Shown here: positions 1 through 64,000 of the stretch, in pieces
How positions within the stretch are numbered: position 1 is the stretch's first letter
Layout of the letters: every line of letters begins with the position of its first letter
NCBI GenBank assembly: GCA_938075155.1
Contig: CALJGL010000001.1
Coordinates: forward strand, 20,181-84,180
DNA length: 64,000 nucleotides
DNA from: an uncultured bacterium
GTDB lineage: Bacteria; Planctomycetota; UBA8108; UBA1146
Direction of reading: 5' to 3'
The notes under the pieces: generated by a model
The model's input: the letters and a program-made list of their open reading frames with translations, nothing else
Told to the model about the DNA's origin: nothing
Databases searched by the model: none
Made by a program: the position numbers and the translations under genes

Positions 1-584
1 TCACCCTCGACCACATGAGCGCCGAGACTCTCTTCATCGAACGAGTGTTGTTTCATCGTCAACAGATCGATGACTCCCTTAAACTCCGCTTCTTGCCCCA
101 CCGGAATATTGAGAGGGAGTGTATCGACAGAGAAACTCTTGCTTACATTTTCTGCGACACGAAAAAAATCTGCGCCGACACGGTCGAGTTTATTGATGAA
201 TGCGATGCGAGGAACATTGTATCGATCTGCTTGGCGCCAAACGGTTTCAGACTGGGCCTGAACTCCAGCGACTCCACAAAAAACACCCACTGCTCCATCG
301 AGCACTCTCAATGCACGCTCAACTTCTGCAGTAAAATCTACGTGCCCTGGAGTGTCGATGAGATTGAGAACAGTGTCTGCCCAACGGAAACTTGTGGCAG
401 CACTGGTGATAGTGATGCCTCTTTCCTGCTCTTCAACGAGCCAGTCCATATGAGCACTGCCCTCATGAACTTCACCCATTCGATATTCTTTACCGGAGTA
501 GAATAAAAAACGTTCTGAGACCGTAGTTTTTCCAGCATCGATATGGGCAATGATGCCAATGTTCCTGGTCTTGTGGATAGACAA
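1..584 (-). CDS. fusA: Elongation factor G, N-terminal part; gene runs off the window start
   Basis: The reverse-strand translation reads ...[47 protein letters not shown]..., which contains the EF-G G1 motif AHIDAGKT. The probable start is a TTG at 584-582 with GGAG about 9 nt upstream, and an in-frame TAG lies immediately before it. The gene sits downstream of rpsL-rpsG as in the canonical str operon. The + strand ORF at 15-506 is antisense. Confidence 0.8.
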
Positions 585-799
585 TGCTACTCCAGAAATC
601 TATGGGACAAGTTCGTCAGACACCGCGAACAACAAAGTGTCTCTGAATTGATTTTCGGTCAAGAACTTCTACTGCTCAAGTGAAGCCAAAGTAAGAGCGG
701 TATCACCCCCAGTAAAATCAAAATCCCCCGCACCCTAAAAAGGGAGCGGGGGACAAAAAACTCACTAAAGTCGCTGAGGCAATGCTCCTGAGTAGATTC

Positions 800-1297
800 C
801 TACCAGGCGTAGTGCGCGAACAGCTTGTTGGCTTCTGCCATTTTGTGGGTGTTTTCACGCCACGTAACAGATGCACCCTCTTTACGGTAAGCCTGGGACA
901 ACTCGTCAGCAAGACGCTCAGCCATAGGCTTTCCGCTTCTGCCTCGACAAGTTTCGATGATGGTTCTCACAGCCAATGCCTGAGCACGACGACGGGTCAC
1001 CTCGACGGGAACCTGATAGGTCGCTCCACCCACTCTTCGAGAACGAACCTCGACTTGGGGCATCACATTGTTGATCGAGGCCAAAAAGACATCGAGTGGC
1101 TCGGCATCGGAAACCTTTTTAGCCAGGAGATCCATGGCTTCATAAAAGATCCCACTGGCGATGGCTTTTTTGCCATCCCACATGAGCCTGTTGATGAACT
1201 TAGTCACCACCATACTGTTGAATCGTGGATCAGGCTTTTGGAACCGTTGTGTTGAACGGAACTTCTGCTTGACGACTTTATTCTTGCGCTTAGCCAA
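800..1297 (-). CDS. rpsG: 30S ribosomal protein S7
   Basis: The translation MAKRKNKVVKQKF...PDPRFNS...VTKFINRLMWDGKK is typical uS7, and the gene follows rpsL. Confidence 0.95.
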   Translation of the reverse strand: MAKRKNKVVKQKFRSTQRFQKPDPRFNSMVVTKFINRLMWDGKKAIASGIFYEAMDLLAKKVSDAEPLDVFLASINNVMPQVEVRSRRVGGATYQVPVEVTRRRAQALAVRTIIETCRGRSGKPMAERLADELSQAYRKEGASVTWRENTHKMAEANKLFAHYAW

Positions 1298-1311
1298 GAT
1301 TCGCTACCCCG

Positions 1312-1683
1312 CTACTTCTTCTTCTTCTTGCCATATTTTGAGCGACCCTGCTTGCGGTCATCCACACCAGAGCAATCTAAGGTTCCACGTACAACGTGAT
1401 ACCTTACTCCGGGGAGGTCACGCACACGTCCACCACGCACCAGCACGATGGAGTGTTCCTGAAGGTTATGGCCCTCACCACCGATGTAAGCTGTGATCTC
1501 TTTTCCGTTGGAAAGTCGCACTCTGGCCACTTTTCTCAACGCCGAGTTCGGCTTTTTCGGAGTCATGGTGTGAACCTTGAGGCAAACCCCACGACGCTGT
1601 GGACATGACTCCAGCACCGGAGATTTACTCTTCTTTAACTTGTCTTTGCGGCCCTTGCGGACCAACTGATTGATCGTCGGCAT
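1312..1683 (-). CDS. rpsL: 30S ribosomal protein S12, with an unusual C-terminal poly-Lys tail
   Basis: The translation [12 protein letters not shown]...[11 protein letters not shown]...[20 protein letters not shown] is canonical uS12. It ends ...KYGKKKKK, encoded by a CTT repeat at 1313-1330. Confidence 0.95.
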
Positions 1684-1794
1684 TCGTTCTCTTTCAGGGA
1701 TCTCGGCGAATCTCTCCGCCTCCCCTTCGATGTTTCTCGATGACTAAATCGATCGACTCACACTCTGGAGTTGTTCCAGGCATGGCCTGTCATA

Positions 1795-4700
1795 CTAACC
1801 CTCAGAATCTGTTTCGTCTTCCGAATTTGAACTTTCTGTTGGAGGAGACTCCTCCACACTCGGCTCACCACCTATCAAAAGATCAGGGTGAGGCTCTAGT
1901 TTCTCAACCTCAGGGGTGCTCTCGGAGTGTGTTTCAGGGGCAATACTGGTATTTCCTGCCTCTGAACTGTTCCCCATGAGGAACTCACGCAACGGATCAA
2001 CCGCCGAAGAATCTTCACCCAATTTTTCGGACACCGCATCTGATTTCGGAGGATCCCCGATCAGAACAGTTTCCAACTCGGGCTTCTTCGGCATCGGAGG
2101 CTCTCCCAAATGACGAACACCCTTGTCGAAGTAACTGCGATATCCAGTTCCAGCCGGAATCATGTGACCCATGATCACATTCTCCTTCAGGCCAACAAGA
2201 CGGTCCTTTTTGCCGCTCAATGCAGCTTCAGTCAGAACCTTGGTCGTCTCCTGGAAACTTGCAGCAGAGATGAAGCTGTCGGATTGAACAGCCGCCTTGG
2301 TTATTCCCTGAAGCATCGGCTCTGCAGTCGGAGGCATCATGCCCTCTTCGATCATACCTTCGATGATCCTTCTGAATCGGTGACGATCGATAACGGTATC
2401 GGGCAGCAAGTCGCTGTCTCCCGCTTCCTTGATCATCACGTTTCTCATCATTTGCGAAACAATGGTTTCGATGTGCTTGTCATTAATGGTCACGTTCTGA
2501 GAAAGGTAAACTCCTTGAACTTCTTCAATGAGATACCTTTGCACTTCTTCGGAACCTTCAACACGAAGGATGTCCTTCGGCACTTTGTCGCCGTCCGTCA
2601 GCGGTTGACCATGAACGACTTGATCACCCTTGGTCACACGGAAGTGCTTACCTGAAGGAATGACGTGCTCATGAACCTCGCCGGCTTCAGTAACAATGTT
2701 AATGATGGCCTTACCACGTTTCTTGTCTCCGAATTCAACAGAACCATCCACCTCGGCAATAACCGCGGGATTCTTAGGCTTCCGGACTTCGAAAATCTCA
2801 GTCACTCGAGGCAGTCCCCCGGTGATATCCTGAGTACCAGATGCTTCCCTAGGAGACTTGGCCAGCAAGTCACCCGGTGAAACTTTGTCTCCGTCTGCAA
2901 TCTGAATCATCGCTCTTTCTGGAACCGGATATGCGGCGACTGTCTCTTCAAACTTCGCATCGCTACAAATCCTGATTTGGGGCTGCATTTCACCTCTGTG
3001 ATCAGTGATGATGCGACGCTCCTGCCTCGAGACCGGATCGATTTCCACCCTGAGAGTTGCCCCCTCAACGATGTCTTCAAACTTTGCGTATCCCACAACG
3101 TCAGTGAGAATCGACTGAGAGTGAGGATCCCAATCGAAGAGAGCCGTTCCTTTACGAACAGACACCCCTTCTTTGACGTGAAGAATCGTACCGAGACTCA
3201 ACTCGTGACTCTCAAGATCCTTGCCGTCTTTGGTAATCGTGAGCAATCCACGTCGACTAATGACGACGTCGAGGCCTTCTTGATTGGTGACGTGGCTCAC
3301 TTCTTTGAGGACAATTTCACCACCGAATGAAGCCTTTACGGAAGATTCCTGAACAGATTTCGAGGCCACTCCACCAATGTGGAAGGTACGCATGGTGAGC
3401 TGGGTTCCCGGTTCACCAATCGACTGAGCCGCCACGATTCCGACAGCAAGGCCTTGTTCCACCAACTTTCCGCTGGAAAGGTCCATACCGTAACACTTGG
3501 CACAAACGCCCAGCGGGCTATCGCAAGTCAGAGGACTACGCACAAGAATGCGCTCGAATCCGATTTCATGGATACGTGCAGCAATCTGTGGAGTGATCAA
3601 ACCATTGACCTCAACGACCACTTCACCCGAAACAGGATCTTTGATCTCCGAAACGGAGGTTCTTCCCCGAATGCGTGCGGTCAGAGGAATCGCTTCCTTC
3701 TCTCCGCGCTTGAGTGCTTTCTTGGAAAGACCGTTACGAGTTCCGCAATCGGCCTCGTTGACGACAACATTTTGTGCAACGTCGGCAAGTTTACGAGTGA
3801 GATATCCGGAGTCCGCTGTTTTCAGTGCGGTATCCGCCAGACCTTTACGAGCACCGTGAGTCGAGGAGAAGTACTCCAGAACCTTGAGTCCCTCACGGAA
3901 GGAAGCCTTAATCGGTGTCTCGATGATCTCGCCAGAAGGCTTGGCCATGAGGCCACGCATTCCTGCAAGCTGTCGGATCTGGGTCACAGAACCACGAGCG
4001 CCGGACTCCACCATGACGAAGATCGGATTCACATACTCATCACCGGGACGAGTATCTTCCTTAAGGCGTTGCATCAACATGTCCCCAACCACATTGGTGG
4101 TTTGAGTCCATTTGTCGATGATCTGACTCTTTCTTTCGTCATTGGTGATGACACCATCTTGGTGTCTCTGCTGAATGGTATCGACCTGCCCCTGCGTTTT
4201 TGCGAGGACTTCAGGCTTGAGTTCGGGTGTCCGAAGGTCAGCAAGACTGAAGGAGAGACCCGATCGAGTTGCGGCCTTGAATCCCAGGTCCTTCATGTCA
4301 TCGAGGAACTTGAGAGTGGATCGACGGCCAAGGATACGGAAGCAATCCGCAATCACCGACTTCAGATCTTTCTTGGTCAAAGCGAAGTTGTAGAACGGCA
4401 TTTCTGGAGAGTCGAGAAGGTCATTAAAAATGATCCGACTTGGAGTAGTTCTGTAAAAACCATACTCATCGGGCTCTTCTGTTTTCCCGTGAGCCTTATA
4501 GACTTCCTTGCCTTCAGGAAGCCGGACTCTTGCAGTCGCATGTCCGTGAATCTTGCCCGCGCCCAAAGCAGTATGAACTTCTAGGGAGCTAGAGAAGACG
4601 ATGTCTCCTCCCTGCATCTCTTCCTTGGCCACCGTCAGGTAGTATATACCCATAACGATATCCTGTGAGGGAGCAATAATCGGGTTTCCATGCGCAGGAG

Positions 4701-6159
4701 AGAAGATGTTGTTCGTCGACAACATCAAGTTTTGGGCCTCAAGTTGAGCCTCGACAGAAAGCGGCAAATGGACAGCCATCTGGTCACCGTCGAAGTCGGC
4801 GTTGAAACCTTCGCATACGAGCGGGTGCACAAGAATCGCATTACCCTCGATGAGAACAGGTTCAAACGCCTGGATTCCCATTCGGTGCAAAGTAGGTGCA
4901 CGGTTCAGCATCACGGGGTGACCTTGAGTCACCTCTTCAAGAATGTCCCAAACCTCATCGTCTTTGCGCTCCAACATCTTCTTCGCACTCTTGATGGTGT
5001 CGGCATACCCGAGCTCTTTCAATCGACGAATGATGAAGGGTTGGAACAATTCGAGAGCGATCTTCTTGGGAAGACCACACTGGTGCAACTTCAACTCGGG
5101 ACCCACAGCGATCACAGATCGAGCAGAATAATCCACGCGCTTTCCGAGAAGGTTCTCGCGGAAACGGCCCTGCTTACCCTTGATCATATCCGTCAAAGAT
5201 TTAAGAGGGCGATTATTGGATCCCAAGACAGGACGACGACATCTGTTGTTATCGAACAGAGCATCGACTGAATGCTGAAGCATTCTTTTTTCGTTACGAA
5301 TGATGACTTCCGGCGCATTGAGATCGAGCAACTTCTTCAAACGGTTGTTGCGGTTGATCAATCGACGGTAGAGATCATTGAGGTCACTCGTTGCGAAGTT
5401 ACCACTCTCCAGCAATACGAGAGGACGCAAATCAGGTGGAATGACTGGAACAGCTTCCAAGATCATCCACTCGGCTTTGTTTCCGGATTCCATAACCGTA
5501 CGAATGATCCCAAGCCTCCTGATGAGGCTCGCCTTCTTTTGCTTCGATCGAGTCGTATCGTACTCTTCCTTCAACTCCTCAAAGAGAGAAGGAAGATCGA
5601 GGTTACGGATCATGGTGCGAATCGCCTCGGCGCCCATATCCGCCTCGAACTCGTCACCGTATTTCTCACGAGCGAAGCGATACTCTTCCTCATTGAGAAG
5701 TGCTTTCTCTTTGAGCGGAGTATCACCCGGATCGATCACCAGGTAATCCTGGTAATAAATCACTCTTTCGAGATGGGTGGTCTTCATGTCGAGAAGATTT
5801 CCCAGTCTCGAAGGCATCGCCTTGAAGAACCAAATGTGAACCACAGGAGCAGCAAGGTTAATGTGGCCCATTCTTTCGCGACGCACGCGAGAATGAGCAA
5901 CCTTGACGCCACAACGATCACAAATAATGTCTTTGTGCTTAATTCCTTTGTACTTCCCGCAGGCGCATTCCCAGTCCTTTTCAGGACCAAAAATTCGCTC
6001 GCAGAAAAGGCCATCTTTCTCAGGACGGTATGTCCGGTAGTTGATGGTCTCAGGCTTTCGGACCTCTCCGTGTGACCACGAGAGGATGTCCGTTGGCGAA
6101 GCCAGTCTAATGTTGACTGCGCCGTAATCGTTTACCTTGTCGTATACAGGCTCGATCAT
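1795..6159 (-). CDS. rpoC: DNA-directed RNA polymerase subunit beta', carrying a C-terminal acidic Ser/Glu/Pro-rich tail
   Basis: The 1454-aa product contains the zinc-binding CERIFGP...CACGKY motif and the catalytic [12 protein letters not shown] motif. The last ~110 aa ([12 protein letters not shown]...[11 protein letters not shown]) are low-complexity and acidic. Confidence 0.97.
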
Positions 6160-6163
6160 CTTC

Positions 6164-9100
6164 TCACTTCTTTTCCAGTTCGAGGTTCAAACCCAGGCCC
6201 TTGATCTCGTTAGTGAGCACGTCAAACGAAACGGGAGTTCCCGCCTGTAGACTGTTCTCACCCTTGACCATTGATTCGTAGATTTTAGCGCGGCCGTCGA
6301 CGTCGTCAGACTTCGCCGTCAGCAACTCTTGCAAGATGTGTGCAGCTCCGTAGGCTTCCAGGGCCCACACTTCCATCTCTCCGAATCTCTGTCCTCCGAA
6401 CCTTGCCTTTCCTCCCAGCGGCTGTTGCGTAATGAGAGAGTAAGGCCCTGTGGCTCGGGCATGAATTTTGTCGTCGACAAGGTGATGGAGTTTCAGCAAA
6501 TACATGCGACCCACCGTCACCTTTTGTTCAAATCTTTCGCCCGTTCGCCCATCATAGAGCACGGATTTTCCATCATCGGTCAAGCCAGCAGAGGTCAACT
6601 CCGTACGAATTTCAGCTTCGGTGGCTCCGTCGAAGACGGGTGTCACTGCGCGATATCCAAGTTTGTCGGCAGCCCAACCCAATTGGGTTTCAAGAATCTG
6701 ACCAAGGTTCATTCGTGAAGGCACGCCCAGCGGGTTAAGGATCACCTCAACCATTTGGCCATCTTCAAGGAACGGAAGATCTTGGAGCGGAAGAATACGA
6801 GAGATAACTCCCTTGTTTCCGTGACGCCCAGCCATCTTGTCTCCCACTGAGAGATTCCTCTTAGTGGCGACCCAGACCTTGACCATTTCGATAACTCCGG
6901 GGGCTAACTCGTCACCGCGGGTCAAACGATTGACTTCGCGGTTACGGGAATCCTCAACCTCTTCCATCGTCTGGAAACGCTTGAAGAGGGAGTTCTTGAT
7001 CAACTGATTATTCTTTTCAGAAGAGCCCAAGAACAAGTCCAACTTAAGAGCCATTTTCGCAGCGTGAACACTGCGCGTCATGAAGAGCTCTTCAGCCTTG
7101 AAGACTTGGCCATTCTCACTTCTTGGGGAGGATCCGGTGACTTCCTTGATCTCACTCAGCAAGGTTTCCAATTCGAAGAGAATTTTCTCCTGGCTGGTGC
7201 TCTCAAGCTCCTCCATCTTGGTGCGCATCGATTTGCGTTCCTCAGGAGTGATCTCATTCTTTCTCGAGAACTTTTTGGATCCGATGACCACGCCTTTAAT
7301 CCCAGAACCCACAGTCAAGGACTCGTTCTTCACGTCCTCGCCCGCACGACCAAAGATGGCATGGAGCAACTTCTCCTCAGGAGAAAGCTCACTCTTTGAC
7401 TTCGGTACTACTTTGCCGACAAGGATATCACCCTGCACAACTTGGGTTCCCGTTTTAATGATTCCCTGTTCGTCAAGTTTGAAAAGAACTCGCTCTGAAA
7501 CGTTCGGAATATCACGAGTAAATTCTTCGCGACCCAATTTGGTTTCACGCACTTCGATTTCGAACTCGTCGATATGAATTGAAGTGTAGACGTCTTCACG
7601 AACAAGCTCTTCACTAACGATGATGGCATCCTCGAAGTTGTATCCGTCCCAGGACATAAACGCGACAAGCACGTTTCTACCCAGTGACAAGACACCATTT
7701 TCGGTGGCCGCACCATCAGCGATGACGTCACCTTTTTCGACTTGTTGATCGAGGACGACGCAAGGTCTCTGGTTTTGGCATGTTCTCTCATTGAGACCAC
7801 GGTACTTGCGCAACTCAAGGCGCTCGCCATCGATCTCAACATGGCCGGCATCGACGCTGGTCACTGTGCCAGTAGCCGGAGAACGGAGAACCATTCCCGA
7901 GTACTTAGAGACGTGCTCTTCCATCCCGGTACCCACCAGAGGCGGATCCGTGATCAAAAGAGGTACAGCCTGACGCATCATGTTTGATCCCATGAGTGCA
8001 CGGTTAGCGTCGTCATGCTCGAGGAACGGTATCAATGCCGCTGAAACACCGATCAACTGCTTGGACGAGACGTCCATCAGCTCAATCTTATCGGGGTCCA
8101 CCATAATGAATTCGCCGTTGTAACGGGCCAGTACCAGATCACCGATCAACTCGCCATCTTGACCCACCGGAGAGTCGGCAGGAGTAAGATATTTGTTTTC
8201 TTCCTCGTCAGCTCGGAGAAATTGAATCGAGTCTTTCTCGAGATTCACTTTACCGTTTTTAACTTGGAAGTATGGAGTGATCAGGAATCCATATTTATCG
8301 ATGGTCGCGAAGACACTGAGACTGGAAATCAGTCCAATGTTGGTTCCTTCGGGCGTCTCAATCGGACAAATTCGACCGTAGTGTGAAATATGAACATCTC
8401 GAACCTCGAAACCGGCTCGCTTCCTGTTCAATCCACCGGGACCCAATGCACTCAATCGACGCTCGTGGGTCAACTGCGAGAGTGGATTGGTTTGGTCCAC
8501 CACCTGTGAAAGTTCACCTCTTCCGAAGAAGAACTCTACGGCACTGGAAATGGTCTTGGAGTTGATGACGGCACGAGGGGTCAGATTCTCCGGCTCCATC
8601 ATGCTCATACGCTCCTGCACGGTGCGCTTCAGCTTGAGGAATCCTTTACGGAGTTCATCTCCTGCGAGTTCCTCGATGGTACGAACTCTTCTGTTACCCA
8701 AATGGTCGATATCGTCGAGTTGTCCTTTGCGATCCCTCAACTTGAATATGTAAGAGATCGACTCCAGGATGTCTTCCTTCTGAATCGTTTGCAGTGACTC
8801 TTGAATGTCGAGCCCGAACTTACGATTGATACGGAAGCGTCCCACTTTTCCAAGTCTGTACTTGGCATCATTCTTAAACTTGTCGAAGAAAAGCTCCCGG
8901 GCCTTTGCGACCTGAGGAGGATTACCAGGACGAAGTCTTGTGTAAATCTTGATGAGTGCATCTTCGTGGTCGATGGAGTTATCTTCACGAATCGTCTTCA
9001 GGAATAGATCATCAAATTCCTCAGGAAGAACCTTAAAGCTGGATTTCCCACCACGTTTCGCGCTCATGTCTTCGGAGAAGAAACTGTTCAGGAATGTTTC

Positions 9101-9928
9101 CGTGAACACGTCTCCGGTGTGCAACAGAACCTCTCCGGTTTCAGCATCGAGGACATCCTCAGCACTGACACGCCCGGTTCTGACACCCTCCACCTCTTCA
9201 CCGATCAACTTATCAACATCCTTGACCGATTTTGCTTTCACTGTTTCCAGATCATAGAACTGTGAAAGAAGTGCGGTGGATGTTCCAAACTCTTCCTCCA
9301 TGGCTCTCAGCAACATGGAAGCAGGGAATTTTCCACTCTGGTCAATTCTGACAGAGAGAGCACCCTTTTTGGTGACATTGAATTCAACCCAAGATCCACG
9401 CTCGGGAATGATTCGGCAGGAGTGCAATTTGACCTCACCCGTGTGGATTTCGGCACTGAAATCGACTCCAGGAGATCTATGCAACTGGCTGACGATGACT
9501 CGCTCTGATCCGTTGACGATGAATTCACCGCCGCCGATCATCAGAGGAATCTCTCCTAGGTACACTTCTTCCTCAAGAGTCTCTCCGCCTTCTTTAACAA
9601 GCTGGAGACGAATCTTAAAAGGTGCACCGTACGTCAACTTGAGTTGGCGACACTCATCAACGGTGTAACGGGGACTTCCCAGATCGTACCCTAGGTACGT
9701 CAGGTTGATGGAACCGTCGTAACTCTCGATGGGAAAGATCTCCCTGAGAATCGACTCAAGTCCAATGTTGTCCCGGTCTGCCCAATGGACATCCCGTTGT
9801 AAAAACTGGGAGTATGCATTGATTTGCAACTCCATCAGATTAGGAATCTGAACTGCTCGGAGACCACTGCCAAATACTTTGACTGGTCTCTTTCCACGGT
9901 CCACTGACGCCGAGAAATCTGACGACAT
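6164..9928 (-). CDS. rpoB: DNA-directed RNA polymerase subunit beta
   Basis: The 1254-aa product contains conserved RpoB blocks ([12 protein letters not shown], ...[26 protein letters not shown]). It lies immediately upstream of rpoC with a 4-nt gap. Confidence 0.97.
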
Positions 9929-10317
9929 GGATACCTGCTTTCTTCATAGGCGAAGCAGCACACAGAGCAATTGGCTTCTGTGACCTTCAACCCATGAGTC
10001 CCACATGACCGAGAAAGCGACCCAGCATTTCTCGATCAGCAACCTTCATGACGGAAACTATGTGTTTCCGAGCGAGATGGACTACTTGGACAACCCGTTG
10101 ACGGCTGCCCGGGACCTCTCAAGATCCTTCCAGACCCGGACTCCCTCCGGGACCTACCACTGGATCTTGAGTCCCGGGGAGGCATCCCTCGCAAGGATGC
10201 TCCCCAGCTCATATTCACACCAAGGATCCCTACTCGACCAATAAACGCCGATATCCCATGAAGGAAACCTTCATGGGCGACGCAGAGTCGAGTTTCAAAT
10301 CACTCAGTGCTCAAGCA

Positions 10318-10740
10318 CTACTTGATTTCGACCGATGCACCGGCTTCTTCAAGCTCGGCCTTTAACTTCTCGGCCTCATCTTTAGGAATGCCCTCTTTGA
10401 CCGCTTTCGGCGCAGACTCAACAAGCTCTTTGGCTTCTTTAAGTCCTAATCCGGTGATGGAACGGACAGCTTTGATCACAGGGACCTTTTTACCGCCGTC
10501 GCCGGTGAGAACGACATCAAAGTCGGTCTTCTCCTCGGCTGCACCACCGTCACCGCCGCCAGCAGCCATCATGGGCATACCCATAGGCATGGCAGACGCG
10601 CTGACGCCAAACTCGTCCTCAAGGACATCCTTTAATTCGACAAGCTCCATGACACTCAGGCCCTTGATGCTTTCCATGATGGCGCCAACCTTTTCGCTAG
10701 GTGGTGCCTTTTCAGTCTCGGTTGCAGCTTCATCCGACAT
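10318..10740 (-). CDS. rplL: 50S ribosomal protein L7/L12
   Basis: The C-terminal domain ...[56 protein letters not shown] is canonical bL12. The hinge is unusually Met/Gly-rich ([18 protein letters not shown]). Confidence 0.95.
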
Positions 10741-10745
10741 GTCAG

Positions 10746-11276
10746 CTACTCCCCTTCTTCTTTTCTCTTGTCAGCGATTGCCTGCACAACACCGGGAATT
10801 CCAGTGAGCAGATTCTGAGTAATGGCGACCAGGCCAGTCAGCGGTCCGGCAATCGCGGAAACGACCGCTGCCTGCGTTTCCTGAACGCTTGGCATCTTTG
10901 TTAATTTTTCAGCATCATCGGGGCCGAGAACAGAGCCTTCAAGGACTCCGCCCTTGATCAGCAACTTTTTCCCGAACTCCTTTCGCATGCCAGCCACTGC
11001 TTTACTCGCAGTGATCGCATCCGATTCACCATTGATCAGAGCCAACGGCCCCGAAAAAGTGGCATCTGGGAACTCTGTGCCACGTTCGATCAAGACTCTC
11101 CTAAGAAGGGAGTTCTTGACGACGTTCACACTGAGACCTGCTTCTCTCAGTTTCGTACGTGCTCCAAAGTCTTCCGAGGAATTTAACCCCGAGAAATCTA
11201 CGAGGAGCAAGTCTTCGGAATCTTTGAGGTGCGTGGACAACTGCTTCGTTATCATCACCTTCAGTCTGCGGGCCAT
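10746..11276 (-). CDS. rplJ: 50S ribosomal protein L10
   Basis: The product is 176 aa, sits directly upstream of rplL (5-nt gap), and has uL10-like composition and position. Confidence 0.9.
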
Positions 11277-11303
11277 GGAGCCCCCTTTCCAGCTTACCTG
11301 CTC

Positions 11304-11990
11304 CTACTGCGCCAACTGAATCGCCACTGAGGGCGACATGGTTGACTTGATAAATACTTTTTTCATGTAGATCCCTTTGATCGTATTCGGGCGTAATCTC
11401 TCAAGGTGAGAAACGAACGCTTGAACATTTTCGACCAACTGGTTCTCACCAAAACTTCGTCGCCCCACAGGTGCATGGACGATGCCGCCGGCGTCGTTGC
11501 GGAATTCAATCTTTCCTGCAACGAACTCTTTCACAGCGGTCAAGACGTCAGTGGTCACGGTTCCGGATTTGGGCGTCGGCATCTTGCCTTGCGGTCCCAA
11601 AACCTTACCGAGCTTTCCGACAAATCTCATCATTGAAGGGTGCGCGATGGCGACATCGAAGTCGAACCAACCGCCAGCAACTTTCGCTGCAAGTTCTTCG
11701 CCACCAACCTCAATAGCTCCAGCGGCTTTGGCTTCATCGGCAGCGGGTCCATCGACAAATGCGATCACCCGAACTTCTTTTCCGATTCCGTGAGGAAGGG
11801 AAAATGCTCCGCGAATATTTTGCGTGCCCTGACGAGGATCGATTCCGAGACGAACTGCCACTTCAACAGTCTCGTCAAACTTGGCAGCCTGAAAACCCAT
11901 GACGGTTTTCACGGCTTCTGCCAAAGGAAGTTCCTCATGCCTATTTGTTTTCCCCTTGTTGGAGGAGTGTCTTTTACTGGTTCTTGGCAT
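11304..11990 (-). CDS. rplA: 50S ribosomal protein L1
   Basis: The translation ...KFDETVEVAVRLGIDPRQ...IRGAFSLPHGIGK..VRVIAF... matches uL1 motifs, and its start overlaps the rplK stop. Confidence 0.95.
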   Translation of the reverse strand: MPRTSKRHSSNKGKTNRHEELPLAEAVKTVMGFQAAKFDETVEVAVRLGIDPRQGTQNIRGAFSLPHGIGKEVRVIAFVDGPAADEAKAAGAIEVGGEELAAKVAGGWFDFDVAIAHPSMMRFVGKLGKVLGPQGKMPTPKSGTVTTDVLTAVKEFVAGKIEFRNDAGGIVHAPVGRRSFGENQLVENVQAFVSHLERLRPNTIKGIYMKKVFIKSTMSPSVAIQLAQ

Positions 11991-12415
11991 CAGTCCCCCA
12001 CCTCTATGCCCATACTTCGGGCAGTTCCAGCAATCATCAGCATCGCTGCTTCGATCGTGGACGCATTGAGGTCATTCATTTTTGTTTCTGCGATCTCTTT
12101 GATTTGATCATTAGAGATCTTTGCCACGACCTCGTGCCCTGGATCATTCGCAGCCTTTTCAAGACCGACGGCTTTCTTGATCAGCACAGCAGCAGGTGGG
12201 GATTTAAATGCCAGATCAAAAGTACGATCTGAGTAAACGGTGATCACTACTGGAATAACAAGTCCTTGTTGACTTGCCGTCTCAGCGTTAAATCGCTGTA
12301 CGAACTCTCCAATATTGACGCCATGTTGACCCAGTGCCGGACCTACGGGAGGAGCTGGTGTAGCCTTCCCGCCGGGTACCTGCAATTTGATCAGACCGGT
12401 AGTTTCTTTTGCCAT
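11990..12415 (-). CDS. rplK: 50S ribosomal protein L11
   Basis: The translation [38 protein letters not shown] is the canonical uL11 N-terminus. Confidence 0.95.
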
Positions 12416-12491
12416 GATCTCTGCCTATTCCTGCGGTCAACGAATGGAGCTTAAACTCCACCCTCCCGCTGGGATCTCGATAAAATCGAGA

Positions 12492-13295
12492 TCAGGTTTT
12501 TTCTACTTGCCAGTATTCTAGGTCTACCGGAGTGTCCCTGCCGAAAATCGTGACCATCACGCGTAGCTTTCCGGTCTTCGGCTGAATCTCCTCGACAACA
12601 CCCTCGAAATTCTCGAAGGGGCCGTCCTTGACCTTTACTGCATCATTCTTCTTCACGTCAATCTTCAGTTCGGGCTGCACTTCACTTTCGCGCTGCTCCA
12701 TCATGTCTCTCAGTTTCCTGACTTCTTCAGGCGTCATAGGCATCGGTTTATCGACGGCTCCGCCACCGACAAATGATCCGACTCCTTGAACTTCGCACAA
12801 CAGGTACCAGATCTCGTCAACCAACTGACACTCCATGAAGAAGTAGCCTTGGTAAAGTTTCTGTTCCCGCACACGCTTCTTGCCGTCTTTAATCTCGATG
12901 ATTTTCTGTTTCGGAACTGCAATGTTCCTTACATATTTATCGAGACCACTGAGTGCCAACTTTCTCTCGACCTTGCGAGAAAGAGTATCCTCTCGGCCAT
13001 TCGCCACTTTGACAACGTACCACTCATGAGTGAGTTCGTCTTCCATGCCGGCTTCTGGCTTGATCATGCTGGGCATCACCGGAGCAGGAGACTCTTCCGT
13101 CTCCTCGTCGGCATCCTCAACATGACTGTCAGCCGCTTCCATTTCACTAGAAGCGTCTTGTTCCTCTTCGAAAGTTCCGCCAGAGGCTTCCATGCCTTCG
13201 ACAGATGTATCATCGGATCCGGATTCTCCAGACACGATTGATCCCTCACCCACTTCGGGTTCGACTTCCTCGGAGTTCAAAGATTCGGAAATCAT
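12492..13295 (-). CDS. nusG: Transcription termination/antitermination factor NusG with a ~95-aa acidic N-terminal extension
   Basis: The NusG NGN and KOW core (EWYVVKV...REDTLS...KVKDGPFENFEGVVEEI...) starts near aa 100. The N-terminus is Ser/Glu/Asp-rich. The start overlaps the secE stop by 4 nt, which supports the long form. Confidence 0.9.
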   Translation of the reverse strand: MISESLNSEEVEPEVGEGSIVSGESGSDDTSVEGMEASGGTFEEEQDASSEMEAADSHVEDADEETEESPAPVMPSMIKPEAGMEDELTHEWYVVKVANGREDTLSRKVERKLALSGLDKYVRNIAVPKQKIIEIKDGKKRVREQKLYQGYFFMECQLVDEIWYLLCEVQGVGSFVGGGAVDKPMPMTPEEVRKLRDMMEQRESEVQPELKIDVKKNDAVKVKDGPFENFEGVVEEIQPKTGKLRVMVTIFGRDTPVDLEYWQVEKT

Positions 13296-13717
13296 CCGTA
13301 TATCACACTTTGCAACTTGCGTAACAATCCGTCAGCAACGGTGATCCAACTCAAGATGATCACGGCAGTGGCAAACACTACCAGAGAGTTCCTGGCTGTC
13401 TCTTCACGAGTCGGCCACGTCACCTTCTTCTCAAGTTCGGCTTCCGTATCGATGAGGAAGTCACTCAAAGTAGGTTTGTTGTAGTACCAGATCCCTGCCA
13501 ACACGAATGGCAAAAGAACACCAACGGAAAGCAGCGATCTGACCTGAACACCGAACTCAAGGAACGGTATCGTGAACAAATCGGCATCTCCGTAGCCGTT
13601 ACCTTCAAGCCAGTCTGCAATGGAAATGGTAGCGAAGAGACCCACGCCAAAAAGGATAATCGCAAGAGCACCGCGTGCCCATTTGCCTTGTCCTTCTTTG
13701 TAGAGACGAAAACTCAT
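13292..13717 (-). CDS. secE: Preprotein translocase subunit SecE, long multi-TM form
   Basis: The gene sits between tRNA-Trp and nusG, as conserved. The product has hydrophobic segments and a SecE-like C-terminal TM helix (...VVFATAVIILSWITVADGLLRKL). Confidence 0.8.
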   Translation of the reverse strand: MSFRLYKEGQGKWARGALAIILFGVGLFATISIADWLEGNGYGDADLFTIPFLEFGVQVRSLLSVGVLLPFVLAGIWYYNKPTLSDFLIDTEAELEKKVTWPTREETARNSLVVFATAVIILSWITVADGLLRKLQSVIYG

Positions 13718-13867
13718 CGACTCTCACCCTTCTCTAAATCGCATCAGCGATTTTTCCAACTACTCGGCATGACGGCACCCTTCGCAAACCTAATGCGAAG
13801 GAAGAACTGTCAGCCTGACGGGCAACGAACTGCATTCAACACGTTACTGATTCGACCCTGCAGAGGT

Positions 13868-13944
13868 TGGCAGGGCAGGGAGGACTCGAACCCCCAACCC
13901 GCGGATTTGGAATCCGCTGCTCTACCAATTGGAGCTACTGCCCT
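13868..13944 (-). tRNA. trpT: tRNA-Trp (anticodon CCA)
   Basis: I folded the cloverleaf by hand: acceptor AGGGCAG/CTGCCCT, D-stem GCTC/GAGC, anticodon stem GCGGA/TCCGC with loop TTCCAAA, T-stem GGGGG/CCTCC, and an encoded 3' CCA. It occupies the canonical position between tuf and secE. Confidence 0.85.
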
Positions 13945-14072
13945 CTAATGTCGAACCTCTCTCAAGCAACCTTCGCTCCCCAATAGCAATCACTACTAAG
14001 GGAGCAGGAACGCCGTGGTACCTCATTGGGCACCACGGCGTTCCCGGTCGAACATACCGGAAAACCGGTCTC

Positions 14073-15257
14073 TTACTGAAGCACTTTACTCACCACACCA
14101 GCACCGACAGTCTTGCCTCCTTCGCGAATAGCGAAGCGCAAGCCCTCGTCCATGGCGATAGGCTGGATCAATGTCACTTTGATAGTAGCGTTGTCACCCG
14201 GCATGCACATGTCCGCACCGACAACTTCGGTGTTTCCAGTGACGTCGGTGGTACGGAAGTAGAACTGCGGGCGGTATCCATTGAAGAATGGAGAGTGGCG
14301 TCCACCCTCGTCCTTGGAAAGGATGTATACCTCAGCCTCGAACTCCGTGTGAGGAGTGATACTTCCTGGCTTCGCCAAGACTTGACCCCTGGTCACTTCT
14401 TCTTTCTTGGTTCCACGAAGAAGCGCACCCACGTTGTCGCCAGCCTGACCCTCATCAAGAGTCTTCTGGAACATCTCGACACCGGTGCAAACCGTTTTCT
14501 GGGTATCTCTGATTCCCACGATTTCGATCTCGTCACCTGTCTTGACGATGCCCTGCTCGATACGACCCGTCACCACGGTTCCACGACCCTCAATGGAGAA
14601 CACGTCCTCCACAGGCATCAGGAAGTCCTTGGCGGAATCACGCTCAGGAATATCGATGTATTCATCGACACTCTTCATGAGCTCGAGGATCGGTGCAGCG
14701 GCATCGCTACCTGGAGCTTCAAGAGCTTTCAACGCAGACCCCTTGATGATCGGAATGTCATCTCCTGGGAATTCGTAAACGCTCAGAAGTTCGCGGATCT
14801 CCATTTCGACGAGCTCGATGAGCTCCTCGTCATCGACCATGTCGGCCTTGTTCATGAAGACAACGATCTTCGGCACTCCTACCTGGCGAGCCAGAAGGAT
14901 GTGCTCCCGAGTTTGGGGCATCGGACCGTCAGCAGCAGAAACCACCAGAATAGCGCCATCCATTTGGGCGGCTCCGGTGATCATGTTTTTGACGTAGTCC
15001 GCGTGTCCCGGACAATCGACGTGAGCGTAATGACGCGCTTCCGTCATATATTCAACGTGAGCGGTGGCAATCGTGATACCACGCTCTCTTTCCTCAGGTG
15101 CATTATCGATCTGGTCAAACGCCTGCTTCTCGGACAGACCGGCCTCGGCGAGCACATTCGTGATCGCTGCGGTCAAGGTCGTTTTTCCGTGGTCGACGTG
15201 ACCGATGGTTCCGATGTTGCAATGAGGCTTGTCGCGTACGAAGACTTCCTTCGCCAT
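14073..15257 (-). CDS. tuf: Elongation factor Tu
   Basis: The translation [33 protein letters not shown]...[26 protein letters not shown] is canonical EF-Tu (394 aa). Confidence 0.97.
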
Positions 15258-15396
15258 GATCCAATCTCCTCGCCCTCAGACCGACTTTCATCGATCGCTA
15301 GGGTCTCTTTTCCCGCCCCACCTGCCACCCTCGTGACACGGCTACGGCGTAACTATTCTTGATTTATCCCTACACTCGTGTGCAGGTCCGATTGTC

Positions 15397-15472
15397 TGGA
15401 GCTGCTGACGGGACTTGAACCCGTGACCTCGTCCTTACCAAGGACGTGCTCTACCAGCTGAGCTACAGCAGC
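15397..15472 (-). tRNA. thrT: tRNA-Thr (anticodon GGT)
   Basis: The reverse complement GCTGCTGTAGCTCAGCTGGTAGAGCACGTCCTTGGTAAGGACGAGGTCACGGGTTCAAGTCCCGTCAGCAGCTCCA folds with acceptor GCTGCTG/CAGCAGC, anticodon loop CTTGGTAAG and T-arm ACGGG/CCCGT. Confidence 0.85.
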
Positions 15473-15526
15473 CCTGTTCTCTAATGTCAATACAACACGA
15501 CTTCACATCTGCGTTGCTGAATTCCT

Positions 15527-15600
15527 TGGAGCGGGTGATGGGAATCGAACCCACATGACCAGCTTGGAAGGCTGGGGCTTTACCACTAAGCTACACCCGC
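15527..15600 (-). tRNA. glyT: tRNA-Gly (anticodon TCC)
   Basis: The reverse complement GCGGGTGTAGCTTAGTGGTAAAGCCCCAGCCTTCCAAGCTGG...GGGTTCGATTCCCATCACCCGCTCCA has anticodon loop CTTCCAA and a TTCGATT T-loop. Confidence 0.85.
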
Positions 15601-15988
15601 AAAATGTTCACACTGTCAATGCGACTCCTGGGTCTTCAGTTTGTCGCGCCGCAACAAAACCGACCACGCAGAAGTCAAACGTCAACTCGCAACGAAGTGA
15701 TCCTTCGAACGTGTCGAAACTTCTTTCAACACTCTAGGAAAAGTGGGGCGTCAAAAGACGTCCTCTTTTTCCTCGACGATACCTTCGCTCTGCATCTCTC
15801 TTCGCCTGCATCTCTTTAAGTAGTTGCACTCAGCGAAACTTGTCACTCAGCGAAACTTTCTAGACAGCAGCTTTCACTCAGGGGGAATCTCTGAAACTCC
15901 CGTGAAGTGCGAAGAGTGCAATAAGACGACTTAAGGACGCTTCTTTCAAGCAAATCCGCTTATTTGGCTAAAAAGAGGACGAAGAGAC

Positions 15989-16069
15989 TGGGGGCGGTAG
16001 GATTCGAACCTACGTAGCTGACGCACTTGGTTTACAGCCAAGTCCCTTTAACCACTCGGGCACACCCCC
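15989..16069 (-). tRNA. tyrU: tRNA-Tyr (anticodon GTA), class II with a long variable arm
   Basis: The reverse complement GGGGGTGTGCCCGAGTGGTTAAAGGGACTTGGCTGTAAACCAAG-TGCGTCAGCTACGTA-GGTTCGAATCCTACCGCCCCCA has a GTA anticodon. The acceptor is GGGGGTG/CGCCCCC and the T-arm GTAGG/CCTAC. Confidence 0.85.
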
Positions 16070-16202
16070 CCGATTCTCTTCGTTCTCTTTCCGGCTCCTG
16101 AACAGTACACACGTCAGGAAATTACTGACAATTCAGCACTTCCTCACCTTGTCTCTCACCCGGAATACACCCATAAACCCTTACAATGAAGAGCTTTATG
16201 AA

Positions 16203-16274
16203 AGCTAGCGGTGGGAGTCGAACCCACGACCACCCGCTTACAAGGCGGGAGCTCTACCGCTGAGCTACGCTAGC
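16203..16274 (-). tRNA. thrU: tRNA-Thr (anticodon TGT)
   Basis: The reverse complement GCTAGCGTAGCTCAGCGGTAGAGCTCCCGCCTTGTAAGCGGGTGGTCGTGGGTTCGACTCCCACCGCTAGCT has anticodon loop CTTGTAA. It is the first tRNA of a thrU-tyrU-glyT-thrT-tuf type array. Confidence 0.85.
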
Positions 16275-16359
16275 CCAGGTGTCTTGCGAGAAGAACGATA
16301 TCGACAGGTTTAGTTTCCTGCAAGCCTCTCCGAAAGATCGATCCTGATTCCCTAAGAAA

Positions 16360-17796
16360 CTATCGAATACGGGACCATGTCATTCCCTCAGGTCCATCCT
16401 CAATCAATATGCCGGATTCTTGCAATTTATCCCGTAATTCATCGGCAAGAGCCCAGTCTTTGTCATTTCGGGCCTGTTCACGTCCCAACACCCAAGACTG
16501 CTGCTCTTCCGATAATCTGTCCTCTTCCGATGTTTCCTCGACAAAAATTACTCCAAGAATTTCATCACAGTGGCTCAAAAATCCCAAAGCGAGCCTCGCC
16601 GAGTCCCCCTTGGGCTCCTGTCGCCCCAGAGATCGAACCGTTTCATGGAGCACTCCGAGGGCTCCAGAAATGTTGAGATCGTCATCGATGGCGTCATTGA
16701 ATCCATTTCTGGCGGTCTCGATTTCAACCTCTAATCCTTCGATGACTTCTGAAGGATCGGTACTCCACTTTTCCAACTTCTCACGCAAGGATCGGATTCT
16801 TTGCAAAGCTTTGGCATCTCCATCCAGTCCTCCGATGGTGAAATTCATCGGCTGCCTGTAGTGACTTGCGATCAAGCTGTAACGAATTTCGTAACCTCTG
16901 TAACCCTTCTCAATAAGATCATTGATGGTGTAGAAGTTACCTTTGCTTTTCGACATCTTTTCACCGTCGACAAGAAGATGCCGAGCATGGACCCAAACTT
17001 TCGCAAACTCTCCTGTACCGGATCCGACTGATTGCGCAATCTCACATTCATGGTGAGGAAAAATATTATCCTCACCACCGGTGTGAATATCGAAGGTACC
17101 ACCCAAGAATTTGTAGCTCATTGCAGAACATTCGATATGCCAACCAGGGAATCCTTTTCCCCAAGGACTGTCCCACTGCATGAGGTGTTTTTCATCGATT
17201 TTCCAAAGTGCAAAGTCGTGCGCTGATTCTTTCCGATCGTCCACGGCAACTCTTGATCCCGAATCAAGATTCTCAACAGTGTTTCCGGAAAGACATCCAT
17301 ATTGATCAAATGCGTTGACTCGAAAATACACCCCGACACCTTCGACCGAATAGGCAAGACCATTATCAATGAGCTGCTCAATCATCTCGATCATCTCTGG
17401 AATGTGATCCGTCGCTCTTGGGTACTCGTGAGCCTTGCGCACGTGAAGTTGATCGGCGTTCTCGTGGAAAATTTGTTCGTAGTTCCTTGCGATCTCGAAG
17501 GGATCTAAACCCTCTTCACGTGCTTTCTTTTCTAGCTTGTCTTCCCCTGTTGCGTCTGCCACGTCATCTGTCGTCAGATGCCCCACATCCGTAATATTCA
17601 TGATCTGAGTCGTCTTGTAACCCCTTTGATCACAAGCCCTCCTCAACAAATCTGCCATGAGGAATGAACGGAAATTTCCAATGTGAGGATCGCTGTAGAC
17701 TGTAGGTCCACAGTTGTACATACGAACCTCGCCCGCGTGGATGGGTTCGAGTTCAACGAGGGCATTCGCCATAGTGTTCCAGAGCTTGAGAGTCAT
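16360..17796 (-). CDS. cysS: Cysteine--tRNA ligase
   Basis: The product carries the class I HIGH-type motif (PTVYSDPHIGNFRS) and KMSKSKGN (478 aa). Confidence 0.95.
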   Translation of the reverse strand: MTLKLWNTMANALVELEPIHAGEVRMYNCGPTVYSDPHIGNFRSFLMADLLRRACDQRGYKTTQIMNITDVGHLTTDDVADATGEDKLEKKAREEGLDPFEIARNYEQIFHENADQLHVRKAHEYPRATDHIPEMIEMIEQLIDNGLAYSVEGVGVYFRVNAFDQYGCLSGNTVENLDSGSRVAVDDRKESAHDFALWKIDEKHLMQWDSPWGKGFPGWHIECSAMSYKFLGGTFDIHTGGEDNIFPHHECEIAQSVGSGTGEFAKVWVHARHLLVDGEKMSKSKGNFYTINDLIEKGYRGYEIRYSLIASHYRQPMNFTIGGLDGDAKALQRIRSLREKLEKWSTDPSEVIEGLEVEIETARNGFNDAIDDDLNISGALGVLHETVRSLGRQEPKGDSARLALGFLSHCDEILGVIFVEETSEEDRLSEEQQSWVLGREQARNDKDWALADELRDKLQESGILIEDGPEGMTWSRIR

Positions 17797-18383
17797 CAGT
17801 TTCCCGTCCTCTCTAGTTGAACGATGGCGAAAGTATCGACAGCGAGGCCTTCACCCACAGGTCCGAGACCTTCAGCGGTCTTTGCTTTCAGACCAATAGC
17901 ATCTTCGGAGATGCCCAACAGTTGAGCGAGATTCATTTTCATCTTCGGTACATACTCCTTGAGTCGGGGTTTTTCCAAGTGGACAACCGTATCAATCTGA
18001 ACTGGAACCCATCCTTTTTTTCCCGCGAGCAGAAGAACCTCTTCGATCAATCTTGTCGAATCGACATCTTTCCAGCGAGGATCGTCATCTGGGAAATGAG
18101 TTCCAATGTCACTTTCACCGCACCCTCCCAAAATCGCATCCGCTAAAGCATGTAATAATGCATCTCCATCCGAATGGGCGACTGCTTTTAAAGGAGAAGG
18201 GATTCTTATTCCTGCGAGAACCAAATACTCGCCTTCTTCAAGACGATGACGATCAGTCCCCAGCCCCACTCTTCTCGACGGGGTTTCAGATTCGGGTGAA
18301 GAATCAGCTTTCGACAAGTGATCGGGTTGCATCGATGCTTGATCATCATTCAACGTCATAGATTCACTCCTGTAATCAAACAC
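17796..18383 (-). CDS. ispF: 2-C-methyl-D-erythritol 2,4-cyclodiphosphate synthase
   Basis: The translation ...GLGTDRHRLEEG..L.LAGIRIP...AHSDGDALLHALADAILGG...GTHFPDDDP...D is the IspF signature. The N-terminus carries a ~40-aa extension, and the stop overlaps the cysS start. Confidence 0.9.
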   Translation of the reverse strand: MFDYRSESMTLNDDQASMQPDHLSKADSSPESETPSRRVGLGTDRHRLEEGEYLVLAGIRIPSPLKAVAHSDGDALLHALADAILGGCGESDIGTHFPDDDPRWKDVDSTRLIEEVLLLAGKKGWVPVQIDTVVHLEKPRLKEYVPKMKMNLAQLLGISEDAIGLKAKTAEGLGPVGEGLAVDTFAIVQLERTGN

Positions 18384-18467
18384 TCATGCATTCAAACACT
18401 CATGAGAGGCTGTTGATTGAGGATTGTAGGGCCTCTGGGGTCTTCTTGCGAGTTTCTACAGCGATAC

Positions 18468-18511
18468 AAAAAAAAAGGGTCCCCGGGAATGAAACCCGGG
18501 GACCCTTTTTC
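18468..18511. terminator. Bidirectional rho-independent terminator
   Basis: An A-run precedes GGGTCCCCGGG-aatgaaa-CCCGGGGACCC and a T-run follows it. The hairpin lies between the convergently arranged ends of ispF and the porin-like gene. Confidence 0.6.
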
Positions 18512-18529
18512 AATCGTTGTCAGAAAAAA

Positions 18530-19921
18530 TCAGAAACGAACTTCTGAAGTCAGAGTCATCACTTCAACTCCAGAGCCGACACCCAATGCCTTGGCATTTT
18601 GAAGTGTGCCTGCATTGAAGTGGAAAGTCAGGAAATCTGTTGCTCTGTATGTAGCGCGAATATCAAACTCGTCACCCAACTTGTCACTATTGTTGGAGGG
18701 GTTCGATCCAAATCCTCCCGAGTTCGAGTTCAAGTACGCGTATGCGTACATGGCCTGAATCGACCACTCCGGAGAAAGATTCATTCCTCCTTTGAACTTG
18801 AAGGCTCTGTAGTTGGTATCGAGATCGAGTCCATAGTAGGCGTCTTCGAGAACCACTGTGTCATTGTTGAACTCGTAGGAGACGAAGTTTCCGTTTTTCC
18901 CGTCAGCGGAATCACTGTCACCGGAGTAATCCCAAATGGAGACATCGATCCATGGCGCAGAATCATCTTCGATCTCTGGAATGTCGTAACGGACTCCCGC
19001 AAGGAAAGCATGTGCATCCTGGTCGATCGTGCCGCTTCCTACTCCAGATCCGTAATCACCGGTCTGAAGGTAGAGTTCACCGTAAAACTTGAGTCCATCC
19101 TCACCCGAAACATTGGCTCCACCACCGAAGGTGAACAAATCAGAGCCTCCGTCATTCTTGGTGTTGACGAATGTGAATCCCATATGACCGCTGTAGTCCC
19201 CAGCATCGAGAGGCATGTTGTAGACGAATCCAAACAAGGACTCATCATTCAGCGAAGAGAGATCGAACATGAGCACGTCGACGGAGTTCTCACCCAAATC
19301 GTAGTACCCCACCACGCCGGACGGATTCAGCGAATCAACAAGACCCGCAGAGCTGGCCTGAGGAGTCCCGACATCAAAGCCTGCATTGGGGTTATCAAAA
19401 GCGCTCTCTGAATTTCCGAGACTCAGGAACATGGGATTCCCGTTTCCGGCCAAATCAAGATCGTAATGAACCAATCCCATTTCAAGATTCAGATCAGGGT
19501 TCATAGCACCCTTCCAACTGATCTTCGCTTCATCCACTCCGAGCGGAAGTTGCCCGTCACGCAGATTTTCACTGGCGTCAAACGGAGTCTCTAGACTGAT
19601 GAGAGCATTCACTCCCTCAGACACTTCTGCGTCCAATTCGATTTGGAAGATGGGATCGATAAAGAATCCGTCGCGCACAGGCTCAGCCCAATTTGCGGCC
19701 AGCGGATTTGCTGCTCCACCCGAACCGTTCCCGAGTGCGGCGTCTCCGAAACTGCTGCTACGGTCCACGAATGAAAGAGACAGGTCACCACTAATGGTTA
19801 ACCTCAACGCTCTCTTGGGTTTGACATCTCCACCGATGGTTGTCTGAGCATCTGAGACACCACCCACTAGAAGAGTCGCAACAAAGGCGATCAAAGTGAC
19901 GACATTATGAGTTTTTAACAT
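18530..19921 (-). CDS. Outer-membrane beta-barrel protein, porin-like
   Basis: The product has an N-terminal signal peptide (MLKTHNVVTLIAFVATLLVGGVSDAQT), is rich in Gly/Asp/Asn/Tyr/Ser, and ends in an aromatic residue (...TSEVRF), as typical for OMP beta-barrels. Confidence 0.55.
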   Translation of the reverse strand: MLKTHNVVTLIAFVATLLVGGVSDAQTTIGGDVKPKRALRLTISGDLSLSFVDRSSSFGDAALGNGSGGAANPLAANWAEPVRDGFFIDPIFQIELDAEVSEGVNALISLETPFDASENLRDGQLPLGVDEAKISWKGAMNPDLNLEMGLVHYDLDLAGNGNPMFLSLGNSESAFDNPNAGFDVGTPQASSAGLVDSLNPSGVVGYYDLGENSVDVLMFDLSSLNDESLFGFVYNMPLDAGDYSGHMGFTFVNTKNDGGSDLFTFGGGANVSGEDGLKFYGELYLQTGDYGSGVGSGTIDQDAHAFLAGVRYDIPEIEDDSAPWIDVSIWDYSGDSDSADGKNGNFVSYEFNNDTVVLEDAYYGLDLDTNYRAFKFKGGMNLSPEWSIQAMYAYAYLNSNSGGFGSNPSNNSDKLGDEFDIRATYRATDFLTFHFNAGTLQNAKALGVGSGVEVMTLTSEVRF

Positions 19922-20144
19922 GGGGTAATTCCCCTTCCCCGCTACAGGGGAGTTCGGATTGAACTCCCGGATCTAAATCGTTGGAAACCGAGGTGCGCAC
20001 CTAAGGGTTGCGATTCACATGAGCCTCGATGCCCACTCTATACCTGACAGGTATCGTGTGAGTCTGCTCAATACGAGGCTCCGGGTCAAGAGAGACGGGG
20101 AAGGACTCCCATATTGTTTCTCTCGATCGCCCGAAAAACCCTTC

Positions 20145-20846
20145 TCAACGCCCCTGAGAAGACGTCATGAACTCGACGAAAAGAAGGTCTGCGGGGGTGG
20201 TAATCTTCGGATTCGGGTGCAGAGACTCCAGCATCTGGACAGGCTGGCCTATATGGGCCATTCCTTCGACCTCGTCGGTTCTTTCGCCATCGGCATGGGC
20301 AAGAGCGGCATGGGCAAGAGCACTTTTCAACAACTCATGACGAAAAACCTGGGGAGTCTGGGCTTGCCATAGGTTCTCTCGGTCGACGATTTCATTCCAG
20401 CAGGCATTTCCGTCCCCCCGGTGCAGTGTGTCCGTTACCGGACTTGCCAGAATTGCTGCGCCGGACCTCTCCGCTTCCTCAAGAACCCTGGCCAGATCAT
20501 CGGGGTGCAACAAGGGTCTCGCCGCATCATGGATCGCGACCAAGTCGTCACCGGCGGCCTCAATGGCCTCAAATCCCCTTCGAACACTTTCTCTCCGAGA
20601 ATGTCCACCGACGACGACTTTCGAGGAAAGGTCCCCCAGTTCGATCGACTTGATCCAGTTCGCTGCAATTTCGACATCGTCTGAGTGAACCACCAGAATC
20701 AGACCTTCACACCCGGCATGCTGACAACTCGCCCGCGCTGAAATCGTGGCCAAAGCTTGCCCTGAAATTTGAACGGCAGCCTTTCTTACAGGCTGGCCCA
20801 GCCGAGTTCCATCTCCAGCAGCGACCACTATGGACCAGTACCGCAT
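20145..20846 (-). CDS. ispD: 2-C-methyl-D-erythritol 4-phosphate cytidylyltransferase
   Basis: The N-terminus MRYWSIVVAAGDGTRLG is the IspD P-loop-like motif (233 aa). Confidence 0.9.
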   Translation of the reverse strand: MRYWSIVVAAGDGTRLGQPVRKAAVQISGQALATISARASCQHAGCEGLILVVHSDDVEIAANWIKSIELGDLSSKVVVGGHSRRESVRRGFEAIEAAGDDLVAIHDAARPLLHPDDLARVLEEAERSGAAILASPVTDTLHRGDGNACWNEIVDRENLWQAQTPQVFRHELLKSALAHAALAHADGERTDEVEGMAHIGQPVQMLESLHPNPKITTPADLLFVEFMTSSQGR

Positions 20847-22030
20847 CAGGTGAGCCTCCCGGGGTCACTCCCGTGCGGCATGAACAACCGTTCATATTCC
20901 TGCGAACAATATCGATCCGTCATGCCAGCAAGATAATCACACACCGCTCGCTCACGACCAATCTCTGCACAGCGTGCCAAGTGCTCCGAGGGTAACTGTG
21001 CAGGCTCTCTCACAAATTCTTCAAAGAGAGCAGCGACCATGCGTCTCCCCTTCTGGGAAACCCTGACACAGTATGGATCTCGATATAGTTTTTCTTGGAG
21101 GAACCCTTGAAGTTGAGCCTTGTCAGAAGTCATAGAAGGAGAAAAACCCAAGAGCGGACCATCGTGTGATCTCACCTCTGCCACTCCCGTCAAATCCTTG
21201 ATTCTTTCCCGGCTTGTCGTCACGAGATCATTCACTTGATCAGCGATCACTCCCGATACACATCGCGCAACAAATGCGCGGTTCGAGATTCCTCGACCGT
21301 ATCGATCCTCAACCTTTTGCATCGCCCTTTTGAAGATATCGATCAAACTCAATTCTTTCAGATCGAGAACACCGGACCTTAATCCGTCGTCGAGATCGTG
21401 ACTGTCGTAAGCCAACGAATCTCCAATATCAGCGAGTTGTGCTTCAAGCGTAGGGGGCTCGCCTGGTAAAAAAGCGGCCAGTTCAGGTTCATCGAATTTC
21501 CCATAATGCTTCACGATCGATTCACGGACTTCCCAAGACAAATTCAGACCTGGAAATTCCGGATACCTAGACTCGAGAAGATCCACAACGCGAAGAGCAT
21601 GACGATTATGGTTAAATCCGCCATGGCTCGACATCAAGCCTGCCAATTCTCTCTCTCCAGCATGTCCAAATGGTGGATGCCCCACATCGTGAACGAGAGC
21701 GATGGTCTCAACAAGATCCTCATTGAGGTCCAGCCTTCGAGCCACTGCTCTGGAAACCTGAGCCACTTCCAAAGTATGTGTCAATCTCGTTCTGTAATGA
21801 TCGCCTTGATGGTTAGCGAAAACCTGCGTCTTGTATTCCAGTCTTCGAAATGCGGTGCAATGAATCACCCGATCTCTGTCATGCTGATATACAGTCCGAA
21901 ATTCGTCCATCGGCTCGGGGTGCTGACGACCACGACTGTCTCTGCTCCGCATCGCATAGGGAGCCAGAAGCTGATCTTCAACATTCTCCGATCGAAGGCG
22001 GGCCGAAGTGAAATTTTTCTTGTCGTTCAT
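20846..22030 (-). CDS. dgt: dGTP triphosphohydrolase-like HD-domain protein
   Basis: The HD motif ...RTRLTHTLEVAQVSRAVARRL...VHDVGHPPFGHAGE is typical of the dGTPase family. Confidence 0.85.
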   Translation of the reverse strand: MNDKKNFTSARLRSENVEDQLLAPYAMRSRDSRGRQHPEPMDEFRTVYQHDRDRVIHCTAFRRLEYKTQVFANHQGDHYRTRLTHTLEVAQVSRAVARRLDLNEDLVETIALVHDVGHPPFGHAGERELAGLMSSHGGFNHNRHALRVVDLLESRYPEFPGLNLSWEVRESIVKHYGKFDEPELAAFLPGEPPTLEAQLADIGDSLAYDSHDLDDGLRSGVLDLKELSLIDIFKRAMQKVEDRYGRGISNRAFVARCVSGVIADQVNDLVTTSRERIKDLTGVAEVRSHDGPLLGFSPSMTSDKAQLQGFLQEKLYRDPYCVRVSQKGRRMVAALFEEFVREPAQLPSEHLARCAEIGRERAVCDYLAGMTDRYCSQEYERLFMPHGSDPGRLT

Positions 22031-22140
22031 CTACTCCTGATTTCTTTCAACACACCCTCGACTTCTCCTAATGAACTCGACTTTGCCGACAACATTAAAA
22101 CTAACACGATTACTGAATCTGCTCAGTAATAGTGACGTCG

Positions 22141-22560
22141 TCAGGTCCCATTTTCTACTTTTCGAACTCCAGGTTGGCCAATCGGGCAGCGAACTTGAGT
22201 CCCAGAATTCAGTTCGATTTCCTGAAGCTCCGGATTCAAATTTTCGAGCACTGCAAGTTGAAAACCTATTCGATGCGCCACTTGTTCCAAAGATTCCCCG
22301 GGACGTGAAAATACAATCCGAGTCTGGGGCTTTAGAATTTCCGGAGGGTCCTGACGCAGAGGGGATTGATCACCTCCGCCACATCCTGCCCAGAACAGGC
22401 ACAGAATGACCCCAAAAAGAAGATTCACATGGAATCTTTTCGGGGACAAACGATCAAGACCTGCAAAGGTTCCTGGCATGTCTTCTGGTTCCGGACGCAT
22501 CGATCCTCCAGACTGGGCGTGAGAACATGGTAACAGAGTCCGTCGCCTCCGGGGATGCAA
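22141..22560 (-). CDS. Small secreted/membrane protein with a LysM-like domain
   Basis: The product has an N-terminal hydrophobic segment. Its C-terminus (IVFSRPGESLEQVAHRIGFQLAVLENLNPEL...GTQVRCP) fits the LysM pattern. Confidence 0.4.
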   Translation of the reverse strand: MHPRRRRTLLPCSHAQSGGSMRPEPEDMPGTFAGLDRLSPKRFHVNLLFGVILCLFWAGCGGGDQSPLRQDPPEILKPQTRIVFSRPGESLEQVAHRIGFQLAVLENLNPELQEIELNSGTQVRCPIGQPGVRKVENGT

Positions 22561-22577
22561 CGACTTCAGGATTCACG

Positions 22578-23804
22578 ATGAGACTCAAGAAAGGGGCGGG
22601 GATGCGTATCTCTGCGGATCATATCTTCACAGGAGCCGACTCAATGGCCGCCGGCCGGGTCGTCATCGAGAACGGAATCATCCAGGGGATACTCGCCCCG
22701 GGTGAGTCCGATCTTCACCTCGAGAATACTCTCCTCAGTTGCGGGTGGGTCAATTCTCATGTCCATCTCGATTTGAGCCTCCCAAGGGATGGGGATCGTG
22801 TCCCCGGTAGTTTTGAAGACTGGTTGGGATCAGTGGTTCAAGCACGAAGAACTCTCGGAGAAGAACTGAAGGTAATCGCTGCGAAAGGGATCGAAGAATC
22901 CATCGCTACGGGAACGACTGCGGTCTTCGATATCGATCCTGAGGGACACGTGCTCGATGCCATTCAGCATTCAGATCTCAAAAGAGTTATCTTTCGCGAA
23001 GTGATCGCACTGACGAGAGAACAAGACAAATCAGATTCTTGGATAGAATTTTTGAATGGGACTACTGATTCTCAAAAAGAACTGAGAGCCCTCTCACCTC
23101 ATTCACCCTACACCGTGCATCCTGAAATCTTGAAATTATTGACACAACTCTCTGCAGATAAAAGATTGCCCTGGGCTATGCATATCGCCGAGGCGGAATG
23201 GGAGAGAGAACTCCTCGATAATGGCACTGGTCCCGGAGCACAGTTTCTTGATCGATTCGGAGCCGACCCCGCAGAGTTTGTTCGCAAAACAAACCTGTTG
23301 AAATCTCTGGGGGACCCAGAGAAATCGGGACCGGGGTTAGTTATCCATGGAAACCATTGCACCTCTGAAGAAATGACTCTGATCGCGGAGAGTGGATCGG
23401 CTCTCGTGTGGTGTCCTTCCTCTCACGCCTATTTTAATCGTCCCCCTCATCCGGCACCCCAAGCACTGAGTCAGGGTGTACCGGTTCTTTTGGGTACCGA
23501 CGGTCAGATTTCTGCAGGTCACCTTTCTATGCTCAAAGAGATGAACTCTGCACATCAGGCAGCACCAACGATTCCTGCAGTGGATCTCTGGCGAATGGTC
23601 ACCACTGCTCCACGAGAATGGCTATCGGGCTTGGGGCAATCTCACCTACTCGGAAGCGGAAAACTCCAAGCCGGAGACCCCGCTGATCTGGTAGCGGTCT
23701 CCGTCCCCTCCGGAAGTGGATCTGTGCTCGAACGCGCCCTCCATGGAAAAATTCTCGGCTGCTGGATTGATGGTCGCGTCAAGACTTGGGAAGCCCCCGA
23801 GTGA
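22578..23804 (+). CDS. Metal-dependent amidohydrolase family protein (chlorohydrolase/deaminase-like)
   Basis: The product has an HxH motif (SCGWVNSHVHLDLS), HGNHC and LLGTDGQ motifs. The ORF track start at 22527 overlaps the divergent LysM gene, so an internal ATG at 22578 (MRLKKGAG...) is the more likely start. Confidence 0.7.
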   Translation: MRLKKGAGMRISADHIFTGADSMAAGRVVIENGIIQGILAPGESDLHLENTLLSCGWVNSHVHLDLSLPRDGDRVPGSFEDWLGSVVQARRTLGEELKVIAAKGIEESIATGTTAVFDIDPEGHVLDAIQHSDLKRVIFREVIALTREQDKSDSWIEFLNGTTDSQKELRALSPHSPYTVHPEILKLLTQLSADKRLPWAMHIAEAEWERELLDNGTGPGAQFLDRFGADPAEFVRKTNLLKSLGDPEKSGPGLVIHGNHCTSEEMTLIAESGSALVWCPSSHAYFNRPPHPAPQALSQGVPVLLGTDGQISAGHLSMLKEMNSAHQAAPTIPAVDLWRMVTTAPREWLSGLGQSHLLGSGKLQAGDPADLVAVSVPSGSGSVLERALHGKILGCWIDGRVKTWEAPE

Positions 23805-23896
23805 TCTTGTTCCATTCACGGTAGACTTCCATCATGATGATCCGTGACACTCAGCGCATCGCCACCAACAAGTACTCATGATCAGGAGTTCAGCAC

Positions 23897-24694
23897 ATGC
23901 CTGCGAATGCCATCGACAGCCATGCACATCTCTACTTCGACCGTTTTGATGAAGACAGGGACCAAGTCATTCAGCGTGCTCGAGATGCAGGTTTCATTTC
24001 GATCATCAATATTGGTATCGATCTTGAGACCAGTGAAAAAGTAGTCGCCCTCGCTGAAGAGTATCCTGGGTTTTGCCATGCTGCTGTGGGGATTCATCCG
24101 ACCCACTCGCAATTCTCAACGGACGAGTTGAATTCGACTCTCAATGCCATCGATCAATTATGCGATCGACACCCTCAAGAGATCGTCGCCATAGGAGAGA
24201 TCGGCCTAGATTACTATTGGAAGGATGTCTCGCCTGAAGTTCAAAAGCCGGCTTTCGTCGCACAACTCGACATGGCTCGCCGCCGCCAACTGCCCGTGGT
24301 GATCCATTGTCGCGAGGCTTGGTCCGATACTCTGGACGTCATTTCCGAAAACGGTGAAGGAGTGACCGGAGTCTTCCATTGCTTTGGAGGGACCGTCGAA
24401 GAGGCTCGCAGAGCCATCGATCTGGGTTGGTACGTCTCATTCGCAGGAAATGTCACCTATCCCAAGGCACAAAATCTCCGAGATGCTGCTGTTATCGTTC
24501 CCACAGATCGATTGTTGTTAGAGACGGATAGTCCCTTCCTGGCACCCCAACCTGTAAGAGGTAAACGGAATGAGCCGGTCCATTCGCTTCATACAGCAGA
24601 GGCTCTTGCACGTGTCAGAAAAGTAGGCACGAACGAACTCATCTCGGCGACGACCGAGAATAGCCAAAGACTGTTTCGATTGGGAACTTCCTGA
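23897..24694 (+). CDS. tatD: TatD-family metal-dependent DNase/hydrolase
   Basis: The N-terminus IDSHAHLYFDRFDEDRDQVI...GEIGLDYYW...HCREAW...VFHCFGG is the TatD signature. Confidence 0.9.
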   Translation: MPANAIDSHAHLYFDRFDEDRDQVIQRARDAGFISIINIGIDLETSEKVVALAEEYPGFCHAAVGIHPTHSQFSTDELNSTLNAIDQLCDRHPQEIVAIGEIGLDYYWKDVSPEVQKPAFVAQLDMARRRQLPVVIHCREAWSDTLDVISENGEGVTGVFHCFGGTVEEARRAIDLGWYVSFAGNVTYPKAQNLRDAAVIVPTDRLLLETDSPFLAPQPVRGKRNEPVHSLHTAEALARVRKVGTNELISATTENSQRLFRLGTS

Positions 24695-24703
24695 AAGAAG
24701 CTG

Positions 24704-24922
24704 CTAAAACTTCAGCATCTGCGGGGGTGAGCAGATGTGATCGACGAAGGACGTATCCTTGATCGAATTGACGGACTGAATCACACGATCACGCAGTTGA
24801 TCAGCGGTATTCGACAATGTTTCCGAGGTCATCGAGGGGACCATGCGAGCTCCTTCGAGGAGAGTCTCACGAATCATTTCGATCTTCTCAGATGGGGTGC
24901 GGTCTGGACTTTGGGTCGACAT
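24704..24922 (-). CDS. Possible small protein (72 aa), hypothetical
   Basis: The ORF lies in the tatD-murQ intergenic interval with GAGG 7 nt upstream of its ATG. I recognise no homology. Confidence 0.25.
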   Translation of the reverse strand: MSTQSPDRTPSEKIEMIRETLLEGARMVPSMTSETLSNTADQLRDRVIQSVNSIKDTSFVDHICSPPQMLKF

Positions 24923-25037
24923 CTTTACCTCTGTTCAATCGATCTTCTCTCCCTGAATCTTCCCGGTTACAAATCTCAAAATCTGTACCAAGCTCAGTGG
25001 TTACCGTTGAACCACCTCCGACAGGGATCCTAAGAGA

Positions 25038-25985
25038 TTAGGCCTCCCAGGACCTTTCTGCAAGTTGATGGGACGTCATACTCCCCTCCTTCAGAGGCTC
25101 CAAATACTGCCAAATCAGCTCTAATTGCCCCTGAGCTGCATCTAATAGCGTCTCGGTCTCTTTTGCAGGTTTCTCGAGCCACCCACAGGCCACAGCAAGC
25201 CTTAAATCATTACGGCACATAGAGATAAGGCTATCTGCTCGATTTTCTGATACATCTGCCAGTTGAGACACAATCGTCAGGGCGCGAGCTCTGAGTTTCC
25301 GATTTGTCGGCTTCATCATCACCATGCGGCCTTTGTATATCCAGCCCAAGCGAAGAGCTCCCATCGTCGAAATCCTTTGCAAGATCCTGTGAGTTGCCGT
25401 GGCAGCCCGCAATCGAGTTGAACCTGCAACCGTCTCCGGTCCCGTCGTAATCAGGATTGGGATGACTCCACCGGGCCCCGGAACCACTGCGGCGGGATTC
25501 CCCGTAATAAAAACTCGCTTTGCTCCCAATGAACCTGCGGTCTCCAACCCTTGAGCAACAAAGTCAGCCATTCCTGAAGCCGAGATTCCTAACACCAAAT
25601 CGTTCTCTGAGACCTTGAGGTCCTCAATCGCTTTTCTACCGGCGTCGCCATCATCTTCAGCACCTTCTACGGCTCGGGTGAGAGCCATGTCACCCCCGGC
25701 CACAAGGGCATGGCGACGATCCTCAGATACAGAGAAAGTGGGTCCCCATTCTGCCATTTCAAGGGCCAAGAGACGGCCACTGGTTCCAGCCCCTAAACCG
25801 ATCACTCTTCCGGTACCTCGCATCGTCTCAGCCCAAAGCGAAGAGGCGACCAACACAGATTCTCGTGCCCGTGAAATGGCTTCCTGAACTCCTGATTCGC
25901 CTAACTCAAAATGCTCCCAGCATTGCTCCGCAGATTTGATTTCAAAAGTGGAAGGATCGAGGCCTTCCGTAGGAGAAGAACTCAT
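25038..25985 (-). CDS. murQ: N-acetylmuramic acid 6-phosphate etherase (SIS domain)
   Basis: The product has ...GLGAGTSGRLLALEMAEWGPTFSV...VAGGDMAL..AVEGAEDD...LVLGISASG..., the MurQ/GCKR SIS-family signature. Confidence 0.75.
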   Translation of the reverse strand: MSSSPTEGLDPSTFEIKSAEQCWEHFELGESGVQEAISRARESVLVASSLWAETMRGTGRVIGLGAGTSGRLLALEMAEWGPTFSVSEDRRHALVAGGDMALTRAVEGAEDDGDAGRKAIEDLKVSENDLVLGISASGMADFVAQGLETAGSLGAKRVFITGNPAAVVPGPGGVIPILITTGPETVAGSTRLRAATATHRILQRISTMGALRLGWIYKGRMVMMKPTNRKLRARALTIVSQLADVSENRADSLISMCRNDLRLAVACGWLEKPAKETETLLDAAQGQLELIWQYLEPLKEGSMTSHQLAERSWEA

Positions 25986-27031
25986 TTTCCACCTCCCCCT
26001 GGTCCCTGAATCCTACGCCAGACCCTACCGATATCTTCGCGAATCTCTTTCTCCCAAGGTGGGTGAGGAAACTCTTTAAGGATCTCTTCGTAACTTGATG
26101 CGGCTGCAGCAAGTTTTTGATTCAGTTCCATCTCTCGAGCGTCTGATCGCCGGTTCTTCCAACGAATCTCAAGAATCTCATGCAATTTCCTTCGACGCTC
26201 CAGTAATGGCTCTCTTTCTGGAAACTTCAATGAATCGAGTTGAGTCATCAGTCGGATGGCATCTTTATTTTTCTGGTCTTGAACAAGCATCTGTGACTTA
26301 TCAAGCAACTGCTCTCCAGCTTTCCTTGAACGGGAATACACCTGACAAACCTTAAGAGTCGCCTTTAATGCTTTACGAACTTTAGAGGCTTTCAACTGAC
26401 TCCCCTTGAAAGGAGTTCCTTTATTCAGGTAGGGATCAAACAATGCTACGACTGTTTTACCTTTAGGTTTTCCGAATATTTTTGACAGATTTTTTCGTTC
26501 CGAATCTTCAACGCTTTTACGAGTTTCCGACCAATCTTTGGGGAATGGTTTCCAAATCCAATCATCGCCACTCTTGACCCAGTCAGCTCTCAGCAAAATC
26601 ACGTCGGAAAGCAGCGACTGAATAACACGGTCATCCAAAACGGCTTCCAACTTTGATCCTGTCTCAATATCCCCCTCACACTGAATTACGATCAGGAGTG
26701 GTTTCAAATCCCGTATTGATTTCTCAATCGCTTTGGAGGGGGTCTCCCATTTCATATCCATCTCTGATTTTTCGTCTTTATCAGAAGACTCTTCAGCCGA
26801 ATATTGTGGATCTAGAAGAGTTGCTCCGTCAGCAGCATTGACATGAACTCCAAGTGGGGAAAATACGAATGCACTCACCCACATGATCCCCGCGAAAATC
26901 CAACCCCGAGAATTCACGGGAAAGGAATTCTCGGGAATGAAGGCGGACAGTTGACTTGCCAGATTCATGCGGAAGCTCCTTTGGAAATTCAGGCCCTTCT
27001 GATTAAGACCCGAATTTTTACCTTTGAGCAT
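25982..27031 (-). CDS. Hypothetical secreted protein
   Basis: The product is 349 aa with an N-terminal signal/TM segment and a charged Lys/Glu-rich body. It is translationally coupled (ATGA) to murQ. Confidence 0.5.
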   Translation of the reverse strand: MLKGKNSGLNQKGLNFQRSFRMNLASQLSAFIPENSFPVNSRGWIFAGIMWVSAFVFSPLGVHVNAADGATLLDPQYSAEESSDKDEKSEMDMKWETPSKAIEKSIRDLKPLLIVIQCEGDIETGSKLEAVLDDRVIQSLLSDVILLRADWVKSGDDWIWKPFPKDWSETRKSVEDSERKNLSKIFGKPKGKTVVALFDPYLNKGTPFKGSQLKASKVRKALKATLKVCQVYSRSRKAGEQLLDKSQMLVQDQKNKDAIRLMTQLDSLKFPEREPLLERRRKLHEILEIRWKNRRSDAREMELNQKLAAAASSYEEILKEFPHPPWEKEIREDIGRVWRRIQGPGGGGK

Positions 27032-27168
27032 AATCTATCACCCAAATCGACCAGCAACCATGCACTGAAGTCCTTGATCTACTTGCCCTGCACCCGATCG
27101 AGTCACATGATCGGAAGTATGAGGTATCGGTCATGATGCCCTTTGAATGATCCGGGGAAGAAATCGCT

Positions 27169-27930
27169 ATGAACTCTTCAATACCGCCCTCAAGTGCTGA
27201 CGCGAACAAAGCCCATCCATTCCTCGATAAACCCGGGGAAAAGATCAGTGGCCTTTTCGACGAAATTGCCCCTCGCTACGATTTACTCAACCGCGTTTTG
27301 TCCTTCAATATCGATGTTTGGTGGAGACATCAGGCCGTCAAATCATTGCAGTTGAAACCCGGCCACAAGGTGCTGGATGCCTGCTGCGGAACTGGGGATC
27401 TCTCCATGGCGGCTCTCGCCGCAGAACCAAATCTGGATGTAATAGGAAGTGATTTCTCTATTCAGATGCTGCTCACTGGAGATCGTAAACGTCGCCAAAA
27501 AGCGGGTCACTTTAAAGGACCCCAGCTTGTTCATGCAGACACGCTCGACCTTCCATTTCCCGACAACACTTTTGACGGTGCAATGGTCGGTTTTGGCATG
27601 AGGAACGTCGCAAATCTTCCAGCAGGCTTGCGAGAGTTATCCCGGGTTCTAAAACCCGGAGGACGATTAATGGTGTTGGAATTCACACCGATGACTCACC
27701 GCTGGTTACGCCCCTTTTCAGATTGGTACCAAGGAAAAGTACTTCCAGGAATTGGAAATCTTCTCTCCGGTTCAAAAGTGAAAGCTTACAGTTACCTTGA
27801 CGAATCGGTTAAGGATTGGCCCGATGGAGATCGCTTTGCAGAAGTGATACGTCGTACTCCCCTTCACGCTGTGAAATGGCGTCCGTTATTCCCAGGGAAT
27901 GTTGCAGTCCATGAGGCCGTAAAAGCATGA
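27169..27930 (+). CDS. ubiE: Demethylmenaquinone/ubiquinone C-methyltransferase
   Basis: The product has ...FDEIAPRYDLLNRVLSF...VLDACCGTGDLS..., the UbiE/MenG SAM-methyltransferase signature. Confidence 0.9.
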   Translation: MNSSIPPSSADANKAHPFLDKPGEKISGLFDEIAPRYDLLNRVLSFNIDVWWRHQAVKSLQLKPGHKVLDACCGTGDLSMAALAAEPNLDVIGSDFSIQMLLTGDRKRRQKAGHFKGPQLVHADTLDLPFPDNTFDGAMVGFGMRNVANLPAGLRELSRVLKPGGRLMVLEFTPMTHRWLRPFSDWYQGKVLPGIGNLLSGSKVKAYSYLDESVKDWPDGDRFAEVIRRTPLHAVKWRPLFPGNVAVHEAVKA

Positions 27931-28766
27931 ATGAAAAACTCCAAAAAAATCATCATGTGATTGCGGCTCCCGGGCTAAAAACAGATCCCACTCAATTCGC
28001 CAAGATGCTGTCCCAAGAACTGGGAACAGTTCTATTCGACGAGACTTACCGACTAAAAAACTGTGAAGGTTGGTGGCTTCGTGGAGGGACTGAGAAGCAG
28101 GCTGAGAAGGTCTCTGAACTGGCGAAATCGTTGTCCCTTCCCGTCCGTATTTGGGTCAAAGATTTACCCGATACACGAATGAAAGTTCGACGTACGATTC
28201 GAACTCGTATCGAAAATGATCGCCTAGAGTTAGTCAGTCCCACCGATTCCAGATGGATTCCACTGAGTTCGATAAGAGCCCTCGATTTGAGTTTGGCGGC
28301 GGAGGACGACGATGATCAAGAGTTGGAAAAACACAAAGATCAAAGGGATCGAGTGATGCGAGGCCTTGCTTCAGTCATGCACCCTGGCACACCGGCAGGA
28401 GACCTTCTTGAGAAAATCTCGGAGGCTCCCATTCGGAATCCTCGACCCAAATTGTTCCTCATCGGCCCGGGTGATCTATGCTGGTCTATGGATAGAAGTA
28501 CCGTCTTCCTTGACCTCGTTGAACAACGAGCCGCTCAATCCTTAGCGAATATCCTGCGATTCACCGGAATTCTCATCGGTTCTTTGTCGGAGGAAATCAT
28601 CACACCACAAACCCAACTTTTCTGGATTGATGGAGATCTCGATTCAAGTCGCAGGGATACTGACACACAACAATCTAATCGAATCGATGCGATTAGAGCG
28701 TGGCTGGAAGTCGGCGGCACATTGAATGAAGGTCAGGCCAGAGGTTCAGTACTTCCGCCTCCATAA
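27927..28766 (+). CDS. Hypothetical protein (279 aa) within the quinone cluster
   Basis: The ORF is translationally coupled to ubiE (ATGA overlap). I recognise no domain. Confidence 0.5.
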   Translation: MNEKLQKNHHVIAAPGLKTDPTQFAKMLSQELGTVLFDETYRLKNCEGWWLRGGTEKQAEKVSELAKSLSLPVRIWVKDLPDTRMKVRRTIRTRIENDRLELVSPTDSRWIPLSSIRALDLSLAAEDDDDQELEKHKDQRDRVMRGLASVMHPGTPAGDLLEKISEAPIRNPRPKLFLIGPGDLCWSMDRSTVFLDLVEQRAAQSLANILRFTGILIGSLSEEIITPQTQLFWIDGDLDSSRRDTDTQQSNRIDAIRAWLEVGGTLNEGQARGSVLPPP

Positions 28767-28799
28767 CCAAAGTCAAGACTCCTGAAAGGGAACCCGATC

Positions 28800-29417
28800 A
28801 TGAACAAACCTCACCAGCAGGAAAAAGGATCTCCCAAGCAACTCGTCGTTGGTGTCAGTGGAGCCAGTGGCTCCGTGATCGCCGAACGCCTAGTTCGGTT
28901 TCTTCTGGATTCTGGACATCATGTCCATCTCGTCGCGTCCAAAACGGGCAAACTGGTTACTCATGATGAGATGGATATCCCACAGGGAACGCGTGGTTTG
29001 TTCGCTAACATGGAACATGAAAACCTGACGGAATGGGGCGAAAAAAACTTCTATGCCCCCTTTGCCAGTGGAACGGCACCTATCGATGGGATGGCGATAG
29101 TCCCATGCGCGATGACCACGGTGGCCAGTGTCGCCCATGGTATTTCTGACAATCTGATAAAGCGTGCGGCGGAAGTCATGCTCAAGGAAGGCCGTCCTTT
29201 GGTGATCGTGCCCCGTGAAGCTCCACTGAATCAGATTCATTTGCAGAACATGCTGACTCTCGCTCAAGCAGGCGCCACCATCGTTCCTCCGGTACTCACT
29301 TTTTACCAACACCCTGGAGATTCCGTCATGGAACAAGTCGACTATGTCGTCAGTCGAATCCTTGACCATCTGGGTGTCGACAATCAACTTTTTCATCGAT
29401 GGGGTACCGAGAGGTGA
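28800..29417 (+). CDS. ubiX: Flavin prenyltransferase UbiX/Pad1 family
   Basis: The product has LVVGVSGASGSVIAERLVRFLLDSGHHVHLVASKTG...IVPCAMTTVASVAHG, the UbiX signature. Confidence 0.9.
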   Translation: MNKPHQQEKGSPKQLVVGVSGASGSVIAERLVRFLLDSGHHVHLVASKTGKLVTHDEMDIPQGTRGLFANMEHENLTEWGEKNFYAPFASGTAPIDGMAIVPCAMTTVASVAHGISDNLIKRAAEVMLKEGRPLVIVPREAPLNQIHLQNMLTLAQAGATIVPPVLTFYQHPGDSVMEQVDYVVSRILDHLGVDNQLFHRWGTER

Positions 29418-30310
29418 TTCGATCGAGTGACTCTCCACACGGCTTACTGGGCAGTTTCATCGAGTTCGGGGAAATGATCAAAATTTCCCATACTCTGTTC
29501 GCCATGCCATTTGCTATCGGAGCAGGTTTCCTAGCTGCCTCAGAAACCACCCATGAAATCCCCAATCCCATCATCGCCTTTTTGCAGATCATTCTTGCCG
29601 TCGCCTTCGCGAGGACTGCGGCTATGTCTTTCAACCGCTGGGCTGACAAAGATATAGATGGAAAAAACCCCAGAACCTCAGGGCGATCGATTCCTGCTGG
29701 ACGTCTCAGCTCGGGTAAAGTGCTGACGGCAACCATCTTGTCCGCACTGGGCTTCATTGGGATCTGCGCGTGGATCAGCCACATCGCACTTCTGCTGTCC
29801 CCCATCGTCTTGCTCGTAGTCTTGGGGTACTCGTACACAAAAAGAGTCACATGGCTTTGTCATGCAGTGCTCGGCACCGGTCTAGGATTAGCCCCTGTTG
29901 GAGCGTGGTTGGTCGTCACCGGGGATTTAAGTCATCCCATTCCATGGCTATTAGGCACTGCAGTTCTCTTTTGGACGACTGGATTTGACATCATTTACGC
30001 TTGTCAAGATGCTGAAGTAGATCAGGCTCAATCACTGAATAGCATCCCTGCCTGCTTTGGAGTGGGCAAAGCTTTACTGATTTCAAAGCTCTGCCACGTG
30101 ATGATGGTGATCCTTCTGGGCGGGCTTTGTTTCGAGATGGGTTTTCCCCTCTCCATAGTGACAGCAACCTTGATCACCATTGTTCTTCTCATTATTGAGC
30201 ACCTCATCATTTCCAAAGGAAACTTAGAAAAAATAGAAATCTCATTCTTTCAAATCAATGTTGCGATCAGTCTCATGTTTCTTATCGCAATGATCTTCGA
30301 GGTATCCTGA
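29399..30310 (+). CDS. UbiA-family aromatic prenyltransferase (MenA/MqnP-like)
   Basis: The product is a polytopic membrane protein with ARTAAMSFNRWADKDIDGKNPRT (the Asp-rich UbiA motif) and a second DxxxD-like region. Its start overlaps the ubiX end. Confidence 0.85.
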   Translation: MGYREVIRSSDSPHGLLGSFIEFGEMIKISHTLFAMPFAIGAGFLAASETTHEIPNPIIAFLQIILAVAFARTAAMSFNRWADKDIDGKNPRTSGRSIPAGRLSSGKVLTATILSALGFIGICAWISHIALLLSPIVLLVVLGYSYTKRVTWLCHAVLGTGLGLAPVGAWLVVTGDLSHPIPWLLGTAVLFWTTGFDIIYACQDAEVDQAQSLNSIPACFGVGKALLISKLCHVMMVILLGGLCFEMGFPLSIVTATLITIVLLIIEHLIISKGNLEKIEISFFQINVAISLMFLIAMIFEVS

Positions 30311-30312
30311 CC

Positions 30313-32148
30313 ATGAAATCTCGAGATGAAGAGCGTCAGTTATTGATCAACAAAACCTCGTGGCGACAACCGGCGCTACCTGCGGGCAGAATCGCCCTCG
30401 TCCGAGGTGCCGTGATCTTCTCGATTCTCTTTTGTTTGTATTGGATGATGGTTCCACTAGGACCAGAAACTGGGCCGACGGCTCGGCTACTCGCAAGTTA
30501 CTGGAATCCTCCCGAAGCCATCGCCATCCCTTTGGCTGTTCAACTGATTCTTCTCAAACTCAGTTCTTTTCTATTTTCACCGGAGATCTCCGCAAAAGTT
30601 CTTTCCATTTTCCTCACTACAGGAGGTCTGGCAATTTTGGTTTGCTGGCTTCGACAATTGGACGCTTCAAGGTCGACAGTTGTCACCGCCACTCTCCTTG
30701 CAGGACTATCGCCGGGGATTGCTCAAATCGTCATCCATGGAGGAAGCGCTCCATTGATCTTTTTCACAGGGACTCTCCTTCTGGTAACTACGGATCAAAT
30801 GCGAGCAGAGGCGGGTCGAGGATTGAGATCGGTATCGTTCTTCTTCGGCGTATCGTTGGCCTTCGGTCCAGCCATGATTCCTGTACAAATGTACTCACTC
30901 TTGACGGTTCTCTTCGACCAGAGCAACAGAGATCTGATTTTCAGAAATCTCCTTCGAAGTATTCTTGGCGTGATCTTCGGCTTTCTGCCTTGTTTCCTCA
31001 CTGCGATTTACTTCTCGGATTCATCCTCGATGGCTTCCTGGATAGAAGTCTTTGTTCAGTGGAAAGAATCTTGGAAATCTTCTATTTCAGGCCTTCATTC
31101 CCCCTCAGTAGAACTTCTCTTTAACTCGACTCGTCAGGTGGGAGTTTTTCTCCTCTTGATGGCACTTCCGGGGTTCCTGTGGTCTCTCCTCCGACGCCCG
31201 GGGGATGCCTGCCTAATGCTCCTTATTATGACTTCAGGCGCGTTCGCTTTACCAACATCGACAAAGGTCAGAGGATTCACAACCGTCGATGCTATGGATC
31301 CCTATCTCCTCTTCGCGAGCCTTCCTGCACTTGTGTTCTGTAGTTGGACTTTAACGATTGCTCATCGCCGAATGGCTAGATTTCAACCTTCGCGAAAATT
31401 CCTCGTTAGCATTTCGTCCCTGATCATCTGCTTCGTAGCCGTGTTCTTGGTAAAGCCGCTTCCATGGAAACCCACTTCGCAATTAGTTCAACAGTGGGCT
31501 GCTTCAGTTCTGGAGTCTGCTCCTCAAGATGCGCTTCTTCTCACAGGAGGAAACGCTTCGGCCAGTGCTTTGGTATCGGTCCAATGGCGAGATGGACTTC
31601 GTCCAGATGTCATCATTCTCGATCCCTGGGGAATCAGAGAAAAACCCTGGTCCTCACTGGAGCATCAGAGATTGGGTCTTTCTTCAAATCTTGAGGACTC
31701 AGAGTTGATTTCCGGCATTCAGGAACTCCTCGATGCCGGTCGACCATTAGTCGCTCTTCCAGAAGCTTTATCCCACCCCTTAATGGCTGGGAAAAATATT
31801 CAACCGAGAGCACTCTTGTTTGAAATTCGACCAGAAAAATCTCCATTAATCTCCGACATGGAACTCATGGAAACTCTCAATCTGGCAGACCTCCCTAGCA
31901 CTCCGAAAGATGCATGGGCATGGATTCGAGGAGAAGGAGATTTCCCCCCACGAAGGGGACGGCTAGCAGGAAGAGTCGCAGCAAGATCATGGCTCGCTTT
32001 GGCGAGATCCAAGGGGGAGTTGACCTTTACCGACGAATGGTCGCCGATTCTGGCCGTGTTGGAGGGTATGTATTTCGATCCAGACGGGGTTCAGGAATGG
32101 GCACTCGGTCAGCCAGATTTACGGCTGGATTCGAGAAAACCCAAATAG
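30313..32148 (+). CDS. Polytopic integral membrane protein (611 aa), function unknown
   Basis: The N-terminal ~400 aa contain about 10 predicted TM helices and are followed by a ~200-aa soluble C-terminal domain. The gene lies 3 nt after the UbiA-family gene. Confidence 0.55.
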   Translation: MKSRDEERQLLINKTSWRQPALPAGRIALVRGAVIFSILFCLYWMMVPLGPETGPTARLLASYWNPPEAIAIPLAVQLILLKLSSFLFSPEISAKVLSIFLTTGGLAILVCWLRQLDASRSTVVTATLLAGLSPGIAQIVIHGGSAPLIFFTGTLLLVTTDQMRAEAGRGLRSVSFFFGVSLAFGPAMIPVQMYSLLTVLFDQSNRDLIFRNLLRSILGVIFGFLPCFLTAIYFSDSSSMASWIEVFVQWKESWKSSISGLHSPSVELLFNSTRQVGVFLLLMALPGFLWSLLRRPGDACLMLLIMTSGAFALPTSTKVRGFTTVDAMDPYLLFASLPALVFCSWTLTIAHRRMARFQPSRKFLVSISSLIICFVAVFLVKPLPWKPTSQLVQQWAASVLESAPQDALLLTGGNASASALVSVQWRDGLRPDVIILDPWGIREKPWSSLEHQRLGLSSNLEDSELISGIQELLDAGRPLVALPEALSHPLMAGKNIQPRALLFEIRPEKSPLISDMELMETLNLADLPSTPKDAWAWIRGEGDFPPRRGRLAGRVAARSWLALARSKGELTFTDEWSPILAVLEGMYFDPDGVQEWALGQPDLRLDSRKPK

Positions 32149-32149
32149 C

Positions 32150-33139
32150 TCAACCTTGTCCCCTGCCCTCATATTCTCGACTCGCGGTCTTTAGGAAGCT
32201 ACGCTCCTCGCGACTGAGAGAGTCGAGACCTTCCCTAGATACCTTTTCGAGAAGTTGATCGACCCGCTCACGAATCTGTTCTTCCCGTTTCGTGATCTTA
32301 TCTAATCGTCTCTGTTGAAATTCTTCACGCTTCCTGCACCACCAACTTTGCTTTGAACCCGAGCTCCCTTGCCACCACTCTTGGTCACCCGTGGCTTCCA
32401 TTCGTGACATAAAGTAGCTCTGAGCGAAGATCATGACAGCAATCGCCAACAAGAATCCACTCGCCCCATCGATGCTCAGCCATAGAAGAAACAATCCGCC
32501 TGAAACGATTCTTCCAGCAGTCACCAATACCTTTTGGGCTTTTCCTTCACCATGTCTCGCCCATGTAAGGGCATGCAGGATTCTTCCACCATCTAATGGC
32601 AAGGCCGGAAGCAGATTGAAAACTAATAGATCGAAATTAACGGCAGCGGCTATTGAGAGCGGATCAGAGACAGGCATTCGTAAGAAAAAAGAACCCCAAC
32701 CGTCCCCAAGAAAATAAGCCAATGGCATCAAGGTCAACCAGAGAATCAGATTCACCATGGGGCCCCCCATGGCGACGGCCAGATGCGGAGCAGGTCGATC
32801 GGGAACATCGACGCTAGCAAGCCCACCCAGTGGCCAAAGTAGAACTTCGTGGGCATTCCCCCCCACTTGGCGAGCCGCTCTGCAATGCCCCATCTCATGG
32901 AGGAACACTGAAACGAACAAAAAGCCGAGATAGTAAAGGACGGTACTATCGGTGTTCCCCTGAATCGTTGGATCGCTCCCCGGCTCAGGCCGAGAAAGGG
33001 AAATCCACTCCAGAAGCCCCCATAATAGGAAGATCCAATGCAGTCGAACCGTGATTCCCGCAACAGATCCCAGTCTCAGTCCACCCCGCTCAAACAATGA
33101 CGCCTCCTCGGTTCGAAAAAATCTTGATTCCTGACTCAC
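32150..33139 (-). CDS. M50-family (site-2 protease-like) zinc metalloprotease
   Basis: An HExxH motif (FLHEMGHCRAA) sits within a TM helix, there are several further TM segments, and the C-terminus is coiled and charged. Confidence 0.75.
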   Translation of the reverse strand: MSQESRFFRTEEASLFERGGLRLGSVAGITVRLHWIFLLWGLLEWISLSRPEPGSDPTIQGNTDSTVLYYLGFLFVSVFLHEMGHCRAARQVGGNAHEVLLWPLGGLASVDVPDRPAPHLAVAMGGPMVNLILWLTLMPLAYFLGDGWGSFFLRMPVSDPLSIAAAVNFDLLVFNLLPALPLDGGRILHALTWARHGEGKAQKVLVTAGRIVSGGLFLLWLSIDGASGFLLAIAVMIFAQSYFMSRMEATGDQEWWQGSSGSKQSWWCRKREEFQQRRLDKITKREEQIRERVDQLLEKVSREGLDSLSREERSFLKTASREYEGRGQG

Positions 33140-33176
33140 TCATTTATCACCTGAATATTGTCAGCCGTCCGTGGAT

Positions 33177-34703
33177 TCAAGATCCGAACTGAATGCCCTG
33201 CGCGAGTGGTAGCTCCTTTGAGTAATTTATCGTGCAGGTCTGACGTCTCATGTAAGCCTTCCAGGAATCGGAGCCGGATTCACGTCCTCCTCCGGTGTCC
33301 TTTTCTCCTCCGAAAGCTCCACCGATTTCTGCTCCACTTGTTCCAATATTGACATTGGCAATTCCACAATCGGATCCAACAGCGGAGAGAAACTTCTCTG
33401 ACTCTTGCACATCACGGGTAAAGATGGCACTGGAAAGTCCTTGAGGAACCTCATTATGCCAATCGATCACTTCATCCAGATCGGAATAACGCATCAGATA
33501 GAGGATAGGAGCAAAGGTTTCTTCATGAACTATCTTCATATCATGGCGAGCGCGAACCAATGCGGGCTCAACATAGTGACCACCGGCAGGAACTGATTCA
33601 GTACGGCGATTTCCGCCCAGAATCACTTCCCCTCCTTCTTCCACAACCTGAGTTAATGCCGAAAGCATATTCTCCACGGACTCATCATTGATCAGAGGGC
33701 CCATCAATATGCCATCCTCGAGGGGATCACCGATGGTGACCTGACCGTATGCAGAGATCAGTTGTGCTTCGAGTTCATCGGCGACACTTTCGTGAATAAA
33801 GAGACGACGGGTTGTCGTGCAACGTTGTCCTGATGTCCCACATGCGCCAAAGAGTACCGCACGGGTTGCCAGATCGAGATCGGCATTCTCAGTCACGACG
33901 ATGGCATTGTTTCCTCCCAATTCGAGAAGGCTACGCCCCAATCGCTGTCCGACGACCTCTGCAACTCTTCGTCCCATTCGGCAAGACCCTGTTGCACTGA
34001 TTAATGGAACCCTGCGGTCAGCGATGAGAGCTTCTCCGACGGGATCCGCATCGCCAACGATCAACCCGAAGATCGGCGGAGCTTCCATTTCGTCCAGAAC
34101 TTTTTGTGCAATCTTATGTGTTGCGATAGCGCAAAGAGCCGTCGCTGGAGACGGCTTCCAAATGACAGCATCGCCACAGGCAGCGGCAACCAGTGCATTC
34201 CATGACCAAACCGCAACAGGAAAATTGAAGGCTGAAATACATCCGACGACTCCCAGTGGATGCCATTGTTCATACATTCGGTGCCCAGGGCGTTCAGAGT
34301 GCATTGTCAAACCATAAAGTTGACGAGAGAGGCCCACGGAAAAATCGGCGATGTCGATCATCTCCTGAACTTCGCCAAGCCCCTCGGGGAGTATTTTCCC
34401 CATCTCTGCAGTCACAAGACGACCTAATGGATCTTTATGCTCCCTAAGAGCCTCTCCGATCCTTCGCACCACTTCCCCTCTTAGGGGAGCGGGCCAAGTC
34501 CGCCATTCCTGAAAAGCCGCGTGGGTCGAGGTAACTACTTTTTCGTAATCCTCGAGCCCACCACAGGTCACAGTCCCCAATAAGGACCCATCGATCGGTG
34601 AACGACACTCTAGTTGGGGCCCTTGAGCCTCGAGCCACTGATCAGAATAAGCACCTGAATTGGATTCTCCAATTCCCAGAACGTCCAGAAAAGTACGATC
34701 CAT
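33177..34703 (-). CDS. Aldehyde dehydrogenase, ALDH7 family (piperideine-6-carboxylate/alpha-aminoadipic semialdehyde dehydrogenase-like)
   Basis: The product has ...FQEWR..PAPLRGEVVRRIGEALRE...EVQEMIDIADFSVGLSRQLYG...GGAFGGEKDTGGGRESGSDSWKAYMRRQTCTINYS, the antiquitin-type signature (508 aa). Confidence 0.9.
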   Translation of the reverse strand: MDRTFLDVLGIGESNSGAYSDQWLEAQGPQLECRSPIDGSLLGTVTCGGLEDYEKVVTSTHAAFQEWRTWPAPLRGEVVRRIGEALREHKDPLGRLVTAEMGKILPEGLGEVQEMIDIADFSVGLSRQLYGLTMHSERPGHRMYEQWHPLGVVGCISAFNFPVAVWSWNALVAAACGDAVIWKPSPATALCAIATHKIAQKVLDEMEAPPIFGLIVGDADPVGEALIADRRVPLISATGSCRMGRRVAEVVGQRLGRSLLELGGNNAIVVTENADLDLATRAVLFGACGTSGQRCTTTRRLFIHESVADELEAQLISAYGQVTIGDPLEDGILMGPLINDESVENMLSALTQVVEEGGEVILGGNRRTESVPAGGHYVEPALVRARHDMKIVHEETFAPILYLMRYSDLDEVIDWHNEVPQGLSSAIFTRDVQESEKFLSAVGSDCGIANVNIGTSGAEIGGAFGGEKDTGGGRESGSDSWKAYMRRQTCTINYSKELPLAQGIQFGS

Positions 34704-34843
34704 GTCTCTCGCTCACCTTCAATATTCAACTTGATCTGAATCAGCCTGCGCCAAATGAAACATGGCAAAAAAGCAGGAAGTAGAGGCCAGAACACTCAAC
34801 GGGCTTCAACCCTTCGTCGGGTACCTCTTTATTCGTCAAAGTA

Positions 34844-34903
34844 AACAGCACTGCCGATGTTTAAAGAAAACAGCGCTGCCTGGTGCAAAATAAACAGCCC
34901 GGC
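34844..34903. promoter_or_regulatory. Three direct repeats AAACAGC(A/G)CTGCC, 23-24 bp apart, in the long leader upstream of the dockerin-protein island
   Basis: The copies are AAACAGCACTGCC (34844-34856), AAACAGCGCTGCC (34867-34879) and the degenerate AAACAGCCCGGCG (34891-34903). They lie in an 815-bp AT-richer non-coding interval. Confidence 0.35.
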
Positions 34904-35517
34904 GAAGGAAATCGAGTCGAACCGGTTTGATCTCGCCAACGACATCTCTACAATTTCGTTCTCAGAGGCCCGCATCGGAACTAATTACCGCACTCTAAGT
35001 CCTTCATGAGGATCTGAAAAAAAATATTGAACTTTTCAATCTTTGGGCCTGTTTTTTAATGCTTCGGCTTTTTTAAGCCTTTTTAGCCCTTTCCCAAGGG
35101 GCCCTACACCTATACAAACTGAAGCTCACAATCCCTGATTGATAGGTATGACATTTTTTTATTCTCCCTACTCTTGCGGCCGGAATTTCATGGTTACAAT
35201 CGAGGAGGCTCTGGGCGTGTCCCAAAGTGCGTTTTGAGAAAATAGAACATGAATCCAACCTCTGTTTATTGGTATTGGATTCGAAAAGGGTGCCCATGTA
35301 TTTTTGTGGCGTCCCTGACTCTTCAAACGGGCTTAGACGTGTCAATTTGCTTTTGGACAACTTGATTACTCGGACAATTTAAAATTGAAAAGATCTCTTT
35401 TCTGTATTTAACCGGCCCTGGGCCGTGAGAAATACGGAAGAAACACTTGGTGATAAACCCAAGTTTAATTTGAAACTTTGATAAACCAGCAACTCCAGTC
35501 GAAAGGGAGTTTGACTT

Positions 35518-38500
35518 ATGAAAAATGCAATGTTGTTAGGACTTATTGCCTGCTTAGCAGCGCTCGTTCCTTTCACCTCCATCGAAGCCCAACCCGCAAA
35601 TGATGAATGTGCAACTGCACAAATCGTCGGCGAAGGCTCATTTCCTCTCGACAATACTGGATCGGTCGTAGAAGGCCCAACAGACTGTGACGCCCAAATG
35701 AGCACAGATGTCTGGTTCCTCTACACCGCCACTGATACAGGAAATGCTCTTATCGAGACCTGTAACACTCTTGGAACGATGGACGACACCGTTCTTATCG
35801 TTTACGACGGCGCACTGGGTTGCCCGACGGCAGGCGCAGCCTGCCTCGTCAGCGATGACGACGGTTGCACCGCTCCAAACTTTAGTTCCACAGTACAGCT
35901 GCCTGTCATTTCAGGTGAGTCCTACCTCGTTCAGGTCGGTGGCTGGAATGGCGCAGTGGGATCGAGTGACCTCAGTATTTCAATCCTTGGTGCAGAGATT
36001 TGCGATGACGGCATCGATAACGACGCCGACGGAGCCATCGACTGTGCAGACATCGACTGTGGTGGCGACCCTGTCTGCGGTACCGAAATTTGCGACGACG
36101 GAATCGACAACGATGGCGATGCAGCTGTCGATTGTGCCGACCTCGACTGCATAGGTACTCCCGCCTGTCCTTCAGCAACAAATGACGACTGTGCCAATGC
36201 CACACCCGTCGGAGAAGGTATTTTCCCCGTTGATAATACTATTTCGACACTAGACGGCCCCACCGACGCTGATGCGAACATGGGTACAGACGTTTGGTAC
36301 CTCTACACCGCAAGCGAAACCGGCAATGCTATCATCCAGACTTGTGAGACTCTGGGCACCTTGGATGACACTGTCATCATCGTTTACGACGGTGCTGCAG
36401 GTTGCCCAATTGCTGGATCTCCATTCCTCGGGAGCGATGACGACGGCTGTGCAAACCCAGCCTTCAGTTCTATCGTGAACATTCCCGTCTTTGCTGGAGA
36501 CACCTACCTTGTTCAGGTCGGTGGCTGGAACGGTGCAGTGGGAACAAGTGATCTCGATATTTCGATCGCTGCTCCCGAAATCTGCGACGACGGAATCGAT
36601 AACGACTTCGACGGCACCATCGACTGTGCAGATACAGACTGCATCGGCTTCCCAACATGCGGAGCTGAAGTCTGTGACGACGGTCTTGATAACGACGGCG
36701 ATGGACTGATCGACTGTCTCGACTTGACCGACTGTCTCGGAACCCCTTCCTGTCCTGCGGCCAGTAACGACGAATGCATCACTTCGACAGAAATCGTCAT
36801 CACCGGTTCGGGTATCTACACGGCAGCGATGGACAATAACTCCGCTTCCACGGGACTCGATCCTCTTCCAACTATTCCCTGTAACGTGTTGGGACAGCTG
36901 GCCAACGATATCTGGTACTCCTTTACTCCCGACGTGGACATGAGTGTTGAACTTCACACCTGTGACCCCCTCGGATGGGATACAGATTTGGTTCTCTACG
37001 AAGGCGCAGATTGCAGCCTTCTCACAGAATTAGCTTGTGACGGTGACGGAGTGGGCCTCACGGGCTGCCAAGGATTCTACAGTTACATCAACTTTGTTCC
37101 GGTCTTCGCAGGAGTTGAATACAAAATCCGCTGTGGTTCATGGGGTGCTGGTCTAGGCACTGGACTTCTGACTCTGAATGCCGTGATTCCAGGTGTTGAG
37201 GACTGCCTCAACGGTCTTGACGATGACGTCGACGGACTGACCGACTGCGCAGACCCCGACTGTTTCACTGAGCCCAACTGTGATGAATCTCAAAACTGCT
37301 TCGACGGCATCGACAATGATGTCGATGGTCTGATCGACTGCCTTGACGACGATTGTGCCGCTGATCCGGGTTGTGCCGAGATTTGTGACGACGGCTTAGA
37401 CAATGACGGTGACGGACTGATTGACTGTGCAGACAACACCTGTGCATGCACCGCAGCCTGCCCCATACCTCTGGACGCCGATGAATGCTGTTCGGCACTC
37501 CCAGTCACTGACGGAGCGAATGCTTTCGACACAACTCTGTTAACTGATAGTGGTAACAACATCACCAACTGCGGAGGTGGCTTCGGAGCGATGAGCACCG
37601 ATGGTTGGTTCTCATACACTGCAACCGCAGACGGTAGCCTCTTTTGGGATACATGCGATGCGGCTTCATTCGATACTGACGTAAACGTCTACACCGGATC
37701 TTGCGACGCACTCATCGACGTTGATTGCAACGGAGATGGCGTGGGTCTCACGGGCTGCCAAGCATTCTACTCCTCTGGTGGTTTCCAGGTTCTTTCAGGT
37801 GAGACTTACTTTATCCGTATCGGTGGATTTGGTGCAGGAACTGCAGGATTGGGCACACTGAATATCAGTGTCACCTGTGCAGATCTGATCACCGGCTTTG
37901 CCGGAGCAAACGACTGCTCAACTAACGATGTCACGTTAACTTGGGATCCTGCTGGTTACGACACTTACGACGTTTCCAGAGACGGTGTGGTTCTTGCCAC
38001 CGGTCTTCCCGCTGGCACCGTCAGCTACATTGACAGTTCTGGACTGGCCAATGGCACATACAACTACGAAGTTTCAGGCGTCTGTAACGCAGGTGGTGGC
38101 GATACCCAGCAGACGAGTGTCTCTGTGGCATGCTCCTCAGGTGGAGAAACAGACCTGATCATCAATACTGATCCAGGACTTGGACTGGTTGATAGTACGG
38201 GTGCCCTTGAAGTCGCTCTGACCGCCAACGGCATCGCATTCCTAACCGTTCCGGATGCACCTGCAACCCTTCTCGGTAGCGTCATCGGTTCATACGAAAG
38301 AGTCTGGGTCATGACTGGTACCTTCGGCTCCGACGGCCGTTTGACGAGTGCCGACAGTGATGCACTGGGTTCCTGGATTGAAGCTGGAATCGGCGTCTAC
38401 CTCGAAGGTGGAGACCACTGGGGATTCGCAGTAAATGCCGGTAACTTTGATAACTACGACGGCGTCATTGGCGCTGCAGATGGAGATGACACCTTCGTCA

Positions 38501-39105
38501 GCATGAACGGGTTAGATACTCTGATCGGAACCGACTGGAGTGATCTCCTCGGCGTGCCCTACACTCAGGATCAGGCGGGTAATGACTGGACTGACCAGTT
38601 GACCGTTGGCCCCGAGTTGGGTGGACCCGATGTTGGCGCGATCTGGCAAGAGGCCGCTGGACTTTACACCACGGGTGCTCTTAGCCTGAACCAAGACTTG
38701 GGAGGTAGCCCCATTGGAGTTGCCCTTATCCAGTCTTGGGAATTTGGTGGCTTCGGTGGAGATCAGACCGATCTCGCTGCACGCATGCTCGCTGCATTGG
38801 GCGGCAACAGCGGTCCTGTCGGTCCAAACTTCGGCCGTGGTGACTGTAATGCCGACGGCGGATTTAACATTGCGGACGCCATCTTTGTGTTGGCTGCACT
38901 CTTCAGTGGAGGACCGTCTGGGACTTGTCTCGACGCCTGTGATTCCAATGACGATGGCGGAGTCAACATTGCGGACGCGATCTTCTCACTGGCAGCCTTG
39001 TTCAGTGGTGGTCCTCCTCCGAGTGCTCCTGCGCCCGGCACCTGTGGTCTAGATGCCACCGATACCGACGCACTCGACTGTGTGTCATTCCCACCATGCC
39101 CGTAA
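35518..39105 (+). CDS. Giant secreted protein 1 (1195 aa): four Cys-rich beta-sandwich modules, eight Asp/Cys-rich repeats, a shared central module and a C-terminal double dockerin-like module
   Basis: The gene has the RBS AGGGAG and a signal peptide ([24 protein letters not shown]). The repeated module has the pattern NDECA...DVWFLYTA...TC..DT...Y.G..GC....C..DDDGC...Y.VQVGGW. The [22 protein letters not shown] repeats occur eight times. The C-terminus reads [26 protein letters not shown]...[25 protein letters not shown]...DCVSFPPCP. Confidence 0.85.
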
Positions 39106-39153
39106 TCACAGGCATTAGGGTTTAAGCGGCTCTGCTTTCAGAGTCACTTTGAA

Positions 39154-39188
39154 GGGATCTCTCCAAATGGAGAGATCCCTTTTTTTTT
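39154..39188 (+). terminator. Rho-independent terminator
   Basis: The hairpin GGGATCTCTCC-aaat-GGAGAGATCCC is followed by T9, 50 nt after the stop of protein 1. Confidence 0.7.
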
Positions 39189-39446
39189 GCATACGTGGGC
39201 CCATTTCTCACCCACATTGAACTGCCCAAAAGCCTAAAGTTTTAAGTTCCCAGATATACGACACATCTGACTCAACTCTCTTTCATGACTAAACTGTCAT
39301 GCAAGTCACATAGGCCTCGCATGTATACTTCGTAATATATATGTTCTATTTGTATAGTTATTCACCTCAGGTCGAAGTGGTCCTTTATGCCCACATTCTT
39401 CGCCTTCGAAACATTATCAATCTTGAGAACTAGGCCTGGAATTATC

Positions 39447-41498
39447 ATGCTTTCAAACTCGTCGAGTTTAATAACGTCCCAGATTCTCCATCGGTCGATA
39501 AACCTACTGATCATTTCCGTGGCCTTATTGATCAGTTCTCGTTGTCAATCTCAGGTGATCCCTACAGGACTCCTCGAAGAAACTCCCCCTCGATCCGCGA
39601 ACACCTCATCCGGAACGGGTCCGCTGTCTCCTTCGGATCTCGTCGCGGGTCCTTTCTCCCTCTCCGGGAGCAGTGCCTACGGCATCTGTTACATGCCTGG
39701 AAATAACCCTTGGGGACTTCCGATCCTTGTGGTGGCTGAACTCTTCAGTGCTGAAAGCTGGGTCTACAATGCGCTGGATTTGACACCACTCTCGTCCATT
39801 CCAAATCCCCCATCTGGAATTTCTGTAACAGGAGTCACGACAGATGGGACTTATTTGTATTGGGGAGTGATCAATCCACCCGGTCCCAATGAACTCTGGA
39901 GATCCAATCCGGACGGAAGCTCTGCGTTTCTTCTCGGAGAGGCAGACATTCAAGGTGGTGGATTTATTGGAGGACTTTGCTGGGATGGGAATCAAGGCAT
40001 TTGGGCTAACGACATCACCGCGGATCAATATGACCTTCTCTCCATCAGTGACGGTACATATTTAGGCGTATCTGTTGACCACCCAGATGGAGGTGGAATG
40101 GGGAACGGCCTTGCCTTCAGAGCCGACTGTCAACGTCTCGCCATACCTCATGGGCATGACTTCTCAGGGAGAGTAACGACGATTTCGAGTACCTCGACAC
40201 AAAGTTCAATCCCCCTAGGCCCCGTGGACATCAGTGAGAACGGTTTCTTCATCAATGGAATTGAAAGCTCTCGCCCCGCAGTCGATCCGATGGCTGATCC
40301 GTTTGGGATCTTCACATATTGGGTCGTCGATAATTCCAGCAACACCATATCAGTCGTAGAGGGGCACGACGGATGCCCAACTCTCATCGACCCCATCCAA
40401 GAGTTTGAATGCAGTGCTGACAGCGATGGTGTCATCCAAGTGACATGGAACAGATCTTCTCAAATCGAGAATATGGAGATCCGTCTCGATGGAATCCTAA
40501 TGGCGACCGTTCCAGCGAGTCAGGGGAACTGGACGGGTGTGTCACCGACACTCCCAGACGTCCTACGGATTCAAATCCAGGGTTTCAATGGCAATAATTG
40601 GACCCCCCCCACCCACTGTGACTTGGTTCTTCCAGGATGTAATCCCTCTGTAATGGAAGTCGCCCACGTCACCAATAGCGAAGAGTTGGCTTTGGGAACT
40701 CCATTTTGTGGAGACTTGAATGGACACTTGGAACAGTCCTATTGGAGATCGTTTTCTCCATGCCTCTCTCCATTTTCACTCTCTGACGGTTTGATTCTGG
40801 AATCTATTCGATTGGGCATTGAGCAATCTGACCCAGCGCCGGGTATGCAAACCCAACCCCTCGTCCTCAAGATCTATCAGGACCCCGACGGTGGCGACGT
40901 GGGTCCAATATCCACTTTGGTTCTCCTCCATGAACAAGTATTCCTAGCTCCGGCTCTCTCTATGAATCATTTATGCGTCACGTTGGATGCTCCCCTAACA
41001 ATTCCGTGTGATCTCGACGTCGTTGTAGAGATTTTTCTTCCCGACGGTAGTCTCGATGGACATGTTTTTGTTCTGGGTTCAAATTCAAATGGTGAATCTC
41101 ATGAAACATGGCTTTCAGCACCGGGATGCTCCATCGACTCACCCACCCCTCTCTCTAACTTGGGATACATCAATCGTCACATCGTGATGCAGTTCAGAGG
41201 ATCACTTCCGGATTCAAACTTCGCTCGGGGTGATATCAATTCGGACAACTCCATCAATTTGGTCGATGCTGTTTTATTATTGGAAGCTCTATTCACTCCA
41301 GGCGCAGAACCCTTGAACTGTCAAGATGCCGCGGATGGAAATGACGACGAAGGCGTGAATTTGGCGGATGCCATTTTTATTCTCAGCTACCTTTTCATTC
41401 CTGGGTCACCTGAGATTCCCGATCCGACAACCTCATGTGGCCCTGATCCCACCTCTCCAACTCTTCTGGATTGTCAAATTCATCCAAATTGTCCCTGA
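39447..41498 (+). CDS. Giant secreted protein 2 (~683 aa from the internal start; the ORF track start is 39387): Fn3-like/beta-rich region and a C-terminal double dockerin-like module
   Basis: The signal-like segment is MLSNSSSLITSQILHRSINLLIISVALLISS. The C-terminus reads ARGDINSDNSINLVDAVLLLEALF...NDDEGVNLADAIFILSYLF...LLDCQIHPNCP. Confidence 0.75.
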   Translation: MLSNSSSLITSQILHRSINLLIISVALLISSRCQSQVIPTGLLEETPPRSANTSSGTGPLSPSDLVAGPFSLSGSSAYGICYMPGNNPWGLPILVVAELFSAESWVYNALDLTPLSSIPNPPSGISVTGVTTDGTYLYWGVINPPGPNELWRSNPDGSSAFLLGEADIQGGGFIGGLCWDGNQGIWANDITADQYDLLSISDGTYLGVSVDHPDGGGMGNGLAFRADCQRLAIPHGHDFSGRVTTISSTSTQSSIPLGPVDISENGFFINGIESSRPAVDPMADPFGIFTYWVVDNSSNTISVVEGHDGCPTLIDPIQEFECSADSDGVIQVTWNRSSQIENMEIRLDGILMATVPASQGNWTGVSPTLPDVLRIQIQGFNGNNWTPPTHCDLVLPGCNPSVMEVAHVTNSEELALGTPFCGDLNGHLEQSYWRSFSPCLSPFSLSDGLILESIRLGIEQSDPAPGMQTQPLVLKIYQDPDGGDVGPISTLVLLHEQVFLAPALSMNHLCVTLDAPLTIPCDLDVVVEIFLPDGSLDGHVFVLGSNSNGESHETWLSAPGCSIDSPTPLSNLGYINRHIVMQFRGSLPDSNFARGDINSDNSINLVDAVLLLEALFTPGAEPLNCQDAADGNDDEGVNLADAIFILSYLFIPGSPEIPDPTTSCGPDPTSPTLLDCQIHPNCP

Positions 41499-41828
41499 TA
41501 TGACCATTCTGGAGTCGTGACAGGTTAATCAGGTGCTTGACCCCGGACGTGGGACAGGTAAATTTGGGATATTGGGCGAATGAGTATTTTTTTCATTTAT
41601 TTGAGGCTGTTGATGGTCTCGCAGTTATGAGTTTCGTATTGCAGAGGGCAGAACCTCTACATACGAAAAGATGGATACTCTTAGCAATAATTTGAATTTT
41701 AGTTTCCAGCATCACCCAGAGATGTTGTGAACACTTATCCTGCCATCAGATGGCATCTCGAAGTAATCAACATATTAACCGGCCAATCCGGCGTGGATTT
41801 GCCATTAAACCAGGAAGGGTTTTCTAAT

Positions 41829-44800
41829 ATGAGACACCTACCAATTCTTGCAGCACTCTGCGTGCTACTCAGTGGAGGCGTAGTTCATGCTCAGGGAGCT
41901 GACGAATGCGCTAACGCACAATCCATCAATCTCGGAGCTCCGGGAACGGTCACTGTTGTCGTGGACAACACCGCCGCGACAAACAGTGCTGAACCATTGA
42001 GCGCTGGCGGTACGTGCCCAAACACAGCTATCGGAACCACCGAGGCTGATGTTTGGTACAGTTGGACCGCACCAAATACTGGCCTTTTGGATGTCAGTAC
42101 CTGCGTTAATCCAGGTCTTCTCGACACTGATATTTATCTTTACGATGCCAGTGGCGGTTGTGCTGCTCTGATCGAAGTCGGCTGTAATGGTGACGGCGTT
42201 GATGCTAACGGCGTAGCATGCGTGAATTTCGGTTCAAACATTGTAGGTGCACCTGTTTTTGCTGGCGTGACTTACTTTTTAAGAGTCGGTGGCTGGGATG
42301 CTGGATCTCTCGGAACGACCGACATGGATGTCACATTCACTCTGGGTACGGTCGCTCCAGATAACCTGACCTGTAACTATGACGCCTTGACAAACGAAGC
42401 CGCTCTCACTTGGGATAACCTAGATCAATACGACACTCTTGATTACTACCTCAATGGTACTCTTACAGGACAACTCGACGGCACTGCTGGAGCAGCTACC
42501 GGAATCGTGAGTGGTCTGGTACCCGGCTCCAACGAGATCTGCCTTGAAGGTACCATTGGCGGAATCGCCAGTACTCAAACATGCTGCATCGTCTACATTG
42601 CCGAGCCATGTCCTCCGACTGTTGCCGCAACCATGTCTCCGATTGCCACGGTCATTCCTCTTATTGGAACCGTCTCCTGTAATGCAGCCGGACTTCACGC
42701 CGACAACTCATACCTGCGTTCCTTTGATTTGGTCAATGGATACGGAGTCAGCGACGAGATTACAGTCGAATGCGTAACGACAGCTGTCGACGTTTCCACT
42801 CCAGGTGCTGCAGGTACTCAGCCTGTCCGAGTTCGCCTGATTGTTGACGTCAACGGTGGTGGTCCACAGAACTTCACCTATCTTGCGGGAACCAATGTCG
42901 GACAAACTCCGGATATTGGAAACAACTCCATGATCATGGTCTACGAAGAAGAGTTCCAGCTTCCTGCTATCCAGGGACTTGAAAACTTCAACTTCGTTCT
43001 CGGTACCGGTGTCGTTGACCCGGATGCCCTCGGCGCCAACAATCCGACACTTCAGTGCATGACCGCATACGGACCCAGTGCAACTCTCGCAGTTGAGATT
43101 TTCACTCCCGACGGACAAACTGACGGACACTCATACTTCATGGGTGCTTCTGACACTGCTGTCGAAAATGGAGTCAGTTACATTGTTTCATTGGCTTGCG
43201 GCCTGAACAGCCCCAGCCCTCTCTCCGGAATTGGTTTTCCCAACAACCGTTACATCATGGACGTCGGCTACTCCGTCGCAGTTGCAGGAACCTGTGGCAG
43301 TGCTGGTGGGGTTTCCAACCTTCAGTGTAACCAAACTGTCGGAGAACAGACCTGGAACCTGACATGGGACGACGCCGGTGGTGCCACCTCATGGATCGTT
43401 GAAGTCGACGGCAATGTGGAGGCCATCCTTCCGAGCACCGACTTGGCGTTCACGACTGGACCCCAGTTCGAGTACCAAGATGTTGACGTTTTGATCAGCT
43501 CCTGGACTGGACCTGGTGGAACCGGAACATTGATCAACTCTGCGGGTTGTACTCTTCAAACCGCCCCAGCCAACAACTGGCCAGAGGGTGCAAGCATCAC
43601 TGCTTCAGGTACTTTCCAGCAGGAGATTGCCACACCGTACACAACGACTATTGGTCAGCCGCTCGATATCGCTGTTTGTGACCCGGGAACTGGTGTCGTC
43701 CAGATCAACAACGACATCTTCTTGCGCTACACCGCTACCAACGACGGCGATGTTTTAGTCAGTACCTGTAACCCAAATACGGCCATCAACGGTGATGACA
43801 CCATGCTTGCCGTCTACACATATGACGCCGCTCTTCTCGATGATCCGAATCTCGCGATCGCCTGTAATGACGATGTCAATGTAGGTGCAAACCCGACTAA
43901 TAACCCCGCCTGTAACGTTTTCCTCGCTGAGGCGATCTTTGCAGCGACAACAGGAACCGAGTACCTCATTCGTCTCGGTACCTTCAACGCAGCAGGTACA
44001 GGAGCACTCGAGTACACGATTAATGATTGTGTCCCTGCGACCAACATCTCAGGAGCTTCAGAGTGCACCACGGGAGACGTGACCTTGAACTGGACACCGA
44101 ACCCGAACGCTGCGTCTCAGGAAATCCTGCGTGACGGCGTTTCTCTCGCAGTAATAGGCGCAACAGAAACCAGTTACATCGATTTGGGTGTGGCTGATGG
44201 CAACTACCTTTACGAGGTAGTGACCGATTGTGGTGGCGGCCCCAACCCCATTGGCGTCGCAATCTCTGTGCTGACCTACGCGGGTCAGACTGACCTTATC
44301 TTCGCGGTTGAGGGACTTCTGAACGCTGGAGACCCCGGACTGGTAGACAGTGGAGCACTTCTTGAAACCGCTCTTGCGGGTGCCGGAAGAACCGTCGGCT
44401 TGATCCGAGGTAGCTGGCTTGATTACCCCTGTGCCAGTGACGCAGGAGTTTCCAACGTCTGGATTCTGGCAGGAACCGTACCTAACGATTACCGCATCTC
44501 TGTCGCTGAGGGTGACGAACTCGCAATACTTGGAGAAGCCGGTAAGGGCGTTTACTTCGAAGGTGGAGATCACTTCGGATTCATTCACGCAGCCAGCCTG
44601 TTTGACTCTCGTGATGGCGTGGACGATGGTACATACGATACTGGTGACGGAGATGACACCTTCACCGCCATGGACGGAGCAGATTCCGGACAGGGTCTCG
44701 ATATGAGTGCCAATGCTGATGTGCCTTACACTCAGGATCAGGCTGACAACGACTGGACAGACCAGTTGACGGTGGCCAATGCTGATACAGGACTGTCTGG

Positions 44801-45281
44801 CGCTGGTTCACTCTGGCTCTCTGACGATGCCTTGGTCGATGCCGCGGGTGCTCCGATTCCTCCGTACATTACTGCTATTGCCGGTACTGCAAACGTGGGT
44901 GGAAACACCGTCGTTCAGTCCTGGGAAATCGGTGGATACGGTGGCGATCAAACGGCTCTCGCTCTTGCATACGCAGAGTTCATCGAGGGTGGTGGATCAA
45001 CCGGACCAATCTTTAAGCGTGGAGATGCAAACCAAGATGGTGGATTCAATATTGCTGACGAGGTCTTCCTATTGGCAGCCCTCTTCTCGGGTGGAACTCC
45101 CTGTGAATGCGACGACAGTTGTGACCAAAATGACGACGGTGGAGTAAATATTGCCGACGCGATCTATGGTCTTGCTGCGCTCTTCTCGGGTGGCCCCGCT
45201 CCTTCAGACCCTGGACCGAGTGTCTGCGGCGAGGATCCCACGGCTGACTCACTCACTTGTGACACCTACAACGGCTGTTAA
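41829..45281 (+). CDS. Giant secreted protein 3 (~1150 aa; the ORF track start is 41727): two Cys-rich beta-sandwich modules, the shared central module and a C-terminal double dockerin-like module
   Basis: The likely start is MRHLPILAALCVLLSGGVVHAQGADECANAQ..., which is a signal peptide. The central module (QTDLIFAVEGLL...GGDHFGF...[18 protein letters not shown]...QSWEIGGYGGDQT) is shared with proteins 1 and 4. The C-terminus reads [27 protein letters not shown]...[22 protein letters not shown]...LTCDTYNGC. Confidence 0.85.
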   Translation: MRHLPILAALCVLLSGGVVHAQGADECANAQSINLGAPGTVTVVVDNTAATNSAEPLSAGGTCPNTAIGTTEADVWYSWTAPNTGLLDVSTCVNPGLLDTDIYLYDASGGCAALIEVGCNGDGVDANGVACVNFGSNIVGAPVFAGVTYFLRVGGWDAGSLGTTDMDVTFTLGTVAPDNLTCNYDALTNEAALTWDNLDQYDTLDYYLNGTLTGQLDGTAGAATGIVSGLVPGSNEICLEGTIGGIASTQTCCIVYIAEPCPPTVAATMSPIATVIPLIGTVSCNAAGLHADNSYLRSFDLVNGYGVSDEITVECVTTAVDVSTPGAAGTQPVRVRLIVDVNGGGPQNFTYLAGTNVGQTPDIGNNSMIMVYEEEFQLPAIQGLENFNFVLGTGVVDPDALGANNPTLQCMTAYGPSATLAVEIFTPDGQTDGHSYFMGASDTAVENGVSYIVSLACGLNSPSPLSGIGFPNNRYIMDVGYSVAVAGTCGSAGGVSNLQCNQTVGEQTWNLTWDDAGGATSWIVEVDGNVEAILPSTDLAFTTGPQFEYQDVDVLISSWTGPGGTGTLINSAGCTLQTAPANNWPEGASITASGTFQQEIATPYTTTIGQPLDIAVCDPGTGVVQINNDIFLRYTATNDGDVLVSTCNPNTAINGDDTMLAVYTYDAALLDDPNLAIACNDDVNVGANPTNNPACNVFLAEAIFAATTGTEYLIRLGTFNAAGTGALEYTINDCVPATNISGASECTTGDVTLNWTPNPNAASQEILRDGVSLAVIGATETSYIDLGVADGNYLYEVVTDCGGGPNPIGVAISVLTYAGQTDLIFAVEGLLNAGDPGLVDSGALLETALAGAGRTVGLIRGSWLDYPCASDAGVSNVWILAGTVPNDYRISVAEGDELAILGEAGKGVYFEGGDHFGFIHAASLFDSRDGVDDGTYDTGDGDDTFTAMDGADSGQGLDMSANADVPYTQDQADNDWTDQLTVANADTGLSGAGSLWLSDDALVDAAGAPIPPYITAIAGTANVGGNTVVQSWEIGGYGGDQTALALAYAEFIEGGGSTGPIFKRGDANQDGGFNIADEVFLLAALFSGGTPCECDDSCDQNDDGGVNIADAIYGLAALFSGGPAPSDPGPSVCGEDPTADSLTCDTYNGC

Positions 45282-45319
45282 CAAGCAAGATAAGATAGGC
45301 TGTAAAGTCTTTCTTTACT

Positions 45320-45357
45320 GGGGTGGTGAGAGCATTGCTCTCACCACCCCTTTTTTT
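45320..45357 (+). terminator. Rho-independent terminator
   Basis: The hairpin GGGGTGGTGAGAGC-attg-CTCTCACCACCCC is followed by T7, 39 nt after the stop of protein 3. Confidence 0.7.
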
Positions 45358-45630
45358 GTGTCCAATAGAAGAGAAACAGTTCATAGGCTGTATTGCGGCC
45401 CAGTCCTTAGACCTTTACCATTGATACTGGCTTTGTTCTTACACCAAACCCTATTCTTGTCCACTGAGGAGGTGTTCCTCGGTTCTCAATCAGGGTGTGG
45501 TGACCGGATCAATACCACGGGTTTCGAAGTTCAATCACGTAATCCGGGTTGTTCATATTTTTGGATATTTCTCAGACACACTAAATAGTGTCAGGTGACT
45601 CTTGGAGTCGCTTTTTTCTTGGAGGTTAGA

Positions 45631-48600
45631 ATGCTGATGAGATGGATACTCACAGGACTGATTCTGGTGCTCATTAACTTTTCCGGAACTGCCGATGCTC
45701 AGGTAACGATCAATGAGATTCGTACTGATCAATCTGGCTCGGATACCGATGAGTATTTCGAATTAGCAGGTCCCCCTGCAACCAGCCTTGCTGCATTGAC
45801 GTACATCGTCATTGGCGATGGTTCCACCGCCAGCGGAACTATTGAAGCCGTGGTCAGTCTTGCCGCAGGGAACATCTCCTTTTCGGGTCTGTACGTAGTT
45901 GCAGAAGATACCTTTACTCTGGGCGTCGCAGATATGACTGCAAACCTCGGATTCGAAAATAGTGACAACGTGACTCATCTTTTGGTGGAAGGCTTCTCTG
46001 GCGCACTTGCCGATGACCTCGACACCGACGATGACGGAGTTCTGGATGCCACTCCATGGACTAACATTGTCGACTGCATCTCCCTCCTCGAATTTCCGAT
46101 CGACCCTCTGACAGGACAGCCCACTGAAGGAGAGCTCGTATATTGTTCAAATACTGTGGGTCCAGATGGAACCTTTGTTCCCGGACACTCAGGACGTTGC
46201 CCCGATGGAACGGGTGATTGGGAGATTCTCGACTTTGGTGATCTGGCCTCAGATACACCTGGAAACCCCAACACCTGTCCGGAAATTTGTGATAACTCCG
46301 TAGATGACGATGGAGACGGATTCATCGACTGCCTAGACGACGAATGCTCAGGAGATCCTGCATGTGCCCCCGCACCGCTCAATGACGACTGTGCCAGTGC
46401 CACCAATATCGGAGAAGGTTCCTTCCTTGTATCCACATTTGGTTCCACGACAGATGGCCCTACCAATTGTGGCGGCAGTACTCTGAATGATGTTTGGTAT
46501 CTCTATACGGCAACGTGCAGTGGACTCGTGACCTTGACCACTTGCGGAACGTCAACTTTTAATCCGCAAATGGCGATCTATTCGGGCTCCTCAACTTGTC
46601 CTCCAGATTTCGCAAACGTATTGGCTTGTGATTCCGGAAGCTGTGCAGGATCCGGAGACCCAGAGATTCTCTTCGATGCAATTTCTGGTGAAACATACTT
46701 AGTTCAAATCGGTGGATTCAATGGTGAAAGAGGTGAACTCACCTTAACCGTCAGTTGCCCACCCGACGATTGCCACCAAGCACCCAATCCAAATTTGGAA
46801 TTTCAGGGATTCATTGGAGTCTCTGGTTCGAGTGCACCCGCAGCTCCGATTGCATATGTCGGAGACCCAGCAACAAACTTCACCTTTGATTCAATAAACA
46901 TCGCTGGTGCAGGAACTATTGAAGATCTTGATGTTGGTGTAAATATCACTCACGGGTTCATTGGAAATCTTGATATCGATTTCGTATCGCCCGCCAATAC
47001 TCAGATCAGACTTTACCAAAATGAAAACAACTCTGACGATAACATGTCCTTGATCTTCGATGACGAGGGAGCAACATACGGGAGCGATACCACTTTCAGT
47101 GGCATCCGTATGCAACCTTATGCCTTGTCTCAAGGATCCGGATCATTGGCTGACTTCGACGGCGAGCCCGCTGCTGGTAACTGGACGATTCTTGTAGCAG
47201 ACGGATTTGCAAGTACTGCAGGAGGCACCCTCGATGACTGGTCCCTCTTCATTTCCCAGCCAGAAACCATCACCGGTACCCAAGACTTCGTGATCAACAT
47301 CGATCCCAACTCCCTTGAAGGAGTCGACGATCTGGATGTGGACATGAATCTTTCCCACCCGGACCTGACTCAGGTCGAAATCGATCTCCTGTCTCCCGGA
47401 GGAACCAGTATCCGACTTCATGACAATGGAGCAGGTACAGATCTAATCGGACGCTTTGACGACGCTACGGGTCTCAACGACGGTTACGGTTCATTGATCC
47501 CATCTGGCCCGGGAACACTGGCAGACTTCGATGGCGAAATCATCGGCGGCGACTGGACCCTGACAATTGCAGCGGGAACCTCGACCGGTACATTCTCTAA
47601 CTGGGCGCTACAGGTATGCCCTGCAAACTGCCCTGCTCCCAGTGACCTTGTCATTGAGAGTGACTGCGCAGGAGATGCCGTGAACTTGTCGTGGATCAAC
47701 AACACGGCCTACTCAAATATTTCGATTGAACGCGATGGAGCCATCGTCGCCACTCTTGCCGGCGCAGACACAACGTACTCTGACGTCTCACCTCCTGAAG
47801 GATTCCACGAATACGTAGTGAGAGGTTCTTGCACATCAGGTGCAGGAATCGCTTCAGGATTCGTCGATCACTTCTCGTATAATGGTGAAGATACATTGGT
47901 CTTTGCTCTCGAAGGGCTCTTGGACGACGGCGATACTGGATCGAATGATTCAGGTGCTGCTATTCAACAAAGCCTGATCGCCTCTGGCGTCAATTCGAAG
48001 CTGATCAGGAAACAGATTGACGAATTTGCATGCCTCGACCCCGCTCAGATTTCTCAGGTATGGGTTCTTTGTGGAACTTTCCCCACGAACTTCCGTCTCA
48101 ATAGCGCTGAAGCGGACCTATTGGCATCGCTTGCAGAAGCAGGAGCTTCGGTCTACTTCGAGAGTTCTGATCATTGGAGCTTCAACCACCCGATTTCGAC
48201 GTTCGATGATCGAGATGGTGTTGCAGAACCTTACGAGCAAGACGACAACGACTCTCTCGTCGGCTTAGATGGTGCAGATAGTGGTGTCGGACTGGATATG
48301 TCTGCAAACCAGAACGTGCCTTACTCGCAAGATAATCAATCCACGACCGGAAACCCCAATGACTTCACGAACATCCTCATTCCAGCCACAGCAGAACTCG
48401 CAGGAGGAACCGCAGGTTTGGCATGGAGATTCGACGACGCCATCGGTGTCACTTTTGGAGTCACGACCGCCTACATTCCGGGAACCGGTGGAAGAGTGAT
48501 CTGCTCCTCATTCGAATTGGGGGGATACGGTGGAAACCTCGATAGCGTCGTTTCCGCTTACCATGACTTCCTTGGAGATAGTGTCGTCACTCCTGGAACT

Positions 48601-48873
48601 GGATTCCAGAGAGGTGACTGCAACTCTGATGGTGGATTCAACATTGCGGACGCCATCTTCCTTCTCGGAAATCTGTTCTCTGGTGGCCCAGAAGGCACCT
48701 GTACTGACGCTTGCGATGCGAACGACGACGGCAGTGTCAACATTGCAGATGCCATCGCTGCCCTAGGAAGCCTGTTCAGTGGAGCGGGACCACTTCCTGA
48801 CCCGTTTGGCGATTGTGGAGAAGACCCCACTTCAGACAGCATCGAATGCGCTGAGTACAACAGCTGCCCCTGA
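45631..48873 (+). CDS. Giant secreted protein 4 (~1080 aa; the ORF track start is 45595): lamin-tail domain, one Cys-rich beta-sandwich module, two proprotein-convertase P-like domains, the shared central module and a C-terminal double dockerin-like module
   Basis: The RBS GGAGG precedes MLMRWILTGLILVLINFSGTADA. The region QVTINEIRTDQSGSDTDEYFELAG... is LTD-like. Two segments of the form ...GxLxDxDVxxNITHGFIGNLDIDFVSPANTQIRL...GNWTILVADGFASTAGGTLDDWSLFI are P-domain-like. The C-terminus reads [27 protein letters not shown]...NDDGSVNIADAIAALGSLFSG...IECAEYNSCP. Confidence 0.85.
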   Translation: MLMRWILTGLILVLINFSGTADAQVTINEIRTDQSGSDTDEYFELAGPPATSLAALTYIVIGDGSTASGTIEAVVSLAAGNISFSGLYVVAEDTFTLGVADMTANLGFENSDNVTHLLVEGFSGALADDLDTDDDGVLDATPWTNIVDCISLLEFPIDPLTGQPTEGELVYCSNTVGPDGTFVPGHSGRCPDGTGDWEILDFGDLASDTPGNPNTCPEICDNSVDDDGDGFIDCLDDECSGDPACAPAPLNDDCASATNIGEGSFLVSTFGSTTDGPTNCGGSTLNDVWYLYTATCSGLVTLTTCGTSTFNPQMAIYSGSSTCPPDFANVLACDSGSCAGSGDPEILFDAISGETYLVQIGGFNGERGELTLTVSCPPDDCHQAPNPNLEFQGFIGVSGSSAPAAPIAYVGDPATNFTFDSINIAGAGTIEDLDVGVNITHGFIGNLDIDFVSPANTQIRLYQNENNSDDNMSLIFDDEGATYGSDTTFSGIRMQPYALSQGSGSLADFDGEPAAGNWTILVADGFASTAGGTLDDWSLFISQPETITGTQDFVINIDPNSLEGVDDLDVDMNLSHPDLTQVEIDLLSPGGTSIRLHDNGAGTDLIGRFDDATGLNDGYGSLIPSGPGTLADFDGEIIGGDWTLTIAAGTSTGTFSNWALQVCPANCPAPSDLVIESDCAGDAVNLSWINNTAYSNISIERDGAIVATLAGADTTYSDVSPPEGFHEYVVRGSCTSGAGIASGFVDHFSYNGEDTLVFALEGLLDDGDTGSNDSGAAIQQSLIASGVNSKLIRKQIDEFACLDPAQISQVWVLCGTFPTNFRLNSAEADLLASLAEAGASVYFESSDHWSFNHPISTFDDRDGVAEPYEQDDNDSLVGLDGADSGVGLDMSANQNVPYSQDNQSTTGNPNDFTNILIPATAELAGGTAGLAWRFDDAIGVTFGVTTAYIPGTGGRVICSSFELGGYGGNLDSVVSAYHDFLGDSVVTPGTGFQRGDCNSDGGFNIADAIFLLGNLFSGGPEGTCTDACDANDDGSVNIADAIAALGSLFSGAGPLPDPFGDCGEDPTSDSIECAEYNSCP

Positions 48874-48895
48874 GCTCGATCGCTGACTTATTGAA

Positions 48896-48932
48896 AAGAG
48901 ACCGGAGAGAAATCTCTCCGGTCTCTTTTTTT
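48896..48932 (+). terminator. Rho-independent terminator
   Basis: The hairpin GAGACCGGAGAG-aaat-CTCTCCGGTCTC is followed by T9, 23 nt after the stop of protein 4. Confidence 0.7.
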
Positions 48933-49063
48933 TGTTCCATCCACTACTACCAGACACGCCTGTAATGGCCCCTCACTCGCTCAATCGATGCCCTATCAAG
49001 CCCAAAATTCCCCTCGTCCTGTGAAAGGAGGAACTCCACCCCTCATAGAGTTTTTTCGTTATC

Positions 49064-50704
49064 ATGCGATTTCCGTGTCACGTAAGTGGAGGATCGATGC
49101 AGCCGGAACCCCATAAATCGAATGAGCCACCCCAAGGTGCCACCGATGAGGTTCGACGTGCTGGTCCCATCGGAAAAGTACTGCTTCTATCAAGGCTCTT
49201 GGGACTGTTTCGAGATATGGCACTCACTGCGATGCTCGGTTCAACAGCGACTGCGGAAGCGCTGAGAGCTGCTTTGAGAATTCCTGTCATGCTCAGAGAC
49301 ATGATTTCAGAGGGAACCCTGTCAGCTTCCTTTTCTCCCGCTTATAGAGAACAGCAACAATCTCAAAATCCGGAAGCGGCTTTGTTGTTTTCCCGTGCAG
49401 CCCTGAGTAGCTTGCTCCTCTTGCTTGGTATCACCCTCACTCTCCTTGCGTGGAATGCCGAAGCAGTGATGACCTTGATTTTCCCGGGACTGGTACTGCA
49501 CGAAGAAGCCGTAGATAATTTCAGAAGGCTGCTGCCCTATTTGGCACTTGTACCGTTGATGGCCGTTCTCAAGGGCACTCTTCATTGCCACAGGAAGGAC
49601 GCTTCCGCTCTCTTCCCTCAAGCCCTTCAGAATGCCGCCCTAATCCTCGCCGGACTATTTTTGATATGGACACAAGCAGGGGAACCCGAACGCGCTCAGG
49701 GGTGGACTATGGCATTCCTAGCTGGGGCTGGCGTCAGTTTGCTTTGGCTTATCATTCAGCTCCTAAAAGTATCCCGGTTCCCATGGCCCACCTTCAACTG
49801 GAAGGTTCCGGGGCAACGTCGCTTTCTCCTCGATTTCGGGACTCTACTCGTGAGTCAAATCTTGCTCCAAGCATATTCTCTGCTCGCATTCCACCTGGCC
49901 TCCGAACTGCCTACGGGAAGCATTACTTGGCTCGAGACTGCCTTCAGATTCCATTTCTTCCCGGTCGCTCTCGTCGGTGTCAGTCTCGGCATCGTAGCAG
50001 GAGACGAATCAGCAGATCTAGCCAGCCGTGGAGAGCACCAACGTCTTGCCCAAATGTTGACACGGAATCAACGCCTGGCGGCTTTTCTAGGTTTCCTTGC
50101 AGGCGCCGGACTTCTCGCTACATCCAACTCCATCATCGACACCCTATTTGTTCGGGGTGAGTTCAGTCCCGAAGACGGCCTTAACACTGCAAACATTCTT
50201 TGGTGGTACTGCTTCGCTGTACCTTTTGCTTGCATGAATATTGGCCTTCAAAGAACGGCCATAGCCATTGGGCTAAGGAAAAAGGTCATGCTGATTTCAT
50301 TGGTCGGTCTTGGACTACAGCTAGGAATACTCTTTAGTCAGATTCTTCCCATGGATACAGGAACGATCGCTCTCGCTTATGTGGCTTCAACAATACTCAG
50401 TTGGATCTTCCTGAAGTGGACCCTGCACAAGAATTTGGAATTGCCCCGACCTCGAATAGTTGCCGGTTTGAAACTATTGATTCTCGGTATTATGGTCCAG
50501 CAAGCCGCTTCTTATTCCATCCATTATCTCGACGAGTACTTACCGCAGTTCCTAGGGAGAGACCTTTCCATACTGGGATTCTCTATCGTGACAGGAATTT
50601 TTCTCGCTTTGGTTGTGGGGCAACGACTTCGAATGAAAGAAGCCCATGACATGTGGATTGTCATCAAATCCTGGACGGTAAAACGATCCGATCAAGCCCG
50701 CTGA
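49064..50704 (+). CDS. murJ: Lipid II flippase MurJ/MviN
   Basis: The translation ...GKVLLLSRLLGLFRDMALTAMLG...ALRIPVMLRDMISEGTLSASFSPAY is the MurJ N-terminal signature, and the product is polytopic. The true start may be the internal Met at 49097. Confidence 0.85.
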   Translation: MRFPCHVSGGSMQPEPHKSNEPPQGATDEVRRAGPIGKVLLLSRLLGLFRDMALTAMLGSTATAEALRAALRIPVMLRDMISEGTLSASFSPAYREQQQSQNPEAALLFSRAALSSLLLLLGITLTLLAWNAEAVMTLIFPGLVLHEEAVDNFRRLLPYLALVPLMAVLKGTLHCHRKDASALFPQALQNAALILAGLFLIWTQAGEPERAQGWTMAFLAGAGVSLLWLIIQLLKVSRFPWPTFNWKVPGQRRFLLDFGTLLVSQILLQAYSLLAFHLASELPTGSITWLETAFRFHFFPVALVGVSLGIVAGDESADLASRGEHQRLAQMLTRNQRLAAFLGFLAGAGLLATSNSIIDTLFVRGEFSPEDGLNTANILWWYCFAVPFACMNIGLQRTAIAIGLRKKVMLISLVGLGLQLGILFSQILPMDTGTIALAYVASTILSWIFLKWTLHKNLELPRPRIVAGLKLLILGIMVQQAASYSIHYLDEYLPQFLGRDLSILGFSIVTGIFLALVVGQRLRMKEAHDMWIVIKSWTVKRSDQAR

Positions 50705-50721
50705 TGTCTTTGAGATATAGG

Positions 50722-51915
50722 CTACTGGTTCGGCCATACGGGGAGTTCCGGAATTGAATCTGCAGGCAATGCCTTCTTCAGAATCAATTCCTCCTTACCC
50801 GGTAAATCTCTCAATATTCCTGCGATTCTTTTCCCAGCATGACCATCACCGTAAGCATGTGTCATCCCCACTAACTTATCCCTGAAGAGTGGGTCACAGA
50901 CTTCTTCCAATCCTTGACGGATCTCTGACTTCTCAGCGGCAACATCGATGATACATCGACTTCGCTCTCTTCCCTGCTGACGGCGTCCGACATTCAAGCA
51001 CGGTAAAGCAATAGCAGGAGCTTCCATGATGCCACTGGAGGAGTTGCCCACGATGGCCTTCGCCTCCAGAAGAAGCCCCCAGTAAATCGCGTGGGGAAGG
51101 TTGACTCGGATTTGTGCGTCGTCTCTTTTTTCACAATACTCTGAAGCTCGCTCTCGAATATCGCGACTGCCGGCATCCGCATTCGGAAAACAGAACACAA
51201 CCGGATCTGTCACATTCTCCAGAGCTTCGAAAAAAGGATCTGTCTCTGTACGGACATCCGAATCTAATGTTGTAGGATGCCACGCCACGACCACTGGAGG
51301 GCGACTCGAGTCTAACTCCAGCATTGATCTGAGTTCTTCAGGGTCTGGAAGATTCCCACTCGCGAGATGGTCAATACTTGGCGCACCCACTCGGTGCACT
51401 CTCCAAGGCTCTTCGCCTGCCAACAGTAATCTCTTCTTGGCAGTTTCTGTAGGGACGAAATGGACATGTGACATCGCTGTTAAAGCTTGCCGAACTGCAT
51501 GATCAATAGCTCCCTCTGAAACTTCTCCACCCTCGATATGAGCCATGGGAATTCCATGTGCCAAAGCTACCGACGCAGGAGCTAACATTTCATATCTGTC
51601 TGCTATCAGTAAAAGAATATCAGGCGGATGATCCTGCAGAAGGTCAGAGAGCGACAGCGTTGCCAAGCCGATTGTTTTCGACATTCCCTGAGCCGTATCA
51701 CTACTGAGAAGGCATTCGATTTTATGAGAAACTTCAAATCCGTCGGCCAAAATCTCATCCACCGTGAATCCGAATTCTGGTGAAAGATGCGCTCCCATTA
51801 CAACGAGTGAAAGATCGAAGGCAGGATCATCTCGCAGAAATTGAAGAGGAGAGGAAAGATGTCCCCAATCAGCACGACTGGTCGTCAGTGCCATCACTTT
51901 TTTGGGGAGAATCAC
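50722..51915 (-). CDS. wecB: UDP-N-acetylglucosamine 2-epimerase
   Basis: The product has ...TSRADWGHLSSPL...LVVMGAHLSPEFG...DRYEMLAPASVALAHGIPMAHIEGGEVS...HFVPTE, the WecB/NeuC epimerase signature. Confidence 0.85.
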   Translation of the reverse strand: MILPKKVMALTTSRADWGHLSSPLQFLRDDPAFDLSLVVMGAHLSPEFGFTVDEILADGFEVSHKIECLLSSDTAQGMSKTIGLATLSLSDLLQDHPPDILLLIADRYEMLAPASVALAHGIPMAHIEGGEVSEGAIDHAVRQALTAMSHVHFVPTETAKKRLLLAGEEPWRVHRVGAPSIDHLASGNLPDPEELRSMLELDSSRPPVVVAWHPTTLDSDVRTETDPFFEALENVTDPVVFCFPNADAGSRDIRERASEYCEKRDDAQIRVNLPHAIYWGLLLEAKAIVGNSSSGIMEAPAIALPCLNVGRRQQGRERSRCIIDVAAEKSEIRQGLEEVCDPLFRDKLVGMTHAYGDGHAGKRIAGILRDLPGKEELILKKALPADSIPELPVWPNQ

Positions 51916-52787
51916 TCTTCAGCCTCAAGATCCAGCCAGGTCGCCCAGGTCCCTGGGTCGAGTCGACTCTTCACTATCCAAGTTCGAATCCACTCCTTGG
52001 GTGAGATTCCCACTGCTTGTCCATGCTCAAGAACCTTACCTTTTTCAAGGCAATAATGGGCCACGGTATAACTCCATGCCCTGATCTGTTGAGCACTGCT
52101 ACTGGAGCCAATGATTTCCAACTCTCGTTGGCCCAGCTCCGTCATACCGTGAGTGACTAATCCCCGGGTTCCGTCCTTGGATTCCCAAAGCCTAAAGTCG
52201 ATCCAAATTCTCAAGGGAAGATTGACTGGCGTCATCGAAGCACAGGATTCTTCAAAAGCTTTCCACGAATGAAGAGCGGTAGAACCATCCCAATAGATTC
52301 CGAGAGCACCGTAATTGTTTCCCAATAGAAGTGAGATCCTAGTCAACAACAATGCACCCTGAACCGAATACCGAATCACCGAATCATCGAGTGGCGGTGC
52401 ATCTGGAGCATCCGGAAAAACCTCAAGGACACCCTCGCCTTCAATATTCGGAGTTTCTTCTACCACCTCAGTGGGCTCCATTTTTGGAGGCTCTGGAATT
52501 CGTGGATCAGAGATCACCACAATAAAGTAGGAAGAATGTTTATTGATTTCAGACTCTGCATCACTCCAGTACCAAGCTGCTTTCAGCGGTTCCTGAAGGA
52601 TCTCAACCGGAATCGGATGATTCCTTAATGAAGCCTTGATGGAAACTCCCGCAACTTCTGCGATGACCGTCCCACCTTCATCTGCTAGGCGGACAATAGT
52701 GTCCTCCCCCAGCAGATCCCTCATTTGGTCTCCCAGTTCATTTAAATCTACATCAGAATTTTCGCGCAACGGAATGAGTGAAATCAT
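51912..52787 (-). CDS. Hypothetical protein (291 aa)
   Basis: The ORF has 4-nt ATGA-type overlaps with both neighbours (the metallophosphoesterase upstream and wecB downstream), which suggests an operon. I recognise no domain. Confidence 0.5.
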   Translation of the reverse strand: MISLIPLRENSDVDLNELGDQMRDLLGEDTIVRLADEGGTVIAEVAGVSIKASLRNHPIPVEILQEPLKAAWYWSDAESEINKHSSYFIVVISDPRIPEPPKMEPTEVVEETPNIEGEGVLEVFPDAPDAPPLDDSVIRYSVQGALLLTRISLLLGNNYGALGIYWDGSTALHSWKAFEESCASMTPVNLPLRIWIDFRLWESKDGTRGLVTHGMTELGQRELEIIGSSSSAQQIRAWSYTVAHYCLEKGKVLEHGQAVGISPKEWIRTWIVKSRLDPGTWATWLDLEAEE

Positions 52788-54697
52788 TGAGACTTTTCAG
52801 TTTTGCCAAGCATCAGGCGATCAAAAAGGCGACCCTCGATATCGTATGCTGAGATCTCCATTTGATCTCCATTGACATTGACCATCAAGAAGTGGTGCCC
52901 AACTCTCTTATTACAACTAAACCATGTTCTGTTGGGTGCAAAGCCCTCGAGGTGACCGCCCCCTCCACCGGTAGTAATGTAAACAACCCCTTCACCTGGG
53001 CCAACAGTCTTACGGTCTTGGATCGGCCACGTTCTCTCATACACATGAATATGGCCATTGAACACGACATCCACGTCGTACTTTTCATAGAGGGGGACGA
53101 GATGCTCCTGAACTGATAGAACTCCCTGATTCGAGCTCCCCTTCCAGGTATCGCCATAATCATTCTCGTCAGAGGTCCATGCCGGATGATGGTGATATAC
53201 AACCTTCCAGCGAGCCTTACTGTTTCGCAGTTTCTTCTTGAGCCACTTCACCTGTTCTGAGTTTGAATCAATCTTCTTATTCGTATCCAGAACAAAAAAT
53301 TCAACATTCCCCCACATGTAGCCATAGTAAAACTCAGGATCCGGCAAAGTGAAATAGTCATAGTAGAGTTGAGCATTTTGCTCGTGATTACCGAGCGTTG
53401 GAAAGATGGCCATTCGTGAAAGTATTCCAGAAGCTTCGGCGAAGAACTCGTGAACCCATTCACGTTTGTTAGATCCCGTTCCCACCAAATCTCCACAATG
53501 CATCAAAAAGTTAGGCCTATGCCCCCATGCCAATTCAGATACAGCACGAGTCACTTTAGGATTATTCTGCGTGTCCCCCACAACGAGAAAGCCGAAGGCT
53601 GTATCTTTTGAAGCCTGAGTTTGGAAAGTGAGAACACCTGTTTCCAATAGGTTTCCTACTTCACCTTCACCGCCTCTTGCCGTCACCTTATAAAAGTATG
53701 GAGTACCCTCTTTGAGACCCTTGATCTCAATATGGTGAAGTTTTCCAACTTCGTTACTTTCAATTTTTTCTCCAAAATTCGAATCAAGTCCAAATTCAAC
53801 GACGACGTCAACAGGTCGAGAAGCTTCAGTTGACACTGTAATACTATTTTTCGTCGCCCACTGCAGATAAGGAAACACTGAAAACTTCAGGGGCGGAACT
53901 GGAGGAGTACTTCGGGTGCTCTCAGGCCGTCTATCATAAAGTTCCTTGACCTGTTCTGGTGTGAGGGCTGTATGCCAAAGTCCAAAATCTTGCATCGCGC
54001 CCACGTGTGGATAAAACTCATTCGAATCTCGATATGCACCTAATACAAAAGGAGCTTTCTCAGAATAATTCACGGGACCACTCTGCTCTGTAGACATTGC
54101 AACCGAGCGACCATTCACAAAAAGGGACATCCTTTGACCATCATAGGTCGCCGCAAGATGTACCCACTTTCCAAGAGGTAGCTTTTGATCTGCAGAGAGA
54201 TAGGTGAGAACTCCATCGCCATCGTCGGCACCATGAGTGGATAATGCAAAGCATGCTCTCCCCTCTCTGGATCCGAGGAGCCAGCCTTTTTCGACACTCC
54301 CGTTATCCTGAAGAAAACCAAATACCCCGCCCCATTCCTGAATTTCTTGATGAGAAACCCATCCTGCAACGGACATACTCTCCTGAGGTAAGACTGACTG
54401 AAGATTTCGTTTTTCATTTCCCAACAAAATCATTCCGCTTCCGCCCTCAGACAGCAGCACAGATCCCGATTCAGATTTTACAATCCGGAGATCTCCACTC
54501 ACTGATCCTTCCAACTCTCCTCCTACTGAACTAAGAGTATGGTCTCCTATCATGAACGCAGGACGAAACTGCCATTGGACGACAGGAGTCTCCAAGTCAC
54601 TGCAAAACAATTCGTTCATACTCCGAGCCTCGCTCACGCCACTCATCAAGCATGAAAGAATTAGGACGAGACGCCAGAATGTCGGAATGACAGGCAT
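52784..54697 (-). CDS. Secreted calcineurin-like metallophosphoesterase (purple-acid-phosphatase-like) with N-terminal LamG/ConA-like and Fn3-like domains
   Basis: The product has a signal peptide and the metallophosphoesterase motifs GDTQNN...HCGDLV...GNHE...NGHIHVYER. Confidence 0.8.
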   Translation of the reverse strand: MPVIPTFWRLVLILSCLMSGVSEARSMNELFCSDLETPVVQWQFRPAFMIGDHTLSSVGGELEGSVSGDLRIVKSESGSVLLSEGGSGMILLGNEKRNLQSVLPQESMSVAGWVSHQEIQEWGGVFGFLQDNGSVEKGWLLGSREGRACFALSTHGADDGDGVLTYLSADQKLPLGKWVHLAATYDGQRMSLFVNGRSVAMSTEQSGPVNYSEKAPFVLGAYRDSNEFYPHVGAMQDFGLWHTALTPEQVKELYDRRPESTRSTPPVPPLKFSVFPYLQWATKNSITVSTEASRPVDVVVEFGLDSNFGEKIESNEVGKLHHIEIKGLKEGTPYFYKVTARGGEGEVGNLLETGVLTFQTQASKDTAFGFLVVGDTQNNPKVTRAVSELAWGHRPNFLMHCGDLVGTGSNKREWVHEFFAEASGILSRMAIFPTLGNHEQNAQLYYDYFTLPDPEFYYGYMWGNVEFFVLDTNKKIDSNSEQVKWLKKKLRNSKARWKVVYHHHPAWTSDENDYGDTWKGSSNQGVLSVQEHLVPLYEKYDVDVVFNGHIHVYERTWPIQDRKTVGPGEGVVYITTGGGGGHLEGFAPNRTWFSCNKRVGHHFLMVNVNGDQMEISAYDIEGRLFDRLMLGKTEKSQ

Positions 54698-54789
54698 GAA
54701 GGGTTCCTTCCAAAAAAGAAAAACCGAACTTGATTTCAGGAGTTATATTAAAGCCCGTGAACTCATGAAGTACAGAAGGAGTCGACTCA

Positions 54790-55020
54790 ATGAACATACC
54801 CTCCCTACTCGTACTGTTCTTATTCCTAGGAGCCCCTTCTTTCGACACCAAACCGCTTGAGACCTCAGACGACAGCAAGGTGACTTCAAATCAATTCCCC
54901 AATGGAATCGCCTGGTATGGCACTTGGGAAGCGGCCAAGTCTGAAGCGGAACGCACCGGGAAACCCATACTTCTCCTATCTGCTGCCCCCCAGTGCCATG
55001 GAGTCCCCGGAATTTGGTGA
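54790..55020 (+). CDS. Signal peptide plus N-terminal half of a thioredoxin-like domain, ending at an in-frame TGA
   Basis: The translation is MNIPSLLVLFLFLGAPSFD...WEAAKSEAERTGKPILLLSAAPQCHGVPGIW*. It is in the same frame as the next ORF, 15 nt away. Confidence 0.35.
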   Translation: MNIPSLLVLFLFLGAPSFDTKPLETSDDSKVTSNQFPNGIAWYGTWEAAKSEAERTGKPILLLSAAPQCHGVPGIW

Positions 55021-55035
55021 CCAGGAAAACAAGAA

Positions 55036-55800
55036 ATGGATCAGAGTCTCTGGTCCGATATTGAAGTCGTAAAATTGTCACGCAAATTTGTATGTGCAAG
55101 ACTTGCCACTTACGAAGACGCAAAAGAGGGGAAATTTCTTGAAAGCATCTTTCGTGGAAGATCCGGCCAGTTAGAAAATACTGTCTTCGTTCTTATGGCT
55201 CCGGACGGAAAAACAAAATTGAGTTCATCTGGAAGATCGCCCCGAATGGTTTTCGGAGGTTCTGAAGGTTGGGAATCTACGGTTCTCGCACTCGAAATGC
55301 TCGAGGTCTCTGAAAAGTATCCGGGGAAAGAAAAATCGAACGGCCGCCCCAATCTACCCATAAACAAAGACCTGAGGCGTGCCATTAATGTCGCCTCCTG
55401 TGATCGACAACTCTTGGTTATTGCTCATCAACTTCCTAAAGAAACTATAGAAATACTCTCGAAGATTGCTTGGGGAGATCAACATATTGGACAGTTCGCT
55501 TGGGAAATTACGAGCGATGAAAATGAGTTCCCTGGAGCGGGAATGGAAAATCCCAAGCCCGGTATTTTCATTGGGAACCCCGACGAATTTGGGTTGAAGT
55601 TGAATTGGTTAAAAACGCTCTCTCCTAATGCAAAGGAGGAAGCAATTCTCACTGCTCTCGCCGAAGTCTTAAAAACGAAACGAGCGTCAGAAAAATCAAC
55701 GAGGCAGCACGTATCCCGGGGAAAAAGACTCTCGAAAAGTTGGGAATCCGAGATCCCCAATACCGATCCACAGATCCCACCCCCGAATAGAAGAAATTAA
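55036..55800 (+). CDS. C-terminal remainder of the thioredoxin-like domain protein (possibly one gene with 54790-55020)
   Basis: The translation starts MDQSLWSDIEVVKLSRKFVCARLATYEDAKEG...ENTVFVLMAPDGKTKL, which resembles the second half of a Thioredoxin_7-type fold. AGGAAA lies 9 nt upstream of the ATG. Confidence 0.5.
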   Translation: MDQSLWSDIEVVKLSRKFVCARLATYEDAKEGKFLESIFRGRSGQLENTVFVLMAPDGKTKLSSSGRSPRMVFGGSEGWESTVLALEMLEVSEKYPGKEKSNGRPNLPINKDLRRAINVASCDRQLLVIAHQLPKETIEILSKIAWGDQHIGQFAWEITSDENEFPGAGMENPKPGIFIGNPDEFGLKLNWLKTLSPNAKEEAILTALAEVLKTKRASEKSTRQHVSRGKRLSKSWESEIPNTDPQIPPPNRRN

Positions 55801-55838
55801 TCTATCTTCAACGCGTAAAAGGTGAAGTACAGAATGAC

Positions 55839-56366
55839 TTAATATGCGAAGTCATCGTCAAAAGGCGCCCTGTTTTCCAGAGCAGACTGCGTCCTCCACC
55901 GACAAATCTGTTCGACATGAGCAAGGTCATGAGAACACCATGCCAACAGTAGATCTCCAGCCCGAATGGGACCGCCGGAGATATCCTTTCCTTGATGCCA
56001 ATCGGGATCCTCAATTGAAACCAACCAAGCCAGCGATCTCTGTCTCTCATCTTGGAATATCCTGAGCAGTTCTCCGAGAGTTCTCTCGGAATACTTTCGC
56101 TCCCCTACCCATTTCTCAGGGTCCATCGAAGGCCACTCTTCAGCAGGGTCACGAAGTAACAGATCTAATCTAATCCGAAATATTTCTCGATCGGCGTCGA
56201 TAAGATGTCCCAAGATTTCCCGCAATGACCAACTCGATTCAGAGGAACTCCAAGCAGACTGCCGCTCTGTCACCTCTTCACTCAGAGATAATATCGCACC
56301 GAGAGAAGCGGATAGACGTTTTATCGTTTCATTTCTGAAATCCACTTCTTCAAAGGAATCCGTCAT
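55839..56366 (-). CDS. DinB/YfiT-like (DinB_2) metal-dependent hydrolase family protein
   Basis: The product has ...WSLREILGHLIDADREIF... and HxxxD and H motifs typical of the DinB_2 family. Confidence 0.65.
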   Translation of the reverse strand: MTDSFEEVDFRNETIKRLSASLGAILSLSEEVTERQSAWSSSESSWSLREILGHLIDADREIFRIRLDLLLRDPAEEWPSMDPEKWVGERKYSERTLGELLRIFQDERQRSLAWLVSIEDPDWHQGKDISGGPIRAGDLLLAWCSHDLAHVEQICRWRTQSALENRAPFDDDFAY

Positions 56367-56923
56367 GGTCGCTTCTCCATTGAATCAGTTTTCCGTTTCA
56401 GCAACTCAAGCCCCTTCACGGCTGAATCAGCCGTGAGGACCAAATCACGATGCCCTTCAGATAACATTTTTTCAGACATCATATGATCAAACATCTTCAA
56501 TAAGGGATCCCAATATCCTTCGATATTCGCGAGGACTAATGGTTTTTCAATCAGTGATAACTGATTCAAAACCAAAAACTCGATCACTTCTTCCAAAGTT
56601 CCAAAGCCACCAGGAAGAGCGATTGCACAGTCACTCTTCTCCCACATCAATTTCCTTCGTTGCTGCATGTCTTCAGTCAATATAATCTCGTCTGATTCCA
56701 AAAATGTGAGTTCCTGATCGTGAAAAAACTTCGGGATGACTGAAGTGATCTTCACTCCGGATCGATGCGCTGCACTTGCAAGCTTCCCCATGGAACCGAT
56801 GTTACCGCCGCCATATATCAGTTCATGACCACCCACAGCAAGCCGAGTACCTAAATCTTCTGCGTCCTGGAAATATTCGGGACGAATCATCTCACTGGCA
56901 GAGCAATAGACTGCGACTTTCAT
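56363..56923 (-). CDS. LOG-family cytokinin riboside 5'-monophosphate phosphoribohydrolase-like protein
   Basis: The product has MKVAVYCSAS...IYGGGNIGSMG...LPGGFGTLEE, the TIGR00730/LOG signature (PGGxGTxxE). Confidence 0.85.
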   Translation of the reverse strand: MKVAVYCSASEMIRPEYFQDAEDLGTRLAVGGHELIYGGGNIGSMGKLASAAHRSGVKITSVIPKFFHDQELTFLESDEIILTEDMQQRRKLMWEKSDCAIALPGGFGTLEEVIEFLVLNQLSLIEKPLVLANIEGYWDPLLKMFDHMMSEKMLSEGHRDLVLTADSAVKGLELLKRKTDSMEKRP

Positions 56924-57019
56924 CGTCTCCCCTTATCTATCATTTCTGAAGGTACTACGCACGGAATCAACACCGACAAGATCGACGATACTGCGACCAA
57001 TCGTTGAGCTAGATTAAAC

Positions 57020-58993
57020 TCATTCACTGCCCGGTCCAAAGTAGACTTCTCCTCCGACAACCGGCAATACCAACGAAGTTCGATCCAAATCAATGCTCAA
57101 TACGGTTCCTTCTTCCGGCCAAAGCGTGAACTCCCGGTCACTGGAAAAAATCATCAAACCCAACTGTTGTCCTGCTGGAATAATTTGATCATCGGGCTGC
57201 AGATCAAAATTCAGTTCATAAAACTGATCTTCAACCAAAGGTTCGCTCTCCGTTAATGAGGAATGATTTTGTGGGTCAGCCCAACCCCTCGTAATGATGT
57301 TTTCCGTCATCTTTCTGGCAGATTTCGCCCAGGGCAATGAAACCAACCAAACCGACAAATTTGCGGCAGGCCGACTACTCGCGACTCTAATTTGTACTCG
57401 AGGAATCCCCGAGATATGCATAGGCTTTTCTAAAGTAGGCGTCGTAAACAGTAATCGATTTGGCGAATCATCATTCGTTGCCAGTTCTTTGCCTGTGAAC
57501 TTCACATCATCGACCAAGGATCGAATGCCCTGTTCTCCACGATGCGATAAGACCAGAGTCCCTACCCCATCCTGCTCAGGCCGGGGATGAAGCACGACCG
57601 ACCTTGATTCCGGATTGGGGAAGTCGGGGTATGCCGTTGGTTTTCTACGATCATCACCCTCCCGAACGATCCACGCCTTTGGCCCCTCACCCACACCATT
57701 CTCGACCCCATACAGATAATGTGAGAACCAACGATTCATCATTTCAAATGGAGGAGGGCCCCCATGCCCATTCTGATGATAAAAGATCTCGGTATGATTT
57801 CCTTTTGCCCTGATCGCATCATAAATTCTCCAACTGTGTTCTGGCATCACGTTCCAGTCATTAAAACCGTGAGCCATTAACATGGCGGCCTTCATTGGCC
57901 CCAGTTGGTTCAAGTAATCCCGCCCTGCCCAGAAGTCGTTGTAATCTCCTGTCACACGATCAAACCCCTGTAACATTTCTTCATCTCTAATATTACAGTC
58001 GCAGTATTCTCGATTATCAGGATCACCACTATTAATCCAATCGTAGAGAACGTCGATATCCTCACCTATGTACCCACCCGGATGCCTCACCAAGCCATGT
58101 GATCGGTAGTAGTGATAGTAGGAAGTGTTCGGTGCAATCGGAATAATAACTTCCAACCCTTCTACACCTGTCGTAGCTGCGGCTAGTGGAATCGTTCCAT
58201 CGTAAGAAGTTCCGGTCATTCCCACCTTCCCATTACACCAATCTGCAAAAACTTGATCGTTACCATCCGGAGTCAAGAAACCTCTCGCACGACCATTCAG
58301 CCAATCAATCACTGCTTTTGGAGCTAAAGACTCGTTCATACCGCCCACTGTGGGACAACCCTGAGACAATCCAGTACCCGGCGATGCGGAGTGAACAACT
58401 GCAAATCCCCGCGGCACCCAACTTCGAATTAATCTCCGCGACATCACCGGACGTTTACTTTGTTGACGAATAGGAGGAGGAGTTTCATGCATGGGCGGCA
58501 CAGCCCCAACTTCATGACTAGGGTTCCATGAATATTTCTTGAGCGAAGATCCCGTACCTGAAAAATATGGGCTCGACTCATAGATTACTGGAACCCGAAG
58601 ACCTTCAGATTCAGTCTGTTCTTGGCGAGTCACATCCACATGCATTCGATCTAGTTTTCCATCACCATCCGAATCAAAAGACGTTTCAACCCACAGATCA
58701 TGTTGTATCCAACTACCGGGAGACAAAAAGGCATCTACAATCTGAGCCTGCCCATCTTCAAAGATAGCTTTTTTCTTAATCTCACGAGATTCCGCTAGCG
58801 ATATTTCTGGCGAGGTATCTCCTGCATGTCGACTCTCTGTCTTCCCCAGAAAAAGCATGACGCATACCAGCAATAGAACTGGCAACCCTCCAAGGCCTCG
58901 AATCAGATCTGAGCCCATTTCCTCTGCTCCTTTATCAATAGAACGACAATATCCCTGCGATACCACTCTTGACACGTCGTCGTTGAATCCCAA
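57020..58993 (-). CDS. S15-family Xaa-Pro dipeptidyl-peptidase / CocE-NonD hydrolase
   Basis: The product has a signal/TM N-terminus and ...VGMTGTSYDGTIPLAAATTGVEGLEVIIPIAPNTSYYHYYRSHG..., the PepX/S15 signature including the GxSYxG nucleophile. Confidence 0.8.
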   Translation of the reverse strand: MGFNDDVSRVVSQGYCRSIDKGAEEMGSDLIRGLGGLPVLLLVCVMLFLGKTESRHAGDTSPEISLAESREIKKKAIFEDGQAQIVDAFLSPGSWIQHDLWVETSFDSDGDGKLDRMHVDVTRQEQTESEGLRVPVIYESSPYFSGTGSSLKKYSWNPSHEVGAVPPMHETPPPIRQQSKRPVMSRRLIRSWVPRGFAVVHSASPGTGLSQGCPTVGGMNESLAPKAVIDWLNGRARGFLTPDGNDQVFADWCNGKVGMTGTSYDGTIPLAAATTGVEGLEVIIPIAPNTSYYHYYRSHGLVRHPGGYIGEDIDVLYDWINSGDPDNREYCDCNIRDEEMLQGFDRVTGDYNDFWAGRDYLNQLGPMKAAMLMAHGFNDWNVMPEHSWRIYDAIRAKGNHTEIFYHQNGHGGPPPFEMMNRWFSHYLYGVENGVGEGPKAWIVREGDDRRKPTAYPDFPNPESRSVVLHPRPEQDGVGTLVLSHRGEQGIRSLVDDVKFTGKELATNDDSPNRLLFTTPTLEKPMHISGIPRVQIRVASSRPAANLSVWLVSLPWAKSARKMTENIITRGWADPQNHSSLTESEPLVEDQFYELNFDLQPDDQIIPAGQQLGLMIFSSDREFTLWPEEGTVLSIDLDRTSLVLPVVGGEVYFGPGSE

Positions 58994-59217
58994 AAAAACA
59001 ATCTCGCTATACGAAGTCGGTGATACGTCACGAGGGGCTTTGTGGTGAATTCAATCCAAAGATCGAGATTCCCCCCATGTCACCCCCGGAAGATAAGGGG
59101 TAGCCAACGCAAACTGAACCCTTTTAAAGCCGTCTCAATGAAGTAAAACAAAATCATGCTTCATTACGCTGAATTCAACTTCGGCATTTCAATAGGCTGA
59201 GAAAGGCGGATCCCACG

Positions 59218-59577
59218 ATGAGCGTGGTTAATATCCAAGAAAAATTTGACCTCTTCACAGACCAATGGTCGCCAAAAAGAATTGGCGTCCTAAACGGTCA
59301 ACAAATCATTCTCGCAAAGATTCAGGGAGAATTCGTGTTCCACAAACACGATGATGAAGATGAGCTCTTTATGGTGATGAAGGGCCAACTCACACTTGAA
59401 TTCCGAGATGGCTCAGTCGTCGTAAATCCAGGCGAGTTTTATACAGTGCCTAAAGGAGTGGAACACAAACCTGTGGCACACGAAGAAACTCACCTTCTGC
59501 TTTTTGAACCCCTCAGCACTAAACACACTGGAGATGTAAAAGCAGATATCACTGTAGATAGTTACGAAGAGATCTAG
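59218..59577 (+). CDS. Cupin-domain protein
   Basis: The product has ...FHKHDDEDELFMVMKGQLTLEF...VVNPGEFYTVPKGVEH..., two His-containing cupin motifs. Confidence 0.7.
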   Translation: MSVVNIQEKFDLFTDQWSPKRIGVLNGQQIILAKIQGEFVFHKHDDEDELFMVMKGQLTLEFRDGSVVVNPGEFYTVPKGVEHKPVAHEETHLLLFEPLSTKHTGDVKADITVDSYEEI

Positions 59578-59606
59578 ACTTTCAGCTATTGCTCACTCAC
59601 TGTTCC

Positions 59607-59647
59607 AAAAAAAAAGGGAGTGACGCCAACGCGCCACTCCCTTTTTT
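59607..59647. terminator. Bidirectional rho-independent terminator
   Basis: An A9 run precedes GGGAGTGACGC-caac-GCGCCACTCCC and a T6 run follows it. The hairpin lies between the convergent cupin and M4-peptidase genes. Confidence 0.65.
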
Positions 59648-59663
59648 CGCCAAATGCGAACTA

Positions 59664-62600
59664 TTAGGGGCAAGAGTTATACTCTGCACACTCCAGATTA
59701 GTACCACTGGGATCAGAACCACAGACTCCATTGGAAGGAACTGGGATATCGGGCCCATTGGTAAACAGATAGCTCAACAAGTAAACGGCATCCGCAATGT
59801 TACTCAGCTCATCGTCATTGGTATCGGTTGCGTCATCACAGGACACGACCCCACCTAAGAAAAGTGCGTTGAGTAGCGAGACGGCATCTGCCAAGTTTAT
59901 CAAAGCATCGTCATTGATGTCCGCACGAATAAACCCACCTACACTCGGATTCAATGTGATGGTTCCATTCACTCCTGATACACCAGCAGACTGTGAACTC
60001 ACAACTACAACGAGTTCAACAGGCGGAACACCAAGAGTATCGGAGAATTCGACCTGAGTACTCAATGGTGCGGTATTACCTGCTAAACCAGCAGGAACTG
60101 TATCGTATTCGACAGACAACAGGTCTGTTGCAGTAGCAAACGAAATCACGTCCGCACCTACGAATGTATAAACACAGCCCACTGTGAGGCCATCCGCAAA
60201 ACTATTCACATCAAAGAAGTCAGGTCCCGTGTTTCCATTCAAGGCCGTCAGTACCGGAGCGGCGATCGCACCTGTCGCGGACAAGATTGCAGGATCATGG
60301 ACAATACCTAATGAAAATGCTTGAGTCTCATTGGGATAACCTAGGTTCCCTGGATCTTCCTCAACCGAAACGGAAACTTCAAAGGAGCTGCTACCCGTCG
60401 CTTCTGGGTAATCCACTGCTTGGTCAGCAGCCGTCATGATAAAGCCTGAAGGATCAAGACTGATGGTTCCTGAGTTTCCACCGGCAATAACAGCCGTACC
60501 TGACGAAGTCGACACAATCAACTCTACTGGAGGAGAGCCCAAAGATTCGGAAAAGCTAAGCGTAGAGGAAACGGTGCCCGTGGCACTCGCCAGTGATCCT
60601 GGAAGTGAGGTGTAACTCACAGAAATGATTTCTGTATCCGACACCATTTGCAATGTTTCGACGAGAGTGAAGTCGTACACCGATCCGACCGTGAGTCCGT
60701 CGGAGTAGATGGTGGTATCAAAGAAAGCAGGACCCGCTCCACCGTCCATGGCAGCAAGATCTCCGAGAGCCTGTGCAGAAACTGCTTCAAACAATGCCCC
60801 ATCATGAGCTAATCCGAAGGAGAACCCGGCTGTGTCTGTTGGGAATCCCGGATTGTTCACTTCTTCCTGGAGAGAGACAACACTTTCAAAGCTTGCTCCA
60901 CCGGCACTGTAGGAACCGTTGACATTCCCGGCCGTGAACATGAATCCAATCTGCTGAATCACGTCAATACTGCAAGTACTCGTGGGTGCCGCTTGGGATC
61001 CTGCACAAAATGGCTGAAGGGTGTAAACACGACTGCCGACTTGAGCGGAGGAATCCGTGTAACTCGTCGCTGTTCCCGGCAGGGTATCTACCAGTCCGCC
61101 ATCCCGAAGCACTCCAATAGAGTCATAGTCTTCTCCATTGTTCCATGAAAGAAGAATTGAGTTCCCACTGACCTGACTACAAGAAAAAGCATTCGCCGAT
61201 ACACAGATACAATCCGGATCAGAAATACAATCGGGATCTTCGCAATCGGTCAGCCCATCCAAATCATCATCTGTTCCGTTGTTGCAGTTCTCAGGAGGAG
61301 GCGGAGGAGCCTGGGTGCTGATTTCGAGAGTACCGGATCCAATCGCCGTATTATTCCACCCGCCCAAGCGGATCAATACTGTGGATCCAGCACTGAGATT
61401 GGTGGTCACGGAACTGGTCAAGCCACCGCATCCTGCACCATCACCATTACAGGCGATGGGAGTGAGAGCTCCACAAGTTCCAGAATAAACCAAGATATCG
61501 GAATCAAAGGTGACCGTATCACACGTTGAGATGACGTACTCTCCGGAGGAAGGCACAGTGAACTCGAACCAAACATCGTTGATAAAATCACCGAGGAATG
61601 TTCCTCCACAGGTCGAGTCATCTATCGCGTCCGCTCCGGTCGTCGCGGCTGTGTTATCCACTGCATTCGATCCCAGAATAGCGACTTGAGCAGTAGAACA
61701 TTCGTCACCCGGAATAGCAGGGACACATGCTGGGTCGCTAGAACAATCGAGGTCCTCGCAATCAGCAAGACCGTCTCCATCGTCATCGACACCATTGCTG
61801 CAATTCTCCACAGGTCCACCGGATGTCAAATCAAGGATCAGTGCGCCTGGCCCCGGTAATCCATTTCCGGGATGAGGTGTTCCCCATGCCCCGATACGGA
61901 ACCAATATGTTTCGCCGGCAGTCACATCCAGAGTCAACTCTGACCAATATTGCTGACATGTTGGAGAAGTGTTTTGATTCACGTCTCCATTACAACCCAG
62001 ATTAATCAAAGAACCACAGGACCCTGTGTAGGCCACAAGATCCGTGTCAAAACTTCCGGGCGAACAAGTCGAGACAAACAGGGAACCCGATTGATCAGGA
62101 ACATAGGAGTACCAGATATCACCCAGCATATCTCCGAGTCCTTGACCACAGGTCGCGGCATCCGGAATAGGATCTGTTCCTGTTGTTGCAGCAGTGCTAT
62201 CAAAAGGATTGGTCCCCAAGATCGCCACTTCAGCCGAGACACATTCATCTCCAGTCGCGGGTGGAACACAAGCGGGGTTGGTGCTGCAATCAATGTCTTC
62301 ACAGTCCGCTAACCCGTCCCCGTCATCGTCCACACCATTGGTGCAATTTTCGACACCGCCACCGCCACTAGGAACAAACAACACTTCCATGTCACCAGAA
62401 CCGGTGACTCCCTCACTCCATGAAGAGACTCGAATCAGATAAGTGGTTCCACCCGTGACAGGAATATTCTCAATACGTGAGGTGAAAGTAGAACAGCCTC
62501 CTGTGTCACCGTTACAAGCAAGTAGATTGAGTGCTCCACAATTACCAGTGAACACTTGAAGGTCAGTGTCCCAGCTCGCAATACCACAAGTACTCACCGA

Positions 62601-64000
62601 CATCGTTCCCGCTTCGGGAGCAGAATATGAGTACCAAATGTCATTACCGCAGGCACCAATGGCGGTACCCGGACAAGCAGAGTCATCGGGTCCAGGTCCT
62701 CCTGTGGTCGCATTTCCACTCGTGATGGAATTCAGACCAATGAATACAGGAGTCGCTCCGGCACAATCATCATTCGCCGGAGGTGGTCCCGGAGGAACCT
62801 GACCACAGACCAACTCTGACATTCCCACAGCAGTCATCACCGCTGCAATTTGGTCAGCGTCTGATTGCGTGAAAACCGAGCCGGCAACACCCGTCCGAGG
62901 GTCGATAGGACTCGAGTTGAGCAAGTCAGCAGCCGCTTGATTAATATGGGTTTCAGCCTGAGGGAAATCAGTGGCCTGAGTCATGTAGACGCTGAGGGCT
63001 CGGAAGTAAACCGCTGTTGCCTTCGTCAGCCCAATCGGCGTGATCGTTTGGCCATTATAGGTTTTACCATCGACGAGAATGGCAAATGAATGATTCAAGA
63101 CTCCACTCCCGATGTGCACCCCACCATTATCAAATGGACCACAAGCATTTTGGTTATAGAGAGGATCAGTAGTACTCGGAGGATCGTTGAAACACTCCGG
63201 GAACATCATATCCCGAATAGCACCTAGGCTCGTTTCTTCACCCATCCTCCAACGAGCGGAACCATCACCGCATCCTGTTCTTGCATTGTTTGGAGTATCC
63301 AGACCAGATCCACTCGAACCCGCGATAGGCCAAGGTGTACCGCCGGGAGCGCCAATTTCTGAAACGTCACCGTTCCAAAGATCGATCGCTTCTCCAAAGA
63401 TATCTGACATCGCCTCATTCAGCTGACCAGATTGATTTTGGTAAATCAGGTCTGCCGTGAATTGTGTCAATCCATGAGCGAGTTCGTGAGCGATCACATC
63501 GTCGGTACCCAGCCCATTACAAAACGCACCTTGAGTCCCATTCCATATAGCATTGGGACAAATATTATCGCTCCAGTTGGCAGTGATGATCATGGATCCA
63601 CCGAATCCGTCTAGGCTATCTCTGCCCAGAGAATCAGAGAGCACACGATAAAGATCACCACATGTATCGTAGGAGTTATCGATATCAAGGATTCCGGATG
63701 CAGGGGACCCTTCTGTTCTGGCAAGTGCTCCAGGGAGCCCTCCACCTCCGGATCCGTCATAGATCTCACGGATCAGGGCACTATGTACTGCAGGCCAGTG
63801 GTCGAGGACCACTCCGGTTCTGGCATCAACAAGAATGTTTTCAGCCAACATGTCATTACCTTCGGCAACGAGATGATGCGCCAGTACAGGAGCAGCGATG
63901 GGGTCGTCCCCCCACCAGCCCGGATTCGCGATGACCAGCTGAGCAGGAGCCGTCTCTACTAAAAATTCCTGCCCAAGTTCCTGTGCTGCTAGTTCAACAG
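59664..64000 (-). CDS. Thermolysin-like M4 zinc metalloprotease fused to three Cys-rich beta-sandwich modules, Asp/Cys-rich repeats, Fn3-like/beta domains and a C-terminal double dockerin-like module; the N-terminus runs off the window
   Basis: The HEXXH motif (VIAHELAHGL) and the downstream NEAMSDIFGE are the M4 signature. The reading frame stays open upstream of Met 63851 to the window end (...VETAPAQLVIANPGWWGDDPIAAPVLAHHLVAEGNDMLAENILVDARTG). There are three copies of the NDDCA...DIWYSY...TC..DT...C.GD..C...Y..R.G.W module. The C-terminus reads ADINDDALINLADAVSLLNALF...NDDELSNIADAVYLLSYLF...LECAEYNSCP. Confidence 0.85.
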   Translation of the reverse strand, partial: VELAAQELGQEFLVETAPAQLVIANPGWWGDDPIAAPVLAHHLVAEGNDMLAENILVDARTGVVLDHWPAVHSALIREIYDGSGGGGLPGALARTEGSPASGILDIDNSYDTCGDLYRVLSDSLGRDSLDGFGGSMIITANWSDNICPNAIWNGTQGAFCNGLGTDDVIAHELAHGLTQFTADLIYQNQSGQLNEAMSDIFGEAIDLWNGDVSEIGAPGGTPWPIAGSSGSGLDTPNNARTGCGDGSARWRMGEETSLGAIRDMMFPECFNDPPSTTDPLYNQNACGPFDNGGVHIGSGVLNHSFAILVDGKTYNGQTITPIGLTKATAVYFRALSVYMTQATDFPQAETHINQAAADLLNSSPIDPRTGVAGSVFTQSDADQIAAVMTAVGMSELVCGQVPPGPPPANDDCAGATPVFIGLNSITSGNATTGGPGPDDSACPGTAIGACGNDIWYSYSAPEAGTMSVSTCGIASWDTDLQVFTGNCGALNLLACNGDTGGCSTFTSRIENIPVTGGTTYLIRVSSWSEGVTGSGDMEVLFVPSGGGGVENCTNGVDDDGDGLADCEDIDCSTNPACVPPATGDECVSAEVAILGTNPFDSTAATTGTDPIPDAATCGQGLGDMLGDIWYSYVPDQSGSLFVSTCSPGSFDTDLVAYTGSCGSLINLGCNGDVNQNTSPTCQQYWSELTLDVTAGETYWFRIGAWGTPHPGNGLPGPGALILDLTSGGPVENCSNGVDDDGDGLADCEDLDCSSDPACVPAIPGDECSTAQVAILGSNAVDNTAATTGADAIDDSTCGGTFLGDFINDVWFEFTVPSSGEYVISTCDTVTFDSDILVYSGTCGALTPIACNGDGAGCGGLTSSVTTNLSAGSTVLIRLGGWNNTAIGSGTLEISTQAPPPPPENCNNGTDDDLDGLTDCEDPDCISDPDCICVSANAFSCSQVSGNSILLSWNNGEDYDSIGVLRDGGLVDTLPGTATSYTDSSAQVGSRVYTLQPFCAGSQAAPTSTCSIDVIQQIGFMFTAGNVNGSYSAGGASFESVVSLQEEVNNPGFPTDTAGFSFGLAHDGALFEAVSAQALGDLAAMDGGAGPAFFDTTIYSDGLTVGSVYDFTLVETLQMVSDTEIISVSYTSLPGSLASATGTVSSTLSFSESLGSPPVELIVSTSSGTAVIAGGNSGTISLDPSGFIMTAADQAVDYPEATGSSSFEVSVSVEEDPGNLGYPNETQAFSLGIVHDPAILSATGAIAAPVLTALNGNTGPDFFDVNSFADGLTVGCVYTFVGADVISFATATDLLSVEYDTVPAGLAGNTAPLSTQVEFSDTLGVPPVELVVVVSSQSAGVSGVNGTITLNPSVGGFIRADINDDALINLADAVSLLNALFLGGVVSCDDATDTNDDELSNIADAVYLLSYLFTNGPDIPVPSNGVCGSDPSGTNLECAEYNSCP

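Follow-up and report, generated by a model that had tools for sequence, protein, structure and literature searches.

Five genes in the 64-kb window (the whole stretch of DNA analysed), here named A to E, end in the same module of ~90 residues, which is a type-I-like dockerin with two Ca2+-binding loop/helix repeats, to which a Pro-rich linker and a tail of ~20 residues with conserved cysteines are attached. In addition, E carries two predicted cohesin-fold domains. The reading that we favour, and consider fairly probable, is that this dockerin, stapled by disulfides, is part of a cohesin-dockerin surface system of planctomycetes that comes close to the hypothetical 'planctosome'. Given the dockerin shared by the five proteins and the two cohesins of E, a non-cellulosomal system for surface assembly is more probable than a set of orphan dockerins.

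An ORF check of the window confirmed all five genes (Table 1). The starts of A to D match those in the NCBI gene models for MAG proteins of near-identical sequence (1195, 683, 1150 and 1080 aa), while the reading frame of E is open up to the window edge, its N-terminus lying outside; residues of E are numbered from the ATG at 63851. A full-length relative of E (P0139, 1602 aa) has an FTP propeptide in addition. Elsewhere in the window no further module or cohesin ORFs were found, and the upstream regions of A to D have no common DNA motif. Where DNA is repeated between the genes, identity is only 60-75%, which points to old duplications and not to recent gene conversion. The N-terminal payloads, first described as differing between members, are less different than stated, since A, C and D have ~400 C-terminal residues in common, including FN3 and the GATase1-like domain; residues 332-581 of B are similar to 193-477 of C. 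For the GATase1-like domain only 12 homologues and no PDB sequence match were found. Pfam confirmed the M4 protease of E and the P-domains of D (E = 1.6e-23), whereas Pfam did not support the LTD proposed for the N-terminus of D, even with a cut-off of E ≤ 1. The earlier note had also assigned a strong terminator to each of A to D; strong terminator hairpins follow A, C, D and E but not B.

Table 1 Features of the dockerin-bearing genes in the 64-kb window
Feature	Position	Strand	Length or residues	Description
Gene A	35518..39105	+	1195 aa	Signal peptide, 4 galactose-binding-like domains interleaved with 7 acidic double-disulfide repeats, FN3, GATase1-like domain, dockerin + Cys tail
GATase1-like/ThuA-like fold domain of A	38134..38829	+	aa 873-1104	Also in C and D
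Module of A	38830..39102	+	aa 1105-1195	Dockerin (2 Ca-loop/helix repeats), Pro-rich linker, CGLDAT...DCVSFPPCP
Hairpin 3' of A	39151..39182	+	14 bp stem	Terminator-like; stem then T-run
Gene B	39447..41498	+	683 aa	Signal peptide, unannotated body, dockerin + Cys tail (41220-41495)
Gene C	41829..45281	+	1150 aa	Signal peptide, galactose-binding-like domains, FN3, GATase1-like domain (44277-45011), dockerin + Cys tail (45012-45278)
Hairpin 3' of C	45320..45350	+		Terminator-like
Gene D	45631..48873	+	1080 aa	Signal peptide, LTD-like N-terminus (without Pfam support), acidic repeat, galactose-binding-like domain, 2 proprotein-convertase P-domains, FN3, GATase1-like domain (47878-48603), dockerin + Cys tail (48604-48870)
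Hairpin 3' of D	48893..48930	+		Terminator-like
Hairpin 3' of E	59610..59647	.	17-nt arms	A and T runs on flanks; just 3' of the E stop codon
Gene E	59664..64000	-	>1444 aa	Thermolysin-type M4 protease, galactose-binding-like domains with acidic repeats, 2 cohesins (predicted), dockerin + Cys tail
Module of E	59667..59933	-	aa 1307-1395	Dockerin + CGSDPS...ECAEYNSCP
Cohesin-fold domain 2 of E (predicted)	59940..60449	-	aa 1135-1304
Cohesin-fold domain 1 of E (predicted)	60450..60950	-	aa 968-1134

The five modules can be aligned with 30 invariant columns, and pairwise BLASTP across the module gives E-values of 1e-15 to 1e-19, which, with the coordinates, bears out the initial claim that all five genes share it. 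Type I dockerins consist of two tandem segments of ~22 residues, in each of which a helix comes after a 12-residue Ca2+ loop (D-x-N/D-x-D-G-...-D). All five modules have the two loops, with invariant loop Asp/Asn, and among 120 relatives conservation of the loop positions D1, N3, D5 and D12 is 97-100% in each repeat; the two repeats are near-identical to each other (NIADAI in both). A profile of the five modules matches cellulosomal dockerins in the PDB (E = 1.2e-5), and the module has the compact three-helix dockerin fold. In the dockerin HMM search that the earlier note had proposed, run with PF00404 on the modules alone, A (23.0 bits) reaches the gathering threshold of 22.9 bits and the other four fall below it (B 21.5, D 18.6, E 9.8 and C 8.9 bits); of 98 relatives, 38 have a match with E ≤ 0.01, the best with E = 1e-10. 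The profile match and the PF00404 matches of the relatives support the dockerin identity, but what had been called a double dockerin is a single one with two Ca-loop/helix repeats. The consensus of dockerins borne by enzymes differs from that of dockerins on adaptor proteins, which hints, as far as sequences can tell, at different specificities. The 'RGD' at the start of the segments was considered as an integrin-type adhesion motif and rejected: the Arg is conserved in the family and the G-D opens the first Ca loop.

The Cys-containing tail is conserved far outside the window, although its motif had to be corrected from Cys-x(4-5)-Cys-Pro to C-x10-11-C-x5-C-(P), following the Pro-rich linker. 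Four cysteines are near-invariant, three in the tail and one in the linker between the dockerin repeats. Among 360 parsed unique modules, 156 have this four-Cys core and 140 have six cysteines, with p6 and p37 both Cys; about 38 further modules seem to place the partner of p37 elsewhere (21 counted in the linker, 17 judged from examples with a Cys in helix 2), and an optional third Cys pair occurs in about half of the family. In one lineage (P0239/P0269) two tail cysteines were lost together. From these counts and this lineage, the three tail cysteines and the linker cysteine most likely pair in two disulfides, which would staple the tail onto the dockerin; the predicted partners are the linker cysteine with the second tail cysteine, and the first tail cysteine with the third. 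The earlier suggestion of a disulfide-locked tail fits these data. One near-invariant cysteine lies within the dockerin, and the conservation of the tail is thereby coupled to the domain. The Cys counts, the pLDDT of the tail (79-86 in a deep-alignment model) and the occurrence of the module at N-terminal and internal positions suggest that the tail belongs to the dockerin domain.

These positions also bear on the sorting or anchoring signal that the earlier note raised as an alternative, taken here to be a C-terminal signal for sorting, secretion or covalent attachment that a dedicated machinery would read, the dockerin being incidental. A genome scan with the module alignment yielded 186 module ORFs at 76 loci, almost all of which bear the label Planctomycetota, and the module is the end of the ORF in 182 of them, 115 of which terminate in Cys-Pro, as such a signal would have it. 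However, in two loci (L068 and L074) the module with its complete tail directly follows the signal peptide and precedes 600-1000 further residues, and in another (L073) it occurs twice in one protein, in the order module-cohesin-module. C-terminal sorting signals are strictly C-terminal and consist of a hydrophobic helix and a basic tail, or of a beta-sandwich CTD. The module contains no hydrophobic or basic stretch, lacks the features of PEP-CTERM, LPXTG, GlyGly-CTERM and T9SS CTD signals, and had no match among the curated sorting-signal models of NCBIfam. From the positions of the module we rejected the sorting and anchoring reading, which we regard, also in view of the cysteine within the dockerin, as highly improbable.

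The statement that no cohesin occurs in the window proved wrong, as residues 968-1304 of E form two predicted cohesin-fold domains. In the AlphaFold model of residues 960-1395 (pLDDT 93; pTM of the three domains 0.70) they adopt the nine-stranded beta-sandwich (jelly-roll) of cohesins, which superposes on known cohesins at 2.0-2.6 Å. The repeats of E, searched singly and as a profile of nine sequences, had no Pfam match at E ≤ 10 and no PDB sequence match; the identification comes from the predicted structure and from matches to PF00963 in six of 98 relatives (best E = 3.2e-5). Run against public data, the cohesin profile retrieves 1535 representative clusters (50% identity), and 139 of the best 150 carry the same Cys-tail dockerin. 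The other 11 are six fragments and five complete lipoproteins with cadherin/Big_9 repeats, two terminal cohesins and no dockerin, which are candidate membrane anchors. The dominant and very common architecture is a small secreted protein (~430-850 aa) with a signal peptide, 2-4 cohesins and one Cys-tail dockerin. Cohesin genes lie within module-gene clusters in 7 of the 76 loci collected with the module alignment; in L068 an anchor-type gene is directly upstream of three module genes, on the same strand, and one MAG has both an adaptor (P0122) and A-like module genes. No anchor-type lipoprotein was found in the two loci seen of the window's own MAG (L001 and L061).

In the assembly that we propose, the Cys-tail dockerin would bind divergent cohesins of the same lineage, which would be presented in three settings: on enzymes such as the M4 protease E, which has a dockerin besides its two cohesins; on the small secreted proteins with 2-4 cohesins and a dockerin, as adaptors; and on the cadherin/Big_9 lipoproteins with two terminal cohesins, as membrane anchors. 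A to D would then be cargo and E both cargo and secondary scaffold, together forming a cell-surface assembly for protein processing and binding in an oxic marine planctomycete. What the analysis shows are the domain identities, the pattern of conservation and the statistics on fusions and neighbourhoods, whereas we infer the disulfide pairing, the binding of the dockerin to these cohesins, a hierarchy of the parts and their place on the cell surface. The cohesin-dockerin organisation suggested earlier is partly supported, with candidate cohesin partners found, and the sorting or anchoring alternative offered beside it is not. More tentatively, the system may be hierarchical and phylum-wide in Planctomycetota, with a hitherto undescribed stapled dockerin subtype and two-cohesin lipoprotein anchors recruiting the 2-4-cohesin adaptors; these hold more cohesins than dockerins, which would give branching and multiply the docking sites for proteases and binding proteins like A to E.

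The numbers could also be read without such an assembly. The sampled loci contain far more module ORFs (186) than cohesin ORFs (7), the recognition positions 10/11 of the dockerin are Ile-Ala and not the classic type I Ser-Thr, and outside cellulosome producers dockerins for which no cohesin is known are common (discussed in PMC6461901). Many of the dockerins could therefore have no partner, or one of an undetected kind: the module would be a Ca2+-dependent, disulfide-stabilised domain that binds a non-cohesin target (envelope glycan, peptidoglycan, S-layer or particulate substrate) or merely stabilises the protein, the cohesin-like domains being unrelated. We consider this unlikely, since exactly this dockerin type accompanies the cohesins in nearly all of the best 150 proteins, the complete exceptions being lipoproteins, and since cohesin and module genes adjoin in several MAGs; moreover, one scaffold can serve many cargoes, so that dockerins should be in excess wherever they work with cohesins.

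The dominant architecture of 2-4 cohesins and one dockerin per chain, the module-cohesin-module protein of L073 and the pTM of the E model, which predicts some fixed inter-domain geometry, would also suit self-binding, in which the cohesins and the dockerin of one chain pair in cis or head-to-tail, giving auto-inhibited monomers, self-polymerising fibres or branched networks with no hierarchy of anchor, adaptor and cargo. This leaves the dockerin-only proteins A to D and the cohesin-only lipoproteins unexplained, and the different consensus of enzyme and adaptor dockerins hints at separate specificities; we find self-binding quite improbable.

To our knowledge, what is known of cohesins and dockerins comes almost wholly from anaerobic cellulolytic Firmicutes, with only the hypothetical 'planctosome' in planctomycetes. 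The results give a testable parts list, made up of a dockerin subtype with the diagnostic C-x10-11-C-x5-C-(P) tail, a cohesin family of ~1500 clusters, adaptors and candidate lipoprotein anchors, and the tail motif is a simple annotation marker for hundreds of 'hypothetical proteins'. If the proposed binding is real, it would explain how large secreted proteases and binding proteins are retained on abundant marine planctomycete cells, and would offer disulfide-stabilised, seawater-compatible cohesin-dockerin pairs for the protein-engineering toolbox. A phylum-wide hierarchical system, if confirmed, would be a protein-directed counterpart of the cellulosome in the oxic ocean.

The likeness to the type I pairs of cellulosomes, such as the Clostridium thermocellum Xyn10B dockerin with the CipA cohesin (PDB 1ohz/2ccl) and those of Acetivibrio cellulolyticus (5nrk/5nrm), lies in the duplicated Ca-loop/helix segments, the near-identical repeats as in dual-binding-mode dockerins, the superposable beta-sandwich of the predicted cohesins and the variable cargo on a constant docking module. 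In contrast, the host is an aerobic marine Gram-negative planctomycete, the module has a conserved linker Cys and a disulfide-rich C-terminal extension, Ile-Ala replaces the Ser-Thr of classic type I recognition positions, and the candidate anchor is a lipoprotein. The cargo also differs, consisting of protease, P-domain and binding-domain proteins: Pfam and NCBIfam revealed no glycoside hydrolases, CBMs or SLH domains, but instead the M4 protease, P-domains, galactose-binding-like domains and acidic repeats, and the CAZyme cargo, CBM scaffoldin and SLH or sortase anchor of cellulosomes are absent. Like the adaptor scaffoldins (ScaA/ScaB of A. cellulolyticus, and CipA of C. thermocellum with its type II dockerin), the candidate adaptors combine several cohesins and one dockerin in a single secreted chain, which would allow hierarchical amplification of cargo, but they are much smaller, lack a CBM or X-module and bear the same dockerin class as the cargo. 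The non-cellulosomal cohesins of Archaeoglobus fulgidus (2xdh) and of the Clostridium perfringens toxin complex (2vo8 and 2w1n) belong to systems without the Cys-tail extension, and no lineage-wide family of similar size with lipoprotein anchors is known to us.

In the hypothetical planctosome, a surface-tethered peptide-degrading complex proposed for freshwater Nemodlikiaceae (Andrei et al. 2019, ISME J, PMC6461901), the cohesin is on the LTD/P-domain protein, which serves as the anchor, and the peptidases are M12B and M14, whereas here the protein with P-domains, D, has a dockerin at its end, the predicted cohesins are on the M4 protease, and M4 is the peptidase type. The Cys tail, the 2-4-cohesin adaptors and the lipoprotein anchors are not mentioned in its description, supplement aside (PMC6461901). 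The two nevertheless share non-cellulosomal planctomycete cohesin and dockerin modules that occur with peptidases, P-domains and acidic repeats of the Ca-binding kind, and the LTD-type protein of the planctosome may have a counterpart in D (PMC6461901); Planctomycetota origin, P-domains, a dockerin-bearing M4 peptidase and predicted cohesins are all found here, with the LTD lacking Pfam support.

Five proteins, A to E, end in a ~90-residue module composed of a dockerin, a Pro-rich linker and a Cys tail. Their ORFs lie in the window where the earlier note had placed them, as a same-strand series of four and a convergent fifth member. The module can be aligned in all five, with 30 invariant columns, and BLASTP between module pairs, restricted to the module, gives E-values from 1e-15 to 1e-19; no window ORF besides A-E contains it. 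The starts of A-D agree with those that NCBI annotates in near-identical proteins of marine Planctomycetota MAGs, and the public locus L001 (isolate BS30m-G49) is 100% identical to A across the module. Gene E extends past the window, since its frame is still open at the edge and its match to the M4 catalytic domain begins at profile position 74; its predicted start is the ATG at 63851, yet the minus-strand frame is stop-free from there to 64000. Strong terminator-like hairpins follow A, C, D and E; B, which the earlier note had credited with a terminator like the rest of A-D, has none.

Coordinates of the module genes, their domains and related public loci
Feature	Location	Strand	Remark
Gene A	35518-39105	+	ORF
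Gene B	39447-41498	+	ORF
Gene C	41829-45281	+	ORF
Gene D	45631-48873	+	ORF
Gene E	ends 59664, open up to window edge	-	ORF, convergent to A-D
Cohesin 1 of E	residues 968-1134		resemblance by eye, later predicted structure
Cohesin 2 of E	residues 1135-1304		resemblance by eye, later predicted structure
~30-aa acidic repeat arrays	35990-37461 and 46277-46365; also in E		alternate with PF23759 domains
B-C common region	B aa 332-581 = 40440-41189; C aa 193-477 = 42405-43259
Candidate membrane anchors	P0181, P0205, P0208, P0253, P0271; L068 2-1036		public relatives and locus
Tandem pair, ~329-331-aa family	L019 4291-5280 and 5284-6270		public locus
Module right after signal peptide	L068 8419-12270		then large body (600-1000 residues, range with L074)
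Module right after signal peptide	L074 6337-8667		then large body (600-1000 residues, range with L068)
Module-cohesin-module	L073 7934-9190 (minus strand)		single cohesin between two modules

The module had been read as a double dockerin, whereas its first ~58 residues form a single one: the five-module profile spans whole cellulosomal dockerins of 60-70 residues in the PDB (best match 2y3n_B, E = 1.2e-5). Against Pfam Dockerin_1 (cut-off 22.9 bits) the five copies in the window give borderline scores of 23.0, 21.5, 18.6, 9.8 and 8.9 bits. Among relatives the match is clear, with 38 of 98 reached and a best E of 1e-10. Both Ca loops are canonical and almost the same as each other, with NIADAI in each. 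As for the RGD that the earlier note saw at the start of four of the five segments, the Arg is conserved family-wide, while G-D is the opening of Ca loop 1.

The earlier note saw no cohesin candidate in the window, but E itself has two. These repeats gave no match in sequence searches; an AlphaFold model of E 960-1395, from 98 sequences, has pLDDT 93 and pTM 0.70, and 6 of the 98 relatives match Pfam Cohesin. A nine-sequence profile of the E repeat reached 1535 representative clusters, 203 of them with E ≤ 1e-30, and 139 of the best 150 of these representatives carry the dockerin and tail, typically as putative adaptors with a signal peptide, 2, 3 or 4 cohesins and the module (~430, 600 or 800 aa). 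Small cohesin-plus-module genes also occur within module clusters (public loci L019, L063, L073 and L075), and the adaptor P0122 is encoded by a MAG that also carries A-like loci. The 11 module-free proteins comprise 6 fragments and 5 complete sequences, all five of them lipoproteins with a lipobox, a Gly-rich (poly-Gly) linker, Big_9/cadherin-like repeats, two C-terminal cohesins and no dockerin. At L068, a gene of this candidate anchor type is directly upstream of three module genes on the same strand. When 120 enzyme-type and 133 adaptor-type proteins were compared, the dockerin repeats of large cargo proteins were almost the same (N-I-A-D-A-I), whereas those of the 2-4-cohesin adaptors were more divergent and asymmetric, chiefly in repeat 2, which could reflect two binding specificities.

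The tail follows the linker as CG-x-DPT...C-x5-C-(P), most frequently spaced C-x10-11-C-x5-C with 0 or 1 residue after it, and is predicted by AlphaFold with a deep alignment at pLDDT 79-86. Among 360 unique modules parsed from public data, 156 have a 4-Cys core (one inter-repeat linker Cys and three tail Cys), and 140 add to it a pair of covarying Cys, one at loop-1 position 2 and the other immediately ahead of loop 2. A further ~38 apparently place the partner of this pair elsewhere, 21 by count in the linker and 17 with a helix-2 Cys in inspected examples; if these are counted so, ~90% of the modules appear to have an even Cys number, as expected if every Cys sits in a disulfide. In the related proteins P0239 and P0269, Cys 1 and Cys 3 of the tail have disappeared together while its Cys 2 and the Cys of the linker persist, a weak hint at the disulfide pairing. 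A recurrent module-bearing family of ~329-331 aa (L014, L016, L019-L021, L024, L033), often arranged as tandem pairs, carries one more Cys in helix 2 of the dockerin; this Cys apparently takes over from the one in loop 1 the pairing with the Cys that precedes loop 2. In the literature searched, with incomplete coverage, a dockerin tail of this kind is nowhere described.

A word-indexed search returned 232 module proteins with conserved tails, those with names almost all from Planctomycetota, and a scan of species-representative genomes gave 309 relatives. The 76 retained loci, nearly all labelled Planctomycetota, hold 186 module ORFs; a 12-kb locus has as many as six, and tandem clusters as in the window are therefore typical. 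The module stands at the ORF end in 182 of the 186, and Cys-Pro is final in 115 of those. Four relatives of 114-144 aa with no partial flag (P0035, P0038, P0077 and P0090, the last on a 5.9-Mb contig) apparently contain little beyond leader and module, and may be either stand-alone dockerins or mis-called starts.

The payloads differ less than had been thought. Two P-domains in D and the M4 protease of E were confirmed, and the full-length E relative P0139 adds an FTP propeptide; the LTD proposed in D lacks Pfam support, and A, C and D have ~400 C-terminal residues in common (FN3, a domain of ~240 aa, and the module). Galactose-binding-like domains (PF23759) occur in A, C, D and E, and acidic double-disulfide repeats (NF033662) in A (7 copies), E (3) and D (1, sub-threshold), with 62-75% DNA identity between the copies in the arrays. 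The ~250-aa region common to B and C (25% identity, E = 1e-19) has no Pfam match, and the remaining B body is likewise unannotated.

We consider it probable that these genes belong to a non-cellulosomal cohesin-dockerin system, in which secreted proteins would be tethered, through a disulfide-stapled dockerin, to the cohesins that adaptors, E-like enzymes and lipoprotein anchors carry. The domain identities and their co-occurrence come directly from the data; the binding, its hierarchy, the disulfide pairing and the cell-surface location we infer. That the dockerins are orphans with a different ligand is rather unlikely, and binding in cis or self-polymerisation, for which a protein such as E would carry both partners, is doubtful to a slightly greater degree. 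A sorting signal, as once suggested for the tail, is very improbable: complete copies, dockerin and tail, lie at the N-terminus in L068 and L074 and modules occur internally, the module has no hydrophobic or basic stretch, and one Cys of the core lies inside the dockerin, which together argue that the tail belongs to the domain.

The proposed tethering system would work in a like manner to the cellulosome, but its cargo and anchors do not have the features that define the latter. Among published ideas, the nearest is the hypothetical 'planctosome', put forward for freshwater Nemodlikiaceae (PMC6461901). The available part of that account says nothing of the Cys tail, of the family of adaptors or of lipoprotein anchors; as far as it goes, it has P-domains, peptidases and cohesin/dockerin modules in common with the present system, and gives these domains different roles.

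Follow-up and report, generated by a model that had tools for sequence, protein, structure and literature searches.

A PPC-like PF23759 module repeated ten times in four secreted, cysteine-rich proteins of a marine planctomycete

In the marine M4 protease E495, protein substrates are bound by the PPC domains, which also increase the catalytic efficiency of the enzyme on proteins; in its mature forms one or both of them are removed (PMC3327674). For the collagenase of Grimontia, both binding of triple-helical collagen and enhanced collagenolysis are ascribed to the C-terminal segment, which contains PPC (PMC6168687). The Pfam family PF23759 (GBD_T9SS_assoc), to which the module described here belongs, has no definition beyond sequence and predicted fold; full-text literature searches returned no paper naming PF23759 or GBD_T9SS_assoc and no tested function of a member. 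Searches on Planctomycetota with dockerin or PPC domains yielded nothing specific, and no full-text paper was found on the "acidic double-disulfide repeat" (NCBIfam NF033662, acid_disulf_rpt), an acidic unit of 32 residues with four cysteines.

In the stretch of DNA analysed here, a window of 64,000 nucleotides from a marine planctomycete, a module of ~135-150 residues is found in four secreted proteins, denoted P1, P3, P4 and the M4 protease. Two of their genes are delimited as follows.

35518-39105, plus strand: P1, 1195 aa, secreted (open reading frame and translation)
59664-64000, minus strand: M4 protease (thermolysin-type metalloprotease) with three modules (Peptidase_M4 and Peptidase_M4_C matches)

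The reading frame of the M4 protease is open to base 64000 and runs beyond the end of the window. An S15 peptidase gene adjoins this gene.

A family HMM searched against the six-frame translation in stop-to-stop pieces retrieves exactly ten domains, four in P1, two in P3, one in P4 and three in the M4 protease, each with E between 1e-24 and 1e-48, and none in P2 or elsewhere in the window, which confirms the tenfold repetition and its distribution as proposed in a previous sequence-only reading of this DNA. The Pfam scores below are to be compared with gathering cut-offs of 27 bits for PF23759 (116 model positions) and 25.9 bits for PPC PF04151 (70 positions).

35590-35997, plus strand: P1 module 1, aa 25-160; 6 Cys; family HMM E = 8e-41; PF23759 17.5 bits (below cut-off)
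36172-36579, plus strand: P1 module 2, aa 219-354; 4 Cys; family HMM E = 1e-40
36757-37197, plus strand: P1 module 3, aa 414-560; family HMM E = 7e-35; PF23759 28.2 bits (above cut-off)
37465-37893, plus strand: P1 module 4, aa 650-792; family HMM E = 4e-39; PF23759 14 bits
41886-42350, plus strand: P3 module 1, aa 54-208; family HMM E = 1.5e-33; PF23759 39.2 bits; PPC 17.8 bits
43560-44024, plus strand: P3 module 2, aa 612-766; most divergent copy; family HMM E = 1.7e-24; BLASTP to M4 module 2, 3e-8; no Pfam match
46372-46764, plus strand: P4 module, aa 260-390; 8 Cys; family HMM E = 1.6e-41; PF23759 19.9 bits
62352-62786, minus strand: M4 module 1, aa 356-500 of the listed frame; family HMM E = 1e-48; PF23759 30.7 bits; PPC 21.3 bits
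61806-62264, minus strand: M4 module 2, aa 530-682; family HMM E = 1.6e-39; PF23759 18.8 bits
61296-61721, minus strand: M4 module 3, aa 711-852; family HMM E = 5.5e-47; PF23759 38.2 bits over positions 3-109 of 116

Every copy is linked to the set by all-against-all BLASTP, with typical E-values of 1e-5 to 1e-61 when the database size is set to 2e7 residues. The median pairwise identity in a MAFFT alignment of the ten copies is 32%, and modules 1 and 2 of P1 form the closest pair (67%). The conserved Trp and Cys columns recognised by eye outlast this alignment: the landmarks (N/G/A)D(E/D)C..A at the N-terminus, D(V/I)W(Y/F).(Y/F)(T/S), DT.(L/I).(V/L)Y.G, C(N/D)(G/D)D and G.(T/S)Y..(R/Q).GG(W/F) are all kept, and TC is invariant in 10/10 copies. 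Other parts of the consensus pattern first written down are narrower than assumed, with DDDGC occurring only in modules 1 and 2 of P1 and GGW in four of the ten copies. Between HMM columns 27 and 47 the copies contain a loop of variable length.

The module is a divergent member of the catalogued and very widespread family PF23759, a beta-sandwich of the galactose-binding-domain-like superfamily. The Pfam model matches nine of the ten copies with a best E-value of 9.5e-10, and the matches in copies and homologues span up to positions 1-111; four copies exceed the cut-off (28.2, 39.2, 30.7 and 38.2 bits), five remain below it (17.5, 14.3, 14.0, 19.9 and 18.8 bits), and module 2 of P3 is unmatched. 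At the level of whole proteins P1 (43.4 bits), P3 (33.9 bits) and the M4 protease (66.6 bits) pass and P4 (15.6 bits) fails. Among close homologous proteins PF23759 is found in 75 of 83 (47/49 and 28/34 in the two sets), with E-values down to 7e-52 and 2e-54. An exhaustive search of representatives clustered at 50% identity yields 36,244 clusters with E <= 1e-3, a number that falls to 3,996 at the stricter E <= 1e-30, and a related-locus search with the ten-copy alignment finds genome matches mainly in aquatic Planctomycetota and Saprospiraceae. As in PF23759 at large, proteins of Saprospiraceae (Bacteroidota) and proteins with a T9SS sorting tail occur among the homologues, whereas the copies of the window reside in Planctomycetota and their proteins possess dockerin-like tails instead. 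A Pfam scan finds Por_Secre_tail in 3/49 homologues and in none of the window proteins; the link to T9SS sorting tails implied by the family name is treated as naming context and not as a requirement of the domain.

The relationship to PPC domains is seen both in sequence and in the predicted structure. A 57-sequence family profile searched against PDB sequences matches 2LUW, the solved C-terminal PPC domain of a Vibrio vulnificus metalloprotease, with E = 1.5e-7 (34.6 bits, profile positions 36-127); with the 10-sequence profile the same match is non-significant (E = 0.11), and significance is thus reached only with the larger profile. The cut-off of PF04151 is reached by no copy; the best score is that of M4 module 1 (21.3 bits, E = 5e-4, positions 4-70 of 70), followed by P3 module 1. 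Module and PPC domains share a skeleton consisting of the aromatic strand around DVWY.YT, D(T/a)DL.(V/l)Y.G, G.TY.I.V.G(Y/W/F) and G...L, and the conserved core positions in common are W51, G60, D73/T74, Y79, G115, Y118 and G130. The three M4 copies, like PPC domains, lie C-terminal to an M4 catalytic domain. The module differs from PPC domains in its greater length, a conserved ND(D/E)C..A strand at the N-terminus and the variable loop preceding the Pfam-covered region, in up to four putative disulfides and in its occurrence in long tandem arrays, and the seven copies of P1, P3 and P4 are placed N-terminally or internally in non-peptidase proteins.

The AlphaFold model of P1 module 1 (pLDDT 81.4, pTM 0.81) has nine strands. 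Its best nine Foldseek matches in the PDB are all PPC or collagen-binding domains, among them 5SV5, 1NQD, 1NQJ, 3JQW, 4HPK, 5IKU and 2O8O, with a probability of 1.00, E-values of 2.4e-5 to 6.5e-4, TMq of 0.51-0.62 and TMt of 0.65-0.72 where the chain has a single domain and 0.38 for 5IKU with its tandem domains, at rmsd values of 3.2-5.3 Å and sequence identities of 9-18%. The 50 listed matches are mostly galactose-binding-domain-like or related beta-sandwiches (PPC, collagen-binding, CBM35/CBM6), besides further beta-sandwich folds such as CUB and TNF-like domains. Together with the 2LUW match this bears out the beta-sandwich with a PPC-like pattern anticipated from the sequence. The sequence-only reading had named a confident family assignment by HHpred or structure search as what would refute its proposal of a new module with a distinct disulfide-stabilised fold. 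The profile and structure searches assign the module to catalogued families, and by this measure the proposal is not supported. The module is not a new fold but a relative of the protease-associated PPC and collagen-binding beta-sandwiches. A fold defined by its disulfides and unrelated to PPC, PKD or CBM families might have been suspected from the six copies that stay below the Pfam cut-off, one of them without any Pfam match, and from literature searches that found nothing on the family, but in view of the PF23759 matches in copies and homologues, the profile match to 2LUW, the identity of the best Foldseek matches and the dispensability of the cysteines across much of the family we give it practically no credence.

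The best structural matches to the model are ColG s3b (1NQD/1NQJ/2O8O/4HPK), ColH s3 (3JQW) and the PPC domain of the Bacillus anthracis collagenase (5SV5). The clostridial collagen-binding domains lack the disulfides of the module and give no sequence-profile match at E <= 1; the likeness is one of fold only, and collagen as ligand of the module has no support. The N-terminal ND of the module, positioned before the first strand, presumably resembles the Ca2+-binding N-terminus of ColG s3b; a literature search on the Ca2+ ligands of the latter found nothing. By this analogy the conserved N5/D6, and likewise the linkers described below, may bind Ca2+. A Foldseek match to the copper-binding CorA (4BZ4, E about 9e-4) was considered as a hint at metal binding and discarded as generic beta-sandwich likeness lacking sequence support.

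CBM6 and CBM35 belong to the same broad beta-sandwich superfamily. If the module were itself a carbohydrate-binding module, its variable loops would bind algal or bacterial polysaccharide and the proteins would be glycan-targeted surface proteins or enzymes. Such an assignment would agree with the Pfam label of PF23759, "galactose binding domain-like", with the varying length of the loop at columns 27-47 and with the presence of CBM35, CBM6 and a porphyran-binding CBM among the Foldseek matches (E about 7e-4 to 1e-3, and up to about 2e-3 for CBM6/CBM35). However, the TM-scores to CBMs amount to 0.41-0.49 (0.41-0.45 for CBM35/CBM6) as opposed to 0.51-0.72 for PPC and collagen-binding domains, and the rmsd to 7-11 Å as opposed to 3.2-5.3 Å. 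Furthermore, Pfam scans match no CBM family by sequence, the relative recognised at sequence level is the protease PPC domain 2LUW, and the catalytic partners in the 83 homologues are peptidases and two oxidase matches, with no glycoside hydrolase among the partner domains. A carbohydrate ligand is therefore considered unlikely.

The number of cysteines per copy varies from 4 to 8 in the window, contrary to the fixed positions supposed before. Occupancy of a given Cys column is only 40-70% over 863 homologous copies; 126 of these lack a cysteine at every one of the nine recurrent Cys columns, and 98 are entirely free of cysteine. The cysteines are an optional overlay and not the family-defining feature; the copies of the window are richer in cysteine than much of PF23759. 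Gain and loss occur in pairs. In the 863 copies cysteines co-occur in columns 8 and 82/83 (phi 0.83), 67 and 99/101 (0.77) and 58 and 138 (0.73); for the cysteine of column 91 the correlated positions are 38 and 42, two alternative columns of the loop. Within the window the loop cysteine and the column-91 cysteine are absent together from module 2 of P1, those of columns 8 and 83 are absent together from module 2 of P3, and the P4 module possesses an extra column-58/column-138 pair. Up to four optional disulfides are thus predicted for the planctomycete copies, namely 8-83, 67-101, variable loop-91 and 58-138 (family-HMM columns), a pairing derived from co-occurrence statistics only. This paired gain and loss provides a concrete and testable disulfide map which may be used for the design of expression constructs and for structure determination.

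The modules are separated by Asp/Cys-rich linkers, for which regular-expression and NCBIfam searches return the following stretches.

35995-36168, plus strand: P1, two acidic double-disulfide repeats (aa 160-187, 190-217); regular expression and NF033662
36577-36753, plus strand: P1, two repeats (aa 354-381, 384-412); regular expression and NF033662
37198-37461, plus strand: P1, three repeats (aa 561-588, 592-619, 621-648); regular expression and NF033662
46282-46365, plus strand: P4, one repeat (aa 230-257); regular expression; NF033662 21.6 bits
61209-62351 (span), minus strand: M4 protease, three repeats, one after each module (62268-62351, 61725-61808, 61209-61292); regular expression and NF033662

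P1 accordingly contains seven repeats, one fewer than the eight previously counted. P1 (160.7 bits, 7 stretches) and the M4 protease (88.9 bits, 3 stretches) pass the whole-protein cut-off of 41 bits, and the single repeat of P4 stays below it. The unit comprises four cysteines and a D-N/D-D-x-D-G-x-x-D core. Judged by these matches the linker is a plain member of NF033662, from which no difference was found. The suggestion that it resembles calcium-binding sequences holds at the level of the motif: its DxDxDG-type pattern looks calcium-binding.

Export is indicated by hydrophobic N-terminal signal sequences, a pI of about 4.05 and a Lys plus Arg content of 0.8-2.7%. In P1 (pI 4.05, 64 Cys, 0.8% Lys plus Arg) the hydrophobic N-terminus as read from the sequence comprises 24 residues followed by QP, and module 1 begins directly behind this signal peptide. 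According to Pfam and NCBIfam scans the four modules, interleaved with the seven acidic repeats, are followed by an Fn3-like module, an unannotated ~240-aa domain and a dockerin-like tail; the segment 35590-37880 corresponds to residues 25-788 and holds the four modules and the seven acidic Cys-rich linkers. The ~240-aa C-terminal domain is common to P1, P3 and P4 and has no Pfam, NCBIfam or PDB match; its AlphaFold model from a 3-sequence alignment (pLDDT 43.5) is of too low confidence for a fold search. The M4 protease contains two ~185-aa repeats in its C-terminal half, for which a suspected cohesin-like nature is supported neither by Pfam (E <= 10) nor by a PDB profile search. The tails are located as follows.

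38830-39102, plus strand: P1, dockerin-like C-terminal tail (Dockerin_1 match below cut-off; five-protein alignment)
41220-41495: P2, equivalent of the P1 tail
45009-45278: P3, equivalent of the P1 tail
48604-48870: P4, equivalent of the P1 tail
59667-59939, minus strand: M4 protease, equivalent of the P1 tail

Their Dockerin_1 (PF00404) scores of 16.3 (P1), 21.4 (P2) and 18.6 bits (P4) all lie below the gathering cut-off of 22.9, and an alignment of P1, P2, P3, P4 and the M4 protease reveals the common pattern CG.DPT...L.C..Y..CP, with duplicated D.N.DG..N..D loops visible in all five proteins.

This architecture bears on the classical pre-peptidase role, by which the modules would assist secretion or folding of the protease, be cleaved off at maturation and have no function in the mature enzyme. 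The three modules following the M4 catalytic domain are arranged like the PPC domains of E495, which loses one or both on maturation (PMC3327674). In the present M4 protease, however, they are internal, with ~540 further residues behind them that include the dockerin-like tail, and seven of the ten copies belong to proteins without a peptidase domain, the first of P1 even adjoining the signal peptide. We consider this role very improbable.

In the 83 homologues the peptidase partners are M4, M12B reprolysin and trypsin-like domains, and the only non-peptidase catalytic partners are one lysyl oxidase and one multicopper oxidase match. Proprotein-convertase P-domains, PKD domains, dockerins and T9SS sorting tails are found in addition. 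Homologues of the wider family search contain up to 22-26 copies in tandem, and most close homologues are arrays without a recognisable catalytic domain. The last two observations also suit a purely structural bead, in which modules and acidic repeats would form a long stalk or fibre, stiff, loaded with Ca2+, locked by disulfides and resistant to proteases, that only displays the C-terminal domains at a distance from the cell and has no ligand of its own. The extremely acidic, nearly Lys/Arg-free composition is compatible with such a stalk, and most conserved positions belong to the core common with PPC, suggesting selection on the fold and not on one binding surface. On the other hand, conservation of the N-terminal ND motif (85% and 91%) and of the polar D/S49 next to W51 goes further than a spacer would require. 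The copies of a single protein have drifted apart to about 30% identity, a pattern seen more often with functional diversification than with a simple ruler, and the relatives with solved structures are binding domains (PMC3327674, PMC6168687). A ligand-free stalk thus appears rather unlikely.

On balance we favour the joint reading of a PPC-like PF23759 module with up to four disulfides that serves as a binding or spacing unit on polymeric substrates. By analogy with its relatives, the most likely role of the module, stabilised by Ca2+ and disulfides, is that of a substrate-binding or spacer unit in secreted proteases and in surface proteins with dockerin tails. Once exported by Sec, the modules would become resistant to proteases on folding in an extracellular milieu that is oxidising and rich in Ca2+, in line with the near absence of Lys and Arg, and as non-catalytic binding and spacing units they would keep the thermolysin-type protease and the surface proteins with dockerin tails attached to substrates or particles that are polymeric and probably proteinaceous. 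Avidity and reach would be gained from tandem copies, and the acidic repeats would join the modules as Ca2+-stiffened spacers. As no tested member of PF23759 was found, ligand binding is extrapolated from PPC relatives of only about 10-18% identity, and in view of the arrays without a catalytic domain a structural or adhesive role fits at least as well as substrate targeting. On a bolder and rather unlikely reading, the Cys-rich ND..C / DVW branch would be a functionally distinct PF23759 clade in which stapled modules and acidic Ca2+ repeats form long extracellular arrays with a ligand of their own (e.g. marine particles or a polymer of algal cell surfaces), providing general-purpose targeting of secreted proteases and dockerin-tailed surface proteins in aquatic Planctomycetota and Saprospiraceae. 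In that case, with about 36,000 clusters at 50% identity and no characterised member found, knowing the ligand would give an annotation to a very large number of environmental proteins now listed as hypothetical.

Four hypothetical planctomycete proteins, one of them a thermolysin-type protease, can now be described as secreted, acidic and disulfide-rich chains in which PPC-like PF23759 modules alternate with NF033662 spacers. The result is of modest weight, the family being very large with no experimentally characterised member found. If the modules target proteases to particulate protein, this would bear on the way in which marine planctomycetes process particulate organic nitrogen.

The module under study, a repeated Cys-rich beta-sandwich unit, is encoded on chromosomal DNA of an uncultured marine member of the Planctomycetota; the window harbors the following genes:

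1795-9928, minus strand: rpoB and rpoC
35518-39105, plus strand: P1, the first of four consecutive gene products
39387-41498, plus strand: P2, which does not carry the module
41727-45281, plus strand: P3
45595-48873, plus strand: P4
59664-64000, minus strand: the thermolysin-type M4 protease gene, which runs off the window end

Proteins that share the 90%-identity cluster of P1 stem from MAGs whose label reads Planctomycetota or Planctomycetia bacterium, and among the best 80 of 277 GTDB genome matches the one closest to the first P1 module is found in MAG BS30m-G49 (contig JADHSM010000009, 92% identity). P1 to P4 and the M4 protease share a pI of about 4.05 and are rich in cysteine, with 64 Cys residues in P1. 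Lys and Arg together account for 0.8% of residues in P1 and for 1.4-2.7% in P2 to P4 and the M4 protease, at an Asp plus Glu content of 11-16% (35518-48873 plus; 59664-63851 minus), a composition compatible with proteins that resist trypsin-like proteases or are heavily loaded with Ca2+. Hydrophobic N-terminal signal sequences are present in P1, P3 and P4. The GTG start listed for P3 (window 41727-41830) is probably too far upstream, since the sequence from ORF residue 35 onward (MRHLPILAALCVLLSGGVVHA) is that of a typical signal peptide; likewise, the signal peptide of P4 starts at an internal Met. The P4 N-terminus (VTINEIRTDQSGSDTDEYFELAG...) resembles, by eye, a lamin-tail-type domain. An S15 X-Pro dipeptidyl peptidase gene (57020-58993 minus) directly adjoins the M4 protease gene and a LamG-like and metallophosphatase protein is encoded nearby (52784-54697 minus), which suggests a local cluster for the degradation of extracellular polymers.

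The sequence-only reading had described at least ten copies of the module, and this observation is accurate. Ten segments of 131-155 residues align in MAFFT with the landmark columns retained, at a median pairwise identity of 32%. In an all-against-all BLASTP comparison every copy is linked to others with E values of 1e-5 to 1e-61, and even the most divergent one, P3 copy 2, still reaches 3e-8. A family HMM built from 863 homologous copies and run against the six-frame translation of the window finds exactly ten domains (E = 1.7e-24 to 1.1e-48), four in P1, two in P3, one in P4 and three in the M4 protease, and no further match elsewhere in the window.

Nine of the ten copies match the Pfam-A family PF23759 (GBD_T9SS_assoc, "Galactose binding domain-like"), four of them above the 27-bit cut-off (28.2, 39.2, 30.7 and 38.2 bits) and five below it (17.5, 14.3, 14.0, 19.9 and 18.8 bits); in P3 copy 2 no PF23759 match was detected in the single-copy scan. 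As whole proteins P1, P3 and the M4 protease pass the cut-off. When the ten-copy profile was run exhaustively with HMMER against 1.84 billion representative proteins, the number of clusters retrieved was 36,244 at E <= 1e-3, 17,994 at <= 1e-10 and 3,996 at <= 1e-30, with 22-26 module copies in some of the homologous proteins. Among the 83 shortest proteins of the top 150, which were scanned for domains, 75 contain PF23759 (E down to 7e-52 and 2e-54) and 30 are also matched by PPC, the pre-peptidase C-terminal domain. Judged by these matches in the copies and their homologues, the window copies are divergent PF23759 members and constitute no separate family.

Comparison with solved structures leads to the same neighborhood. 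Against PDB sequences the ten-copy profile gives only a weak match, to 2LUW at E = 0.11, and a profile of 57 diverse members hits the same entry, the C-terminal PPC domain of a Vibrio vulnificus extracellular metalloprotease, at E = 1.5e-7 (34.6 bits, profile positions 36-127). The AlphaFold2 model of P1 copy 1 (pLDDT 81.4, pTM 0.81) depicts nine beta strands, and among PDB entries Foldseek ranks PPC and collagen-binding domains as most similar to it (5SV5, 1NQD, 1NQJ, 3JQW, 4HPK, 5IKU, 2O8O; E 2.4e-5 to 6.5e-4, probability 1.00, TMq 0.51-0.62, with TMt 0.65-0.72 for single-domain chains), whereas CBM35 and CBM6 rank behind them with TM of about 0.41-0.45. Nearly all positions conserved throughout the family fall within the PPC motif skeleton, namely W51 (99%), Y118 (92%), D6 and G130 (both 91%), G115 (90%), A11 (86%), N5 (85%), Y79 (82%) and D73 (80% of 863 copies; numbering by columns of the family HMM). 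The PF23759, 2LUW and Foldseek matches do not support the proposal that the fold or the module is new: module, PPC and collagen-binding domains belong to one superfamily, in which the window copies are new, divergent, Cys-rich members of a family that is catalogued but has no characterised function.

The cysteines are less uniform than the core. Over the 863 full-length copies Cys occupancy amounts to 56% at column 8, 69% at column 67, about 50% at columns 82/83, 51% at column 91 and about 60% at columns 99/101, and a missing Cys 8 is usually replaced by Phe (27% of copies). The commonest pattern comprises only the 67 and 99/101 pair (181 copies); six-Cys patterns are found in 70 and 38 copies, a five-Cys pattern devoid of the loop-column Cys in 67, and in 126 copies all nine recurrent columns are without Cys. 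Co-occurrence is strongest for column 8 with 82/83 (phi 0.83), 67 with 99/101 (0.77) and 58 with 138 (0.73), and Cys 91 is associated with the mutually exclusive columns 38 (0.44) and 42 (0.22) of the variable loop. Such pairs are also lost or gained jointly in the window: in P1 copy 2, which shares 67% identity with copy 1, the loop Cys and Cys 91 are both gone, P3 copy 2 lacks both Cys 8 and Cys 83, and the P4 module has an additional 58/138 pair. We infer from these correlations the putative disulfides 8-82/83, 67-99/101, 58-138 and loop-91, which would represent real constraints. Such disulfides would be an optional addition to the PPC-like core and not the mark of another fold. A large branch of the family that has no cysteines comprises homologues from outside the window (P0012-P0161); here Phe takes the place of Cys 8, in ND(D/E)F.NA, and the variable loop contains the conserved motif (E)PGEP.H. 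This branch is possibly a distinct functional subtype and perhaps binds metal.

The acidic linker joining the modules, E-x-C-D-D-G-x-D-N-D-x-D-G-x-x-D-C-x-D-x-D-C...C, corresponds to NCBIfam NF033662, "acidic double-disulfide repeat" (160.7 bits in P1, 88.9 bits in the M4 protease). Linkers of this kind had been noted in P1 and are indeed present there, the motif and NCBIfam giving seven copies instead of the eight counted earlier; one is found in P4 and three in the M4 protease. Its D-x-D-x-D-G core is similar to the DxDxDG class of calcium-binding loops.

Further segments are shared among or repeated within the five proteins:

38113-38829 (aa 866-1104), ~44250-45020 and ~47830-48600, plus strand: conserved ~240-aa domain of P1, P3 and P4
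~37894-38112 in P1, with counterparts at matching places in P2, P3, P4 and the M4 protease: ~70-aa Fn3-like module
40440-41189 (P2, aa 352-601) and 42405-43259 (P3, aa 227-511): ~250-285-aa region common to P2 and mid-P3
59952-61064, minus strand: two tandem ~185-aa repeats in the C-terminal half of the M4 protease (aa ~930-1300)
38830-39102, 41220-41495, 45009-45278 and 48604-48870, plus strand: dockerin-like tails of P1, P2, P3 and P4
59667-59939, minus strand: dockerin-like tail of the M4 protease

The ~240-aa domain contains the invariant motifs VW(V/I)..GT, EAG..VY.E..DH(W/F), VPY(T/S)QD and ND(W/F)T and has no match in Pfam, NCBIfam or PDB-sequence searches. Its AlphaFold model, based on a 3-sequence alignment, is poor (pLDDT 43.5) and predicts alternating beta-alpha units, Rossmann- or flavodoxin-like, for the first ~100 residues; this unannotated domain is a candidate for the functional "head" served by the modules. 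The Fn3-like module, C..(V/L)(T/S)W......(I/V).RDG.....(T/S)Y.D....G.Y.Y.V..C with Cys at both ends, is not detected by the Pfam scan at E <= 0.1, and the region common to P2 and P3 (25% identity, BLASTP E = 4e-21) has no family assignment. Over 106 aligned residues the tandem repeats of the M4 protease share 41% identity (BLASTP E = 2e-25), and over their full MAFFT alignment 37%. Neither Pfam at E <= 10 nor the PDB sequences yield a match to them; by eye they resemble a cohesin-type beta-sandwich. All five proteins possess a C-terminal pair of D.N.DG..N..D loops, matched by Pfam Dockerin_1 below its cut-off in P1, P2 and P4 (16-21 bits) and not at E <= 0.1 in P3 or the M4 protease, and no cohesin partner was recognised within the window. 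The loops are followed, up to the last residue, by a conserved CG.DPT...L.C..Y..CP tail, which may serve as a signal for sorting or anchoring.

The module is associated with an M4 peptidase in the window and in two of the 83 scanned homologues, and, across both sets, with M12B reprolysin and trypsin-like peptidases. Further partners are PKD, CARDB, HYR, dockerin, a T9SS sorting tail and the proprotein-convertase P-domain, of which P4 contains two stretches (PF01483, 83 bits) with no subtilisin/S8 catalytic domain in the Pfam scan; many homologues consist of module copies alone. Of the related PPC domains, those of the marine M4 protease E495 bind protein substrates and raise its efficiency on proteins (PMC3327674), and a PPC-containing segment of Grimontia collagenase binds triple-helical collagen (PMC6168687). 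Given these partners and the binding by related PPC domains, the best-supported mechanism is that of a binding or spacer module, which would be a Ca2+- and disulfide-stabilised, non-catalytic unit on secreted and surface-docked proteins. Of this picture the fold, the family and the number of repeats are established; the pairing of the disulfides, the dependence on Ca2+ and the binding of a ligand are putative. The genome search confirmed 277 of 423 candidate stretches; the best 80, which were kept, fall mostly in Phycisphaerae/Phycisphaerales, Planctomycetia and Saprospiraceae (Bacteroidota), with a few in MAGs labelled Halioglobus, Limnohabitans, "Proteobacteria bacterium" and Kuenenia. The main value of the finding lies in the annotation, in a disulfide map open to testing and in how large this uncharacterised family is.

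Follow-up and report, generated by a model that had tools for sequence, protein, structure and literature searches.

A conserved acidic module with a predicted class I glutamine amidotransferase-like fold precedes the dockerin-like tail of secreted proteins in marine Planctomycetota

A module shared by three of four tandem genes

The window analysed here, a 64-kb stretch of DNA from an uncultured member of the Planctomycetota, contains four tandem open reading frames (ORFs) on the + strand, p1 (35518-39105), p2 (39387-41498), p3 (41727-45281) and p4 (45595-48873), each of which ends in a pair of dockerin-like repeats followed by a Cys-rich tail. The original prediction that p1, p3 and p4 share a module of about 230-240 aa directly upstream of this dockerin-like pair is confirmed, with boundaries that lie only a few bases away from those first proposed. 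A six-frame hmmsearch of the window with the family profile detects exactly three copies, all on the + strand: 38143..38829 in p1 (aa 876-1104; E 7.6e-83), 44283..45011 in p3 (aa 853-1095) and 47884..48603 in p4 (aa 764-1003; E 6e-97). The same search finds no module in p2, which carries the tail. In pairwise BLASTP with compositional adjustment, the modules of p1 and p3 are 41% identical (E 2e-40), those of p1 and p4 33% (E 4e-25) and those of p3 and p4 43% (E 1e-56). Of the three copies, that of p4 has diverged furthest. The long sequence blocks originally thought to be common to all copies (QSWE(F/I)GG(F/Y)GGDQT, EGGDH, DDT(F/S) and a further block of 18 letters) are literally present in p1 and p3 only, p4 having the variants VPYSQDNQSTTGNPNDFTNILIP, SSFELGGYGGNLD, ESSDH and DNDSL, and the EGLL stretch is missing from p1. 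What the three copies do retain are the residues that are invariant across the family. A dN/dS of 0.11-0.28, obtained by comparison with orthologous genes of a MAG with 94% identity, indicates purifying selection on the gene.

The arrangement of domains around the module follows a strict rule, in which an Ig-like domain is followed by the module and then by the dockerin-like tail. The Ig/fn3-like domain comprises about 90 aa (C..DVTLTW..RDG..SY.D..G.Y.Y.V..C) and is located on the + strand at 37879..38142 in p1, where it adjoins the module, at about 44028-44282 in p3 and at about 47629-47883 in p4. It also occurs between both modules of proteins that contain two of them, an arrangement found in nine representative proteins. 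Among the 49 family proteins, fn3 matches are obtained in two, all partner domains are beta-sandwiches of binding types, and no glycoside-hydrolase domain is found. Apart from the module, these proteins contain beta-sandwich domains only. Module-Ig-module-tail proteins exist as well, and the minimal family members (P0003 and P0020) consist of a signal peptide, the module(s) and the tail with no other domain.

A new sequence family within a known fold

At 50% identity, the family defined by the module comprises about 540 clusters, 543 being matched at E<=1e-3 and 177 at E<=1e-30, and these come almost exclusively from MAGs of marine Planctomycetota. Conservation was assessed in an alignment of 58 representatives sharing at most 80% identity, with the p3 copy as the reference for residue numbering in the conservation table. 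This alignment contains seven invariant columns and about 20 near-invariant ones. E93, D111, G112, E215, G217 and G218 are invariant, and E10, D96, D122, D125, Y149, Q151, D157, D160, W178 and S213 are conserved in at least 90% of the representatives. The conserved residues are mainly acidic and aromatic and include the motif S213-W-E215-x-G-G. The module is strongly acidic (14.2% D+E, 2.2% K+R) and rich in Gly (14.6%), Ala (11.7%) and Asp (10.7%). Such a bias could suggest that the conserved blocks are artefacts of Gly/Asp-rich low-complexity sequence and that there is no domain at all. This explanation is refuted by the composition-adjusted BLASTP E values, and the number of clusters in the family, the 58-member alignment, a confidently predicted fold (see below) and the purifying selection leave it next to no probability.

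No Pfam family matches the 58 members or the family consensus at E<=10, scans of the three window copies yield no relevant Pfam match either, no NCBIfam model matches the module, and profile searches against PDB sequences return no true match. Ornithine carbamoyltransferase and MsrA/B, which appear in the latter searches at E 0.65-3.2, are chance matches, and the weak hits to MarB, GlgA, DUF7274 and NfeD in the Pfam and NCBIfam scans are noise. A second sequence search with the 58-member profile adds nothing new, and no description of the module was found in the literature on dockerins in Planctomycetota. The module is thus a real domain that had escaped annotation, and the sequence family it forms is new and, in essence, limited to marine Planctomycetota. 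The initial view that it belongs to no known family holds at the level of sequence; structurally, it falls into a known fold superfamily, that of the class I glutamine amidotransferase (GATase)-like domains. It is best read as a new family within a known fold rather than as a member of any characterised family.

This placement comes from structure prediction. AlphaFold2 (AF2) models the p3 module with a pLDDT of 86.8 and a pTM of 0.89, and the p1 module together with its tail with a pLDDT of 86, and the models show regular beta-alpha-beta elements. The top Foldseek matches of these two independent models in the PDB are class I GATase-like domains only (probability 1.0, TM about 0.45-0.6), although remote ones, with a TM of about 0.5 and 8-15% identity. 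For p1, the best matches are the IFT52 GIFT domain (5fmr), followed by lin1909, OST48 and GATases; for p3, they include the GH42 middle domain 6lvw, Op5Man5, the ThuA-like protein 4pxy, GATases, OST48 and IFT52. In these models the module is an autonomous alpha/beta domain of about 230 aa with a class I GATase-like (flavodoxin-like) fold and a C-terminal beta extension. Its best matches group it with the branches of this fold that have no catalytic triad, i.e., GIFT, GH42 domain B and ThuA-like proteins.

Among these branches, the GIFT domain (IFT52 N-terminal, OST48/Wbp1 luminal, GldG; PF09822 ABC_transp_aux, PF03345) shares with the module a class I GATase-like fold devoid of the triad. The p1 model matches 5fmr_A (E 2.4e-5, probability 1.0, TMt 0.55) and 8b6l_N and 6s7t_G (E about 4e-4), and OST48 is matched by both models. 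At the sequence level, when a module profile of 187 sequences is compared by hhalign with a shallow and almost wholly vertebrate IFT52 profile (Neff 1.9), a local match over 40 columns is obtained (P 0.0089, probability 4.5%; reversed control P 0.29). This match aligns module 54-96 with IFT52 50-92 over beta3-helix-beta4-elbow (W-[IV]-x-x-G-[TP]...T.aE..L...G..v.v..E-G-G-[DE]). The single sequence of human OST48 (checked against 8pn9) gives nothing by hhalign, and PF09822 and PF03345 do not match the window copies, the 58 members or the consensus. Unlike GIFT domains, the module has motifs of its own in its C-terminal half (YxQD, NDWTDQ, SWEFGG), is extremely acidic, is obligatorily followed by the dockerin-like tail and occurs in marine Planctomycetota only. 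The middle domain of GH42 beta-galactosidases (PF08532) and its Op5Man5 equivalent have the same triad-less fold in carbohydrate-active proteins, and 6lvw is the top Foldseek match of the p3 model (E 1.5e-4; also 7bob, 4ucf and 4uni, TMq about 0.5). However, none of the 49 family proteins combines the module with a GH42/GH5 TIM-barrel catalytic domain, and none of the 58 members matches PF08532. The fold of ThuA-like proteins (PF06283; 4pxy, 4jqs, 4e5v), which are common in Planctomycetota and likewise lack the triad, is also matched (4pxy, E 1.9e-3, TMq 0.52), but there is no PF06283 match among the 58 members, and the conserved residues and domain context differ.

Conserved residues at the predicted positions of the fold's active site

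The predicted core strands of the module at residues 4-8, 58-62, 89-93 and 209-212 are directly followed by E10, G64-P67, E93/D96 and S213-E215, respectively. In class I GATases, the oxyanion loop, nucleophile elbow and His-Glu pair are located after these strands, so that the conserved residues of the module would correspond topologically to the active site of these enzymes. At the elbow the module has Y-x-E-[GSA]-[GA]-D, and its last core strand is followed by S-W-E. Among the 58 representatives, no Cys is conserved at the elbow (C50, present in 46/58, lies outside it) and no His is conserved at all. The earlier suggestion that blocks with invariant Asp, His and Glu could form a catalytic or metal site thus fails for His, since even H97 is found in only 28/58, while there are invariant Asp and Glu residues that may contribute to such a site. 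Because neither the elbow Cys nor a His is conserved, the module has no catalytic triad, and from its residues it cannot carry out amidotransferase or Cys/Ser-His-Glu chemistry.

It is accordingly almost inconceivable that the module represents a canonical class I GATase or one of the related Cys/Ser-His-Glu hydrolases (C26, C56, S51, S66). In its core fold and in the order of its secondary structure elements it does agree with class I GATases, many subunits of which (PabA, TrpG, GuaA N-terminal) match the two models with Foldseek probabilities of 0.95-1.0. However, the absent elbow Cys and conserved His refute this explanation, no family of the Pfam GATase clan CL0014 matches the 58 members or the consensus at E<=10, and hhalign with the single sequence of E. 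coli PabA (checked against 8rp1) gives a probability below 1%. Moreover, amidotransferases are cytoplasmic and work with synthase partners, whereas the module occurs in secreted proteins that lack such a partner.

Strand positions and fold topology suggest that the conserved residues would instead cluster into a single pocket at the C-terminal edge of the central parallel sheet. This putative pocket, strongly acidic and lined with aromatic residues, would be made of E10, G64-T65-x-P67, Y91-x-E93-x-x-D96 and S213-W214-E215-x-G-G, and would do the work of the module. It would be flanked by the Asp-rich loops D111-G, D122-G-D-D125, Y149-x-Q-D and D157-W-T-D160, which probably bind Ca2+, and for many of the conserved Asp and Gly residues the role may be no more than that of a structural Ca2+ site.

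The dockerin-like tail

The tail that follows the module lies on the + strand at 38830..39102 in p1, 45012..45278 in p3 and 48604..48870 in p4, and is also present without the module in p2 (41220..41495, + strand). In p1 it consists of two dockerin-like Ca-loop/helix repeats and a CGxDxT..C..CP end. A tail HMM recognises it in p2, p3 and p4, and alignments, which also support the p3 assignment, reveal two D.N.DG..N[IL].D loops in every tail. Matches of the window tails to Pfam Dockerin_1 (PF00404) reach 16.3-21.4 bits (16.3 in p1, 18.6 in p4), below the cut-off of 22.9; for the best relatives, the E values are 5e-6 to 9e-7. The tail HMM also detects this tail (59667..59930, - strand) in a thermolysin-type M4 metallopeptidase without the module, which is encoded by ORF 59664-63851 on the - strand and has Pfam Peptidase_M4/M4_C and GBD_T9SS_assoc domains.

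In the family as a whole, the tail is carried by 113 of the 123 module ORFs, the remaining ten being cut by contig ends or frameshifts, and the distance from the end of the module to the C-terminus is 85-95 aa. Every complete module protein thus ends in the tail, but the converse does not hold: 53 other ORFs, including those of the M4 peptidase and of GSDH, cupredoxin, FG-GAP, PKD and cohesin proteins, carry the tail without the module. Canonical cohesin domains occur in the same lineage and are candidate dockerin receptors. Module and tail of p1 are joined by a flexible Gly/Pro linker with a pLDDT below 50, and the pTM is 0.70 when the p1 tail is included versus 0.89 for the p3 module alone. 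In cellulosomal enzymes, binding modules are followed by the catalytic domain and then by the dockerin. The resemblance of the module proteins to these systems is one of architecture only, i.e., a payload domain and, behind it at the C-terminus, two dockerin-type Ca-binding repeats, with cohesin proteins in the lineage. They differ from them in the sub-threshold dockerin match of the window tails, the extra Cys-rich CGxDPT..C..CP end, the planctomycetal host and a payload that is no known enzyme.

Binding head, enzyme or platform

The account that we tentatively prefer, with somewhat less than even confidence, is that the triad-less GATase-like module is the head domain of secreted proteins, binding a ligand and perhaps also catalysing a reaction, with the dockerin-like tail as the means of display. 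The dockerin-like pair and Cys-rich end would be a display or anchoring unit used throughout the lineage and linked flexibly to the module, the pocket would bind its ligand, for which a glycan or a cationic compound is our best guess, and the N-terminal galactose-binding-like and P-domain beta-sandwiches would add avidity. The presence of the tail on ORFs with other cargo, the fixed module-tail spacing, the minimal proteins, the binding-type partners, the flexible linker and the purifying selection support this account, as does the proposal that GIFT domains are sugar binders (PMC7226087). The original proposal of a functional core delivered by the tail remains plausible for related reasons, namely that the module is the sole non-beta-sandwich domain, that proteins with only a signal peptide, module(s) and tail exist, and that the tail is also carried by the M4 peptidase. 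On the other side, the two invariant Glu residues beside CBM-like domains would fit a true enzyme equally well, and the platform roles of the IFT52 GIFT domain and GH42 domain B favour a structural function.

A true enzyme, i.e., a new carboxylate-based hydrolase on a GATase-like scaffold (cleaving, e.g., glycans, esters or peptides), is unlikely. The catalytic acid/base and nucleophile would then be provided by E93/D96, located at the nucleophile elbow, and by E215 in the place of the triad Glu, with the beta-sandwiches as CBMs and the tail as anchor. Invariant carboxylates at canonical active-site positions accompanied by conserved aromatics, the existence of proteins made of module and tail alone, the lack of any other non-beta-sandwich domain, a real M4 peptidase in the window with the same tail and GBD_T9SS_assoc domains, and the cellulosomal order of binding modules, domain and dockerin all argue for it. 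Yet GIFT and GH42 domain B, the nearest structural relatives, are not known as catalytic, searches against Pfam and PDB sequences gave no similarity to an enzyme family, and many of the conserved Asp residues resemble Ca2+ loops. The more specific proposal of a new enzyme family in which a Glu/Asp/Glu site replaces Cys-His-Glu, displayed on the surface of uncultured marine Planctomycetota by a cohesin-dockerin-like system, is less probable still. We likewise regard as unlikely that the module is a non-enzymatic platform that forms with the tail an extended anchoring and assembly cassette, serving in oligomerisation as GH42 domain B does, in docking a cell-surface partner or in recognising the dockerin-like tail of another molecule. 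Pfam describes GH42 domain B (PF08532) as a trimerisation domain. Two of the top structural neighbours, IFT52 GIFT and OST48, function as interaction platforms, and the IFT52 GIFT domain and GH42 domain B, which trimerises, serve in protein-protein contacts or oligomerisation (PMC9753473). The fixed module-tail distance in every complete protein and the proteins with two modules also fit a platform. However, P0003 and P0020 would be anchors without cargo, which is odd, the tail functions on 53 ORFs without the module, and the lineage already has canonical cohesins as candidate receptors. Moreover, AF2 gives no fixed packing of module and tail, as seen in the linker pLDDT and the drop in pTM, and the conserved residues would map to canonical pocket positions rather than to the whole surface.

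Marine Planctomycetota are abundant and mostly uncultured degraders of algal polymers, and much of their secreted proteome is unannotated. The several hundred clusters of the module family are covered by no curated model, and their putative conserved acidic pocket sits on a scaffold that usually hosts hydrolytic chemistry. Were the module to bind or cleave a marine polymer, large surface proteins now called 'hypothetical' would gain a function as an entire class, and cohesin-dockerin-type display outside Firmicutes would gain support; were it catalytic, the ocean would hold a class of extracellular enzymes, so far hidden, that process glycans or polymers. Even as a scaffold only, it would provide a useful new domain definition at the DUF level and add one more offshoot without the triad to the GATase/GIFT fold.

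The gene neighbourhoods give no clue to function apart from conserved synteny, which involves Aldedh, MurJ and an epimerase; FG-GAP, TPR and HTTM are found near P0003.

A Tail on Four Tandem ORFs and a Module Shared by Three

Four tandem ORFs occupy the + strand within 35.5–48.9 kb of the window, namely p1 (35518-39105, 1195 aa), p2 (39387-41498, 703 aa), p3 (41727-45281, 1184 aa) and p4 (45595-48873, 1092 aa). All four encode an N-terminal Sec-type signal peptide and a C-terminal tail of ~90 residues, in which two dockerin-like D.N.DG..N[IL]AD loop-helix repeats are followed by a CGxDPT..C..CP end. Directly before this tail, p1, p3 and p4 contain a common module of ~230-240 aa (38143-38829, 44283-45011 and 47884-48603, respectively, + strand); p2 has the tail and no module. 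Because the segment is found at these three positions and its copies match one another in pairwise BLASTP with compositional adjustment (E 2e-40, 4e-25 and 1e-56; 33-43% identity), the original prediction of a shared module preceding the tail in three paralogs is confirmed. The long motif strings proposed with it are literal in p1 and p3 but not in p4, a more divergent copy that reads ESSDH, DNDSL, VPYSQDNQ...NDFTNIL and SSFELGGYGGN at these places. Upstream, p1 (35518-38142) has seven ‘acidic double-disulfide repeats’ (NCBIfam NF033662, E 4.5e-48) alternating with GBD_T9SS_assoc-like domains and p4 (45595-47628) contains two proprotein-convertase P-domains (E 1.6e-23), with no catalytic domain detected in either region.

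Family Size and Distribution

Among 5.8 billion proteins, a word-indexed search returned only 10 relatives, all of them metagenomic hypothetical proteins with the tail. When 1.84 billion cluster representatives were searched exhaustively with an HMM, 543 proteins scored E<=1e-3, of which 263 reached E<=1e-10 and 177 reached E<=1e-30. Scanning GTDB species genomes identified 70 loci, nearly all in MAGs of marine Planctomycetota, where one genome often has several of them. A contig of MAG BS30m-G49, which was recovered from the oxic part of the Black Sea water column (PMC8067304), matches the window at 93.9% identity over 20.6 kb. The dN/dS of the three modules against their BS30m-G49 orthologs is 0.11-0.28, equal to that of the remainder of the proteins, and an alignment of 58 representatives (<=80% identity) has a mean column identity of 39%. 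The module is a real domain family, and the reading of its conserved blocks as a low-complexity artefact is rejected.

The gene order aldehyde dehydrogenase-p1-p2-p3-p4-MurJ (window 33177-50704) is kept in ~18 Planctomycetota MAG loci (L003-L022, L034, L040, L073) at 53-97% protein identity, in some cases (e.g., L009) with an extra p1-like copy. Planctomycetota-type clusters with module proteins are also present in MAGs labelled Bacillota (L018 and L047, QNYK01) and Proteobacteria (L024, JAFMMO01), the contigs being probably mis-binned or mislabelled. At three loci (L017 3-1533, L039 3371-6332 and L012 5672-8969) the module gene is fragmented, with the N-terminal 78 profile positions and the C-terminal part in different frames and the tail in an ORF of its own, owing to frameshifts that stem from either assembly errors or pseudogenisation.

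Coupling of Module and Tail

Six-frame translations of all loci, searched with HMMs for module and tail, show the tail on 113 of the 123 module ORFs; the other 10 run off contig ends or are frameshifted. The distance from module end to C-terminus is 85-95 residues in about 108 of 117 cases, and of the 148 newly retrieved representatives (P0011-P0158) nearly all have the dockerin/Cys tail at their end, 110 with the strict pattern and most others, on inspection, with variant tails. The tail also occurs without the module, in 53 ORFs that include p2 and a thermolysin-type M4 metallopeptidase of the window (59664-63851, - strand, 1395 aa) with GBD_T9SS_assoc domains and the dockerin-like/CGxDP..C..CP end; the tail is therefore a C-terminal unit of general use in this organism. 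Tail-only proteins outside the window carry GSDH, cupredoxin, FG-GAP, PKD/Ig and cohesin domains.

Other Pfam domains in 49 full-length family proteins are of beta-sandwich binding types only, i.e., GBD_T9SS_assoc (21), P_proprotein (7), fn3, PPC and cohesin. The protein P0003 is reduced to signal, module and tail, and P0020 consists of signal, module, Ig-like domain, module and tail. Nine representatives (P0011-P0020, P0071) have two modules with an Ig/fn3-like domain of ~95 aa between them, a domain that also precedes each window copy, and the repeating unit is therefore an Ig-like domain plus a module. In an AF2 model of the p1 module with its tail, the linker has pLDDT <50 and pTM falls to 0.70; module and tail are therefore independent domains on a flexible tether.

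Several small proteins (~340-420 aa; L036 11435-12460 (-), L042 19102-20301 (-), L043 12618-13874 (-) and 18735-19946 (+), and L048 13021-14190 (-)) lack the module and have two complete tail units ~160 residues apart, being possible adaptors or cross-linkers. Pfam Cohesin occurs in one module protein out of 49 and in two tail-only proteins out of 33, a hint that marine Planctomycetota have an assembly system of the cohesin-dockerin type.

Predicted Fold

The module has no match in Pfam (three copies; 58 members at E<=10; family consensus) or NCBIfam, and comparing profiles with all PDB sequences produced chance matches only; the original assignment to no known family is thus correct at the sequence level. 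The AF2 model of the p3 module (13-sequence alignment; pLDDT 86.8, pTM 0.89) has a regular beta-alpha-beta core, a beta-rich C-terminal half and a final helix. Both this model and the independent p1 model (32-sequence alignment; pLDDT 86) lead in Foldseek searches against the PDB to the class I glutamine-amidotransferase (GATase)-like superfamily. Best matches for p3 are the GH42 beta-galactosidase middle domain (6lvw, E 1.5e-4), Op5Man5, the PabA/TrpG/GuaA GATases, lin1909, ThuA-like 4pxy, OST48 and IFT52, and for p1 the IFT52 GIFT domain (5fmr, E 2.4e-5, TMt 0.55), lin1909, OST48 and GATases. With TM ~0.45-0.6 and 8-15% identity, the superfamily placement of the predicted structures is firm and kinship to any single family remote. 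Profile comparison by hhalign, with PabA, IFT52 and OST48 sequences checked against the PDB beforehand, found nothing for PabA and OST48, and for an IFT52 profile a non-significant 40-column local match (P 0.009, probability 4.5%; reversed control P 0.29) spanning beta3-helix-beta4-elbow (W-[IV]-x-x-G-[TP]...T.aE..L...G..v.v..E-G-G-[DE]), which is suggestive of a GIFT-like relationship.

Conserved Residues and Putative Pocket

Seven residues are invariant among the 58 representatives (p3-module numbering), namely G64, E93, D111, G112, E215, G217 and G218. Conservation is >=90% for E10, S23, W60, T65, P67, G87, Y91, D96, F100, D122, D125, G132, Y149, Q151, D157, D160, W178 and S213. The invariant His foreseen within Asp/His/Glu blocks is not borne out: His97, of the GGDH block, is present in 28 of 58 members, and neither a conserved His nor a conserved Cys at the elbow exists among them. 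The module therefore has neither the Cys-His-Glu triad of amidotransferases nor the triads, built on Cys or Ser, of peptidase families C26, C56, S51 and S66, and a canonical amidotransferase reading is rejected.

Directly after predicted core strands 4-8, 58-62, 89-93 and 209-212 stand E10, G64-T65-x-P67, E93/D96 and S213-W214-E215, at what we take to be the positions of the substrate loop, oxyanion loop, nucleophile elbow and His-x-Glu in class I GATases. Because these four groups follow the strands where class I GATases place their site, they may line one acidic and aromatic pocket at the canonical location. The module is strongly acidic overall (D+E 14.2%, K+R 2.2%), and its Asp/Gly-rich loops (DG, DGDD, NDWTDQ) look like Ca2+ sites. 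Module position 50 (p3, near window 44430) is a Cys in 46 of 58 modules but not in p1; this Cys could form a disulfide either with position 211 (Cys in 24 of 58) or with a Cys a short way upstream, within the Ig-like domain.

Possible Function

In this lineage the tail would serve generally for display or anchoring, with the module as one of its payloads; within its own proteins the module is the sole candidate functional head. Our preferred but tentative reading is that the module is a triad-less GATase/GIFT-like ligand-binding head with a putative acidic, aromatic pocket, the ligand being likely a glycan or a cation, with Ca2+ probably involved. A less likely alternative is a true carboxylate-based hydrolase, favoured by the two invariant Glu residues and by the CBM-like domains that accompany the module. 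As likely as the hydrolase is a structural or oligomerisation platform, which the known roles of IFT52 GIFT and GH42 domain B favour; module-only proteins, which have no cargo, and the occurrence of the tail independently of the module speak against it.

The module is a new, uncurated domain family within a known fold superfamily. In an uncultured marine clade, it is distinctive in its conserved site and in being strictly coupled to a dockerin-like tail. To a specialist it is useful rather than startling, and would be more interesting if the putative pocket were indeed catalytic.

Other Genes of the Window

The left end of the window contains rpoC and rpoB (1795-9928, - strand), and downstream of the p1-p4 cluster lie genes for a MurJ flippase, a UDP-GlcNAc 2-epimerase, a LamG+metallophosphatase protein and an S15 X-Pro dipeptidyl peptidase, all of them ordinary housekeeping or secreted-enzyme genes.
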